The notes: generated by a model from the letters alone, not told the origin. Shown: positions 1 through 43,722, numbered from the stretch's first letter. The stretch: DNA of 43,722 nt from a virus (IMGVR_UViG_3300047316_000096:1-43722), one strand, 5' to 3'. Program-made: numbers and translations.

Positions 1-127
1 AACACCATCGTAAAGGACGCTCCGCCCGAAACCTCCGGGGCCGCAAAGCGCCAAATGCTCCAGCAGGGCGCAAGCGTTGGTGGCCCACTTGCGGGAGCCC
101 CACCGCCCGGTGTAGCATCCGCGCCAC
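1..127. repeat. Terminal direct repeat, copy 1. It is an exact duplicate of 43596..43722 and marks a circular or terminally redundant genome.
   Basis: Read directly: bases 1-127 (aacaccatcgtaaagg...gtagcatccgcgccac) are identical to 43596-43722. Confidence 0.95.
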
Positions 128-180
128 TCCCCAGCCCAGGCGCAATGGCGCCACCCGGCGGCGGCATGGGCGAAATGTAG
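1..180 (+). CDS. 3' part of the Met/Pro/Gly-rich protein gene that starts at 43338 (the gene crosses the window junction)
   Basis: Frame 1 is open from base 1 to TAG at 178-180. It is in frame with ATG 43338 once the 127-nt overlap is collapsed. The combined product is about 145 aa. Confidence 0.6.
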   Translation, partial: NTIVKDAPPETSGAAKRQMLQQGASVGGPLAGAPPPGVASAPLPSPGAMAPPGGGMGEM

Positions 181-189
181 GACTGAATC

Positions 190-390
190 ATGGCTCAGGA
201 TTTCCTTCGACCTACCAAGGTGCCGTCGTCCGATCTCTCCAAGCGCAAGATGGAGGACGGACAGTTCCGCAATCCGCCGACCTATTCCGATTTTGGCGGC
301 TTCACCTCGGCCGACAAATCGAAATTCCAGAACAACAAAATGACCCTCGAACGCGGCGGCCCGACCGCCGTCAAGGGCCGTCCGATCTAA
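190..390 (+). CDS. Hypothetical small protein (66 aa)
   Basis: ATG-initiated ORF lying between the junction-spanning gene and the scaffold-like gene. No motif recognised. Confidence 0.5.
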   Translation: MAQDFLRPTKVPSSDLSKRKMEDGQFRNPPTYSDFGGFTSADKSKFQNNKMTLERGGPTAVKGRPI

Positions 391-412
391 GCAGTTGCGC
401 CCCGGCGCATCA

Positions 413-450
413 GGGGCCGGAAATCTACTCCTCCCGTGAGTACCGGCCCC
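413..450 (+). promoter_or_regulatory. GC-rich inverted repeat (ggggccgg - 22 nt - ccggcccc) in the intergenic gap upstream of the scaffold-like gene
   Basis: Perfect 8-bp arms read directly. No T-run follows, so it is not a classical terminator. It could be an RNA processing/stability hairpin or a protein-binding site. Confidence 0.35.
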
Positions 451-472
451 CACAAACAAGGAAAGCGAGCAC

Positions 473-1039
473 ATGGCACCGAAACGGCAGTTGAGCCCCC
501 AGGAGATGGCGGACCTGTCGAACATGTTCATGGAGCTTTCGCACGATCCCAAGACCCGCCCCTATGTGGCGAAGCTGGTCGAGCACAAATTCCCCGACCG
601 CGCGGCCAGTTTCACGGACGTAAAACACGAGGCCCAGCTTGCGGCGCTCCGCAACGAGATCGCCCAGAAGGATCAGTTGAACCAGGCGCGCGAAATGCAG
701 CGCGCGCTCGATCGCCAGCGCGATAAGCTGGTAGAGGATGGTCGCTACACGACCGAGCAGACCCAGGAAATCAAGCAGATCATCGACCGCCACGGCGGAA
801 CGCTCGACTACAACCAGGCCGCCGTGCTCTACGCTCACGAAAAGCCGCCCGTAAACCAGATGGACGGCCCGCCCGAAGATCAGCGGATGGGCTCGACCTG
901 GGAATTTCCCACCGTAAACGGCCGCGACGGAAAGCCGATTCCGTTCGCAGAGTTCGCCAAAAACCCCAACACTGCTGCGCACAACGCCGCCTACCAGGTG
1001 ATCACCGAGTTCAAGAAGCGCTCGGGGGTCAGGGTATAG
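473..1039 (+). CDS. Putative scaffolding protein (188 aa)
   Basis: Lies immediately upstream of the major capsid gene. It is charged and has a Q/E/R/K-rich helical-looking middle (EAQLAALRNEIAQKDQLNQAREMQRALDRQRDKLVEDG). The assignment rests on position and composition only. Confidence 0.5.
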   Translation: MAPKRQLSPQEMADLSNMFMELSHDPKTRPYVAKLVEHKFPDRAASFTDVKHEAQLAALRNEIAQKDQLNQAREMQRALDRQRDKLVEDGRYTTEQTQEIKQIIDRHGGTLDYNQAAVLYAHEKPPVNQMDGPPEDQRMGSTWEFPTVNGRDGKPIPFAEFAKNPNTAAHNAAYQVITEFKKRSGVRV

Positions 1040-1062
1040 CGGGAGCGCTGGATCAATAAGTT

Positions 1063-2076
1063 ATGCCGCAGTTCGGTAGTGGAATAATCCCGGCACAAGG
1101 TGCGATTGCAAACGAACTCAGCGCCGTCGTCCGCCGCGGCTTCATGCCTCGCGTGTACGTGCAGCTTTGGAAGAGCGCGCCCATGATGGCGGCGCTGCTC
1201 TCCCACGCGCAAGTCGCCTCCGGCGGCCTGTCGCCGATCACCGCGCCGCTCCAGGGCGCCCCGATGGTGAGCGGCCAGTGGGTCGATTACTCGGGCTCGT
1301 TCAATCAACCCGGCATCCAGCCCGGCATCCAGAACGCCGAGTTCAATCTGAAAGCCTACTGCACCCCGATCCCGTTCCTCGGCTTCGAGGGCTTGGTGCA
1401 ACTCGACTATTCGATTGTCCCGTTGATAGACGCGAGGATGAATGACGCGACGAATGTTACGATCGACACCTTCGCCACTACGCTTTACAACAACGTCGCC
1501 AACACCCAGCAGCTTATTGGTCTACCAGCCGCGATTGACGACGGCACCTTCTCGGCCAACTACGGCGGCATCCCGCGAACGACCAACCAGTTCTGGAAAT
1601 CCACCTACGTCCACAACAGCGGCGCCACCGTCCCGACCCGAAACCTGATGCTCCTGTACATCGCCCAGGTCAGCAAGACCACGGGCGAGATGCCGTCGAT
1701 CGGCATCATGGGGTTCGGGACATGGACGCTGCTCGCGCAGGACTTCACCCCGCAGGAGCGCTACAACATCAATCCGGCAGAGCGGCTGAACAGCGCGGAT
1801 TTCGTCGGCCATTCGAGCTTCCAAGCCCTCGACATCGCCGGCATCCCGTTCTACGCCGATCCGTATTGCCCCGAAGGTACGCTCTACATCATCAACACCA
1901 ACTACCTGAGCCTGTTCCTCCACGAGCGGGCCGCTTTCGCTTTCACGGGCTTCGAATCGACGCTGCCCAACAACCAGTTCGGATACATCAGCGCCATCCT
2001 GTCGCTGCTGGAGCTCGTCAACGTGAAATGCAAGGCCCACGCAAAGATCGATGGCTTGCAATTCCTGAACATCTGA
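1063..2076 (+). CDS. Major capsid protein (337 aa)
   Basis: The size and the portal - scaffold - capsid order are typical of podovirus head modules. The ORF has no low complexity and strong GC3. Confidence 0.7.
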   Translation: MPQFGSGIIPAQGAIANELSAVVRRGFMPRVYVQLWKSAPMMAALLSHAQVASGGLSPITAPLQGAPMVSGQWVDYSGSFNQPGIQPGIQNAEFNLKAYCTPIPFLGFEGLVQLDYSIVPLIDARMNDATNVTIDTFATTLYNNVANTQQLIGLPAAIDDGTFSANYGGIPRTTNQFWKSTYVHNSGATVPTRNLMLLYIAQVSKTTGEMPSIGIMGFGTWTLLAQDFTPQERYNINPAERLNSADFVGHSSFQALDIAGIPFYADPYCPEGTLYIINTNYLSLFLHERAAFAFTGFESTLPNNQFGYISAILSLLELVNVKCKAHAKIDGLQFLNI

Positions 2077-2083
2077 GGCGCGC

Positions 2084-2992
2084 ATGTCCCGCATCGGCGG
2101 CGTTTTTCCCTTCCCGCTCCAGAGCCCGATCAACGGGGATGGCACCTATTCGTTGCCCGGCGGCGGCACCTACGTTTTGCCGGCCGGGCTTTGGCTGGTG
2201 ACCTGCGGCACCACCACCCAAGTACAGTGGTTCAACCCGAACACCCTCACATGGTCGCTGCTGTTGACCACGGGAGACGTATCGTCCGATCCCGCCAACT
2301 TCCGGGTAATCAACACCACCGGGACCGTGACCGGAACCACCATCACGGGCGCCGGCAGCGGCGCGACCGCGAACGGCATCGGCTCCACCGCGACCGGCGT
2401 CACAATCACATTCACGGCCTCGCCGGTTGGCGCGATCGCCACCGCTAGCGCCTTCCCGATCGTCGGCGGCTCAGTCGCCGCCCCCACCATCACCCAGGCC
2501 GGATCGGGCTTCCTCGCTCCGCCGCTCATCATGATCGACGCACCGCCGCCCGGCGGCATCCAGGCCACCGCGGTCGCAACGATCTCCGCCGCAGGCGCCG
2601 TGACCGCCATCACCATGGTTCGGGCCGGGGCCGGGTATGCGTCGTCTCCGAACTTCTACGTCATCCCGCAACCGCCGTATTACCAGGGCTCTCCGATCGC
2701 CGGCGTTGCCGCGGCGGCATGGCCCGCCCCCGGCCTCGTCTACCCGACCAACCTGCCGGGCGGGATGCTCGCCATGTTCCAGCCCAACGTGTCTCTCACA
2801 GGGTGCCAGTTGACCTCGGTGGCGCTGACCGGCAGCGGAACGCTGACCGGCATAGGACTCATCGATTACGGCTTCGGCTACACCGCAACCCCGACGATCA
2901 CCGTCGCGGGCGCCGGCGCCGCGACCGCAACCTCGGCCGCGGTGGTCGCCGCGGCCACCGATACCTTCACAATTCAAGGACGAGTCGCATGA
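2084..2992 (+). CDS. Capsid-adjacent virion protein with repeated GxGY beta-module (decoration or head-fibre-like; function unassigned)
   Basis: 302-aa ORF directly after the capsid gene. It is T/G/A-rich and carries AGSGF...AGAGYASSP and GFGYTATPTITV motifs, which are shared with the proteins at 7614 and 8510. Confidence 0.6.
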   Translation: MSRIGGVFPFPLQSPINGDGTYSLPGGGTYVLPAGLWLVTCGTTTQVQWFNPNTLTWSLLLTTGDVSSDPANFRVINTTGTVTGTTITGAGSGATANGIGSTATGVTITFTASPVGAIATASAFPIVGGSVAAPTITQAGSGFLAPPLIMIDAPPPGGIQATAVATISAAGAVTAITMVRAGAGYASSPNFYVIPQPPYYQGSPIAGVAAAAWPAPGLVYPTNLPGGMLAMFQPNVSLTGCQLTSVALTGSGTLTGIGLIDYGFGYTATPTITVAGAGAATATSAAVVAAATDTFTIQGRVA

Positions 2993-3171
2993 CCTCCTAC
3001 GTCAGCGGAACCACACAGACTTCCAATCTCTCGAATGTCGAGTTGCGGGTGATCTCGCAACTCATCCAGCAGGACCAGGGCGGCAAGAACGCCGCCGAAA
3101 GTCTCGCGCTCATTCGCAACGACATAGCCCAATCGCTCGGCTATCCGACACCCGTACCGGGTGACACCTGA
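2989..3171 (+). CDS. Hypothetical small protein (60 aa)
   Basis: ATG 2989 overlaps the upstream TGA (ATGA). The 2719 start in the ORF track would overlap the preceding gene and is rejected. Confidence 0.5.
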   Translation: MTSYVSGTTQTSNLSNVELRVISQLIQQDQGGKNAAESLALIRNDIAQSLGYPTPVPGDT

Positions 3172-3211
3172 CCGGCGTGGACTCTCTGCCGGCCCATAAA
3201 GGAGTTTGAAC

Positions 3212-3868
3212 ATGGCTACCCTCTACGTCACCCCGGGTCTATCGCCCACGTCGAATCCGGACGTTACTCCGACCGCAATGATAGGCGGCAAGCAGGGCGA
3301 AGGCGTCGTCGCGGAACTGCACGGCAAGTACTACACGCAGGCATATCGCAACCAGGCATTCATCGGCGCCACCGCGGCCGGTGGCGTGGTCCCGCCGAAC
3401 TACTCCACCACGGCGCAGACCTTCGGTCTGTGGAATCCGGCCGGATCGGGCAAGAACGCCATCCTGATCGCGCTGGACCTCGGCCTCGTTACCGTTGGCA
3501 CCCCGGCGGTGTCGTCGCTGGCGTTGTCCTACACCCCGAATGCCGGCTCGGCGCTGGCAACCGGCGGCATTTCGGCCTTCACGTCGGCGGCCCCGCTGGC
3601 GGCGATCGTCGGCAACACCGCGCCATCGGCCATGAGGTTCACGCCCTCCGCCGCCACCACACTGGCCTCTACGTTCCTGATGCCGCTGCCGTTCAGCTAC
3701 TTCTCGACCACCACCACCACGGTCGCGACGTTCGCCTCGAACCTGCTGCATTACGATTTCGACGGCTCGGTCGGAATTGCCCCCAACACAGCGCTGTGGG
3801 TCGGCGCCAATATCTTGACCGGCTCGACCTGGAACATTAGCTTGCGCTGGTATGAGGCACCCGTCTGA
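3212..3868 (+). CDS. Hypothetical virion-module protein (218 aa), beta-rich with a poly-Thr stretch (STTTTTVAT)
   Basis: AAGGAG at 3199-3204 sits 7 nt before ATG 3212, which is preferred over the TTG at 3206. No catalytic motif recognised. Confidence 0.6.
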   Translation: MATLYVTPGLSPTSNPDVTPTAMIGGKQGEGVVAELHGKYYTQAYRNQAFIGATAAGGVVPPNYSTTAQTFGLWNPAGSGKNAILIALDLGLVTVGTPAVSSLALSYTPNAGSALATGGISAFTSAAPLAAIVGNTAPSAMRFTPSAATTLASTFLMPLPFSYFSTTTTTVATFASNLLHYDFDGSVGIAPNTALWVGANILTGSTWNISLRWYEAPV

Positions 3869-4517
3869 TAAACCTCGTGTCGCCCTGTGCATCCCATCGG
3901 GCGACACCTGGAAATCCCTGACCGGCTTTCACGTCATGTCGCTCGGCGCCTACTCGGCGCCGCATGTGACCTTGATGCCGATCAACGTCCGCACCCAGGA
4001 CACCGCCGAATCACGCAACCAGATGACGGCCGCCGCGCTCGATGAGGACGCGGACTATCTGCTGTGGATCGACGCCGACATGATTATGCCCCCGGACGCC
4101 CTGCTGCGCCTGCTGAAGCGCGACGTTGACGTGGTGGGGGCGGACTATCGCCGGCGCGCGCCGCCATTTCCGAGAATTGGCAAGCCCATCGATGCGTCCG
4201 CGCCCGACCGCGGCATGGTCGAAGTCTCGATGCTCGGCCTCGGCCTCATGCTGATCCGCGCCGATGTGCTGAAAAAGATGATGCGCCCGTGGTTTCTGCG
4301 CATGTGGGTGCTCGAACACGCCGCCCCCGACAATCCGTCCGGCTTCTCCACCGAAGATGGCTATTTCTGCGGCTACGCGCGTCACCTCGGCTACACAGTA
4401 TGGGCCGATCTTGACCTCAGTCAGGATGTCGGACACATCGCCGAGCAACTGATTCCGTGGGACATGGACGGCGGAGCCAAAACTGAGGGGGTCGGATGCC
4501 TGAAAACAAGCGCGTAG
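3852..4517 (+). CDS. GT-A fold (family-2-like) glycosyltransferase, paralog 1
   Basis: DxD-type motif LLWIDADMIMPPDALLRLL and downstream GFSTEDGYFCGYAR. It is clearly paralogous to the next ORF. Confidence 0.7.
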   Translation: MRHPSDKPRVALCIPSGDTWKSLTGFHVMSLGAYSAPHVTLMPINVRTQDTAESRNQMTAAALDEDADYLLWIDADMIMPPDALLRLLKRDVDVVGADYRRRAPPFPRIGKPIDASAPDRGMVEVSMLGLGLMLIRADVLKKMMRPWFLRMWVLEHAAPDNPSGFSTEDGYFCGYARHLGYTVWADLDLSQDVGHIAEQLIPWDMDGGAKTEGVGCLKTSA

Positions 4518-5155
4518 CGGTCTGCATTCCGTCCGGCGGGACGTGGCTCGCCCCGATGGCGTTTCAGGCGCTATGCCTTGCCATCCATTCCGCCCCCCAT
4601 GTGCATCTGATGCCGATGATTCTATCCGGCGACGATACCGCCCAGGCGCGCAACAGGCTGGTACGGATGGCCCAGCGTCACGGCGCGGCGTGGATTCTGT
4701 GGATGGACGCCGACATGGTGTTTCCTCCCGACGCCCTGCTGCGGCTGATGAAGCACGACCGCGCGATCGTAGGCGTCGATTACCGCAAGCGCGCAGCGCC
4801 CTACGACAAGGTGTCGGTCTCCTTGAGCGAAGAGGAAACCTCCTTGGACCCGCCGCCGGGGCTGGTGGAAAAGGCCATCATCGGGCTCGGCCTTGTGCTG
4901 GTGAAAATGTCGGTGTTCGAGTCGCTGCCGGCCCCATGGTTCGGGCGTAGCTGGATGCGGGAATATGCCTCGATGAACAACCCGGACGGATTTTCCACGG
5001 AGGACGCCTATTTCTGCAATGTCGCCCGGCAAAAGGGCTATCGGGTTTGGTGCGACCGCGAGCTTAGCCGCGAAATCCAGCATGTCGGCGAAATGGCGGT
5101 GCCGTTCGAGCTGCCGGCCCGACCGGAGATTGTGCAAACCGTCGCATCGTCGTAG
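4496..5155 (+). CDS. GT-A fold (family-2-like) glycosyltransferase, paralog 2
   Basis: ILWMDADMVFPPDALLRLM and GFSTEDAYFCNVAR motifs, collinear with paralog 1. A GAGGGGG Shine-Dalgarno sequence precedes ATG 4496. Confidence 0.7.
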   Translation: MPENKRVAVCIPSGGTWLAPMAFQALCLAIHSAPHVHLMPMILSGDDTAQARNRLVRMAQRHGAAWILWMDADMVFPPDALLRLMKHDRAIVGVDYRKRAAPYDKVSVSLSEEETSLDPPPGLVEKAIIGLGLVLVKMSVFESLPAPWFGRSWMREYASMNNPDGFSTEDAYFCNVARQKGYRVWCDRELSREIQHVGEMAVPFELPARPEIVQTVASS

Positions 5156-5181
5156 AGTGCGGGCCGCAACGGAGACACCCC

Positions 5182-5526
5182 ATGGTTAGCGCCCCCACTG
5201 CCAATTCCACTCAATCATCGCCGTATTCCTTTGGAACGACGGTCGGCCTCACCTCGGGTCCGGTATTTCCCGGCAACCCGACCGCGGGCGGTATGATCGT
5301 CGTCAACAACGGGACGGTCCCTGTTTCAATCGTGACGGCAACCATGAACCTCGGCGCCCTCGGGGTTTACACGGGAGCAACTGCCGGTGTGGCAGTCATC
5401 AATGGGCCGGGCTGCGTTACTCTTGCCCCGGGCGACAAGTTCATCTTCGACAATCTGCTCGCCACCGCCGCTTGGAACGGCATCGCTCAGGGCGGCACCG
5501 GAGCCCTGACGTTCTTGTGTTTCTGA
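5182..5526 (+). CDS. Hypothetical small beta-rich protein (114 aa) between the glycosyltransferases and the radical SAM gene
   Basis: ORF with a GGAGA sequence upstream. The GMIVVNNGTVPVSIV pattern is loosely reminiscent of the fibre-associated domain family at 19939-21979. Confidence 0.5.
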   Translation: MVSAPTANSTQSSPYSFGTTVGLTSGPVFPGNPTAGGMIVVNNGTVPVSIVTATMNLGALGVYTGATAGVAVINGPGCVTLAPGDKFIFDNLLATAAWNGIAQGGTGALTFLCF

Positions 5527-6980
5527 CCCCCGTCTGTTTGATCATCCCGCCGTCGCCGTTCCTGCTTGACGAGCGGGTTTTCATGCCGCTCGGAGTTCTG
5601 AAGGTAGCCGCCGCGCTCCGTGCCGGCGGTGTGCCGGTCGAAGTGCTGGACCTGTCGGGAGTGTCCAATTATGTGGAAGTCGTATCAACCCATGCGGCAA
5701 CCAGCGATTCGGAAGTCTTCGCAGTCACCGCTACGACGCCCCAATTTCCGGCAGCGGTGGCCATTGCCCGGACCCTACGTCAGGGAAAATCAAGCCGCCG
5801 TAGACTTGTGCTTGGCGGACCGCACGGAACACTGGTATCCGCAGCGGCCAAACGCGAGACGAAAAGGGGCCGCCGGTCTCGCGGAATGGCGGCGCTGGAT
5901 GCGATTTATCACTCGTTTGACTGCGTGGTCGCTGGCGACGGAGAGACAGCGGTATTTCCGGCTTTACAGCATGATGCACCGCCGCTGATCGACGCCGACG
6001 ACCGCCATTCGCCCTATTGGCTCCAGCCCGACCTCGCGCCGTGGCCCGCCCGCGACCTGATTGACGTTCCGTCGTACCGCTATACCATAGACGGGGTGCC
6101 GGCGCTCTCTCTGATTGCCCAGCTTGGTTGCCCGTTCGGCTGCGGCTTCTGCGCGGGGCGGAACAGCCCGTCGCTTCGCCATATCCGGATGCGGTCCGCC
6201 GACAACGTGGTTTTGGAAATGCGCCACATGGCGGATACCTACGGCGTCCGGGGCTTCATGTTCTACGACGACGAACTCAACGTGAATCGCGGCCTTGTGG
6301 ACCTTATGGAAAAGATCGCGGCCGTGGGCGCAGATTGGCGGCTCCGCGGCTTCGTCAAGGCCGAGCTCTTCACCGACGAGCAGGCCGCCGCAATGCGACG
6401 CGCCGGATTCCGCTGGATACTTGTCGGCTTCGAGTCCGGATCGCCCCGCATCCTCGACAACATCCGCAAAATGGCCGATCAGGACGACAATAGCCGCTGC
6501 ATGGCTATTGCGCGGCGACACGGATTGAAGGTAAAGGCCCTGATGTCGCTCGGCCACCCGGGAGAATCTGAGGAGACCATCGATGGGACCAGGAGATGGC
6601 TTCTAGACGAGAGGCCCGACGACTTCGACGTGACGATCATTACGCCCTACCCGGGGAGCCCCTACTATGACGACGCCACCGAAACTGGACCCGGGACGTT
6701 CACCTACCAGGCTAGATCAGGCGACCGACTTCATCAACGTGAAATCGACTACGCAGCCGTCGCTGACTATTACAAGGGTACGCCTGGTGACTACGTGTCC
6801 CATGTGTGGACGGACCAGCTTACAGCAGGGGAAATGGTGCGAGCACGAGACCTGCTGGAACAGGATGTTCGGGATGCCCTGAGCCTGCCTTTCAATTTGG
6901 CCGCCGCTGCGGTAGCTTACGAGCACTCGATGGGCCAGACGGCCCTGCCGCCCCGGCTGCTAAGGAGTTCCAATGGTTGA
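5517..6980 (+). CDS. B12-binding-domain radical SAM enzyme (class B-like)
   Basis: N-terminal PLGVLKVAAALRAGGVPVEVLDLSG resembles a cobalamin-binding domain. CPFGCGFC is a CxxxCxxC radical SAM cluster motif, followed by a GFESGSPRILD core. The start is uncertain: GTG 5517 is chosen because it overlaps the upstream stop, and the ORF-track start at 5472 is unlikely. Confidence 0.8.
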   Translation: MFLTPVCLIIPPSPFLLDERVFMPLGVLKVAAALRAGGVPVEVLDLSGVSNYVEVVSTHAATSDSEVFAVTATTPQFPAAVAIARTLRQGKSSRRRLVLGGPHGTLVSAAAKRETKRGRRSRGMAALDAIYHSFDCVVAGDGETAVFPALQHDAPPLIDADDRHSPYWLQPDLAPWPARDLIDVPSYRYTIDGVPALSLIAQLGCPFGCGFCAGRNSPSLRHIRMRSADNVVLEMRHMADTYGVRGFMFYDDELNVNRGLVDLMEKIAAVGADWRLRGFVKAELFTDEQAAAMRRAGFRWILVGFESGSPRILDNIRKMADQDDNSRCMAIARRHGLKVKALMSLGHPGESEETIDGTRRWLLDERPDDFDVTIITPYPGSPYYDDATETGPGTFTYQARSGDRLHQREIDYAAVADYYKGTPGDYVSHVWTDQLTAGEMVRARDLLEQDVRDALSLPFNLAAAAVAYEHSMGQTALPPRLLRSSNG

Positions 6981-7479
6981 TCTTCCCGCGATGTCGCCAA
7001 TCAAGCCGGGAGAAACCCCGACCTTCCAGTTGGTGAAGATCATCAACACCAACGATTTCGTCATCAACGATATGTTCGATGGCGTGCCCTACAAGTTCGA
7101 GCCCAACAAGCCTCTCTCCATTCCACTTGAGGCGGCGGCGCACTTCTTCGCGTGGCCGTCCGATGATCCGACACTCGTCAAGGTGTGGATCGCAAAACGC
7201 CTCGGGTGGAACACCAAGGAAGACATTGAGCGCCAGCCGGACGGCCGGATGCGATGGGAGCATTGGGTCGAGAAGATCTTGATCGTTCCGGTGCATTTCG
7301 ATCTCGTGCAGCGCGATCCGGACGCCCCGATCCCGGCCGACGCCGGAGAGGGCGAGGCGATGACCGAAAGCGATCTCCCGCCAGTGCCGCAGACCCGCGA
7401 CGACCTTAGCGGGACCAAGGTTGGTGTACGGAAGGACACGCGCTTCAAGAAAAAGGCGCCGCGGAGGGTGGACGTATGA
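6973..7479 (+). CDS. Hypothetical protein (168 aa)
   Basis: ATG 6973 overlaps the radical SAM stop. The C-terminal tail is basic (KKKAPRRVDV). Confidence 0.55.
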   Translation: MVDLPAMSPIKPGETPTFQLVKIINTNDFVINDMFDGVPYKFEPNKPLSIPLEAAAHFFAWPSDDPTLVKVWIAKRLGWNTKEDIERQPDGRMRWEHWVEKILIVPVHFDLVQRDPDAPIPADAGEGEAMTESDLPPVPQTRDDLSGTKVGVRKDTRFKKKAPRRVDV

Positions 7480-7610
7480 AAATCATGTGGGTGAAGTCTG
7501 GCGACTATGGAGACGGCCGGCTTCGGGGCCTGTACGTTCAGATCGCCCGCCGCTTCGTGTTTTTCATCAGAGAGCCGCGCCTCGGCATCAAGGCCGGAAC
7601 AGTGCAGTGA
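7476..7610 (+). CDS. Hypothetical micro-protein (44 aa)
   Basis: Not in the ORF track because it is under 60 aa. It has an ATGA overlap with the upstream stop and exactly fills the gap before GTG 7614. Confidence 0.35.
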   Translation: MKIMWVKSGDYGDGRLRGLYVQIARRFVFFIREPRLGIKAGTVQ

Positions 7611-7613
7611 ATC

Positions 7614-8510
7614 GTGACCGCCTCCCTGCAAACCTACGTCACGCAGGTTCAATCTCTCGTTCATGACACGACATTTTCGGCGTGGACCCAATCTCAGTTG
7701 ACAGACTACATCAACGCGGCCCGCGAGGACACCGCGTTGGACATGCACTGCTACCGGCACAACACTGTCGGGGTGCAACTCATCAAAGGTCAGGAAATCT
7801 ACTCGATCGACGGCGCGGTGTGCGGCGCCAACGTGACCGCCGGAGGCACCGGCTACCCATCGAACACCACCGTCACATTCACCGCGGCGCCGGCCGGCGG
7901 CGTGACCGCGACCGCAATCCCCGTGATCACGGCGGGGATCGTGACGCAGATTCAGATGACCCAATGGGGTCAGGGCTACACCACCGTCCCAACCGTCACG
8001 ATAACCGGAGCCGGCGGCACAGGCGCTTCGGCATCGGCCGTGACGTTCATTAACACCTTTCAGATCGTCGGCATTTCGAACACTTGGAACAATCAGCGAT
8101 ATACCCTGTCGTTTCGCGCCTTCACGCTGTTTCAGGCGTATTTCAGGTGTCAGCCGGCGTCCTATCTGTCGCGGCCCGGCGTGTGGACAATTCACCCGCA
8201 AGACCTCAACGTCTATCTGCAATCGCCGCCCGACCAGCTTTACTTTTCCGAGTGGGACGTGCTCTCGACGCCGCCGCCGCTCGTCGCCCTCACCGACCTC
8301 GACACCCAGATCAGGCCGCCGTGGAACAAGGCCGTGCAGTTCCGCGCCGCCGCGCTGGCGCTCTTCAAGAAACAGAATTTTGCGCAAGCGGATTATTACG
8401 ACAACAAATATCAGCAGCGAGTCCTCCGCTACAATCTGGGGGCGGCGGGCATCCGCCTGCCAAATCCGTATAATGCTTCGTTCCAGCGCAAGATCGCCCG
8501 GGGTGTGTGA
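7614..8510 (+). CDS. Head-tail adaptor / tail tubular protein A-like protein carrying an inserted GxGY module
   Basis: Its position resembles the capsid - gp11 - gp12 order of T7-like phages. The N-terminal helix (QLTDYINAAREDT) and C-terminal IRPPWNKAVQFRAAALALF resemble adaptor proteins. Residues about 71-145 form the shared module. Confidence 0.45.
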   Translation: MTASLQTYVTQVQSLVHDTTFSAWTQSQLTDYINAAREDTALDMHCYRHNTVGVQLIKGQEIYSIDGAVCGANVTAGGTGYPSNTTVTFTAAPAGGVTATAIPVITAGIVTQIQMTQWGQGYTTVPTVTITGAGGTGASASAVTFINTFQIVGISNTWNNQRYTLSFRAFTLFQAYFRCQPASYLSRPGVWTIHPQDLNVYLQSPPDQLYFSEWDVLSTPPPLVALTDLDTQIRPPWNKAVQFRAAALALFKKQNFAQADYYDNKYQQRVLRYNLGAAGIRLPNPYNASFQRKIARGV

Positions 8511-10297
8511 TGGCGCGCGGCCCGTCCAAGCAACAGATGTCATCCGATCAGGGCTCCGGGGTTGGCTCACAGCAGCGCTCCACGTCCAAGTTCATCGTCT
8601 TCTCCGGCATTACCAAGATCAACACCAAGGCGGCCCGCGACGCTCTTCCGGAGAACGAGGCCGCATGGCTGGAAAATCTTCAGCCAATCTCGGAAAACAA
8701 CCTCTTCACGATTCCGGGGCCTCAACCGCCGTTGACAACGCTCGTCGGAGAACAGAGCGCAACGTTTTTCGGTGCCAATATTGGGGCGATCGACTACATC
8801 ATCGCGTTCACGTCGAATGGCGCGGGAATTGCGATCGATACAAATAGTGGAGCGCAGACGCCGTTCGCGCCGGACAATACGTTCGCCAACCCCGACATGA
8901 CCGTGTATGCGTCGGAACGCATCCTGATCATGGACCCGGTGTCAGGTTATTCGACCTGGGACGGCACCGTGTTTGTACGTAGCGGAGGGCTGTCACCGAA
9001 TGTCCAAGTCACTACCGGAGGATCAGGCTACACCGTCGCGCCAGCCATCACGTTCTCCGGCGGCTCGGGCTCGGGCGCCGTTGCTCACGCGGTAATCGCA
9101 GACGGTGCAGTGATTTCGATCGTCCTCGATCAGTCAGGATCGGGCTATCTTCCCGGCGAGGTTATAACGGTCCACATCGCAGGACCGGGAACGGGCGCCG
9201 CCGCGACCGTGCTGGTGTGGCCTGTCGTGACGGGATCGACCATCGCGGTATTCGAGGGCCGCGTGTGGTGGGCCGGAGGCCGTATTCTAAACTGGACCGG
9301 AACGGCGGGATACGATGACACCGACCCCGCCAATGCGGCGGGCTCGACCACCATCTCTGATGCTGACCTGTCCCACAACATCACGGCGCTGCGGACGCTC
9401 AACAACTATCTCTTCATCTTCGGCGATACGTCGGTGCGGCAGATCGGCAATATCACCGTCCAGTCGTCAATCACGCTGTTCACCCCGCTGATCCTTGCGT
9501 CCGATATCGGAACGTCGTTCCGTCGCACGATCCAATCCTATAACCGCCTCGTCCTTTTCGCCAACAAGCAGGGCGTCTACGCGATCTTCGGCGCGTCGGT
9601 CGAGAAGATCAGCGACGACCTGGACGGCATCTTTCAACTGATCGACTTCAGCCAACCGCTGGAGGCCGCGCTCAACGATCTCCGCAACATACACTGCTAT
9701 ATGATTCTGCTCCGCTATCAAGACCCGGTGCGCGGCGGCTCTAGATCTATCGCGTGCATGTTTCAAGAGAAGAAATGGTTTATCGTCAGCCAAGGCGACA
9801 ACCTCAAGACTATCTGTACAGTCCCGCTTGCGAGTTCGTCCCAGATCGAAACCTTTGGTTCCTCTGGCCCTGACGTGACACAGCTTTTGCAAAACCCCAA
9901 TTTGGCCGTTTCGTGGGAGATTCAAACCGCGCTGAGCGCCCACGGCAATCCCATACAGGCTAAGCAGATTTTGAACGTCGGCATCTTTGGCAACGGTGTA
10001 GGCGGCGCCAACATTTCCATGGAAGTCGATACTGAGAACGGAGCGATTGCCTATCCGCTGGCGTTTTCTCCCAAAGTGCAGTGGATCAACAATCTCGGTC
10101 AGAAGGTCAACTGGGTCAACAATCTCGGTCAGCTCGTCACTTGGCTCGGTCAGGGGCATCAATTTCCCTACACGGCCGCCGACGGATACGGGAAAGTGCT
10201 GGGGCTGACCGCTACGGGAACGAGCGTGCAGACCCGCATCCACTACGGCGCGATCGAATACCAAGACGCCGATATGTGGGGGCAACGAGATGTGTAG
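8510..10297 (+). CDS. Tail nozzle / tail tubular protein B-like protein carrying an inserted GxGY module
   Basis: About 595 aa, beta-rich, and immediately after the adaptor-like gene. ATG 8510 gives a TGATG overlap (GTG 8507 is an alternative start). The shared module lies at about 8993-9218. Confidence 0.45.
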   Translation: MARGPSKQQMSSDQGSGVGSQQRSTSKFIVFSGITKINTKAARDALPENEAAWLENLQPISENNLFTIPGPQPPLTTLVGEQSATFFGANIGAIDYIIAFTSNGAGIAIDTNSGAQTPFAPDNTFANPDMTVYASERILIMDPVSGYSTWDGTVFVRSGGLSPNVQVTTGGSGYTVAPAITFSGGSGSGAVAHAVIADGAVISIVLDQSGSGYLPGEVITVHIAGPGTGAAATVLVWPVVTGSTIAVFEGRVWWAGGRILNWTGTAGYDDTDPANAAGSTTISDADLSHNITALRTLNNYLFIFGDTSVRQIGNITVQSSITLFTPLILASDIGTSFRRTIQSYNRLVLFANKQGVYAIFGASVEKISDDLDGIFQLIDFSQPLEAALNDLRNIHCYMILLRYQDPVRGGSRSIACMFQEKKWFIVSQGDNLKTICTVPLASSSQIETFGSSGPDVTQLLQNPNLAVSWEIQTALSAHGNPIQAKQILNVGIFGNGVGGANISMEVDTENGAIAYPLAFSPKVQWINNLGQKVNWVNNLGQLVTWLGQGHQFPYTAADGYGKVLGLTATGTSVQTRIHYGAIEYQDADMWGQRDV

Positions 10298-10436
10298 AGA
10301 TGTGATTGCTGTTTCAAATGGGCATCATTGGATCAAGGCGTTAAAATTGATTTGTTGCCAAGACTGCGGCATCGTCCGCCGGGCGGATGATAAGAACTCT
10401 CCGTGCAAGGGCGTCTGTAAAGTGGGGCCAAAGTGA
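10290..10436 (+). CDS. Hypothetical Cys-rich micro-protein (48 aa; CCQDCG...PCKGVC)
   Basis: Not in the ORF track. The ATG overlaps the end of the nozzle-like gene, and its TGA overlaps GTG 10433 (GTGA). Six Cys residues suggest a zinc-ribbon-like fold. Confidence 0.35.
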   Translation: MCRDVIAVSNGHHWIKALKLICCQDCGIVRRADDKNSPCKGVCKVGPK

Positions 10437-10780
10437 GCGAGTTCGATCCTCCGATTTTCCTGTTCGGCGACCGTGCAGCGCAGGGCCGGTGGGAGATCGG
10501 TCACTATCGTCAGCACTTGCGCTATCTTTCGTTCCTCGCTGGCCTAACACCGCCCGTCATCATCGCAGACCAACCGATCATCACCATGGGGACGACGGAC
10601 CTCGAACGGCGGATTTTCCTCAACAGCCATCAAGTCCTGCACCAACTCATCCGCCCCTTCGCTAACGTGGCGGGGATTGACCTTGCGCTGGTCGATCTCA
10701 AGAATGAAGAGCAGTTTTACGTGTGGTTGGATGTGCATGCCAACGAGCACGATCTAATCGACCAAGCCTTCGGGCTATAG
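10433..10780 (+). CDS. Hypothetical protein (115 aa)
   Basis: GTG-initiated ORF. No motif recognised. Confidence 0.5.
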   Translation: MSEFDPPIFLFGDRAAQGRWEIGHYRQHLRYLSFLAGLTPPVIIADQPIITMGTTDLERRIFLNSHQVLHQLIRPFANVAGIDLALVDLKNEEQFYVWLDVHANEHDLIDQAFGL

Positions 10781-10789
10781 GAGGCCGAC

Positions 10790-11293
10790 ATGAGAGTGAG
10801 CGTGAACGGTTCGGATTGGGTAGAGAACGACGACACCAAGGTCACTTTCCGCGTCGAGTCCTTAGAGGGCGACGACTTCGAGAAGTTCAAGCAGTTGCAG
10901 AGCGCGCATTACGGTGAGGTGGCAGGCTTCAAAGGCGTGTTGGACCGGCTTAATCCCGACTGGACCAAATACATGCAGATGGAGAAGAGTGGCCGCCTTC
11001 ACTTGGTGAAGGCCCGCGCCTGGAACGGATCGCTCGTGGGCTACTCGGCCCACATGGTCTACCATCACCTTCACTACAAACATGTGCTCGTGGCTGAGGA
11101 CGACGTGTTCTACCTCACGCCGACGATGCGAGGTCGCGGCATCGGTCAAAGGATGCGAGAATTTGCGGTCGAAACGCTCAAGGAGCGCGGCGTGATTCTC
11201 GTACTCGCTCGCGTGAAGCCTCACATCCCGCAGCCGCACCTCGAAAAACTCGGGTATAGTGTGATGGAAACGGTATACGCAAAGGTGCTGTGA
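10790..11293 (+). CDS. GNAT-family N-acetyltransferase
   Basis: Acetyl-CoA binding motif A, R-G-R-G-I-G (TMRGRGIGQRMREFAVE), with size and layout typical of GNAT enzymes. Confidence 0.7.
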   Translation: MRVSVNGSDWVENDDTKVTFRVESLEGDDFEKFKQLQSAHYGEVAGFKGVLDRLNPDWTKYMQMEKSGRLHLVKARAWNGSLVGYSAHMVYHHLHYKHVLVAEDDVFYLTPTMRGRGIGQRMREFAVETLKERGVILVLARVKPHIPQPHLEKLGYSVMETVYAKVL

Positions 11294-11523
11294 TGCGGTT
11301 CATGGGATGTGATGTAGATCGGCTTGAGTACAGCCCTCTGCAAAAAACCGGCTTTTTACATATGGCCAAAGGACACGTTTGCGACATGACCGCCTGCATC
11401 GATTTTTTCAAATCCATCGATCCCGACGTGCGAAGCATAGGAACATTTTCTGGGAAAAAGCGCGTTACAGCCTACTTGTTGGTCGATGGAGAATGGTGTG
11501 CTCTTGAGGATGGGAGAAAGTAA
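11293..11523 (+). CDS. Hypothetical protein (about 76 aa)
   Basis: ATG 11293 (or GTG 11290) overlaps the GNAT stop. Confidence 0.5.
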   Translation: MRFMGCDVDRLEYSPLQKTGFLHMAKGHVCDMTACIDFFKSIDPDVRSIGTFSGKKRVTAYLLVDGEWCALEDGRK

Positions 11524-14250
11524 ATGTTTGGCGACCGCTGGCCCTTCCCTCAAATGCTGTTCGGCGGCGGCGGCGGAGATGGCGGCGGCGGTGACGGTGG
11601 TGGCGACGCGGGCGCGGCGGCGGGAGCTGGCGACAGCGGAGCGGGGCCTGGAGGCGGCGGCGATACTGGCGACGGTGGGGGCGGCGACACGGGCGGCGGT
11701 GCTCCATCCGATACCGGCGGCAACACCGCAACGGCGGGCGGTGCAGGTGATGCGAGCACGGGCGGAGGCGGTTTTGGAGATACGGGCGGTGGGGGGTTTG
11801 GCGCTGGAGCCGCGGATCAATCCGGCGCCGCCCAAGGCGTAACAGGAGATGCGGCGACAGGCGGGGGCGGCTTCGGCGATACTGGTGGCTTTGGTGGCGC
11901 AGGGGGCTTCGGGGATACTGGAACAGGAACTCCCGGTGGCGACACTGGTGGAGGCGGCTTCGGCGCGGGAGCCGCGGACCAATCTGGCGCTGCTCAAGGT
12001 GTCACAGGAGATGCAGCAACCGGCGGTGCCCCTGGCGGTTTTGGCGGACTCGGCGAGGCGTCGGCCGCCGGGCCGGGGGGCTTCGGCGACATCAGCGGCG
12101 GCGGCTTGTCCTTTGGCGACTTCGGTGATCCCGGCGGCCTCGGCCAAGGCGGCTTGGGCGCTCCTACTGGGGCCCCGGAAGCGGCCGGCCCCAGCGCCGG
12201 TGCTCTCGGCCCAGGCGGCGGCGTTGCGGGCGCATTCGGCGATCCCAGCGTCAGTGAAGCACTAGGGCCGGGAGGAAACACGGGAACGGGTGGCTTGCTC
12301 GGAGCGGGAGCGGGTGGTGGCTCCAACGTGGGCAACCTAGCCAGCGACCTAGGCATCAACGACATCGGCAGCAATTTAGGAAACGAGGGAGCCAACCAAA
12401 ACCCGAGTGGCTTCACGCTGTCGGACCTCGGTCCTATTGGCGCCACGCCGGGCGGAGGCGGTTTACTGGGCCAAGAAGCAGGCATTAGCGATATCGGAGC
12501 GTTCAATGGGCAAAACCTTTCGGATATAGAATCGGAGGTCGCCCAAGGGCTGCTCGCCGGTCAGAATCCGCCTGGAGTGGAAGAGCCTTCGCTGAACTAT
12601 GACCAAGAAGGAGGGCCGATCGGCCCGGGAATGGTACAAAACGAGGGCTCTCCCCCGCTCAACGCAACCCCGGAGACTCAAGGGCCTCAATTTGGGCTTC
12701 CCGGGACCAGTTTCAGCCCGGAAAATGCGGACCCCACCAGTTTTGCCCCCGGGGCGCCAACTACAGAAGTCGGAGGGACGTTTGGCAACACCGGAACTCC
12801 GTCGGACTTCGGTGTTGCCACACCAAAAGGCGACCTGTCGGAGCCCGGCCCGTTTGGGGGTCCAGCGGCGCCAATCACCGGATCGGAGGCCGTCAACACA
12901 GGCTTTTCGGGACTTCCGTTCGGTTCCACCGCTACACCCGTCACCAACGCGGCCGGGGGGCAGACTGGAGCGGCTGCAATCGCGGGAGGCGGGTTTGGGG
13001 CTGGCTTCGGTGAAACTTCCGATCCCGGCATGAACGCTTTCAGCCAGACCGCAAACCAGTCGGCAGTTTCGCCGCCGGCAAACGCGGGGTTGGCTGCTGA
13101 CTTTGGTGACCCAGCATTTTCCGTTGCCGACCCGGGTTTTGCCCCAACTCTGGCCGCGCCTGAGGCCGGCTCCATCAATCCCGGACTTCTCAGCGACGCG
13201 CAGCAGGCCGCCGCGAACATCGCCAGTCAAGCACCAACGGGGGGCGGCGCTCTCCCAGGTGGCGCAGTGCCTGATATTGGTGTCGGGCTCACCACGCTCG
13301 CTCCGATGGGAGGCGCTACGCCAGCACAAGGCACGGGCTTGCAGGGCGGTGTCGGCGGGGTGGATCAGAACGCTTTTGCTCCGCCGTCGTCCCCAAACAC
13401 CATGGCATCGCCTCCGTCAAATACCGACTTGGCCGGGTTTGGAAATCCACAAGGCGCTCTCAGTCCGATCGGCCTCAGCGCCCCCACTGGCCTCCAAGGC
13501 GGAGTGGGCGGCACTCCCGTGGATCAAGGAGCTTTTGCGCCGGGTTCAACCGGCCTTGGCTTCACGGGAGCTCCAGCACAATCAGCTCCCGCAGCGCCCG
13601 AAGCACCGCCGGCGCCGACCGGCGCTCCAGGGGCGCCGCCCGCAGATCAGGGAACTCCCGCTCCAGCAGGGGCTCCGCCGGCCCAGGTGGCTGGCCCTTC
13701 AGCCTCCCCAGGAGCCGCGCCCGGGGCGCCAACGGCGGCGGCAGGCGGGGCGGCTGCTGCGCCCTCGGGCGCGCCCGCAAGTGGGGGTGGCGCGCCTTCT
13801 GGCGCGGCAGGAACGCCGGTCGGAGACACGGGTGCGGTCCAGCCCGCGGCCGGAGCCCCGGGTGCAGCGGCCACCGGCGGGGCTCCGCCGCCGATATTCC
13901 AGACGCCGGTAGATCAATTTGCCGCGCAGGCACAGCAGCAGGCGGCGGCAGCGCAGCCGGTCAGCGCGACGAACGGCGCAGTGGCGGCGGGCGGCCCGGC
14001 CGTGGTGGCGCAACAGATTGCGCAAAACACCAACAATTCAATCCAGGCCGCTGTATCGAACGGCAGCTTGTCTGCCGCGAACGCCCAGCAGGTGACGGCG
14101 TACCAGCAAAACCTCACCGCACAATGGCAACAAATTCTGCTAAACCAGGGCGGCGGCAATCCCGCCAGCAACCCGCAGTGGCCGACGATCCAGACGCTCA
14201 TCGCTAAGCAGGTGAACGAGCGAATCACCCAACTCGGAGGGCACGCATGA
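11524..14250 (+). CDS. Giant Gly/Ala/Pro-rich low-complexity virion (probable internal/ejection) protein, 908 aa, with a Q-rich C-terminal domain
   Basis: GGGAGAAAG Shine-Dalgarno sequence before the ATG. An internal 162-nt duplication (about 11791-11868 and 11953-12030) differs mainly at synonymous third positions, which supports translation of this frame. The C-terminal QQNLTAQWQQILLNQG...QWPTIQ is shared with the next large ORF. Confidence 0.7.
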   Translation: MFGDRWPFPQMLFGGGGGDGGGGDGGGDAGAAAGAGDSGAGPGGGGDTGDGGGGDTGGGAPSDTGGNTATAGGAGDASTGGGGFGDTGGGGFGAGAADQSGAAQGVTGDAATGGGGFGDTGGFGGAGGFGDTGTGTPGGDTGGGGFGAGAADQSGAAQGVTGDAATGGAPGGFGGLGEASAAGPGGFGDISGGGLSFGDFGDPGGLGQGGLGAPTGAPEAAGPSAGALGPGGGVAGAFGDPSVSEALGPGGNTGTGGLLGAGAGGGSNVGNLASDLGINDIGSNLGNEGANQNPSGFTLSDLGPIGATPGGGGLLGQEAGISDIGAFNGQNLSDIESEVAQGLLAGQNPPGVEEPSLNYDQEGGPIGPGMVQNEGSPPLNATPETQGPQFGLPGTSFSPENADPTSFAPGAPTTEVGGTFGNTGTPSDFGVATPKGDLSEPGPFGGPAAPITGSEAVNTGFSGLPFGSTATPVTNAAGGQTGAAAIAGGGFGAGFGETSDPGMNAFSQTANQSAVSPPANAGLAADFGDPAFSVADPGFAPTLAAPEAGSINPGLLSDAQQAAANIASQAPTGGGALPGGAVPDIGVGLTTLAPMGGATPAQGTGLQGGVGGVDQNAFAPPSSPNTMASPPSNTDLAGFGNPQGALSPIGLSAPTGLQGGVGGTPVDQGAFAPGSTGLGFTGAPAQSAPAAPEAPPAPTGAPGAPPADQGTPAPAGAPPAQVAGPSASPGAAPGAPTAAAGGAAAAPSGAPASGGGAPSGAAGTPVGDTGAVQPAAGAPGAAATGGAPPPIFQTPVDQFAAQAQQQAAAAQPVSATNGAVAAGGPAVVAQQIAQNTNNSIQAAVSNGSLSAANAQQVTAYQQNLTAQWQQILLNQGGGNPASNPQWPTIQTLIAKQVNERITQLGGHA

Positions 14251-14402
14251 ATATGATCGATTGGTTTTGGACCGGAGTTCACAATGCCTTGGATGGGCGA
14301 GGACGATTGACGCCTAAAGGTGTCGGTGTCTGCAAGTACGCATATTTGGTTGGGTGGGTGACTGGACTGATGGGGGTCAATCTCCGACGAGGGCACGCAT
14401 AA
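14247..14402 (+). CDS. Hypothetical small membrane protein (51 aa)
   Basis: Not in the ORF track. ATGA overlap with the upstream stop. Hydrophobic segment YAYLVGWVTGLMGV. Flanked by the 12-nt direct repeat gagggcacgcat. Confidence 0.4.
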   Translation: MNMIDWFWTGVHNALDGRGRLTPKGVGVCKYAYLVGWVTGLMGVNLRRGHA

Positions 14403-14403
14403 A

Positions 14404-15963
14404 ATGGGCTTCGCTCTCGGAGGTTTTTTCCTGGCTGATGCCGCCCTCGGAGCGGAGGCCGCCGCGTTGCCGGCGGAAATCGGGCTGGGTGCCGAAGCTG
14501 CTGCCGGAGCTGGCGCATTCGGAGCGGGCGCGGCTGACCTGACCGCTGGCGCGTTTGCGGCGGACGCCGGTGTGACGGGCCTCGCGGCCGGCGCAGCCGA
14601 CGTGGGCGGCGCGGGAGCACTCGCTGCGGGTGGGACCGACGCCTTTGCGTTGGGAGCCGGCGGTGCAGGTGCGCTTGATGCTGCTGGGGCGGTTGGAGCC
14701 GGCGGGGTCGCAGCAGGTGCGGCCGATGCCGCAGCCGGCGGATTTGGAGCAGGCGCGGCCGATCTGTCAGGCGCCGCGAGCGGGATTACGGGACAAGCTG
14801 CACAAGCGTTGCCCGCGACCGATTTCAGCGCGCTCGGGGCGGGCGGCGCATCTTCTGCGCAGGGTGCGGACCTCGGCGCGCTCAGCGCCGTTGACACGCC
14901 AACATCAATCACGCCCGGCACGTTCGGTTCGAGCGCGGCACAGGCGGCCACTCCGGCGGGCGGCGTCGTCAGCCCGTCCGGCGCGCTCGACATCGGTAGC
15001 CAGGACATATTGTCGCAGGCAGCTCCAGACCTGTTGGGCAACACCGACGCAGCGGCCCAGCCCGGCGTCGGTTACAGCACGCCCGGCGTGCCCGGCTCTT
15101 TCACCGGCGAGGCTGCGCCGAGTGCTCCCGCGGGCGGCGACACGCTCGCTCCAAGTGGCGCCCAGCCAACGCAACCGCTTGAGCAAGGAAACTTTGTCAC
15201 CGGGCAGGGAGCCACAGGCGCGCCCGCTACGGCACCGGCGGCTCCCGCAGCGACAACACCAGCGGCGGCTCCAACGGGCGCCGGAGCGGCTTCTAACGGA
15301 GGCGGCGGAGCCTTCGGTGGATCGGGTTGGGGTTGGAAAGCGGCCGGGCTCGGGCTCGCAGCGGCGCCGCTCGCGCTCACGCTCGCAAAGGGCACGTCGT
15401 CCATACCTCAACAAGCGACGGACGCCGCTGTGGCATCTCCGCAGCAAGGAGCCATTGCAGCCCAACAGCAGCAGATTTCCGCCCAGCAACAAGCCAATGC
15501 AGGACAAGCGACGGCCGCGGCGCAGCCGTTTGTCAACAGCGTAATCGCCAACAGCCCGACGCTCTCGCAGGCCGCGCAGCTCAGCCAGCAGCAGCAGAAT
15601 CTCACCAACCAGTGGCGGCAGGTGTTGTTTAATCAGGGTGTGCAACGGCCTGAGGCCGACTCCCGCTGGCCGCAGATACAACAGCAAATCCAGCAGCAGA
15701 TGCAAATTCAAACCCAGGCCATGATACAGAGCAATCTGCAAGCCGCGCTCGGATTCCAGGGCAGCGCCAACAGCGCGCTCGGCGGCTCTTCGTCCTCGCT
15801 CGGGGGAGCCTCGGCCGCAACCAGCGCATCCTCGCAAAACCTTTTGCAAATCGCACAGCTTCAGGTCCAGCAGGACACCGCGTACACTAACGCCATCGCA
15901 GGCGCCACGGGCGCTCTCGGTAAGGTCGCTGCGCTCGGCGCGGTTACCGGAAAGGCGGCGTGA
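14404..15963 (+). CDS. Ala/Gly-rich low-complexity virion (probable internal/ejection) protein, 519 aa, paralogous in part to 11524..14250
   Basis: Shares the GFGAGAADLSGAASGITGQAA motif and the C-terminal QQQNLTNQWRQVLFNQG...RWPQIQ domain with the 908-aa protein. Has a hydrophobic segment WKAAGLGLAAAPLALTLA. Confidence 0.7.
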   Translation: MGFALGGFFLADAALGAEAAALPAEIGLGAEAAAGAGAFGAGAADLTAGAFAADAGVTGLAAGAADVGGAGALAAGGTDAFALGAGGAGALDAAGAVGAGGVAAGAADAAAGGFGAGAADLSGAASGITGQAAQALPATDFSALGAGGASSAQGADLGALSAVDTPTSITPGTFGSSAAQAATPAGGVVSPSGALDIGSQDILSQAAPDLLGNTDAAAQPGVGYSTPGVPGSFTGEAAPSAPAGGDTLAPSGAQPTQPLEQGNFVTGQGATGAPATAPAAPAATTPAAAPTGAGAASNGGGGAFGGSGWGWKAAGLGLAAAPLALTLAKGTSSIPQQATDAAVASPQQGAIAAQQQQISAQQQANAGQATAAAQPFVNSVIANSPTLSQAAQLSQQQQNLTNQWRQVLFNQGVQRPEADSRWPQIQQQIQQQMQIQTQAMIQSNLQAALGFQGSANSALGGSSSSLGGASAATSASSQNLLQIAQLQVQQDTAYTNAIAGATGALGKVAALGAVTGKAA

Positions 15964-15964
15964 G

Positions 15965-16138
15965 ATGGAAAAATTCACGACATTCTATTGCAAGCAGTGC
16001 GGATGGTTTCAAGAAGAGCAGGGGCAATGGGCCATGGCGCCAAAGTGTCCTGAATGTAGCGCGTCGCTCTTTTACGTAAAGTTTGATGATGAAGAGCGAC
16101 AGCGCGCGCACGCTATCATTTGCGGAAAGGCGGCGTGA
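15965..16138 (+). CDS. Zinc-ribbon micro-protein (57 aa; CKQC...CPEC)
   Basis: Not in the ORF track. Two CxxC pairs. Flanked by the 16-nt direct repeat cggaaaggcggcgtga. Its stop overlaps ATG 16138. Confidence 0.45.
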   Translation: MEKFTTFYCKQCGWFQEEQGQWAMAPKCPECSASLFYVKFDDEERQRAHAIICGKAA

Positions 16139-17577
16139 TGGTAGATCAATCCTACCCGCCTCAGGTGCAGCCGATTCAAGAGGCCGCCATGGCGCAAGGG
16201 GCCGGCGCTCTGCCGCAGACGCAGCCCGGCCCTCCGCAACCCGATCCGATGCAGCCTGATTTCTCGGCGGGCACCGCCTTGATCAAGGGCATGGGAGACC
16301 CGCTCGCGCAAGCGAACACGATGATCCAGCAGCGACGATCAGCCCTCGCGCCGCTCCAGGGTGACGTTAATCAGGCGGCGGGCAGGCTCAAGCAAGCCAC
16401 CGCCGCCAACGCCAACGCGCCACAGCAACAGGCCGGGCCCGAACCGCAACAGGGCATGGGCCTTCAGGCCGCCGGAGAATGGGTCGCAGTTGCCTCGGTG
16501 CTTGGTGCAATCGCGGGAGCGATGACGCGGCGCTCAGCTACAAACGCGCTGGCGGCCTTCACGGGAGCGCTCGAAGGAGTGCAGGCCGGCAATAAAGAGG
16601 CATTCGAGCAGAACAAAGTGAAATGGGAGCAGGAGAACAAGCGTATCAATCAGCAGCTCCAACAGGATAATGAGCGGCGCCGCGCCATCATGGAGGACGC
16701 CAAAACCGATCTTGAAACCAAGTTGTTGCTCTATCAGCAGGAGGCGGTTCGTCAGCGCGACGACATCGGCGTTCAGTTGTCGGCGCGCAAGGACGTGATG
16801 GCCATCGCGCAGCGCGACGATACGCTGGAAAGGGAACGGTTAAAGGGAGTCGAATCGTTTCAAAAGATGCAAGTGATGCTGGCGCACTACGGCGGCTCCG
16901 GTCAAAACGAGCAATCAATCGAAACACGGGTTGACCGGGCGATAGAGGGAGACCCCAGGTCCACACAGGGCATGCGCGCGGGATCACCGGACTATGCCGC
17001 CTATAGCAACGCTCTCTCGGAGCGGATGAAGAGAGAGGGTATCACCGCGAAAGACCTTGCCCAGCGGCAACAGCAATACAACGCACAGAACCGCGCTGAA
17101 ACAGGGTTTGGAACGGGGCCACAAGGCAATGCTCTGCGCTCGCTAAGCGTTGCCGATGCGCATCTTCAAACGCTGGATGAAATGGGGAAAGCACTCGGAA
17201 CCGGCAATGTTCAGCTCATTAATCAGTGGAAGAACGAGTGGAAACGCCAGACGGGCGAGGAAGCGCCAACAAACTTTGACGCCGTGAAGCAGATTGTGGC
17301 CGCCGAAGTGGTGAAAGCTGTCTCCGCGGCGGGTGGTGGAGTAACTGAACGCCTCGAAGCTTCAAAGGGAATCAATGACGCCCGATCGCCGCAGCAGTTG
17401 AGCGGCGCCATACAAAGCTACCGTTCCTTGTTGGCGGGGCAACGGGGTGGCTACAAGGATCAATACAAATCATCGACAGGTCGCGACGATTTCGACACGA
17501 GATTTCCTGCACCGAACGCGGGCGGGGGAGCAAGCGGAATGTCGGACGCCGAACTCAAGAAACAACTGGGGCTGTAA
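16138..17577 (+). CDS. Probable internal virion / ejection protein (about 479 aa)
   Basis: P/Q-rich N-terminus, hydrophobic segment WVAVASVLGAIAGAM and a long charged coiled-coil-like region. Its position matches the internal core genes of podoviruses. ATG 16138 is preferred over the TTG at 16120. Confidence 0.5.
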   Translation: MVDQSYPPQVQPIQEAAMAQGAGALPQTQPGPPQPDPMQPDFSAGTALIKGMGDPLAQANTMIQQRRSALAPLQGDVNQAAGRLKQATAANANAPQQQAGPEPQQGMGLQAAGEWVAVASVLGAIAGAMTRRSATNALAAFTGALEGVQAGNKEAFEQNKVKWEQENKRINQQLQQDNERRRAIMEDAKTDLETKLLLYQQEAVRQRDDIGVQLSARKDVMAIAQRDDTLERERLKGVESFQKMQVMLAHYGGSGQNEQSIETRVDRAIEGDPRSTQGMRAGSPDYAAYSNALSERMKREGITAKDLAQRQQQYNAQNRAETGFGTGPQGNALRSLSVADAHLQTLDEMGKALGTGNVQLINQWKNEWKRQTGEEAPTNFDAVKQIVAAEVVKAVSAAGGGVTERLEASKGINDARSPQQLSGAIQSYRSLLAGQRGGYKDQYKSSTGRDDFDTRFPAPNAGGGASGMSDAELKKQLGL

Positions 17578-19179
17578 GTGCCAGAAGACCGCGCAACACT
17601 TCTTGCGGAAGCCTATCGGCGGGGCATTCTCCCACCTGAGATGAAGTCCTCTTATGAGGAAGCGCAGAAGCGCGGTCTCGTTTCACAGCAATCATCGGGC
17701 GTGGCTGACTTCTTCAAATCCATTCCGCGCGGCATCGTCGGCGGCCTCGCCGGAGCGGCATCAGCCATGGGGCAAGCTGAGGCACCGTTGCAGGGAATGA
17801 GTGGAGTTCCGGGTGCCGAAGAATCAACGCAACTCGTTGAGCAAAACGTCACCGGACAATTGCCTAAGCCGCAGGGCACGGCGGGTAAGTTTGGGCGCAC
17901 GGTCGGGGAATTTCTCGGCAACCCCGCAACCTATCTCGGGCCAGGTAGCCTTCCAGCAAAGGCCCTCACTGGAGCGACTGCGGCCATCGGCTCTGAGGCG
18001 GCCGGTCAAGCGACCGAAGGAACATCGATGGAATTGCCGGCCAGGATTGCGGGCGGTCTCGTCGGTGCCAAGGCACCCAGCGTCGCAGCTCGCACCATTA
18101 CGCCGATCCCGACGCCGCCTTCCCGTCAGCAATACCGGCGCACGTTGGAGGCGGCCGACATCCCGTACACGGCTGGCCAGGGCACCGGCAATAAAGCGCT
18201 ACAATGGGCGGAGGGCCACCTTGGCGAAATGCCCGGAGCGGGCGGCGCGGCAGAGCGCGCCAACACCGGATCACAAGAAGCGTTCAACCGCTGGGCGCTG
18301 GAGCAGGCCGGTTTACCCGGGGCTGCAAAAGCCGATCAAGCCACGATCGATCGGATGTGGGGAGACCTCTACAATCGCTATGGGCAGATCACCGCAAACA
18401 ACAAAATGCGCCTCGATCAACAATGGTGGCAGGAATTTACCGACGCCACCCAGAACTATCATGACCTTGTAGGCGCTAATCGCTCACCCGCTGTTCAAAG
18501 AATAACCGATCAGATGACGAGGTTCATTGCCCAAAGAAATTTCGACATCCCAGGAGATGTGTACCAAGCAAACCGCTCTCAAATTGAACGCCTCGCGCGC
18601 GCCTCCAAGGCGGACCCGGAAGCGTCTCACGCACTGCGTGACATTGCGCGCGCGATGGATGACGCCTTTGAACGTGGCTTGGCAATCAACAATTCGCCCG
18701 ATCTAGGGCAATTTCGAGAACTTCGCGCCCAATATCGCAATGCCACCGCTATTGAAAAAGCGATCGGCGTGGGCGCCAAGTCGGATGACATCCCGCCCGG
18801 CAGGCTACGCCAGCAGCTTTTGATCCAAGATCGTCGATCCTACCGACGCGGAACCCGCGACATGGCGGAAACCACGCAGGCCGCAGACAAAATCCTCGCG
18901 CCGTTGCCGCAGTCTGGAACGGCGCCGCGGGCGGCCATGCAGGGCATTTCGAGCGGCTTGGGGGCCACAATGGGGGCCGCCATGGGCGGGCCGGCCGCGA
19001 GCGTTCCGGCGGCGATTGGCGGTGCGCTGGCTCCCGGCGTGGCAGGGCGTGTACTTCACTCGCCGCCCGTCCAAGGATACCTCGGCAACGAACTCGTCAA
19101 CCAGCAATTCCCCTACGCTGGGACGCGCGCACTGCTTCCATCTGCCGGATCGGCTCTTGAGCAGGAGCAAGGACCGTGA
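17578..19179 (+). CDS. Probable internal virion / ejection protein (533 aa)
   Basis: GTG start directly after the upstream TAA. It is a large protein in the core-protein position. No enzymatic motif recognised. Confidence 0.5.
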   Translation: MPEDRATLLAEAYRRGILPPEMKSSYEEAQKRGLVSQQSSGVADFFKSIPRGIVGGLAGAASAMGQAEAPLQGMSGVPGAEESTQLVEQNVTGQLPKPQGTAGKFGRTVGEFLGNPATYLGPGSLPAKALTGATAAIGSEAAGQATEGTSMELPARIAGGLVGAKAPSVAARTITPIPTPPSRQQYRRTLEAADIPYTAGQGTGNKALQWAEGHLGEMPGAGGAAERANTGSQEAFNRWALEQAGLPGAAKADQATIDRMWGDLYNRYGQITANNKMRLDQQWWQEFTDATQNYHDLVGANRSPAVQRITDQMTRFIAQRNFDIPGDVYQANRSQIERLARASKADPEASHALRDIARAMDDAFERGLAINNSPDLGQFRELRAQYRNATAIEKAIGVGAKSDDIPPGRLRQQLLIQDRRSYRRGTRDMAETTQAADKILAPLPQSGTAPRAAMQGISSGLGATMGAAMGGPAASVPAAIGGALAPGVAGRVLHSPPVQGYLGNELVNQQFPYAGTRALLPSAGSALEQEQGP

Positions 19180-19370
19180 ATGTGACACTTCGGTTGCATC
19201 CGACATTGTTGCGGCACCTTCGCCGCATTGCAAAAGACGAGGATCGCAGCCTCAACGCTCAAATCGTTCGCATGATGCGAGAGGCAGTGAAACCCCGCCC
19301 AGGATCGGCCTCTGGGGCGGGTCTAGTGTCCGGCCGCCTCGGGCGCGCAGCGCGGGGCGGCCGGGCATGA
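19176..19370 (+). CDS. Arc/MetJ-type ribbon-helix-helix DNA-binding protein
   Basis: N-terminal VTLRLHPTLLRHLRRIAKDEDRSLNAQIVRMMREAV matches the Arc-family beta-strand/helix/helix pattern. GTGA overlap with the upstream stop. Confidence 0.6.
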   Translation: MNVTLRLHPTLLRHLRRIAKDEDRSLNAQIVRMMREAVKPRPGSASGAGLVSGRLGRAARGGRA

Positions 19371-19561
19371 CCAAAACGGCCAAACCGGCGGCCGACGTGT
19401 TCCTTGACACGCTGGAAAAGGCGATCGTGAAGCAGCTTCAGAGCACCAAGACCAGCGGCAAGGATCGCAATCAAGCGATTGCGAACGGGATCAAATTGGC
19501 GCAAATTCGCCATCGGATTAACCCGGACGACGACCAAGGGGAGTTCTTTGGTGGCAAATGA
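19367..19561 (+). CDS. Hypothetical protein (64 aa)
   Basis: ATGA overlap with the RHH gene stop. In frame with the longer track ORF 19016..19561, whose upstream part overlaps real genes. Confidence 0.45.
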   Translation: MTKTAKPAADVFLDTLEKAIVKQLQSTKTSGKDRNQAIANGIKLAQIRHRINPDDDQGEFFGGK

Positions 19562-19574
19562 GCAACAAAACGTG

Positions 19575-19856
19575 ATGCAGATGCCGCAGCAGGCGCCGCC
19601 GCCGCGCTTTCAGCCCGTCGTTGACCAGCCGGCCGGCCCGTCCGAAACGGACCTCACGCCGTCGCTGATCCACATGGCGAGGGCCGTGGCCGCAATCTGC
19701 GCGACGCGGCTGCTGCTCCTGCTCGCCGTGCTATTCTCCGGGGTGAGCCTGATCTGGACCATCGCTGATCCGGTGCAGCTTCGAATCATTGCGCTCGGGG
19801 TCTACGCCGGCGTGGTAATCTGGCCGCTCGTGGTTCTTAATTGGAGGCGAGGATGA
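19575..19856 (+). CDS. Small membrane protein (two predicted TM helices)
   Basis: Hydrophobic stretches AVAAICATRLLLLLAVLFSGVSLIW and IIALGVYAGVVIWPLVVL. Start uncertain (GTG 19551/19572 or ATG 19575). Confidence 0.5.
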   Translation: MQMPQQAPPPRFQPVVDQPAGPSETDLTPSLIHMARAVAAICATRLLLLLAVLFSGVSLIWTIADPVQLRIIALGVYAGVVIWPLVVLNWRRG

Positions 19857-19939
19857 ACGTATTTCGTGGCGTCGTCGTCGGCACGATGATTGAAGCTCTC
19901 GTCATCGTCAGCGCTCTACTAATCCTGAGGATGATCTGA
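19853..19939 (+). CDS. Micro membrane peptide (28 aa)
   Basis: ATGA overlap upstream and TGATG overlap downstream. The peptide MNVFRGVVVGTMIEALVIVSALLILRMI is a single TM helix. Confidence 0.35.
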   Translation: MNVFRGVVVGTMIEALVIVSALLILRMI

Positions 19940-20268
19940 TGTCCCTCCGAATCACCAGCGAATTGATTCACGTCATCGTCAACTCGTCTTCCAACACAAT
20001 CGCGCTGGTGGCCGCTGTGCCGACCAAGCGGGTTGGCATCTTCCGGGTGGCGCTGGTGGTCGGGGGCGCCACCACAGTAACGTTTCAGGACACCGCCGGA
20101 GTCGCACTGAGCGGCCCTTACTCTATGGCCGCAAACGGTTCGATTACGCTAGACGTGTCGTCCAACATGGACTCGTGGTGGAACAGTTCCACGGGTTTCG
20201 GGGTGCAGTTGGTGCAGAATAGCGGGCAAGCGATCGGCGGGGACGTTTGGTGCCTTCAAGGACCGTGA
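19939..20268 (+). CDS. Hypothetical beta-rich protein (109 aa), possible member of the fibre-associated domain family
   Basis: ORF with coupled start. The pattern IALVAAVPTKRVGIFRVALVVGG...TVTFQD resembles the C-terminal domains of 20428 and 21359. Confidence 0.5.
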   Translation: MSLRITSELIHVIVNSSSNTIALVAAVPTKRVGIFRVALVVGGATTVTFQDTAGVALSGPYSMAANGSITLDVSSNMDSWWNSSTGFGVQLVQNSGQAIGGDVWCLQGP

Positions 20269-20269
20269 C

Positions 20270-20428
20270 ATGAGCTCGATCAACGCAGGCGGTGGCGGGC
20301 TTCAAAACCCGTCCGACATTTTCAACCCGTCCGGTGGAGGACCACCGCCATACAGTCCAAGCCTTGACTTCAGCGACGCGCGGAACAGCCAGTACATCGC
20401 TTTGCTGATCATATTAGGATTCCTCTGA
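20270..20428 (+). CDS. Small tail-anchored membrane protein (52 aa)
   Basis: Not in the ORF track. G/P/S-rich N-terminus and C-terminal YIALLIILGFL. Its stop overlaps ATG 20428. Confidence 0.35.
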   Translation: MSSINAGGGGLQNPSDIFNPSGGGPPPYSPSLDFSDARNSQYIALLIILGFL

Positions 20429-21354
20429 TGGCTGACAACATCACGGTCAAGGATGCCTCGGGTAACCCCGTCGTTCTGCGATTGAAGGACGTTGGGGCGG
20501 GTGTTGAGGCTGGACTGAGTATCCCCGCTGACGCCACCGGAACAATCGCCTGGGGCACGGCAGGCGCCGCCAACGCCAACGTCATGAGCGTGCAGGGCAT
20601 CGCGAGTGGAACGGCGCTGCCAATCTCGGGTTCCGTATCGCTAACTGGTGCCACCAATAATATCAACAATATCTCTGGCACGGTTTCGCTTCCTACGGGG
20701 GCCGCCAATGCGGTAGCACAAGCGTCTACCACGTCCGGCCAAACCGGCACTCTGATGCAGGGTGCAGTTAAGTTTGCGGCGCCTACTTATGTTGATGGGC
20801 AGACTTCGCCCCTTAGCCTAGACGTTGCTGGCAATGTGCGGGTTAGCATTTTATCTGGCACTTTAAGTGGTCTCGCGCTAGAGACCGGGGGCAACCTCGC
20901 AAAGATTGCCACATCTTCCACGAACATTACTGCCGGTGCTGCCGCAGCCACGACATCGCTCGTCGTTGGCACACGCTACCTGTCCGCCGCGCCGACGTTC
21001 ACCAACGGGCAAGAGGGCGCCCTACAAATCGACGCCAACGGCAAGCTGTTGGTGGCTGGAACATTCTCGGCGACGCCCGCCGTCAACTCGTACACGCACA
21101 TCGCGACAGCGACGACCACGAACGGCATCAAGAGCGGCGCGGGCACGCTGTCTCGCATCGTCGTCAACCAGACCGGGACCGTGGCCTCCCTCATTTCGGT
21201 ATTCGACAACACGACCGCCACCGGCACGACGATTGCAATCATCGACGGGCTAACACGCACCGGCAACTACGACTATGAATTGGCTTTCGCAACTGGGCTG
21301 TCGATCATCACAACCGGGACCGCCGCGCCTGACATAACGGTTGTGTGGAGGTGA
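20428..21354 (+). CDS. Tail fibre-like / receptor-binding-like protein (308 aa)
   Basis: T/S/G/A-rich beta-type sequence. It shares STTSGQTG.L..GAV...P.Y..GQT and a C-terminal domain with the next ORF. Confidence 0.5.
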   Translation: MADNITVKDASGNPVVLRLKDVGAGVEAGLSIPADATGTIAWGTAGAANANVMSVQGIASGTALPISGSVSLTGATNNINNISGTVSLPTGAANAVAQASTTSGQTGTLMQGAVKFAAPTYVDGQTSPLSLDVAGNVRVSILSGTLSGLALETGGNLAKIATSSTNITAGAAAATTSLVVGTRYLSAAPTFTNGQEGALQIDANGKLLVAGTFSATPAVNSYTHIATATTTNGIKSGAGTLSRIVVNQTGTVASLISVFDNTTATGTTIAIIDGLTRTGNYDYELAFATGLSIITTGTAAPDITVVWR

Positions 21355-21358
21355 CGCC

Positions 21359-21979
21359 GTGAAAAACTTTCTCTGGTTTATTGTTGGATTGTTGGTCGCG
21401 TCCGGCGCCGTGGTCGCGCAAAACATGACGCTGACCGAGACGCTACTTACGTCCCTTGTGACGGCCACGACGGGACTATCGGCAGGGTCCACGACCTCTG
21501 GGCAGACCGGCTCGATGGTGATGGGCGCGGTCAGCGCGAGCCCCCCGTCGTACACGACGGGTCAGACCAACTACGCCTCTCTTGCGCTCACCGGAGGTCT
21601 ACGTTCGAACTTGACTGCGGACGCCACGGGCGGGTGTACGCCAACCCACGTCCTGAGCGCGGCAACAACGAACTCCACCAACATCAAGAACGCTGCCGGA
21701 ACCTTGTGCTCGGTGACGATCATCAACAACACCGCGACCGCGGCGGACTTTCGCTTGTATAATCTATCGTCCGCGCCGACATGCAGTTCTGCGACTGGTG
21801 TGGTTGCCAACTACGGCATCCAGGCCAACACTACGAGTCCAGGCCTATCCCCCAATCTCGGCACGTACGGGATGAATTTCGACACGGGTATCGGCTTTTG
21901 CCTCACCGCATACGACGGAACGGATACCAATAACACCGCTTCCGTTACCGGCATCCAAATCAACTTGGCGTACAAATAA
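21359..21979 (+). CDS. Sec-signal-peptide protein paralogous to the C-terminal part of the 20428 fibre-like protein
   Basis: GGAGG at 21347-21351 lies 7 nt before GTG 21359. The N-terminus (M)KNFLWFIVGLLVASGAVVA-Q is a signal peptide. The STTSGQTGSMVMGAV and NIKNAAGTLCSVTIINN motifs parallel those in 20428..21354. Confidence 0.55.
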   Translation: MKNFLWFIVGLLVASGAVVAQNMTLTETLLTSLVTATTGLSAGSTTSGQTGSMVMGAVSASPPSYTTGQTNYASLALTGGLRSNLTADATGGCTPTHVLSAATTNSTNIKNAAGTLCSVTIINNTATAADFRLYNLSSAPTCSSATGVVANYGIQANTTSPGLSPNLGTYGMNFDTGIGFCLTAYDGTDTNNTASVTGIQINLAYK

Positions 21980-22656
21980 TGTGGCGCATTCTAGTAGTAT
22001 TGCTCATCGGCCTACTGCCCGCGTCGGCGCAGTTGATCGGCGAGGGCGTGTTTCGAACGGTGCCTAGCAGTGCTGTTTGCGCCATCGCGTTGGACGGCAC
22101 TCCCGTAAATGGCAATAATGGCAGCAGCGGAGACGTTGTTTTATCGGCAATGACCGGGTTGATGGCCGGAGATGTGATCGTTGTGTTTGCCGCACAATCC
22201 GGAGCCCCAAGCGCGCCAACGGTTTCCGATACCGGGGGCAGTTCGGGTTGGGGTACACCGAGAGTCTCGTCCCTTAATTTAAATGAATTTGCGGCAGTGC
22301 TGTCCGGCACCTCAACAACAATTACCGTACATGTCGGCGGCGCGGGCGCCTATTTGGAAGCCATAGCTTTTGCGATATCTGGCGCAAATACTTCCAGCAT
22401 ATTCGATGCGAACGGCGCCTTGCCGGCGACCGGCTCAACCTCGGTGAGCATTACTACCAGCAACGCGCATGACATGCTCATTGCCGGAGCTAATGCCGGC
22501 TCGCTGGGATTTCCCACTTCTACCTGGACAACGGTCATTAACGGGAGCTTTACCGAGGCTCAATACAAGAACGTGCTCGCCACGCAGTCCGGCACGATGG
22601 TGACCGATGCCGGCTCGCTTCATATGATAGGGGACGCCATACAGTGCGCTCACTAG
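21979..22656 (+). CDS. Sec-signal-peptide protein (225 aa), function unknown
   Basis: The N-terminus MWRILVVLLIGLLPASA-Q has n-, h- and AxA c-regions. The start overlaps the upstream TAA (TAATG). Confidence 0.55.
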   Translation: MWRILVVLLIGLLPASAQLIGEGVFRTVPSSAVCAIALDGTPVNGNNGSSGDVVLSAMTGLMAGDVIVVFAAQSGAPSAPTVSDTGGSSGWGTPRVSSLNLNEFAAVLSGTSTTITVHVGGAGAYLEAIAFAISGANTSSIFDANGALPATGSTSVSITTSNAHDMLIAGANAGSLGFPTSTWTTVINGSFTEAQYKNVLATQSGTMVTDAGSLHMIGDAIQCAH

Positions 22657-24935
22657 CATCACTATTCTTGGCGCTGTGCTTAACGACGATGGTTGCCGAT
22701 GCGCAGTCCGGCCGCCTCAGAATGTCGGGGCACGCTCAGAACCCAAATCATACATCCATTCTTGGAATAAATCTCAATTCCCCGGTGTACTACTCGTCGG
22801 AAGTTCCGTTCATCAACGTCATGAAGACGGCCGATCAGTGGTCGGTTACGGGAGGATCAGGGCTCCGGGCGGACATTAACCTAGACAGCAACGGCTATCC
22901 GACCTCAATGACGTTGCTCAATGGCGGCGGCACGGCCACGTCTTTTTCGACCTCTATGCTGTTTGCGCTGCCGAACGCTCCCAGCGGCAGCGACACGATG
23001 CGTCCCGGAACGTATGTGCTGCTTTATAGCGGCGCCGGATCGGTAGCCCTTGGCGGCGACGCGGTATCGGTTGGGTCAGGCGGAGCGGGCCGTTGGATTT
23101 ACAGTGTTCCGGCACAAGCGGGCCAAATTACGCTCGCCATAACCGCAACCCCCGTCACCAACATCGCCATCATCTACAGCCCCGGCTCTCTTACAAACGG
23201 AACGCTTGGGACAAACGAGGACGCTTATGTAAACCATGGCGCGATCTTCAATCCCGACTTCCTCGTCAAGATGAAGCCGTTTGTCGCTTTCCGCGCTGGA
23301 TTGACATGGCAGTGGATATTGGGAAGCACTAGTCAGAATTGGTCGGAACGAACTCCACTCACCTACTACAGTTACACACACCAGTCCGCCGATGGGATGT
23401 TGCCTGCCGCCTCGAATGTCGGTGTGCCCCCCGAAGTAAATATTGCGTTATGCAACGCGTTGAATGCAGATTGCTGGATAAATATTCCTTTTGAGTACAC
23501 AGATAGCGCCATGAGTTCCTATGCCAGCATGGCGCTGGCGAACCTAAACCCTAATCTCAAATTATATTTGGAATACGGCAACGAGGTGTGGAACTCGGGA
23601 GCACTTGGCGGTGCCATATTCACCTACATGAAGACGCAAGGCTATGCGACCTTTCCCGGAGCAATTAGCGATTTCGACGCATATTATTCCTGTTCTATGC
23701 ACCGAGCGGTGCGGGCGATGGACCTGTGGTCTGCCGTGTGGACCGGAGGAAATGCCAGCCGTCTTATTCGCGTTTTAAGCGGACAAAACGGATTCGACAT
23801 TACTAGTGGGACGAACCAGCTTACTTTGGACTTCCCCGCAAACCATGGGGGCGCCACTTCTGGCTGCATCAACGGGGGTGCGCTCTACACGGGGGTCGCG
23901 TACCAGCATGTGGACGCGATGGCGACCGCGCCGTATTTTGGAACACCCGTGCCTTCTGCTTGGACAGCGGATTACACCAACGGTCTAAACAATCTGTTCA
24001 CTGAGATCATGTCAGGTGGCATGACGCCCACGGCGCTTGTGACTGGCAATTGCGGATCAGGTGCGGGCAAGACGTGTTCGACGACACCGCAGACATTCAC
24101 CGTCACGAGCGGGTCTAGTTTCTCCGGTGTCCCCGCCAACGGCACCTGCCGCGCCATCAGTTTTACCACCAGCAACGGTGGAAATGTGTCTGTCACCAAT
24201 GCGACACCAGCCGTCGTGACGTGGACCGGAAGTAATCTAACCGCAGGGACAGCCATCAGGTTTGGTGGAACCGGAGGCGGTATCGTTGGCGGAACGATCT
24301 ACTATGTGATTACAGCTGGGCTGGGCGCTAACAGTTTTGAGTTTTCCACCTCCCTTGGAGGCTCTGCGTTCAACACATCCGCCACGCTGTCAACAAATGC
24401 TTGGACGATTGCGCCTACCATTCAATTCGACAGCGAGGCAGCTTATCCTTACGTGAAAACTGACGGCTCGTCGTTTGATTTTGCATTTGCCGCACAACAA
24501 TCAATGGTGTGCTTCACGAACCAGACTTCGGCGGGTGCTGTAACGCCGTCATGGTGGAATACGGATGCCTTCTCGACGGCACTCGGATACCCAGGCGGTA
24601 TGTTGAAGCAAGTAGAAGATTTTTATACTGCCGATAAGACGCTCATTACAGGGTCTCCCTATTTCTTACGTCTGTTGATGTACGAGGGTGGTGAGTCTTT
24701 AGTCGCATCCGCCTCGCCTACTTTGATGACAAACTTTTTTCAGGCGAGTAGCCGGGATTCGCGCATGGGGCTTGCCTACGCTTCGTTGTTTGCGGCGCTC
24801 AAGGCAACCAACAACGATGTTATGTTCCCATTCCAAGACATCGGAAAGAACAGCTTCAACGGTAACTGGGGTGCCCTTGAGAACGTGACGCAGACGCAAT
24901 CGCCGAAGTACGGCACATTGATGAATTTCAAATAA
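22644..24935 (+). CDS. Secreted glycoside-hydrolase-like protein (763 aa), candidate polysaccharide depolymerase
   Basis: Signal peptide (M)RSLASLFLALCLTTMVADA-Q. LYLEYGNEVWN resembles the acid/base NE motif of (beta/alpha)8 clan GH-A enzymes, and LLMYEGGESL is a candidate nucleophile strand. The family cannot be assigned by eye. Confidence 0.55.
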   Translation: MRSLASLFLALCLTTMVADAQSGRLRMSGHAQNPNHTSILGINLNSPVYYSSEVPFINVMKTADQWSVTGGSGLRADINLDSNGYPTSMTLLNGGGTATSFSTSMLFALPNAPSGSDTMRPGTYVLLYSGAGSVALGGDAVSVGSGGAGRWIYSVPAQAGQITLAITATPVTNIAIIYSPGSLTNGTLGTNEDAYVNHGAIFNPDFLVKMKPFVAFRAGLTWQWILGSTSQNWSERTPLTYYSYTHQSADGMLPAASNVGVPPEVNIALCNALNADCWINIPFEYTDSAMSSYASMALANLNPNLKLYLEYGNEVWNSGALGGAIFTYMKTQGYATFPGAISDFDAYYSCSMHRAVRAMDLWSAVWTGGNASRLIRVLSGQNGFDITSGTNQLTLDFPANHGGATSGCINGGALYTGVAYQHVDAMATAPYFGTPVPSAWTADYTNGLNNLFTEIMSGGMTPTALVTGNCGSGAGKTCSTTPQTFTVTSGSSFSGVPANGTCRAISFTTSNGGNVSVTNATPAVVTWTGSNLTAGTAIRFGGTGGGIVGGTIYYVITAGLGANSFEFSTSLGGSAFNTSATLSTNAWTIAPTIQFDSEAAYPYVKTDGSSFDFAFAAQQSMVCFTNQTSAGAVTPSWWNTDAFSTALGYPGGMLKQVEDFYTADKTLITGSPYFLRLLMYEGGESLVASASPTLMTNFFQASSRDSRMGLAYASLFAALKATNNDVMFPFQDIGKNSFNGNWGALENVTQTQSPKYGTLMNFK

Positions 24936-24936
24936 C

Positions 24937-25728
24937 ATGCCCCTTCCCGTCACATTCGCCACGCTTGCCCAAGGCGACGAGCCGCTACAAGAGTTTGACA
25001 ATCAGTTTGCCGCGGTGTCGCTCGGTCTCAACGTGGGTTGCTCAACTACTGGTCAAAACAATCTCGTGATCACGCCTTTTGCGTGGTCCCCTTCGTTCTC
25101 CCAATATCAAAACTTTCAGCCTAAATATGTTTTTTATGCCGCACAAACCTCCACAGGTCCGGTGACCATCCAAGTGGCCGGCTTGTCAGCATTGCCGGCA
25201 TACGGAGGTAACGGCGGTGTTGCGCTGGGGGCCGGCAGCTTGGTCGCTAATAATGTTTATGAAGCCTATTATTGGGTGGCGCTCAACAGTGGTGCGGGCG
25301 GCTTCGTCGTCAACGCGCAGACGCCGATCACGTCGCAGGGGTCGTGGGTGCCCACATTGGCGGGACTGTCAGTGACCGGAACCCCGGTCTACGGCATCCA
25401 ACAGGGGAGCTATGAACAAATTGGGCGCCAGGTTACGGCGAGATTCTACGTCACTACGACTGCCATCACCGGGATATCAGGGAATATTGCCATTGGCGGA
25501 CTGCCTTTCGCGAATAACTCTTCGGAAACTGGATTTTGTGCGCTGTCTTTTTTTGCCGGTTGGACGGCTCCTGCCAACTTCGCATATATGGGCGCGATAT
25601 TAGACCCCAGCGTAAACTTCGTTCGTCTCATTGCGAGCGGATTTGCAGGTGGTGCGCTGAGCTCAGTAACCAACGCACAGCTCGCCGCCGCCACAAACTT
25701 TGCTGGCGTCATTTCGTACCATGTGTGA
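24937..25728 (+). CDS. Tail fibre protein (263 aa)
   Basis: The N-terminal FATLAQGDEPLQEFDNQFAAV resembles the conserved N-termini of short tail fibres. The remainder is beta-rich. Confidence 0.5.
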   Translation: MPLPVTFATLAQGDEPLQEFDNQFAAVSLGLNVGCSTTGQNNLVITPFAWSPSFSQYQNFQPKYVFYAAQTSTGPVTIQVAGLSALPAYGGNGGVALGAGSLVANNVYEAYYWVALNSGAGGFVVNAQTPITSQGSWVPTLAGLSVTGTPVYGIQQGSYEQIGRQVTARFYVTTTAITGISGNIAIGGLPFANNSSETGFCALSFFAGWTAPANFAYMGAILDPSVNFVRLIASGFAGGALSSVTNAQLAAATNFAGVISYHV

Positions 25729-25731
25729 GCC

Positions 25732-26061
25732 ATGATCAAATACTTTCCCGATGGCTCGGGCGTTCTGATCGCGGACAGCGGCGCGCGACAGGCTTTCCGC
25801 GCCGGCATCAGTCCCAAAGACCTGCTGGCAATGATGGCTCGGTTCCTCTCAACCAACGCCGCCTCTACGCCGCCCGTTACCGTCGTGGTGGACATGAACA
25901 CCGTCACCCAGCTACAGGCATTGGTGGATACCGTTCAGAGCAACGCTACCGCGTCCCAGGCCCTTGCCGTGACAGTCAGGTCGGACCTCAACGCTGCCCG
26001 TAGCGCGGTACAGACGATCCAGTCCGATATTTCTGCCATCAAGGCCAAAATTGGTCTATAA
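25732..26061 (+). CDS. Hypothetical protein with C-terminal coiled coil (109 aa)
   Basis: ORF with heptad-like TQLQALVDTVQSN...IQSDISAIKAKI. Confidence 0.5.
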   Translation: MIKYFPDGSGVLIADSGARQAFRAGISPKDLLAMMARFLSTNAASTPPVTVVVDMNTVTQLQALVDTVQSNATASQALAVTVRSDLNAARSAVQTIQSDISAIKAKIGL

Positions 26062-26067
26062 GAGCGA

Positions 26068-26349
26068 ATGGACCTTCATGTTTTCGTCCACAATGACGCC
26101 AGCGACCGGCTAGACCGGATTCTCAAACTATTGGAGCAAATCATGGCCGCTATCGACACCCTGAAGACCGACATCGCCGCCCTCATCGCAGAGGCGGTAA
26201 AAGACCTCACCGCGGCGATGGACGCCGCCAAAGCGACCAGCAATGATCCCGCAATTGCTCAACTGGATACCCAGGTAACGGCTGCTACCCAAGCTCTCAA
26301 GGACCAGTTTGCCACGCTGACCGGCACCACGGTTTCGTCCGGCCAATGA
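26068..26349 (+). CDS. Hypothetical coiled-coil protein (93 aa)
   Basis: ORF that looks helical throughout (LKLLEQIMAAIDTLKTDIAALIAEAVKDL). Confidence 0.5.
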   Translation: MDLHVFVHNDASDRLDRILKLLEQIMAAIDTLKTDIAALIAEAVKDLTAAMDAAKATSNDPAIAQLDTQVTAATQALKDQFATLTGTTVSSGQ

Positions 26350-27293
26350 GCGTCCCGTCCTACGAGGCCGTCAAGGGCGTCTATCAAAATCTGTGGGACA
26401 CGCTCGTCCCCACGGCCTCCCACATGCCCGAGCTCGATACGATTGCCCAGCGGGCTCTCGACCATAAGCCGGCCTACCAAGCCGTCGCGCAGACCGTGTG
26501 GGGCACGCCGGATTACTGGTACGTGGTCGCGCTGATCGATCAGATGGAGGGCGGCGGCGGCGCCAGCACCTACCTGGGCAACGGGCAGTCCCTATCCAGC
26601 GTGACCACAGAGGTTCCGGCCGGCCGCGGCCCCTTTGCCAACTTCCACGACGGCGCGGTGGACGCGCTGCGCTACGACGGGCTGGACAAGGTTCACGATT
26701 GGTCCGCCGCGAGCACCGGCTACCACCTCGAAGGCTACAACGGGTGGGGGTATTTGAGTAAGCCAGTCACTAGCCCCTACCTTGCGTCGTGGTCGAACAA
26801 GTACACCTCGGGCAAGTATGTCGCGGATCACGTTTACGATCCGAACGCCGTCAGCCAGCAACCGGGGGCTTTGACAATCCTCAAGGTGTTGGCCACACTC
26901 GACAAAACGATCGATCTAGGCCCCGCTGTCCCGGCAAAGGACACCACTGTGACGACACAAGCGACATCGGCGACACCAGCGACACCAACGACATTGGCCC
27001 CACCGACGCCGACGCTGGTTTCGGTAGCCAATCCCGGCCTCGCGCAGGTTATGGCGCAACTGGACAAGCTGACGCATGTCCTCCAAGCCGTGGTGGATTA
27101 CGTCCCGATGCTGGCCGCGATTCCATTCCTCGGCGCCCAGGTGGCTCCCCTGCTGCCGTTCATACCTGCCATCAGGGCGTTCCTCGATGCGTTGGACAAG
27201 ATCGAGGCATCGAATGGCGACCTTGGAACCATCTTCGCCGAAATCGAGAAGCTGATTCCCGCGATTACGAAGGTTCTAAAACCCTCGGGATAG
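26346..27293 (+). CDS. Endolysin candidate: lysozyme-family peptidoglycan hydrolase with hydrophobic C-terminal region
   Basis: WYVVALIDQMEGGG...YLGNGQSL...VPAGRGPF..F.DGAVDAL...GL...W....YHLEGYNGWGY resembles the proteobacterial 'lysozyme family protein' pattern. The C-terminus PMLAAIPFLGAQVAPLLPFIPAI is hydrophobic. Confidence 0.55.
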   Translation: MSVPSYEAVKGVYQNLWDTLVPTASHMPELDTIAQRALDHKPAYQAVAQTVWGTPDYWYVVALIDQMEGGGGASTYLGNGQSLSSVTTEVPAGRGPFANFHDGAVDALRYDGLDKVHDWSAASTGYHLEGYNGWGYLSKPVTSPYLASWSNKYTSGKYVADHVYDPNAVSQQPGALTILKVLATLDKTIDLGPAVPAKDTTVTTQATSATPATPTTLAPPTPTLVSVANPGLAQVMAQLDKLTHVLQAVVDYVPMLAAIPFLGAQVAPLLPFIPAIRAFLDALDKIEASNGDLGTIFAEIEKLIPAITKVLKPSG

Positions 27294-27295
27294 CC

Positions 27296-27553
27296 ATGAC
27301 ACTCGATCAGTGGTCCCAACTCGTTACTGCGATAGCGGCAGCAATTGCCGCGATCCTCGGCGCCGTCAATCGGAATCATATGTTGAACCAAGACGTTCAA
27401 CTTAGACAGAACTCTAACAAAATTGAGGAAATCCACCTTGCGACGAACTCGATGAAGGACGAGCTGGTTGCCGCGGTGAAGAGTGAAGCGACAGCAGCCG
27501 GTATTGCGACGGGCAAGGCGCAGCAGAAGGCTTCAGACATTTCCAACAGGTAG
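27296..27553 (+). CDS. N-terminally anchored membrane protein (85 aa), i-spanin-like or holin-associated
   Basis: TM helix LVTAIAAAIAAILGAV followed by a charged helical region. Located in the lysis cassette. Confidence 0.45.
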   Translation: MTLDQWSQLVTAIAAAIAAILGAVNRNHMLNQDVQLRQNSNKIEEIHLATNSMKDELVAAVKSEATAAGIATGKAQQKASDISNR

Positions 27554-27559
27554 GCCCAA

Positions 27560-27853
27560 ATGAATGAGGATCAGGCTTACTCTATTCTACGGAGTGTGCT
27601 TGCATTCTTCGGAGGGATTGCGGTTAGCAAAGGATTTCTGACAAGCGAGTCTTTGGTGCTTTTGACCGGGCTTGGCTTATCGGTGTTTCCCGTCGTGTGG
27701 GGCGTGATGAAACACACAACGGCGGCTAAGATCGAAGCAGTGGAAAAAATGCCGGAAGTCAAGCAGATCGTCATCATATCCACCGCCAACGGCATTCTTC
27801 AGCAAATGGCCGCAGACACAAACCACAAGATCGTCAAGGAGGGTGACCAATGA
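27560..27853 (+). CDS. Holin candidate (97 aa, two TM helices)
   Basis: Hydrophobic segments LRSVLAFFGGIAV and LVLLTGLGLSVFPVVWGV, with a charged C-terminus. Confidence 0.45.
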   Translation: MNEDQAYSILRSVLAFFGGIAVSKGFLTSESLVLLTGLGLSVFPVVWGVMKHTTAAKIEAVEKMPEVKQIVIISTANGILQQMAADTNHKIVKEGDQ

Positions 27854-28083
27854 CCGACACCATCGACCCTAACTCACTCACTGACTTTCTAAAATCTCAC
27901 GATCTTCCGAGCGACTACACGGCCCGCGCCGCGCTGGCGCATCGAAACGATATCCTGAACTACATTGGCACGGCCGAGCAGAACTCTCGCTTGCTGGCGG
28001 CGCTGCGCCAGCAGTCGGACAATCCGACTGTATGGCAGAGCCTCAAGGCGGAGTGGCGGAAGCTGCTGGGGGAAAAGCCATGA
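27850..28083 (+). CDS. Hypothetical soluble protein in the lysis cassette (77 aa)
   Basis: ATGA overlap with the upstream stop. No TM segment. Confidence 0.45.
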   Translation: MTDTIDPNSLTDFLKSHDLPSDYTARAALAHRNDILNYIGTAEQNSRLLAALRQQSDNPTVWQSLKAEWRKLLGEKP

Positions 28084-28313
28084 TAGGCGCCCTCATCGGA
28101 CTTATATTGCTGTGCGTTGTGCTCGGGGCCTTGTTCTGGGGAGGTCAGCAGCTTCTCGCGCTTGTCCCGATGGCTGAACCGTTCGCAACCATCGTCCGCG
28201 TGCTTCTTGTTCTGATTCTAGTTTTCATCGTTGTGTACGCGATCAGGATACTTCTTGGTTACGCTGGCATCCACGTCCCCTCATTCACGATGCTCGACCA
28301 GTTCATCGCCTGA
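28080..28313 (+). CDS. Small membrane protein (77 aa, two TM helices), last gene of the plus-strand late block
   Basis: ATGA overlap. Hydrophobic segments IGALIGLILLCVVLGALFW and IVRVLLVLILVFIVVYAI. Confidence 0.5.
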   Translation: MIGALIGLILLCVVLGALFWGGQQLLALVPMAEPFATIVRVLLVLILVFIVVYAIRILLGYAGIHVPSFTMLDQFIA

Positions 28314-28344
28314 CCATCTTCCACGGGGAGTGCATACACAATTC

Positions 28345-28382
28345 GGCCCACTCTCTCGCCTCTAGGCGAGAGGCAAACGGGC
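28345..28382. terminator. Hairpin between convergent operons (possible bidirectional terminator)
   Basis: ggccc-a-ctctctcgcc-tcta-ggcgagag-gcaaac-gggcc read directly. It lies between the plus-strand stop at 28313 and the minus-strand stop at 28439. There is no clear U-run. Confidence 0.35.
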
Positions 28383-28438
28383 CAAACGTCGTATGCTGGC
28401 GCTTGTCGATAACGACAAACACCGGCACGTGCAATGAT

Positions 28439-28681
28439 TCACGAGTCCTGCGCATCCTTGAACGTCTCGGCGAACGGCGCGGTGATGAATTTCAGGATGC
28501 GATCATATATTTCATATACGTCGGTACAACCTGGCGCGCCCGCCTCGCAGACTTTAATCGCCTGCTCCACACACCACTGACGCACGCGCATCTCGTCCAT
28601 CTGCTTCGCCAGCGCGTCGCGCCAGTTCTGCATCAGCGATTGAACCTGCGCGTCATCCATTCGATTTCTCCAACGTAGCAT
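28439..28681 (-). CDS. Hypothetical protein (73-80 aa)
   Basis: Last ORF of the leftward operon. The start is either ATG 28681 or ATG 28660 (MDDAQ...), and both overlap the upstream gene end. Confidence 0.5.
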   Translation of the reverse strand: MLRWRNRMDDAQVQSLMQNWRDALAKQMDEMRVRQWCVEQAIKVCEAGAPGCTDVYEIYDRILKFITAPFAETFKDAQDS

Positions 28682-29738
28682 CCACGGCCTGCGCGGCAGG
28701 CTTGTGGCGGCGGTCCAGCGCAGCCTTTAAGATTGATTGGTCGGCGGGCTCTATCGTCTTCCATGCCATCTGAAGGCGCGGCATCCCGCCCTCCGCTGAT
28801 TTGGCTAGCATGGCGTCCAGCCATGCAATCCTCTCACTCTCGTCAATGCCGGCCGGAGGCCCCGTGGGTTCGAGGGCGGACCCCCCGGCCGGTTGATCGG
28901 GCGGCGTCGGCGGCGATGTCTGTGTAGTCACCGTCGCTGTTTCGGAAGCCAATACAGGGGAGCTCCCGGTCGCCCAATGCGCAAGTTTCTCGCCGATGTC
29001 CTCGCTCAACGGCGCGCGCTCGGCAAACACGCTCTTGAACTGCTGTGGCAGCTTCATCATCATCCGCTCGCCAACGTAATCGCTACGCCACGTCGGCACG
29101 CCGTCAGATCGCGGTTCGAGCATACAGTTGACCGTCATTTCGTACAGCCATTCCTCGCCAGCGATCGGCATCCAGCCCATTTCAACGATGTCCGTTTTCC
29201 CGTCCGGCCGTCGCATCGGTTTGGTCTTTTCCTTGGCTCGGAAGCAGAAGATGAAACAGCCCGGCAATTGCTTCATGCCCTCGATCATCTTCTGCCGCAG
29301 CGGGCCAGCCGTGGCCCAGCCCAGCATCTTCACAGCCTCGCGCTTGCGGTAGTCGTCGCCCGCCACGCGCGTCACGACGGCCTCGGCCGTTTCGAGGTAC
29401 CCGCCCTCGCCAACGTGCTCGTGGGACATTGAGTCCACGATGATAACGCGCGCCCCTTGGCCGCTGCACCACCGCACGGCCTCTAGGTAGTCCAGCGAGC
29501 CAAAGGGCGGCGCGAACGGGACATGTTTGAATTTGAATTGATCCGCATAGTGGAGCATGCGGCTGTTCTCGGTGTCCAGCCCGTAGATGTCGCCTCCGCA
29601 CACGCGCTGCATCCCGGTCGCGAGGCGGAGCGCGCTGTAGGTCTTGCCGCCTCCTGACGGACTCATAATCCCGATCAACAGCGGCACGCTGTTGCGGACG
29701 GCCGGCTCGGCGTGGAAAACGCGGCGAGGCGCCATCAC
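28653..29738 (-). CDS. Sak4-like RecA-family ATPase (AAA_24-type recombination protein)
   Basis: Walker A GIMSPSGGGKTYSALRLA and Walker B RVIIVDSMSHEH. Size and pairing with an exonuclease are typical of Sak4-type phage recombinases. Confidence 0.65.
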   Translation of the reverse strand: MMAPRRVFHAEPAVRNSVPLLIGIMSPSGGGKTYSALRLATGMQRVCGGDIYGLDTENSRMLHYADQFKFKHVPFAPPFGSLDYLEAVRWCSGQGARVIIVDSMSHEHVGEGGYLETAEAVVTRVAGDDYRKREAVKMLGWATAGPLRQKMIEGMKQLPGCFIFCFRAKEKTKPMRRPDGKTDIVEMGWMPIAGEEWLYEMTVNCMLEPRSDGVPTWRSDYVGERMMMKLPQQFKSVFAERAPLSEDIGEKLAHWATGSSPVLASETATVTTQTSPPTPPDQPAGGSALEPTGPPAGIDESERIAWLDAMLAKSAEGGMPRLQMAWKTIEPADQSILKAALDRRHKPAAQAVDATLEKSNG

Positions 29739-30856
29739 CCGGCATCCTGAATCGTCGTCGTGCCGGCCGGCAGCTTGTTCGCCTTGCGGCGCTTGTCGTC
29801 GGGTTTGGCGGGCTTGTACGGGCCGCGCCGGCCCTTGGCGCCCTTGCGGGGCTGGTAGATATGCGAGACGTGACTGACGTGAGTTGATCCCGCCTCACGC
29901 GCGATGGCCTCCACCTCTCGGTGCGTCAACGCCGTCGTCAGAAATGGATCGTTTGCCGCTAGCGCCACCATCTCGTCATTCAACTCGCGCAAGAGCCAAG
30001 CGGACTCCTTCCACGCCGCCCCGCCGATCGGGGCGCTGGCGCGCGAATAGCCTGGCCACACGTTGCGATCCATGCAAGCTTTCCAGATCGCTACGGCCGC
30101 GGCGACCTGTTTGTGGGCGATCGTGCGCGCGGCGCTGTTCGGCTCTACGACGGAACAGAGGTACGGCGGCTCGTTCTCCTGCACCAAAAACTTCCATCGC
30201 ACGCGGCCGGCGAGCGCGGGCTTGAGCGTGACAACGATCCGTTCCTGGAATGCCGACTGAAACGCAAAGTGGTCGTCCATACGTCCGCCCAACAGCACGG
30301 GGTTGGCGGTGCCGGCCGTCGTCTTGTAGTCCCAACACACCACGCCGTCAGGGATTTTGGCGCCGTAGAAATCGATCAGGGTCCGCGTCCAGCAACCGAC
30401 CGGATCGCGGGACAGACCGCACAATTCGATGTCGCCAAATTCCGGGTTGAAGGCGTGCATCCCGCCCTCGATATCCTTCAATTGCTTGCGGGCCTCGATC
30501 GCCATCGCGGACGCAGCTTCGTGGTGTTTGTAGAGAATCGGCACGCGGCCGGCTGCGCGCAAGGCATCGCGCTCCTGTTGGGCCGCCTTGGTCCGGTAGT
30601 CGTCAGCCTCGATCACCGAGAACGATGCGCCGCGGCCAAGCAGCAGCACATGCGCGACGCTGCCGCGGTCCATGCGGGTATCCTCGGCGGACACGTAATT
30701 CGGATTAAGCCTCGGGTGCTGCCACCACGCGGCACGAGGGCACCGCTCAAGCAGCACTTGGCCGATCGAATTGGACAACGACGCCTCCGGCGCCGGATCG
30801 GAATGATATTCGGCCTCGTCAATCTCCCAAAATCCGGGCTCGGGTAGTGTGGTCAT
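29735..30856 (-). CDS. PD-(D/E)XK family exonuclease (phage recombination exonuclease)
   Basis: Motifs GSVAHVLLLG, LIDFYG...VVCWDYKTT (D...DxK) and a downstream FQSAFQ (QxxxY-like position). ATGA coupling on both sides. Confidence 0.65.
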   Translation of the reverse strand: MTTLPEPGFWEIDEAEYHSDPAPEASLSNSIGQVLLERCPRAAWWQHPRLNPNYVSAEDTRMDRGSVAHVLLLGRGASFSVIEADDYRTKAAQQERDALRAAGRVPILYKHHEAASAMAIEARKQLKDIEGGMHAFNPEFGDIELCGLSRDPVGCWTRTLIDFYGAKIPDGVVCWDYKTTAGTANPVLLGGRMDDHFAFQSAFQERIVVTLKPALAGRVRWKFLVQENEPPYLCSVVEPNSAARTIAHKQVAAAVAIWKACMDRNVWPGYSRASAPIGGAAWKESAWLLRELNDEMVALAANDPFLTTALTHREVEAIAREAGSTHVSHVSHIYQPRKGAKGRRGPYKPAKPDDKRRKANKLPAGTTTIQDAG

Positions 30857-31197
30857 TCGGATTTCCCTACTATCTCATAATTCATCATGTAGCTTCCCGC
30901 CCCCCCGTCGCCGTAGCCGTAGCCGAAGCCGGAGCCGTCGCCGAAGCCGTAGCCGTCACCGTAGCCGGAGCCGTCGCCGTAGCCGGAGCCGTCACCGTAG
31001 CCGAAGCCGGAGCCGTCGCCGGAGCTGTAGCCGTCACCGTAGCCGGAGCCGTAGCCGGAGCCGTCGCCGGAGCCGGAGCCGTCGCCGTAGCCGTCGCCGT
31101 CACCGTAGCCGTAGCCGTAGCCGTCACCGGAGCCGTCGCCTACTTTGACCATCTGGCCGACTCCAAGCTGTTCACCGCCAGGATAACCTGTCGTCAT
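30853..31197 (-). CDS. (Gly-X)n dipeptide-repeat protein, paralog 1 (114 aa; X = D, S, Y, F)
   Basis: The minus-strand frame reads GGC GAC GGC TCC GGC TAC with every codon ending in C. There are ATGA overlaps with both neighbours. The leader GEQLGVGQMVKVGDGSGDGYG is conserved with paralog 2. An alternative start is the internal ATG 31152, preceded by GGAG. Confidence 0.55.
   Translation of the reverse strand: MTTGYPGGEQLGVGQMVKVGDGSGDGYGYGYGDGDGYGDGSGSGDGSGYGSGYGDGYSSGDGSGFGYGDGSGYGDGSGYGDGYGFGDGSGFGYGYGDGGAGSYMMNYEIVGKSE
30898..31140. repeat. Degenerate tandem hexanucleotide array (gcc-gta/gtc/gga/gaa-type units) underlying repeat protein 1
   Basis: Read directly: every second triplet on the plus strand is gcc, with a period of 6 nt. 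Confidence 0.9.
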
Positions 31198-31592
31198 GTC
31201 CCCGCCCCCCCGTCGCCGGAGCCGTAGCCGGAGCCGTAGCCGGAGCCGTCGCCGTAGCCGGAGCCGTCGCCGGAGCCGTCGCCGGAGCCGTAGCCGTCGC
31301 CGGAGCCGTAGCCGTCACCGAAGTCGGCACCGAAGCGGTAGCCGTCGCCGGAGCCGTAGCCGTCGCCGGAGCCGTAGCCGTCGCCGTAGCCGAAGCCGGA
31401 GCCGTAGCCGGAGCCGTCGCCGTCGCCGAAGCCGGAGCCGTCGCCGAAGCCGTAGCCGGAGCCGTAGCCGGAGCCGTCGCCGTAGCCGTCGCCGTCGCCG
31501 GAGCCGTCGCCGGAGCCGTAGCCGTCACCGGAGCCGTCGCCTACTTTGACCATCTGGCCGACTCCAAGCTGTTCACCGCTTCCGGTGTGCAA
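31194..31592 (-). CDS. (Gly-X)n dipeptide-repeat protein, paralog 2 (132 aa)
   Basis: Same frame logic as paralog 1. A 66-nt block (31514-31579) is identical to 31113-31178. An alternative start is the internal ATG 31553. Confidence 0.55.
   Translation of the reverse strand: MHTGSGEQLGVGQMVKVGDGSGDGYGSGDGSGDGDGYGDGSGYGSGYGFGDGSGFGDGDGSGYGSGFGYGDGYGSGDGYGSGDGYRFGADFGDGYGSGDGYGSGDGSGDGSGYGDGSGYGSGYGSGDGGAGT
31199..31541. repeat. Degenerate tandem hexanucleotide array underlying repeat protein 2
   Basis: Read directly: same unit structure as 30898-31140. Confidence 0.9.
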
Positions 31593-31822
31593 TCAATTAT
31601 CTCAATTGCTTCGGTCAAAACGATACTCACTGGCGCGCCGATTTTTGATTGTGAGACATCGACACCCGATGAGGCCACCTCAGAAAGTGTCCAAGCCCCG
31701 AACCACCGCCAGATGCGTCGAGACCGTTCCAAAGTCACCTCTTTGCCATTCCTCTTTACCAAATACCCAAAATGCACGCCCGCCGAATAGGTGCGGACGA
31801 TAACCGGCTTCAAATCCTTCAT
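31541..31822 (-). CDS. Conserved phage protein of unknown function (93 aa; RIWRWFGA motif)
   Basis: GGGAG lies 8 nt before ATG 31822 (MKDLKPVIVRTYSAGVHFGYL...). The SRRIWRWFGAWTL / LTEAIEII pattern recalls a widespread small phage protein family. The longer 149-aa track ORF would run through the divergent promoter region. Confidence 0.5.
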   Translation of the reverse strand: MKDLKPVIVRTYSAGVHFGYLVKRNGKEVTLERSRRIWRWFGAWTLSEVASSGVDVSQSKIGAPVSIVLTEAIEIIDCTPEAVNSLESARWSK

Positions 31823-31843
31823 GTGAATTGCTCCCGTTGCGAA

Positions 31844-31876
31844 TTGACATAAATGCTTGCGCGCAACTTTTGTCAA
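31844..31876. promoter_or_regulatory. Divergent promoter/operator region: inverted TTGACA hexamers flanking the palindrome TTGCGCGCAA
   Basis: TTGACA at 31844-31849 (plus) and TGTCAA at 31871-31876 (TTGACA on minus). For the leftward promoter, a 17-nt spacer leads to TTTATG. The 10-bp palindrome at 31857-31866 lies between the hexamers. Confidence 0.4.
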
Positions 31877-31891
31877 GCGTATATCGTAAAA

Positions 31892-32353
31892 ATGGATGCG
31901 CAAAAGGTCATTTCGTTGAGGCTGGCCAATCCGGAACTTTCCGGTAGTGAAATAGCCCGTCGCATTGGTACGTCCAGGCAACGGGTCCAACAGATTCTCA
32001 TTGAGTCTGGCTTGCCCAACGCCTCAACCAATTGGAATATCTCAAAAAAACACCCCAGAGAATTTAAGTCGTGGGGAAATATGCGTAACCGATGCCTAAA
32101 CCCGTACAATCCCGACTACGCATATTACGGAGGGCGCGGGATCAAGATATGCCAACGGTGGGAATCGTTTGCTAATTTTCTTGCCGACATGGGGCCTCGT
32201 CCGCCCGGATTGACTCTCGAAAGGGTCAACAATGACAACGGCTACGAGCCTGAAAATTGCCGATGGGCCACTCGCAAAGAGCAAGCCAACAATAGGCGAA
32301 ACAGTCCAAAAAACCGTGCATCAAGGTGGATGGCGACAAAGATCGGGGGGTGA
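31892..32353 (+). CDS. HTH plus HNH_3-like (degenerate) DNA-binding protein
   Basis: N-terminal [20 protein letters not shown] is a helix-turn-helix. C-terminal [56 protein letters not shown] matches a phage HNH_3-like module. ATG 31892 has no Shine-Dalgarno sequence and may be leaderless. Confidence 0.55.
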
Positions 32354-32354
32354 A

Positions 32355-32543
32355 ATGGAAATATACATTACGTTCAAATTGACGGGCTGGCACGCGCAGC
32401 ACTTCATGCAGGTCATGCGGATCGTGAACCTAGCGCCGGGGCAACCGATCGATGAGTCCCGGCTTGCGGCATCGATCGTGCGGGCCGTGCTGGAGGATGA
32501 CGCACGGGATCACGATCTGCCGCCGCAAGCGATGGTGCAATAG
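32355..32543 (+). CDS. Hypothetical protein (62 aa)
   Basis: ATG lies 1 nt after the upstream TGA. In frame with the longer track ORF 32232..32543. Confidence 0.45.
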   Translation: MEIYITFKLTGWHAQHFMQVMRIVNLAPGQPIDESRLAASIVRAVLEDDARDHDLPPQAMVQ

Positions 32544-32604
32544 AAAACGGTCCGGGAGGGGGACTACCGGGCCGTAGGATGGTGTTGGTAACAGGGAGGA
32601 ATAC

Positions 32605-32955
32605 ATGGCTTACATGACGCAAGCGGCAAAGTCAAATACGTGTCCCCACTGTGGACAACCCATGCCGCAGATGCGTTGCGGCGTCCGCATGTTCCCGCAG
32701 ACGGCGCACATTTTCGACATTATCAAGCGCGCTGGGCCGCAAGGCATATCCGGTGAAGACCTGTTCGAAATAGCCTATGCGGGAGCGCGCAGGAAACATC
32801 CGGCATACTCGACCGTCAAGGGTCACATCACGCACGCGAGATCCGCGCTTGAAGATACCGACTACCGCATCGTGTGTGAGCGCGCCAAGCATGGACCTGG
32901 CACCTATCGTCTAGTAAAAGTCGTTAGGTTGAAGGCATTTGAGACGGTTTCTTAA
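32605..32955 (+). CDS. Zinc-ribbon plus winged-helix (OmpR/PhoB C-terminal-like) transcription regulator
   Basis: GGGAGG Shine-Dalgarno sequence. CPHCG...C N-terminus, then ISGEDLFEIAY.......STVKGHITHARSALEDTDYRIV....GPGTYRLV, which resembles a trans_reg_C fold. Confidence 0.5.
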   Translation: MAYMTQAAKSNTCPHCGQPMPQMRCGVRMFPQTAHIFDIIKRAGPQGISGEDLFEIAYAGARRKHPAYSTVKGHITHARSALEDTDYRIVCERAKHGPGTYRLVKVVRLKAFETVS

Positions 32956-32957
32956 TC

Positions 32958-33326
32958 ATGCAGATCATCCTAGATTTGCCGTTTCCGACCTCGACCAATC
33001 GCCTATGGAACCTCGGCGTCCGTCGCATATTTCCATCGGCGGAATACACCGCATGGAAAGCAAACGCATTTAAAATGTATTGGATGCAATACGCTAAGAA
33101 ACGTCCTCAGATGCTTGAAAACTTTCGAATTTCCATAGTGCTTGACGAAAAAAGGAGAGGCCGGTCGGACGGGGACAACAGAATCAAGGCTGTGCTGGAT
33201 TTTTGCCAAAGCGCGCGAATCTGCACCAACGACCGGAAATGCGATGGAGGGTCGTGGGGTTGGGGCGAGGCGCCGGAAGGGTGCAGGGTCATCTTGACTG
33301 GCGCGCCGGCCGCGGCTAAACCATGA
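32958..33326 (+). CDS. rusA: RusA-family Holliday junction resolvase
   Basis: LPFPTSTNRLW, EYTAWK and RSDGDNRIKAVLDFCQSARICTNDRKC match the RusA acidic catalytic pattern. Size is 122 aa. Confidence 0.7.
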   Translation: MQIILDLPFPTSTNRLWNLGVRRIFPSAEYTAWKANAFKMYWMQYAKKRPQMLENFRISIVLDEKRRGRSDGDNRIKAVLDFCQSARICTNDRKCDGGSWGWGEAPEGCRVILTGAPAAAKP

Positions 33327-33407
33327 GCGCCGGTTGATCCCCGGCATTCAAACGGGCGGGTGCGTCGATTCCCAAGCCGGCGCACCCTGCCCAGCTTGGG
33401 GTTGTTT

Positions 33408-33962
33408 ATGGGACCAATCACAACTGCACTGCGTGAACTGATGGCCGCTGGGCTCACCGGCGAATTGCTGATCGCTGCCGTCGATCGGATCGAATCCGCC
33501 CAAATCGTCACGCCCGTCCGCGTGACATCTGCGGACAAATCCGCAGACAGGAGACGCGAAAAGGATCGCGTTCGTCAGCAGATTAGGCGTGACAATCTGC
33601 GGAATCCGCAGACGTCCGCAGACGCCTCTTCTTTACTTAAAGAAGATTCTAGTAAGAAAGAAAAAGATAGTCGCGCGTCACGCTGTCCAGCGGACTGGAC
33701 GCCGACCGCAAACGATTTCCAGTTTGCCCGCGATCAGGGTTTGTTGCCAGCCGAGATCGATCGAGAGGCAGGCTCTTTTCGAGATTTCTGGACCGCAAAG
33801 CCCGGCAAGGACGGGCTGAAGCTCGATTGGTCAGCGACATGGCGCAATCGAATTAGGAACTATCTGGCCCGCCGACCGACTGCCCCGGACGTGTGTCCGG
33901 ATACGGCGTGGAAACTCCAAAAGGCTATGGCCGAAACCGTCGCTCGGCGAAATGGTCGATAA
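33408..33962 (+). CDS. Hypothetical protein, possibly a replication-organiser-like factor
   Basis: C-terminal DWTPTANDFQFA...FRDFWTAKPGKDGLKLDWSATWRNRIRN resembles W-rich motifs seen in prophage replication-associated proteins. This is a weak assignment. Start ATG 33408 is preferred over GTG 33360. Confidence 0.4.
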   Translation: MGPITTALRELMAAGLTGELLIAAVDRIESAQIVTPVRVTSADKSADRRREKDRVRQQIRRDNLRNPQTSADASSLLKEDSSKKEKDSRASRCPADWTPTANDFQFARDQGLLPAEIDREAGSFRDFWTAKPGKDGLKLDWSATWRNRIRNYLARRPTAPDVCPDTAWKLQKAMAETVARRNGR

Positions 33963-34020
33963 TGTCCAGCGCGAGGCACCACGCGATGGCGACGGCTTGG
34001 CAGGCGAGCGTGGCGGCACA

Positions 34021-34038
34021 GAGCTCGGAGCCGAGCTC
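34021..34038. terminator. 18-nt palindrome GAGCTCGGAGCCGAGCTC between convergent genes (possible bidirectional terminator)
   Basis: Read directly. Lies in the 100-bp gap between the plus-strand stop at 33962 and the minus-strand stop at 34063. No U-run. Confidence 0.3.
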
Positions 34039-34062
34039 GAATAGCGGGGCGGCGTTCATGCG

Positions 34063-34350
34063 TCACCCGCGATAAAACAAGCGGTTCAATGCGTCGATGG
34101 CACGCTCAGCTTTGCGGATGACATCTTCGGCGCGGTTCATGCCGGCCGGCAAATCCTGCCAGTTCGCTACCATCCACTGTAGCGCGTCGAGCAAGTCAGG
34201 CGCATCGGCGATCAGGGAGGCGTTGGCGTATCGTTCAGCATACGACGATCCGTCATGCTGGGAACAGTCCGCCACCACGCGGTTGTCGGCGTCGAAAACG
34301 ATCGGCTGATCTTTGCTGACGTGCCACGGGCCAGGCGTGTGCGCGCTCAT
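34063..34350 (-). CDS. Conserved small phage protein of unknown function (95 aa; TPGPW...ANASLIADAPDLLDAL signature)
   Basis: Start ATG 34350 (MSAHTPGPWHV...) overlaps the upstream stop (ATGA). The signature recurs in many small phage and prophage proteins. Confidence 0.55.
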   Translation of the reverse strand: MSAHTPGPWHVSKDQPIVFDADNRVVADCSQHDGSSYAERYANASLIADAPDLLDALQWMVANWQDLPAGMNRAEDVIRKAERAIDALNRLFYRG

Positions 34351-34538
34351 GCCGGCACCCGCGGGCGCGTCACCACCTCGACGCAATCCCCGTTGCGGCG
34401 GACTACCACCTCCATGTCGTCGGGGATAATGCAGCGCCCATACAGGTCCGGATTCATCTGCATCCCCGTGGCGCGGCCCTGCACTTCGAAACCTATCCCA
34501 ATTCCGCCCGGATATGTCACCACCGGTAATTCGTTCAT
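34347..34538 (-). CDS. Hypothetical protein (63 aa)
   Basis: Strong GGGAGGGAG Shine-Dalgarno sequence 3 nt before ATG 34538. The longer 84-aa track ORF lacks an SD. Confidence 0.5.
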   Translation of the reverse strand: MNELPVVTYPGGIGIGFEVQGRATGMQMNPDLYGRCIIPDDMEVVVRRNGDCVEVVTRPRVPA

Positions 34539-34625
34539 TTGCTCCCTCCCGTGTTGCGGCGGAACATTCGCGTCCCACCCGAACCATGTGTCCCGTGTCA
34601 TTTCATCAGTTCCATTGCCACCCTG

Positions 34626-34817
34626 TCATCGTGTCCTCCGTACCGCCGCCATGCCTGCGGCCACCTCCGGGCTGGCGTATTTGATCAGAACATCGAAAAA
34701 ATCCGTTGCCACGATATCGATGTCGCGCCACTCGGCGTCAGTGGCCGTCTCAGCCATTTCGGCCATTAAATTGCAGATTGCCACCACCGCCTTGTCCGCC
34801 GCTTTCTGTCTGTTCAT
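34626..34817 (-). CDS. Hypothetical protein (63 aa)
   Basis: ATG 34817 overlaps the upstream TGA (ATGA). Confidence 0.45.
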   Translation of the reverse strand: MNRQKAADKAVVAICNLMAEMAETATDAEWRDIDIVATDFFDVLIKYASPEVAAGMAAVRRTR

Positions 34818-35137
34818 CGCGGCAAATCCAATGCGTGCCAAAACGCCTCGGCCTTTGTGTCGCACGGCGGACCCATCGGCCGGTCGTTCCTGAAACCTTG
34901 CCACTTTGCAACTCCGTGTCTGCCCACTGAACATGCCTCAACCTCGTATTGTAAAATACGCCTGGCAGCCTCAGGGATGCGTGACTCGCCCCGGGCCCAC
35001 CGATACACCGTGGACCTGTCTACGGCGAACAGGGACCCCGCTAGACTGACGGGAAGCCCTATCTGGGCAAGACCCAACAGAAAATCGGCCGCGCGCTCAT
35101 AGCGGTGACCCTCTACCCATTCCTCGAGGGTGGTCAT
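34814..35137 (-). CDS. Helix-turn-helix DNA-binding protein (107 aa)
   Basis: LAGSLFAVDRSTVYRWARGESRIPEAARRIL is a typical Cro/Xre-like HTH. Confidence 0.55.
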   Translation of the reverse strand: MTTLEEWVEGHRYERAADFLLGLAQIGLPVSLAGSLFAVDRSTVYRWARGESRIPEAARRILQYEVEACSVGRHGVAKWQGFRNDRPMGPPCDTKAEAFWHALDLPR

Positions 35138-35193
35138 GACTCATCCCCCCGGTATTCGAGGAACACACCGTACTCATCCCGGCCGATGCGGTT

Positions 35194-35280
35194 TCATAGA
35201 AGCCTCAACATCAGGTTGCCGCAGATCATCCACGTGACTGCGACCGTCACGATAATTAAGACAAATCGCGTGTCGGTCAT
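35194..35280 (-). CDS. Micro membrane peptide (28 aa)
   Basis: MTDTRFVLIIVTVAVTWMICGNLMLRLL. ATGA overlap with the upstream stop at 35277-35279. Confidence 0.35.
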   Translation of the reverse strand: MTDTRFVLIIVTVAVTWMICGNLMLRLL

Positions 35281-35498
35281 CCGATCCTCCTGATGGCGTT
35301 ATCACAGATTGTTGCGATGTATTCCAATCGATCACGCTGCGACCAACGCTTGCCCGTCGCGGGACTGTGCGGCTGCGACACCGCTTCCCGCACGATCAGC
35401 ATGGCAGCGCGCGCCGCGATCAGCTTGGCGTCCACAGACAGCCGCTCAAGCTGCTCGGCCGGCCGGAGGTCCCCCGGGATGTGCCACGGCGCGGTCAT
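35277..35498 (-). CDS. Hypothetical protein (73 aa)
   Basis: ATG 35498 (MTAPWHIPGD...) overlaps the upstream micro-ORF stop (ATGA). Confidence 0.45.
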   Translation of the reverse strand: MTAPWHIPGDLRPAEQLERLSVDAKLIAARAAMLIVREAVSQPHSPATGKRWSQRDRLEYIATICDNAIRRIG

Positions 35499-35584
35499 GA
35501 CCAATTCCCCACAACGGCCACCGCGAACGTGACCAATGCCGCGATGCACACAAAGGTCACAACGAAATCGATCAGGTGTTTCAT
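35495..35584 (-). CDS. Micro membrane peptide (29 aa)
   Basis: MKHLIDFVVTFVCIAALVTFAVAVVGNWS. Coupled on both sides. Confidence 0.35.
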   Translation of the reverse strand: MKHLIDFVVTFVCIAALVTFAVAVVGNWS

Positions 35585-35657
35585 GGCGTCACCCCCAATT
35601 CATAACTTGCTGATTCGGCCGCCCGTTTGTAATATTTGGTGTATTTGTTGGCCGCCG

Positions 35658-35849
35658 TCACCGCCCGATCTGGACGATCTTGTGCCGATTGTAGGCATGG
35701 TTGCGGCCAATGTCAGACTTGGTTTGCTGCCCTGTGCCAGCACACGAGAAGCACGTGCCCTCTTTCTTGTTGCCCCATCGATATATGCCCGTCCCGCGAC
35801 ACTTAACGCATTGTCCCGGCTTTTCATTCGGCTGCGAAAGATCGTACAT
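35658..35849 (-). CDS. DnaJ-type zinc-finger protein (63 aa; two CxxCxGxG motifs)
   Basis: CVKCRGTG and CFSCAGTG read directly. GGGAGA Shine-Dalgarno sequence before ATG 35849. First gene of the leftward operon. Confidence 0.6.
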   Translation of the reverse strand: MYDLSQPNEKPGQCVKCRGTGIYRWGNKKEGTCFSCAGTGQQTKSDIGRNHAYNRHKIVQIGR

Positions 35850-35881
35850 GGTATTCTCCCGTTTCGATGATTGAGTGTCGC

Positions 35882-35910
35882 ATAATGAGATTGAAATGCA
35901 AACCGGACAA
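35882..35910 (-). promoter_or_regulatory. Candidate sigma70-type promoter for the 35849-34063 leftward operon
   Basis: On the minus strand: TTGTCC (35910-35905), a 17-nt spacer, then CATTAT (35887-35882), about 30 nt upstream of the first gene. Confidence 0.4.
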
Positions 35911-35960
35911 ATACGGAAAGATCAGTAAAGAACCGGAACGATCCGCACAAAACCGCACAC

Positions 35961-35997
35961 GTTCAGAACAGTCGGCGAACGTTCCATAGAGTGGAAC
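35961..35997. promoter_or_regulatory. Cluster of GAAC/GTTC palindromes (candidate operator sites)
   Basis: GTTCaGAAC (35961-35969), GAACGTTC (35977-35984) and GTTCCAtagagTGGAAC (35981-35997), all read directly. Confidence 0.4.
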
Positions 35998-36640
35998 GAC
36001 GAATCGGCAGACGTCTTACTAATCGGCCCCCAGCACCCCCACAATATCAACTGCTTAGCTGGGGGCTTGACAAGGCGTTAAAGCATGCCTCTACGTCGCG
36101 CGCGGCCTCCCACACCCAGGAACAGAGAAATAAAGACCTCGACGGGGAGGTAAGACAAAGCAGGGTCACTGCGCGAACAGGCTAGGTTACCGGCCAGTAA
36201 CATCGGATACCGCTCGGCAGCGGCAATCCCCGTGATCGGTGGCCCCGGGGCGAGCGGAATGGGCCGCCACAAGACACCAACGCGACGCAAGCGCGGATTA
36301 TCTAACGATATCAACGATCTCGAAAGCCCCACCAGGGCATTTGGACGGGATACGGGTACGGCCACAGCCCGGGATGGCGCCGAGCCCCAGGTGGCGCGCC
36401 GATCGCTCCGCGACCGATGGCCGCGAGCTCGACACGGTCGGCGGCCCCCCACCCAGTCCACCCCAAAAAAATAAATGGTGAGTGTGTGGATGTGGCTCTG
36501 GCTGTGGGTCTTTGTGGATTGCGGATTTGTCGGCTTGACCTGTGTGGGTGGTTTTGGTGAGGGTTGCGGCCTCACGGGAGGGTAGGTTTGATGGCGAAAC
36601 CGCTGAGCCGGTACATTGGACGGGTGTTCCGGCCGGGTGT

Positions 36641-36850
36641 ATGAGTGTGGGGGGCTGGGTGAAAGGCCGTCCGATGGAGCCGATTGTTAGGCGGGCATTT
36701 CGTCCGGTATTCCGGTTGAACCCGTGGACCGGGGAGGTTTATTTTGACGAGCAGCGATCGTGGCGGCGGTTTTTGCCGTTTCCGACGAAGCGGATGGGGT
36801 GGCTTCAGTTGGCATTGCGATGGTTTGGGGGAGAAAGGCGTCCCCGATGA
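36641..36850 (+). CDS. Hypothetical protein (about 69 aa; start uncertain)
   Basis: ATG 36641 lies within track ORF 36542..36850. It is the first ORF after the non-coding region. Trp/Arg-rich, with G-ending codons. Confidence 0.35.
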   Translation: MSVGGWVKGRPMEPIVRRAFRPVFRLNPWTGEVYFDEQRSWRRFLPFPTKRMGWLQLALRWFGGERRPR

Positions 36851-37074
36851 TGGGTCCGCAGCACTATGGATTGCTTGGACGGTTGAGCCCGTGTGAGATG
36901 GCGGTTGCTTTCGACATTGCGGTTTCGTGTTTGACCTCGAAGGAGGCGGCGCGGCATTTGGGGGTGTCGTATCGAACGATCGAGGTTCAGCGTGGGGAGA
37001 TATTTCGGAAGCTGAACATCACGCATGGGATTGCGGAGCTGGCTAGGCGGATGGCGCTGGCGGAAATTTGGTGA
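36847..37074 (+). CDS. LuxR/GerE-type HTH regulator (stand-alone C-terminal domain, 75 aa)
   Basis: LSPCEMAVAFDIAVSCLTSKEAARHLGVSYRTIEVQRGEIFRKLNITHGIAELARRMA matches the GerE-family HTH. ATGA overlap upstream. Confidence 0.65.
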   Translation: MMGPQHYGLLGRLSPCEMAVAFDIAVSCLTSKEAARHLGVSYRTIEVQRGEIFRKLNITHGIAELARRMALAEIW

Positions 37075-37152
37075 ATTACGGAAATGTCCGGTTGACGGCC
37101 GGTGTATTTCGGCGGATGTATTTCGGGTCCGACGACAATACGGGAGGATTTC

Positions 37153-37329
37153 ATGGACATGGAAGCAACTGACTTAGCGAGGCACTTACGCACGCTTGCG
37201 GAGATGTCGCCTTATTATGTGAAGGGATCGAAAGCGGTCCTGCTGGCGGCTGCGGACATGATCGAGGAGATGGCGCAGCGGATTTCGGTTGCGGAGTTGG
37301 CGGACGCGGAGGCTCACCATGCCGATTGA
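37153..37329 (+). CDS. Hypothetical protein (58 aa)
   Basis: GGGAGGA Shine-Dalgarno sequence before ATG 37153. The longer track ORF start (37102) has no SD. Confidence 0.45.
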   Translation: MDMEATDLARHLRTLAEMSPYYVKGSKAVLLAAADMIEEMAQRISVAELADAEAHHAD

Positions 37330-37690
37330 CGGCCCGGTGATGACGCCGCCTGCGATCTATCAGGAGGTTGTGGAGCGATGCCGGCCGCCGGCGGCCAAGC
37401 CCGCGCTTGAGCATGCGGTGATCCGGCCGGTCGATCGTATGTTGGTTGCGAAGGAGCGCTGTCCGGTTGCGATCGAAGAGCAGATCATGCCTGGTCCTCA
37501 GGTTGCGCGGCTGTGCATGGAGTGGTCGGTGACGTACAAGTTTGCGCCACCGCCGCCCGGGGAGGTGTTTCTTGGCTGCATGCTGCGGTGGCCGGATCGG
37601 TGCAAGGTGGTTCGGATCGACCGGGAGGATGTGAGGATTCATGAAACGGCCCATTGCGCCGGCTGGGCGGCGGATCACCCGACGCGCTGA
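37319..37690 (+). CDS. Hypothetical protein with C-terminal HExxH motif (possible small zinc-metallopeptidase-like protein)
   Basis: IHETAHCAGWAADH read directly. ATG 37319 overlaps the upstream end. This is weak evidence for function. Confidence 0.4.
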   Translation: MPIDGPVMTPPAIYQEVVERCRPPAAKPALEHAVIRPVDRMLVAKERCPVAIEEQIMPGPQVARLCMEWSVTYKFAPPPPGEVFLGCMLRWPDRCKVVRIDREDVRIHETAHCAGWAADHPTR

Positions 37691-37838
37691 AGCTCACGAC
37701 GTGAAGTGCCATGAGCTGGCCCGGCACTGCCTGGGCAGTGAGGCAAGCGACCGGCTCGTGGCAAATCTCGCGCAGGCTATTTCGGACGAGATTGTGAGCT
37801 GGATGAAGCACGAGAAGGACGAACTTGAGCGTGGATGA
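37641..37838 (+). CDS. Hypothetical protein (65 aa) immediately upstream of the large terminase (position compatible with a small terminase, unproven)
   Basis: ATG-initiated ORF overlapping the previous gene by 50 nt and the terminase start by 14 nt. Confidence 0.35.
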   Translation: MKRPIAPAGRRITRRAEAHDVKCHELARHCLGSEASDRLVANLAQAISDEIVSWMKHEKDELERG

Positions 37839-39681
37839 GAAATTCAAGTTACCCACGTTCTCGGAGGTCGCGCCGTTTCCGCGCGAGCGGTTTCTGACGT
37901 TTCTGTCGCGGCTCAAGGTGCAATCGAAGGACTACGGGTTGATCGGCTTCTCGCTGCTTGGCGGGCAGCGTTACGTGATGGAAGAGATGGTGGCCGCGCT
38001 GGATCGAGGCGTGACGACGTTCGTGATTCTGAAAGCGCGGCAGATCGGGATGACGACGTTTTTCATCGCGCTCGATATGTTCTGGGCGTTCGAATATAAG
38101 GGACTTCTGGGCACCTTCATTCTTCACAAGGAAGAGGCGCGCGACGACTGGCGGGCTGCGATCGAGGTGTTCTATGACGAAATCCCCAGCAAGGTTGTCG
38201 TCAACGGGCAGTCTCTCCGATTCAAGCCGATCAAGCTGCGACACAATCGCAACATCCTCAGTTTCAAGAATGGCTCTCGGTTCCGTTACCTCATTGCGGG
38301 CACATCTGAGAATCGTCGGGGAGGCATTGGAAGGTCAGGGGCATCCAATTACGTACACGCAACTGAAGTTGCTTTTTACGGTAACGAGGACGACATCCGA
38401 GCGTTTAAGTCTTCTACTTCATCGATGTACGCGCACCGCCTCCAAATCTACGAATCGACCGCGAACGGCTTCAACCATTTCTCGGACACCTACGAGGCGG
38501 CGAAAGACAGCGAAGTCGTAAAGGCGATCTTCGTCGGGTGGTGGCGGGACGAGCGCTATGCGTTTGCGACCAACCATCCGTTCTACTACCAGTTCATGCC
38601 GGACTCGTCGCTGGCGCCGCTGGAGCGGCGGCGAGTCAAGTCCGTGAAGGAGCTCTACAACTTCACGATCTCGTTGCAGCAGATCGCGTGGTATCGCTGG
38701 AAGCGACACGAGGAATTTGACGACGATCAACAACTGATGGACCAGGAGTTTCCATGGACCGACGAGGACGCGTTCCAAGCGACGGGATCGAAATACTTTA
38801 CGGCCGAAACGTTAACGGCCGCGATCAGGGAATCTCGGCGTATTCCCTTCCAGGGCTACCGCTACAAGCTTACGACGCGATGGGAGGATACGCAGGTCCA
38901 GGGGTTCAAGGACACGCGAGCGGAACTGCGTATCTGGGAGCACGCATCGGCGTATGGCTATTACGTAATTGGTTGCGATCCTGCGTGGGGATCGTCGGAG
39001 AAGGCGGACCGAACGGTGATCAGCGTGTGGAGGGCGTTCGCTGAGTGCATCGTCCAGGTGGCGGAATATTGCACGCCGCAAGTCAGTACCTATCAATGCG
39101 CGTGGGTGCTTGCGCACCTTGCGGGTTTCTATGGGCCGGTGGACTGCCGCGTGATCATCGAGATCAACGGTGCTGGGACTGCCGTATGGCAAGAGTTGAT
39201 GGCGCTCCAGCAGAAGTGCCGCGAGATGAAGGTCACTGACGAGGACGCGCACCTGCGCAACGTCTTCAAGAATATGCGGCACTTCTACTATTCGAAGCCG
39301 GACACGGTCGGGAGCGGGGATTTTGCCTATCACTTCATCATGTCGGACGCGCGCAAGCGCGAACTGATGGCGAAGCTGAAGGACTCGTTCGAGTTGCGCC
39401 GCATGATTCCTCGGAGCGTGCCGATGCTGGACGAGATGCGACGCATGGTGAGCGACGAGGGGCACATCGCGGCCGAGGGCGCGTGGAAGGACGACCGTGT
39501 GATTGCTGCCGCGCTCGCCCACGAGGCATGGCGGCGTTGGATGGTGCCGATCCTCAAGGGCCGCAACATGACGATGGCCCGCGCGCACGCGATCGAGACG
39601 GCAGGCGGCGACGCGCCGATAGATCAGTTGGTGTTGAACTTCATGAAAAAGCAGAACATCACTCTGCCGACCGCGAGGTGA
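37825..39681 (+). CDS. terL: Terminase large subunit
   Basis: 618 aa. Has a Walker-A-like ILKARQIGMTTFF, an ATPase core, and C-terminal RNaseH-like nuclease acidic motifs (YYVIGCDPAWG, VIIEINGAG, KDDRVIAAALA). Start is TTG 37825 or GTG 37831. Confidence 0.8.
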   Translation: MSVDEKFKLPTFSEVAPFPRERFLTFLSRLKVQSKDYGLIGFSLLGGQRYVMEEMVAALDRGVTTFVILKARQIGMTTFFIALDMFWAFEYKGLLGTFILHKEEARDDWRAAIEVFYDEIPSKVVVNGQSLRFKPIKLRHNRNILSFKNGSRFRYLIAGTSENRRGGIGRSGASNYVHATEVAFYGNEDDIRAFKSSTSSMYAHRLQIYESTANGFNHFSDTYEAAKDSEVVKAIFVGWWRDERYAFATNHPFYYQFMPDSSLAPLERRRVKSVKELYNFTISLQQIAWYRWKRHEEFDDDQQLMDQEFPWTDEDAFQATGSKYFTAETLTAAIRESRRIPFQGYRYKLTTRWEDTQVQGFKDTRAELRIWEHASAYGYYVIGCDPAWGSSEKADRTVISVWRAFAECIVQVAEYCTPQVSTYQCAWVLAHLAGFYGPVDCRVIIEINGAGTAVWQELMALQQKCREMKVTDEDAHLRNVFKNMRHFYYSKPDTVGSGDFAYHFIMSDARKRELMAKLKDSFELRRMIPRSVPMLDEMRRMVSDEGHIAAEGAWKDDRVIAAALAHEAWRRWMVPILKGRNMTMARAHAIETAGGDAPIDQLVLNFMKKQNITLPTAR

Positions 39682-39684
39682 TCC

Positions 39685-39876
39685 ATGGCCACCATCATCA
39701 CTATTGTGACTGTCATGACGATCAACGGCCAGGACTTCGAGCGCCAGGAGCGCGTGCCCAATCTCGAGCAGTGCTGGCGCATGGCGGCGGAGCGCATGGA
39801 GCAGATGGTCGAACAGCACGTTGAGATTGAGAAGATGGGAGTCGGCTGCGTCATCAACCGCGGGAAGGATTTGTAA
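39685..39876 (+). CDS. Hypothetical protein (63 aa)
   Basis: ATG lies 4 nt after the terminase stop. Confidence 0.45.
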   Translation: MATIITIVTVMTINGQDFERQERVPNLEQCWRMAAERMEQMVEQHVEIEKMGVGCVINRGKDL

Positions 39877-39894
39877 ACCTCCGCGAACTGGCCC

Positions 39895-40458
39895 ATGACC
39901 AAACAGCAGATCATAAATTGCCTGCGCAAGTACCGCTACGACCCCGCACACCGCTGGGGCAAGCAGGGCTGCACGGTCGCGAACATCTGCGCGCTGGCGA
40001 ACGCGCATCGGAGCGAGGTCAAGGACTTGCGCGATTACGGTGTCAGCCGCGGGCCGCGCTTCCTGGAGCGGATCGGACGCGCGATCGAGATGATCGAGAA
40101 CGGCGAGGTTAAATTCATCAATAATTTCGGCAAGGGGCCGATGGAGGGTAGCCGCAAGCTCAAGACCGACGAGCCGCTGTGGACGATCGAGTGGGTCAAT
40201 GTGCCGAAGAGGCGCCCGCCGCCGCTCGAAAAAATCCACCGCGCGGAGGCCCATGCCAGTTGGGCGCGCTGCCGGACCTGTCAGGGCGACAAGTGGACGG
40301 CGGTTGTAATGAATCGGGCTCCGTACTACGTTTGCGACAAATGCGTGGGGCCAGTTCATTGGCCCGGCATTGGAGCAAAGAGGGCCGATGCTGAGCAGAG
40401 ATTGGAGATGTTTGAACAGAACGTGCGGGAGAGTGTTTCACAGCTTCGAGAAGGCTAA
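39895..40458 (+). CDS. Hypothetical protein with C-terminal zinc ribbon (187 aa)
   Basis: CRTCQG...CDKC read directly. Confidence 0.5.
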   Translation: MTKQQIINCLRKYRYDPAHRWGKQGCTVANICALANAHRSEVKDLRDYGVSRGPRFLERIGRAIEMIENGEVKFINNFGKGPMEGSRKLKTDEPLWTIEWVNVPKRRPPPLEKIHRAEAHASWARCRTCQGDKWTAVVMNRAPYYVCDKCVGPVHWPGIGAKRADAEQRLEMFEQNVRESVSQLREG

Positions 40459-40846
40459 CCCTCCTTGCACATATTGCGGCTGTGTCAAGGTCGCGTGGGT
40501 TCCCGGCGGCGGCCATGTCGCCAAACTGGCCCCCTCGGCTGACGCGACGCTGAAATCGCTGGCCCGCGACTACGGAATGTCCAATATAAACAGCGCGTCG
40601 CAGTCTCGGCTCGGCCGCGCGATGCCGAAATACCAGCAGCCGAAAGCCGACATGCCGGTCAAGCACTTTGCGCCGGGATTCTCGGCGCCGTCGTCCAGCG
40701 CGGGCGCGACGTGCCAGGAGACGGAAGCGGTCGGAAATTCCGTCAACGGCAAGGTAACGGTCAACCGCACCCTGCCGTCGTCGCGCTCGGTGCCCGGCCC
40801 CCAGGCGTGGACCGACATCGCCGGCAGGCACGCGGGGAGGCCATGA
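40388..40846 (+). CDS. Hypothetical protein with N-terminal zinc ribbon (about 152 aa), overlapping the previous gene out of frame
   Basis: CLNRTC...CTYCGC. The first Cys pair lies inside the overlap, so the start must be at ATG 40388 or 40370. Confidence 0.45.
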   Translation: MLSRDWRCLNRTCGRVFHSFEKANPPCTYCGCVKVAWVPGGGHVAKLAPSADATLKSLARDYGMSNINSASQSRLGRAMPKYQQPKADMPVKHFAPGFSAPSSSAGATCQETEAVGNSVNGKVTVNRTLPSSRSVPGPQAWTDIAGRHAGRP

Positions 40847-41085
40847 TGCGGGTGATTATTATCAGCGATGGCGAGCGCCACTATCCGGCTGAGCTGATAG
40901 GCGACACCGACAAGGCGATGGTGTTGCCGGCACAATCCTTCAAAAGGCCGAAGTATGCCCGGAGAAACGCTCGGAGATCGTTTGGCGCGGGCAATCTGGT
41001 GGTGGGGAAGTGGAAAGTCACGTTGCCGCGAGGGCAGGCGAGGCTTGAACCGGGACACCTCGTCACGGTCGAGCGTGCCGCATGA
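40843..41085 (+). CDS. Hypothetical protein (80 aa)
   Basis: ATGA overlap with the upstream stop. GGGGAGG lies upstream. Confidence 0.45.
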   Translation: MMRVIIISDGERHYPAELIGDTDKAMVLPAQSFKRPKYARRNARRSFGAGNLVVGKWKVTLPRGQARLEPGHLVTVERAA

Positions 41086-41285
41086 CCGAAGTCATCAAAT
41101 GGCAGCCGATGGAGACCGCGCCGCACGACAATGGAAGAATCCTTGTCGTGTGGAATCGGAGCGTGGAGCCGGCGTTCTGGAACACCAGCGAGTCCAACTG
41201 GCAGGAGTGGCCAGACGGCGATTTTGCGGTCGATCCGTCAGATATTACGCTTTGGGCTCCGTGGCCGAAGGTGCCTAAGAAATGA
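41082..41285 (+). CDS. DUF551-like small phage protein (67 aa)
   Basis: WQPMETAPHDNGRILVVW...ITLWAPWPKVP matches the W..m...P......vlv...W.plP pattern of DUF551-type proteins. Confidence 0.5.
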   Translation: MTEVIKWQPMETAPHDNGRILVVWNRSVEPAFWNTSESNWQEWPDGDFAVDPSDITLWAPWPKVPKK

Positions 41286-43018
41286 TCTTTCCGACCAAAG
41301 AGGAAGACCTTGAAAAACGTGTCAAACGGATCATCGACACCTGCACCGCCACGCGCGACGACCGATCTCAGCTTTACCAGCGCCGTGAGCGCTACTTTCT
41401 ATTCGGGACGGATTCCCGAGATCAGGTTCGCTATAACAGACTTGAGTCGCATATCGACCTCGTGGCCGCATTCCTATACGCTCCCGATCATGCTTTCTAC
41501 AACATCGCCGCCGACCGCAACGCTGACGATGCTGTTGTTAAGCAGGCGATTGCTTTGCAGGACGAGTGGAACGACGATTTCCAAGACGACGGACTGAGCG
41601 ATCTAGTCGCCGAGGCAATACCGTGGTCGCTCGTCTACGACTCCATGATCATCAAGCAGGGCTGGAACGACAGCAAAAAAACCCAATACGCCAAGCTCAT
41701 CCCGCCGCAGAATTTTGGCGTCTTCAACGAGTCGATTGCCGACCTCAACAGTCAATCGGCATTCACCGAAACGTATTTCCTGGAATGGAGTGAAGCTGCT
41801 CAGAGGCTCATTCGGGCCGGCCGCGGGTCCGACCTCCCTCGAATCTCGGTGGAAAACCGGCCCTTCGTCAGCCCATTTCCTGAACTCCTCAACCGGATGA
41901 TCATCTCCGCCACCGGCGGATCGAACCTCAGCGGCAACGTCATGGGATCGGTCAATCCGAACTACACGCCGCTCGCCGACTACCAGCCCAAGGTGGACAC
42001 GTCGATGGTCCGCTTCACCGAGTTGTGGGCGTGGGACGACGAGGCGGACGACTATCGAATCTTCATCATGTGCGAACCCGACATCCTGATCAGCGATTCT
42101 AAGAAGCTGATCGATGCCAAACTTGCCGCCGGCGGCGATAAGATCAAAGCGCTGTTGCAAAAGCAGCAACTCACGTCAACGAATGAATTTTTGCCCAAGG
42201 ACCACCCGTTCACGGTGATCCGGCCCTATACGAAATACAACTATTTCTGGGGAATCGCTCACCTGGACTCCCTGATGCCGCTCCAAGACTGGATGAACGA
42301 ACGTCTTGAGCAGATCGCCGACATCCTGGAGCGACAGGCATACCCGCCAAAGGTGGGCTCAGGCTTCCTCGGGCTGACGGACGAGAAAATGGAGGCATTC
42401 GGTGGAGCCGACACCTACCTCTTCGACCAGATGCCGCAAGCCAAAGTTGAGGAACTGCACCCCCAGATGCCTCCGGACCTATTCGCTGATTTCAACCAGA
42501 TCAACAACCTTTTCCTCGAAGCTTCAGGACTTACAGAGGTGCTGTCCGGACGGGGCGAACAGGGGGTGCGTTCTCGGCAACATGCTCAGGAGTTGCGTAA
42601 AACAGGCGGCGGACGCATCAAGCGGACAGCGCTGAAGCTAGAGCAGTCGCTTGTCCGGATAGGTGACGTCGGCTTGAAGCTGAAAATGAAGAACGACGAC
42701 ACCCCGATCATCCCGGAGCCCGACGAGAAGGGCAAGGCGGAGCCGTTCCTGCCCATACAAATCGCAACCGACATCCACATGAGGATCGAAGGGCACAGCC
42801 ACTCCCCGCTGTTCGGTGACGAGTCGAAAGAGATAGCCATGTTGATGAAGAAGGCCGGCGCCATCAACAATGAACTCTTCGTCCGGATGCTCAACCCTCC
42901 CAACCGAGACAACATCATTCACGCGCAGCGGCTAGAGCAGCGCCAGAAGGCCCGCATGATGAAGGAGCACCCGGAGCTCATGCAACAGGCGCTTGCCGGG
43001 GGCCGCAAGAAGCGGTAG
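41282..43018 (+). CDS. Portal protein
   Basis: 578 aa, downstream of the terminase and upstream of the scaffold and capsid genes. Size and order are typical of podovirus head-tail connectors. Confidence 0.7.
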   Translation: MIFPTKEEDLEKRVKRIIDTCTATRDDRSQLYQRRERYFLFGTDSRDQVRYNRLESHIDLVAAFLYAPDHAFYNIAADRNADDAVVKQAIALQDEWNDDFQDDGLSDLVAEAIPWSLVYDSMIIKQGWNDSKKTQYAKLIPPQNFGVFNESIADLNSQSAFTETYFLEWSEAAQRLIRAGRGSDLPRISVENRPFVSPFPELLNRMIISATGGSNLSGNVMGSVNPNYTPLADYQPKVDTSMVRFTELWAWDDEADDYRIFIMCEPDILISDSKKLIDAKLAAGGDKIKALLQKQQLTSTNEFLPKDHPFTVIRPYTKYNYFWGIAHLDSLMPLQDWMNERLEQIADILERQAYPPKVGSGFLGLTDEKMEAFGGADTYLFDQMPQAKVEELHPQMPPDLFADFNQINNLFLEASGLTEVLSGRGEQGVRSRQHAQELRKTGGGRIKRTALKLEQSLVRIGDVGLKLKMKNDDTPIIPEPDEKGKAEPFLPIQIATDIHMRIEGHSHSPLFGDESKEIAMLMKKAGAINNELFVRMLNPPNRDNIIHAQRLEQRQKARMMKEHPELMQQALAGGRKKR

Positions 43019-43028
43019 CCTTGGCCTC

Positions 43029-43139
43029 GGCCGTCGACTCTTCTACCGATCGAAGCGGCTCATGTAGCGTCTGTAGCCGGCCTTTAACGGGGTGTGATCG
43101 GGTGCGGAAAACGCGCTCTTCCTTTGAGAGTCGACGGCC
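43029..43139 (+). other. Long-range inverted repeat (13-bp perfect arms, 85-nt spacer with nested pairings): candidate structured RNA or processing site
   Basis: ggccgtcgactct (43029-43041) and agagtcgacggcc (43127-43139) are exact reverse complements. Inner complementary segments are ccgatc/gatcgg and cggct/agccg. Confidence 0.5.
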
Positions 43140-43186
43140 CCTCAGACCGCCGCAATCCCGCGGAAGGGCAAAATAGGAGGCAGACA

Positions 43187-43228
43187 ATGGCACGTAAACG
43201 TCGTCGTCATCGGCGCGGGCGCCGGTAA
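43187..43228 (+). CDS. Arg-rich micro-ORF (13 codons: MARKRRRHRRGRR)
   Basis: Perfect AGGAGG (43175-43180) lies 6 nt before ATG 43187, with TAA at 43226-43228. It sits between the structured repeat and the terminator. It could be a regulatory or leader ORF rather than a stable product. Confidence 0.35.
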   Translation: MARKRRRHRRGRR

Positions 43229-43268
43229 ACCACAAATTTCGCTGTTCATAGGAGAGCATGCCCTGACT

Positions 43269-43302
43269 AGCCCCGCGCTTGCTACCGCGGGGCTTTTTTA
43301 TT
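43269..43302 (+). terminator. Rho-independent terminator
   Basis: agccccgcg - cttgctac - cgcggggct followed by ttttttatt. A 9-bp GC-rich stem plus a U-run, read directly. Confidence 0.8.
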
Positions 43303-43337
43303 GACCTCGCCCGTTATTGCGAATAACTGTTCATTCC

Positions 43338-43722
43338 ATGCCTATCCCTGGGATGCCAATGGCTGGTGGTGGCGGCGGGCCGATGCCCATGCCGGGCGGC
43401 CCGCCGAAGTCTCCACTCGGCGGACTAGGAGGACCGGGCGGAAGCCCCATGGTTTCCCCGGGCGGCGGCGCCGGCAACCTCGCAAACGCAATGACCGGCG
43501 TGAAGACGTGCCACACGTCGTTGACGGGCTACCTCAGTGCTTTCCCGGCCGGCTCCAAAGAACAGCAAGCCTTGTTCAGAGCTTTGGCCGCGCTCAACAC
43601 CATCGTAAAGGACGCTCCGCCCGAAACCTCCGGGGCCGCAAAGCGCCAAATGCTCCAGCAGGGCGCAAGCGTTGGTGGCCCACTTGCGGGAGCCCCACCG
43701 CCCGGTGTAGCATCCGCGCCAC
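43338..43722 (+). CDS. 5' part of the Met/Pro/Gly-rich protein gene (continues at 128..180 after collapsing the terminal overlap)
   Basis: ATG 43338 is open to the window end. The N-terminus is MPIPGMPMAGGGGGPMPMPGGPP. It is the first gene after the terminator and has no obvious Shine-Dalgarno sequence. Confidence 0.6.
   Translation, partial: MPIPGMPMAGGGGGPMPMPGGPPKSPLGGLGGPGGSPMVSPGGGAGNLANAMTGVKTCHTSLTGYLSAFPAGSKEQQALFRALAALNTIVKDAPPETSGAAKRQMLQQGASVGGPLAGAPPPGVASAP
43596..43722. repeat. Terminal direct repeat, copy 2 (identical to 1..127)
   Basis: Read directly. Confidence 0.95.

Follow-up and report, generated by a model that had tools for sequence, protein, structure and literature searches.

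An uncultivated phage with a complete 43.7-kb genome (the window, i.e. the whole stretch of 43,722 nucleotides that was analysed) carries, at positions 3852–6980 just 3′ of its major capsid gene, four co-directional genes encoding two predicted glycosyltransferases, a small protein and a radical SAM enzyme. The locus raises the question of what such a set of enzymes would modify from within a head gene module, and by which chemistry.

Position and gene order of the island

The genes of the locus and its two boundaries are collected in Table 1. The upstream gene at 1063–2076 encodes the major capsid protein (phrog_9953, 1e-27), and the placement of the cassette inside a head/virion gene array, as given in the preliminary description, holds. 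The same description called the products of 7614–8510 and 8507–10297 adaptor-like and nozzle-like; these labels found no support: the two products have only an Ig-like repeat in common with virion structural proteins, and a PDB sequence search gave no match for 8507–10297 and a best E of 0.64 for 7614–8510. The radical SAM open reading frame spans 5472–6980 and its translation likely starts at GTG 5517, giving 487 aa; the alternative start TTG 5538 gives 480 aa and corresponds to the JGI call P0001. Overlaps were found for p220/GT1 (17 nt), GT1/GT2 (22 nt), p114/radical SAM (10 nt, given the start at GTG 5517) and radical SAM/p168 (8 nt). The earlier claim of translational coupling is thus plausible at most junctions, with overlaps of 8–22 nt, whereas GT2 and p114 are separated by a gap of 26 nt.

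Table 1. Genes of the accessory island and its boundaries, in window coordinates
Feature	Coordinates	Strand	Basis or remark
p302, Ig-like repeat, upstream island boundary	2084..2992	+	backbone; 92% conserved in L174
p60, small protein opening the accessory island	2989..3171	+	comparison of relatives
p220, accessory beta-sandwich with Ser/Thr-rich loop STTTTTV, candidate glycan acceptor	3212..3868	+	
GT1, predicted soluble GT-A glycosyltransferase, DAD and TED motifs, 221 aa	3852..4517	+	Pfam, PHROG, pairwise
GT2, predicted paralogue of GT1, 219 aa	4496..5155	+	family and pairwise evidence
p114, lineage-specific small accessory protein, 114 aa	5182..5526	+	
Radical SAM enzyme, N-terminal B12-binding-type Rossmann domain, unnamed glycan-cluster family	5517..6980	+	
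p168, downstream island boundary	6973..7479	+	backbone; 89% conserved in L174

Variability of the island among relatives

The boundary protein p302 was found in all relatives whose sequence reaches that far, and p168 lies directly 3′ of it in relatives without the island. The p302–p168 interval is empty in 41 of the 51 relatives spanning it and holds p60, p220 and p114 alone in eight; one further relative has an SAM methyltransferase with one glycosyltransferase and another a glycosyltransferase with a radical SAM enzyme, and both of these enzyme-bearing relatives (2/51) also carry p220 and p114. The enzymes are nested within the p220 accessory unit, and no enzyme-bearing member of this lineage is without p220. 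Likewise, p60 was detected in relatives only alongside p220 and/or p114.

Enzymes are found in eight distinct relatives (L007, L090, L001, L010, L011, L174, L175 and L176; L008, a repeat of the window's own phage, was left out). In these, p220 stands directly 5′ of the GT-A gene, with a methyltransferase gene in between in L174 and L175 and two copies of p114 in between in L007, and the order p220, GT-A, radical SAM recurs in five other lineages with variable copy number. The closest view of the exchange is given by L174, where the capsid protein is 96% identical to that of the window and the flanking genes 89–92%, as against only 60% for p220, and where an FkbM methyltransferase and one glycosyltransferase replace the two glycosyltransferases and the radical SAM enzyme. 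In this sibling the backbone is kept and the island swapped; the cassette amounts to a hypervariable, accessory island that occupies one fixed hotspot between p302 and p168.

The accessory proteins

Judged from gene position, p60, p220 and p114 are presumably virion proteins. The p220 family has 137 members, and all contexts examined were phage or prophage-like. The AlphaFold2 model of p220 (pLDDT 77) is a beta-sandwich that gave no significant match in a PDB fold search and matched only uncharacterised phage proteins in BFVD. For p114, which is rich in G, T, A and V, no family or PDB match was obtained; it has only 17 homologue clusters, is absent from L090 and L010 and occurs without any enzyme in eight relatives.

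Two candidate acceptors had been named earlier. The T/S/G-rich p302 gains no support, being a conserved backbone protein that does not co-vary with the cassette. Conversely, the case for p220 is strengthened by the restriction of the lineage's enzymes to p220-bearing islands and by their co-divergence with it, but its poly-Thr run is not conserved across the p220 proteins linked to radical SAM genes. Distant homologues of p220 sit in head modules without any glycosyltransferase, and p220 consequently does not require glycosylation.

The glycosyltransferases and the DNA and membrane systems they might serve

The earlier reading of GT1 and GT2 as a paralogous GT-A pair was borne out by profile searches, by their 44% identity (E 9e-70) and by the shared motifs WIDADM/WMDADM and GFSTEDGYFC/GFSTEDAYFC. 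With Pfam Anp1, GT1 and GT2 scored 28.8 and 30.9 bits (cut-off 28.8) with the DAD motifs within the match, and with Glycos_transf_2 18.4 and 23.8 bits, the cut-off of 23.3 being reached by GT2. PHROG glycosyltransferase families were matched by both, and a homologue of the pair in L176 passes Glyco_tranf_2_3 over residues 44–205. The GT62 (Anp1/Mnn9) profile is aligned over positions ~117–190 of 263, at or barely above cut-off, and the nearest solved structure, the GT-A mannosyltransferase Mnn9 (E 8e-4), aligns over the same region. With the DxD motif inside a GT2/GT62-like GT-A profile match, the prediction of a GT-A fold for both holds, although the scores are modest and concentrated around the DxD motif. 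Homologues of GT2 (30–35% identity) are located immediately 3′ of the capsid gene in the unrelated podovirus-like genomes MW202496 and MW202711.

No transmembrane (TM) helices were predicted in GT1, GT2, p114 or the radical SAM enzyme, and soluble GT-A enzymes are able to act on lipid-linked intermediates too. The complete genome yielded no flippase, membrane glycosyltransferase or nucleotide-sugar gene, and no large multi-TM protein; a 126-aa hydrophobic ORF at 30847–31227 gave no match in a Pfam search. A Gtr-type system (GtrA, GtrB and membrane GtrC) was rejected on the lack of TM helices in the cassette and of a large multi-TM protein.

Phage glycosyltransferases often target DNA (10.1101/2023.12.21.572611; PMC13326640), and in one viral locus group a gene for dCMP deaminase and one for a homologue of the window GT-A lie beside the radical SAM gene. 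Still, hypermodification of the phage DNA, in which a modified base would be glycosylated and then radically tailored, appears very improbable. In the complete genome, every ORF of at least 140 aa was searched with Pfam and PHROG, and none was recognised as a hydroxymethylase, a dioxygenase of the TET/JBP type, a DNA methyltransferase or any other enzyme that modifies bases; the cassette is part of the head module, where it co-varies with a protein of structural type, and radical SAM enzymes are unmentioned in the two works cited. A DNA glycosyl-hypermodification system calls for a phage-encoded enzyme that forms the base to be glycosylated (a hydroxymethylase, or a methyltransferase with TET/5mYOX), and none was detected among these ORFs.

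The radical SAM enzyme and its nearest relatives

The enzyme matched PF04055 at 1.8e-23 (83.9 bits, cut-off 29.5) and its CPFGCGFC motif, of the CX3CX2C type that holds the [4Fe-4S] cluster, is invariant across 34 homologues; this motif and the PF04055 core place it in the radical SAM superfamily. PF02310 was matched at 7.6e-9 (35.9 bits, cut-off 32.1) over residues 38–124, the HpnR profile aligns over residues 23–399, and the N-terminal domain of the AlphaFold2 model is Rossmann-like. The B12-binding-type Rossmann domain expected of a class B enzyme is present at the N-terminus, and that part of the earlier label "class B methylase" stands; the methylase part gains no such support, as no named family cut-off was reached and the best match is AprD4. 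Class B enzymes of solved structure are not known to share a sequence motif for cobalamin, and the sequence is consequently no guide to whether the cofactor is bound.

AprD4 from apramycin biosynthesis, in the structure with bound paromamine, was the top Foldseek match (E 8e-19, TM 0.68/0.72) and also ranked first by sequence in the search of solved structures (E 7e-21); TsrM, TokK, OxsB and CysS, which are cobalamin enzymes, were less similar in fold. AprD4 acts together with the reductase AprD3, of which no counterpart was found in this genome. This radical SAM 1,2-diol dehydratase (PDB 6FD2) acts on a sugar and has the same N-terminal Rossmann-like domain and radical SAM barrel, the fold match running over the whole length at only ~20% identity. 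It binds no cobalamin (PMC12931638), whereas the window enzyme passes the Pfam B12-binding threshold; since this closest solved relative is without cobalamin, methylation is not established. Structural placement, which the preliminary description had suggested, thus resulted in a fold match to AprD4 but in no named subfamily, as no curated cut-off was reached in the profile search of named radical SAM families. The AprD4 family NF033070 was rejected on a score of 81.8 bits, where 500 is required, and HpnJ (TIGR03471), the best named family, on 112.3 bits, where 577.6 is required, the genome having no hopanoid genes.

HpnJ also provided the best annotated tblastn matches (25–26% identity). In hopanoid biosynthesis, the GT2-family glycosyltransferase HpnI and the B12-type radical SAM enzyme HpnJ, which contracts a sugar ring, act sequentially on one glycoside (PMC9204698). 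The window likewise has GT-A and B12-type radical SAM genes side by side, but the HpnI/HpnJ acceptor is a hopanoid lipid. The cobalamin-dependent sugar C-methyltransferases GenK, GenD1 and MoeK5, which tailor the sugars of glycosylated products, similarly carry a radical SAM core behind a B12-binding-type domain at the N-terminus (PMC9204698), and no specific sequence relationship of the window enzyme to these three was detected.

Distribution and gene neighbours of the radical SAM family

The enzyme belongs to a large, unnamed and highly conserved family (50–79% identity). Members were found on no fewer than 146 contigs of uncultivated viruses and in no fewer than 403 bacterial species genomes, almost always adjoining glycan genes. 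A cassette of two glycosyltransferases and a radical SAM enzyme in a podovirus structural operon had earlier seemed unfamiliar; the pairing of a glycosyltransferase with this radical SAM family proved common in uncultivated phages, although no close match to the enzyme was found among the GenBank phage records searched. Within 6 kb of 166 loci homologous to the radical SAM gene, a mixed glycosyltransferase cluster was found at 117 (represented by GT4 and built by single linkage, so that GT2-type enzymes are probably chained in as well), NDP-sugar epimerase/dehydratases at 54, Methyltransf_24 at 28, FkbM methyltransferases at 22 and DegT aminotransferases at 21, with GT47, UDP-glucose dehydrogenase, GT_PLOD and GT11 at fewer. 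Directly 5′ of the homologues are mainly glycosyltransferases and methyltransferases. The link between the radical SAM enzyme and carbohydrate, already drawn from the window, is strong in light of these neighbours.

Elsewhere, both in cells and in further phages, the family is found in large polysaccharide clusters, which more likely make cell-envelope glycans. The homologue lies inside a polysaccharide cluster in Parcubacteria, adjoins GT4 on a Xanthobacteraceae chromosome, and in Nitrospira is placed between a polyprenyl-phosphate-sugar-synthase-like GT2-family gene and a ~10-TM protein. Because of these clusters a host-surface target has to be weighed here as well: during infection the cassette would remodel a glycan of the host surface, be it O-antigen, capsule or exopolysaccharide, with p220 and p114 as unrelated neighbours. 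This role is the one usually proposed for phage glycosyltransferases, and also for pelagimyophage cassettes in which glycosyltransferase and radical SAM genes occur together (PMC7029224). For the present phage it seems unlikely, considering that its complete genome is without a flippase, a membrane glycosyltransferase or a multi-TM protein of adequate size, that the enzymes are embedded in a late head-gene array and that in this lineage they appear only together with p220, which co-diverges. Such remodelling might, for example, bar superinfection or keep progeny from binding again to lysing cells; against it, none of the ORFs tested was recognised as a lysogeny gene.

Host-recognition clusters of marine pelagimyophages and cyanomyophages contain radical SAM genes beside glycosyltransferase and sugar-aminotransferase genes in variable islands of the structural region (PMC7029224, PMC12801897). 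Many IMG/VR loci of the window family resemble these clusters, which are large, multi-gene, myoviral and functionally unassigned, the likeness being one of gene content.

The radical SAM enzyme could instead modify a protein in the manner of a RiPP maturase, by C-methylation, epimerisation or cross-linking in p114 and/or p220, with the sugars added independently. Substrate-like proteins followed by enzymes, with p220/p114 duplicated, are reminiscent of precursor-plus-maturase clusters, and the fold and profile matches include B12-type radical SAM enzymes that modify proteins, namely MgmA/9ccb, the glutamine methylase TIGR04014 and the RiPP methylase TIGR03975. However, homologues of ~60% identity reside in polysaccharide clusters of cells, and in other phages they occur where p220 and p114 homologues are lacking, and the cassettes of L090 and L010 are without p114. 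The high conservation of the enzyme further argues for a common small substrate rather than a lineage-specific protein, and protein modification is regarded as improbable.

A proposed glycan on an accessory virion protein

From the gene identities, the family contexts, the variability of the island and the nesting of the enzymes we infer an acceptor, a substrate and a chemistry: p220 (and/or p114) would be glycosylated and the sugar radically tailored by the radical SAM enzyme, a reading to which we give an even chance. The accessory core p60–p220–p114, able to stand alone in relatives, would here have been supplemented with the glycosyltransferase pair and the radical SAM enzyme. Upon late expression, GT1 and GT2 would draw on host nucleotide sugars and glycosylate p220 and/or p114 with one or two sugars, which on p220 would be placed on Ser/Thr and probably within the exposed Ser/Thr-rich loop. 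The radical SAM enzyme would generate a 5′-deoxyadenosyl radical and abstract hydrogen from a sugar carbon, either of the nucleotide sugar before transfer or of the sugar already attached. Cobalamin binding by the N-terminal domain would point to a C-methylated sugar as the product; alternatively, AprD4- or HpnJ-like chemistry would give a dehydrated/deoxygenated or a rearranged sugar.

A functional analogy may be proposed with mycobacteriophages, whose glycosyltransferases reportedly decorate virion proteins (work of Freeman et al. in 2023); we know of no radical SAM enzyme in mycobacteriophage virion glycosylation. In that system, for which PMC12619734 cites Freeman et al. 2023, phage-encoded enzymes decorate capsid and tail-tube subunits at their C-termini in phages that infect Actinobacteria. 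In the window phage, by comparison, an accessory protein of its own is the presumed acceptor, and the cassette lies inside the head module.

More tentatively, and with appreciably less confidence than in the glycosylation of p220 and/or p114, we suggest that the radical SAM family (CPR bacteria, Nitrospira and many uncultivated phages) may perform a new radical modification of sugars or nucleotide sugars, here as part of a swappable "serotype island" that would provide an accessory head protein with a variable and unusual glycan coat. If this is true, virion glycosylation would extend beyond actinobacteriophages and would diversify like an O-antigen locus.

Genome context and gene array

The window ends in an exact 127-bp direct repeat and thus represents a complete phage genome of ~43.6 kb, circularly closing or terminally redundant. 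Its G+C content is ~60%, no tRNA genes were found in it, and positions 3000-8000 gave no DNA-level match among 50,697 GenBank phage records. One co-directional gene array spans ~190 to 19179, with the large terminase and portal genes directly upstream across the genome ends, and the cassette lies within this array.

Features of the phage genome, with coordinates in the window
Feature	Coordinates	Strand	Remarks
Direct repeat	1-127 and 43596-43722		exact
Major capsid protein	1063-2076		phrog_9953, 1e-27
p302	2084-2992	+	backbone, upstream boundary; Ig-like repeat
p60	2989-3171	+	accessory protein
p220	3212-3868	+	accessory protein, candidate glycan acceptor
GT1	3852-4517	+	glycosyltransferase
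GT2	4496-5155	+	glycosyltransferase
p114	5182-5526	+	accessory protein
rSAM	5517-6980	+	radical SAM enzyme
p168	6973-7479	+	backbone, downstream boundary
Ig-like repeat gene	7614-8510
Ig-like repeat gene	8507-10297
GNAT acetyltransferase	10790-11293	+	PF00583, 7.5e-6; phrog_1249
908-aa ORF	11524-14250	+	structural array
RecE-like exonuclease and neighbour	28653-30856	-	exonuclease: phrog_412, 3.5e-41; neighbour: phrog_1366
Large terminase	37825-39681
Portal	41282-43018

Adjacent reading frames overlap by 17 nt (p220/GT1), 22 nt (GT1/GT2) and 8 nt (rSAM/p168). The p114/rSAM overlap is 10 nt if rSAM starts at GTG 5517, a start that fits the homologues, lying about four residues ahead of their conserved CLIIPP; the JGI call (P0001) starts at TTG 5538. 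A promoter and terminator scan of 1-11600 was uninformative, since the counts were no higher than in shuffled sequence.

A Gly/Thr/Ala-rich Ig-like repeat of ~80 aa is common to p302 and the products of 7614-8510 and 8507-10297, and recurs in giant 'virion structural proteins' (phrog_701, phrog_19630, phrog_460). PDB sequence searches gave no significant match for any of the three (lowest E value 0.64, with 7614-8510), and with no hit at all for 8507-10297 the earlier labels 'adaptor-like' and 'nozzle-like' found no backing in this search. Further along the structural array, the GNAT acetyltransferase gene follows that of a 596-aa protein and belongs to the conserved backbone, being present also in the sibling phage L174, while the 908-aa ORF is extremely Gly/Ala/Pro-rich with GGFG-type repeats and has no family match. 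On the opposite strand, the RecE-like exonuclease and an adjoining phrog_1366 protein that weakly matches AAA_24 form a probable recombination module. A DNA polymerase or integrase was not recognised in the genome.

The preliminary description had raised DNA modification as an alternative role for the cassette. A search of the rest of the genome found no DNA-modification, Gtr-like or nucleotide-sugar genes. The recognised nucleic-acid genes are limited to the large terminase, the RecE-like exonuclease and its AAA_24-like neighbour (an unannotated PHROG family), and Pfam and PHROG searches of the ORFs of 140 aa or more detected no base-modifying enzyme that would form an acceptor. Hypermodification of phage DNA is highly improbable.

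The radical SAM enzyme

The radical SAM assignment is upheld: rSAM matches PF04055 at 84 bits and the B12-binding-type domain PF02310 at 35.9 bits (cut-off 32.1), and the CX3CX2C motif is invariant among its homologues, which share no further conserved cysteine clusters. Profile and structure searches assigned it to no named subfamily. Twenty NCBIfam models matched and none came near its cut-off; the top scores were those of HpnJ, the B12-type radical SAM enzyme paired with HpnI in the hopanoid pathway (112 against 578), BchE (86), a P-methyltransferase family (83) and AprD4, a radical SAM diol-dehydratase acting on a sugar (82 against 500). AlphaFold2 modelling with 34 homologues gave a confident structure (pLDDT 87.6), for which paromamine-bound AprD4 is the best fold neighbour in the PDB (E 8e-19, TM 0.68/0.72); AprD4 is also the top sequence match among solved structures. 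Behind it rank TsrM and MgmA (both cobalamin enzymes), then MiaB, then TokK, OxsB and CysS (also cobalamin enzymes). AprD4 has a Rossmann-related domain, yet binds no cobalamin (2026 review, PMC12931638); methylation of the class B type by rSAM would hinge on cobalamin use. The substrate of rSAM is probably a carbohydrate, a conclusion that we hold more firmly than the glycosylation reading as a whole.

The glycosyltransferase pair

GT1 and GT2 were described as paralogous GT-A glycosyltransferases, and the searches agree. The two are 44% identical (E 9e-70) and share the motifs W(I/M)DADM and GFSTED(G/A)YFC; both are at or barely over the cut-off for Pfam Anp1, GT2 also narrowly passes Glycos_transf_2, and their PHROG matches are glycosyltransferase families together with the unannotated phrog_1574. 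Mnn9, a GT-A mannosyltransferase, is the closest to them among solved structures, and no membrane segments were predicted in either protein. The TED within the second motif is similar to the catalytic TED of GT2-type synthases, a likeness used here as a lead only.

GT-A homologues of 30-35% identity also occur in MW202496 and MW202711, two complete, unrelated genomes of uncultivated phages, where scaffold and major capsid protein genes are followed by those of a 100-aa protein and the glycosyltransferase and then by tail genes, with no rSAM gene. This proximity to capsid genes independently supports a capsid-linked role for the GT-A enzymes.

A variable island between p302 and p168

Cassette layouts were obtained by tblastn of the window proteins against relatives.

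Gene order of the cassette in loci carrying rSAM
Locus	Layout
Window, L008	p60-p220-GT-GT-p114-rSAM
L007 (capsid 94%, rSAM 79%)	p60-p220-p220-p114-p114-GT-rSAM
L090	p220-GT-GT-rSAM
L001	p220-GT-(unrelated 97 aa)-rSAM
L010	p220-GT-rSAM
L011	p220-p220-GT-epimerase-rSAM

The 97-aa gene of L001 was considered as a p114 homologue and rejected, its product being charged and unrelated in sequence. The sibling L174 has a backbone very close to that of the window (capsid 96%, p302 92%, p168, p298 and p596 89% identity), and an island with p220 at 60%, a glycosyltransferase at 42-47% and p114 at 54%. It has no rSAM gene; an FkbM methyltransferase (PF05050, 3.5e-17) follows p220 instead, and L175 has the same layout. 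In these close relatives a SAM methyltransferase thus fills the slot held here by rSAM. In L176, a phage of another type whose adaptor is SU10-like, two p220 genes are accompanied by a GT2-like homologue and a Methyltransf_11 enzyme.

A capsid-protein scan of IMG/VR yielded 80 relatives at 68-99% identity, 51 of which span the interval from p302 to p168/p298. No island is present in 41 of the 51 (gap 0-1420 bp), a set that includes L236 with a different insert. Eight carry p60, p220 and p114 alone, although in two of these p220 is too divergent for tblastn, a 219-aa p220-like ORF being confirmed in L184 and assumed by analogy in L223. One further relative has an FkbM methyltransferase with a glycosyltransferase, and one a glycosyltransferase with rSAM. 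This interval is a hotspot of insertion; p60, p220 and p114 constitute a stand-alone accessory unit, and among the relatives surveyed the island enzymes occur only nested in that unit.

Unrelated material was also seen at this site: the 4.1-kb insert of L236 (10942-15104) encodes ORFs of 219, 688 and 217 aa, and the 1.4-kb insert of L193 (10234-11654) has among its contents a gene for a 135-aa protein whose N-terminus is hydrophobic.

The accessory proteins p220 and p114

The p220 family has 137 members, and all of the genomic contexts inspected belonged to phages or looked prophage-like. Many members apparently share a contig with an rSAM homologue, as judged from contigs of identical size (e.g. 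18628, 5278, 10585, 18327, 15353, 32894, 43109, 65577, 17610 and 4255 bp). Remoter members are encoded in the head modules of phages of other types, where no rSAM gene is present, one of them 3 kb from a polysaccharide pyruvyl transferase. A search of GenBank phages with the p220 protein gave no match. The predicted structure is a beta-sandwich (pLDDT 77); it found nothing significant in the PDB, where the weak matches are jelly-roll capsid proteins (E above 0.01), and only uncharacterised phage proteins in BFVD.

A variable, Ser/Thr/Ala-rich loop precedes the conserved HYDFDG of p220. The poly-Thr stretch in this protein had been put forward as a candidate acceptor. The nesting of the enzymes with p220 speaks for an acceptor role of the protein; the run itself is not tied to rSAM, as five or six Thr are restricted to a p220 subclade that does not follow rSAM, and the run is absent from L001, L007, L010 and L011, so that it was discarded as a mark of rSAM-linked p220. 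For p114, 17 homologue clusters were found, all within this lineage, and no family match; an origin as a truncated p220 was dismissed because the sequences show no similarity. By gene position and fold type, p220 and p114 would be virion proteins.

A widespread radical SAM family and its neighbours

A protein search with rSAM returned 4750 matches, the best 120 clusters all being 60-100% identical over the full length. Pattern scans gave at least 146 relatives in IMG/VR, on contigs of up to 393 kb, and at least 403 in bacterial genomes taken one per species, mainly Nitrospira (including the complete N. moscoviensis chromosome), Parcubacteria, Saccharibacteria and Elusimicrobia. GenBank phages hold no close homologue, the sole match being Streptomyces phage SF3 (31% over 40% of the protein), and among annotated relatives on plasmids and chromids HpnJ ranks first (25-26% identity), adjoining hpnI.

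Neighbourhoods were surveyed by calling ORFs in 166 rSAM loci, clustering all those within 6 kb and scanning representatives against Pfam. A mixed glycosyltransferase cluster (representative GT4) was present in 117 loci; it was formed by single linkage and probably chains GT2-type and GT4 enzymes via multidomain proteins. Next came NDP-sugar epimerase/dehydratase (54 loci), Methyltransf_24 (28, of which 26 viral), FkbM methyltransferase (22), DegT aminotransferase (21), GT47 (14), UDP-glucose dehydrogenase (13), GT_PLOD (11) and GT11 (8). Immediately upstream of rSAM (n=110), the commonest Pfam families were glycosyltransferases, SAM methyltransferases and epimerases. The cluster u555 was rejected as a partner, being an artefact, an antisense shadow ORF of the rSAM gene in high-GC loci.

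In Parcubacteria an rSAM homologue lies inside a polysaccharide cluster, and on a Xanthobacteraceae chromosome the gene is convergent with a GT4 gene. Four Nitrosospira-labelled and Nitrospira/Nitrospiraceae genomes (L099, L105, L112, L118, ~7100-11600) share a chromosomal row beside holB and metG, in which a 284-aa unknown protein, a 247-aa GT2-type enzyme resembling a polyprenyl-phosphate-sugar synthase, rSAM and a ~660-aa protein (~10 hydrophobic segments/TM, no Pfam) are encoded; the row resembles a pathway for periplasmic glycosylation in the Arn/Gtr style that includes radical tailoring. Since rSAM is 50-65% identical across phyla and viruses while the partner glycosyltransferase family varies, it would act on a sugar or nucleotide sugar in common use, not on an acceptor peculiar to one lineage.

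The substrates-then-enzymes layout of the island would also fit direct modification of a protein by rSAM. This is distinctly unlikely, as the family occurs also in polysaccharide clusters that have no p220. Remodelling of a host-surface glycan is suggested by the envelope-polysaccharide context of the cellular homologues; still, we consider it unlikely, because flippase, membrane glycosyltransferase and nucleotide-sugar genes are all missing from the complete phage genome and in this lineage the enzymes depend on p220.

Two phage homologues at 65% identity to rSAM, P0118 (656 aa) and P0059 (870 aa), contain an intein. Direct reading of P0118 puts its insertion just ahead of the first cysteine of CPFGCGFC (…IAQLG|CLAAGT…VVHN|CPFGCGFC); in P0059 an alignment break was seen near the same position. 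The P0118 contig (5278 bp) apparently also carries a p220 homologue, by identical contig size.

The closest phage cassette outside IMG/VR, that of L090 (JBGQCE010000012.1), is on a contig binned as a Bradyrhizobium sp. MAG, and the nearest cellular rSAM homologue (63% identity) is on a Xanthobacteraceae chromosome (L145). Together with the 60% G+C, this weakly hints at a Hyphomicrobiales alphaproteobacterium as host.

Discussion

The cassette noted in the preliminary description was confirmed, and its interpretation was borne out in part. The most likely function, to which we give about an even chance, is that enzymes on a swappable island glycosylate an accessory virion protein and tailor the sugar by radical chemistry. 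Phage-encoded glycosylation and radical SAM sugar tailoring are already known in kind; new here is a glycosylation/sugar-tailoring system built around an unnamed, very widespread radical SAM family. Radical SAM genes adjoin glycosyltransferases in variable regions of pelagimyophages and cyanomyophages, with no function given (PMC7029224, PMC12801897), and no literature was found on this rSAM family or on virion glycosylation in phages by a glycosyltransferase/radical SAM system.

If the virion reading is correct, tailed phages of Gram-negative-type hosts can hold modular, fast-swapping glycosylation islands within their head genes, and virion glycosylation, so far demonstrated in mycobacteriophages, would reach new phage groups. 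This reading would likewise point to selection acting at the surface of virions, through host defence, adsorption, environmental stability or antibody recognition. More widely, rSAM marks a very large, strongly conserved family found almost always with glycan genes, in Nitrospira, CPR bacteria, Elusimicrobia and at least 146 viral contigs, and the minimal phage cassette of an acceptor candidate, a glycosyltransferase and rSAM, with no other sugar genes, would offer a compact system for finding its chemistry.
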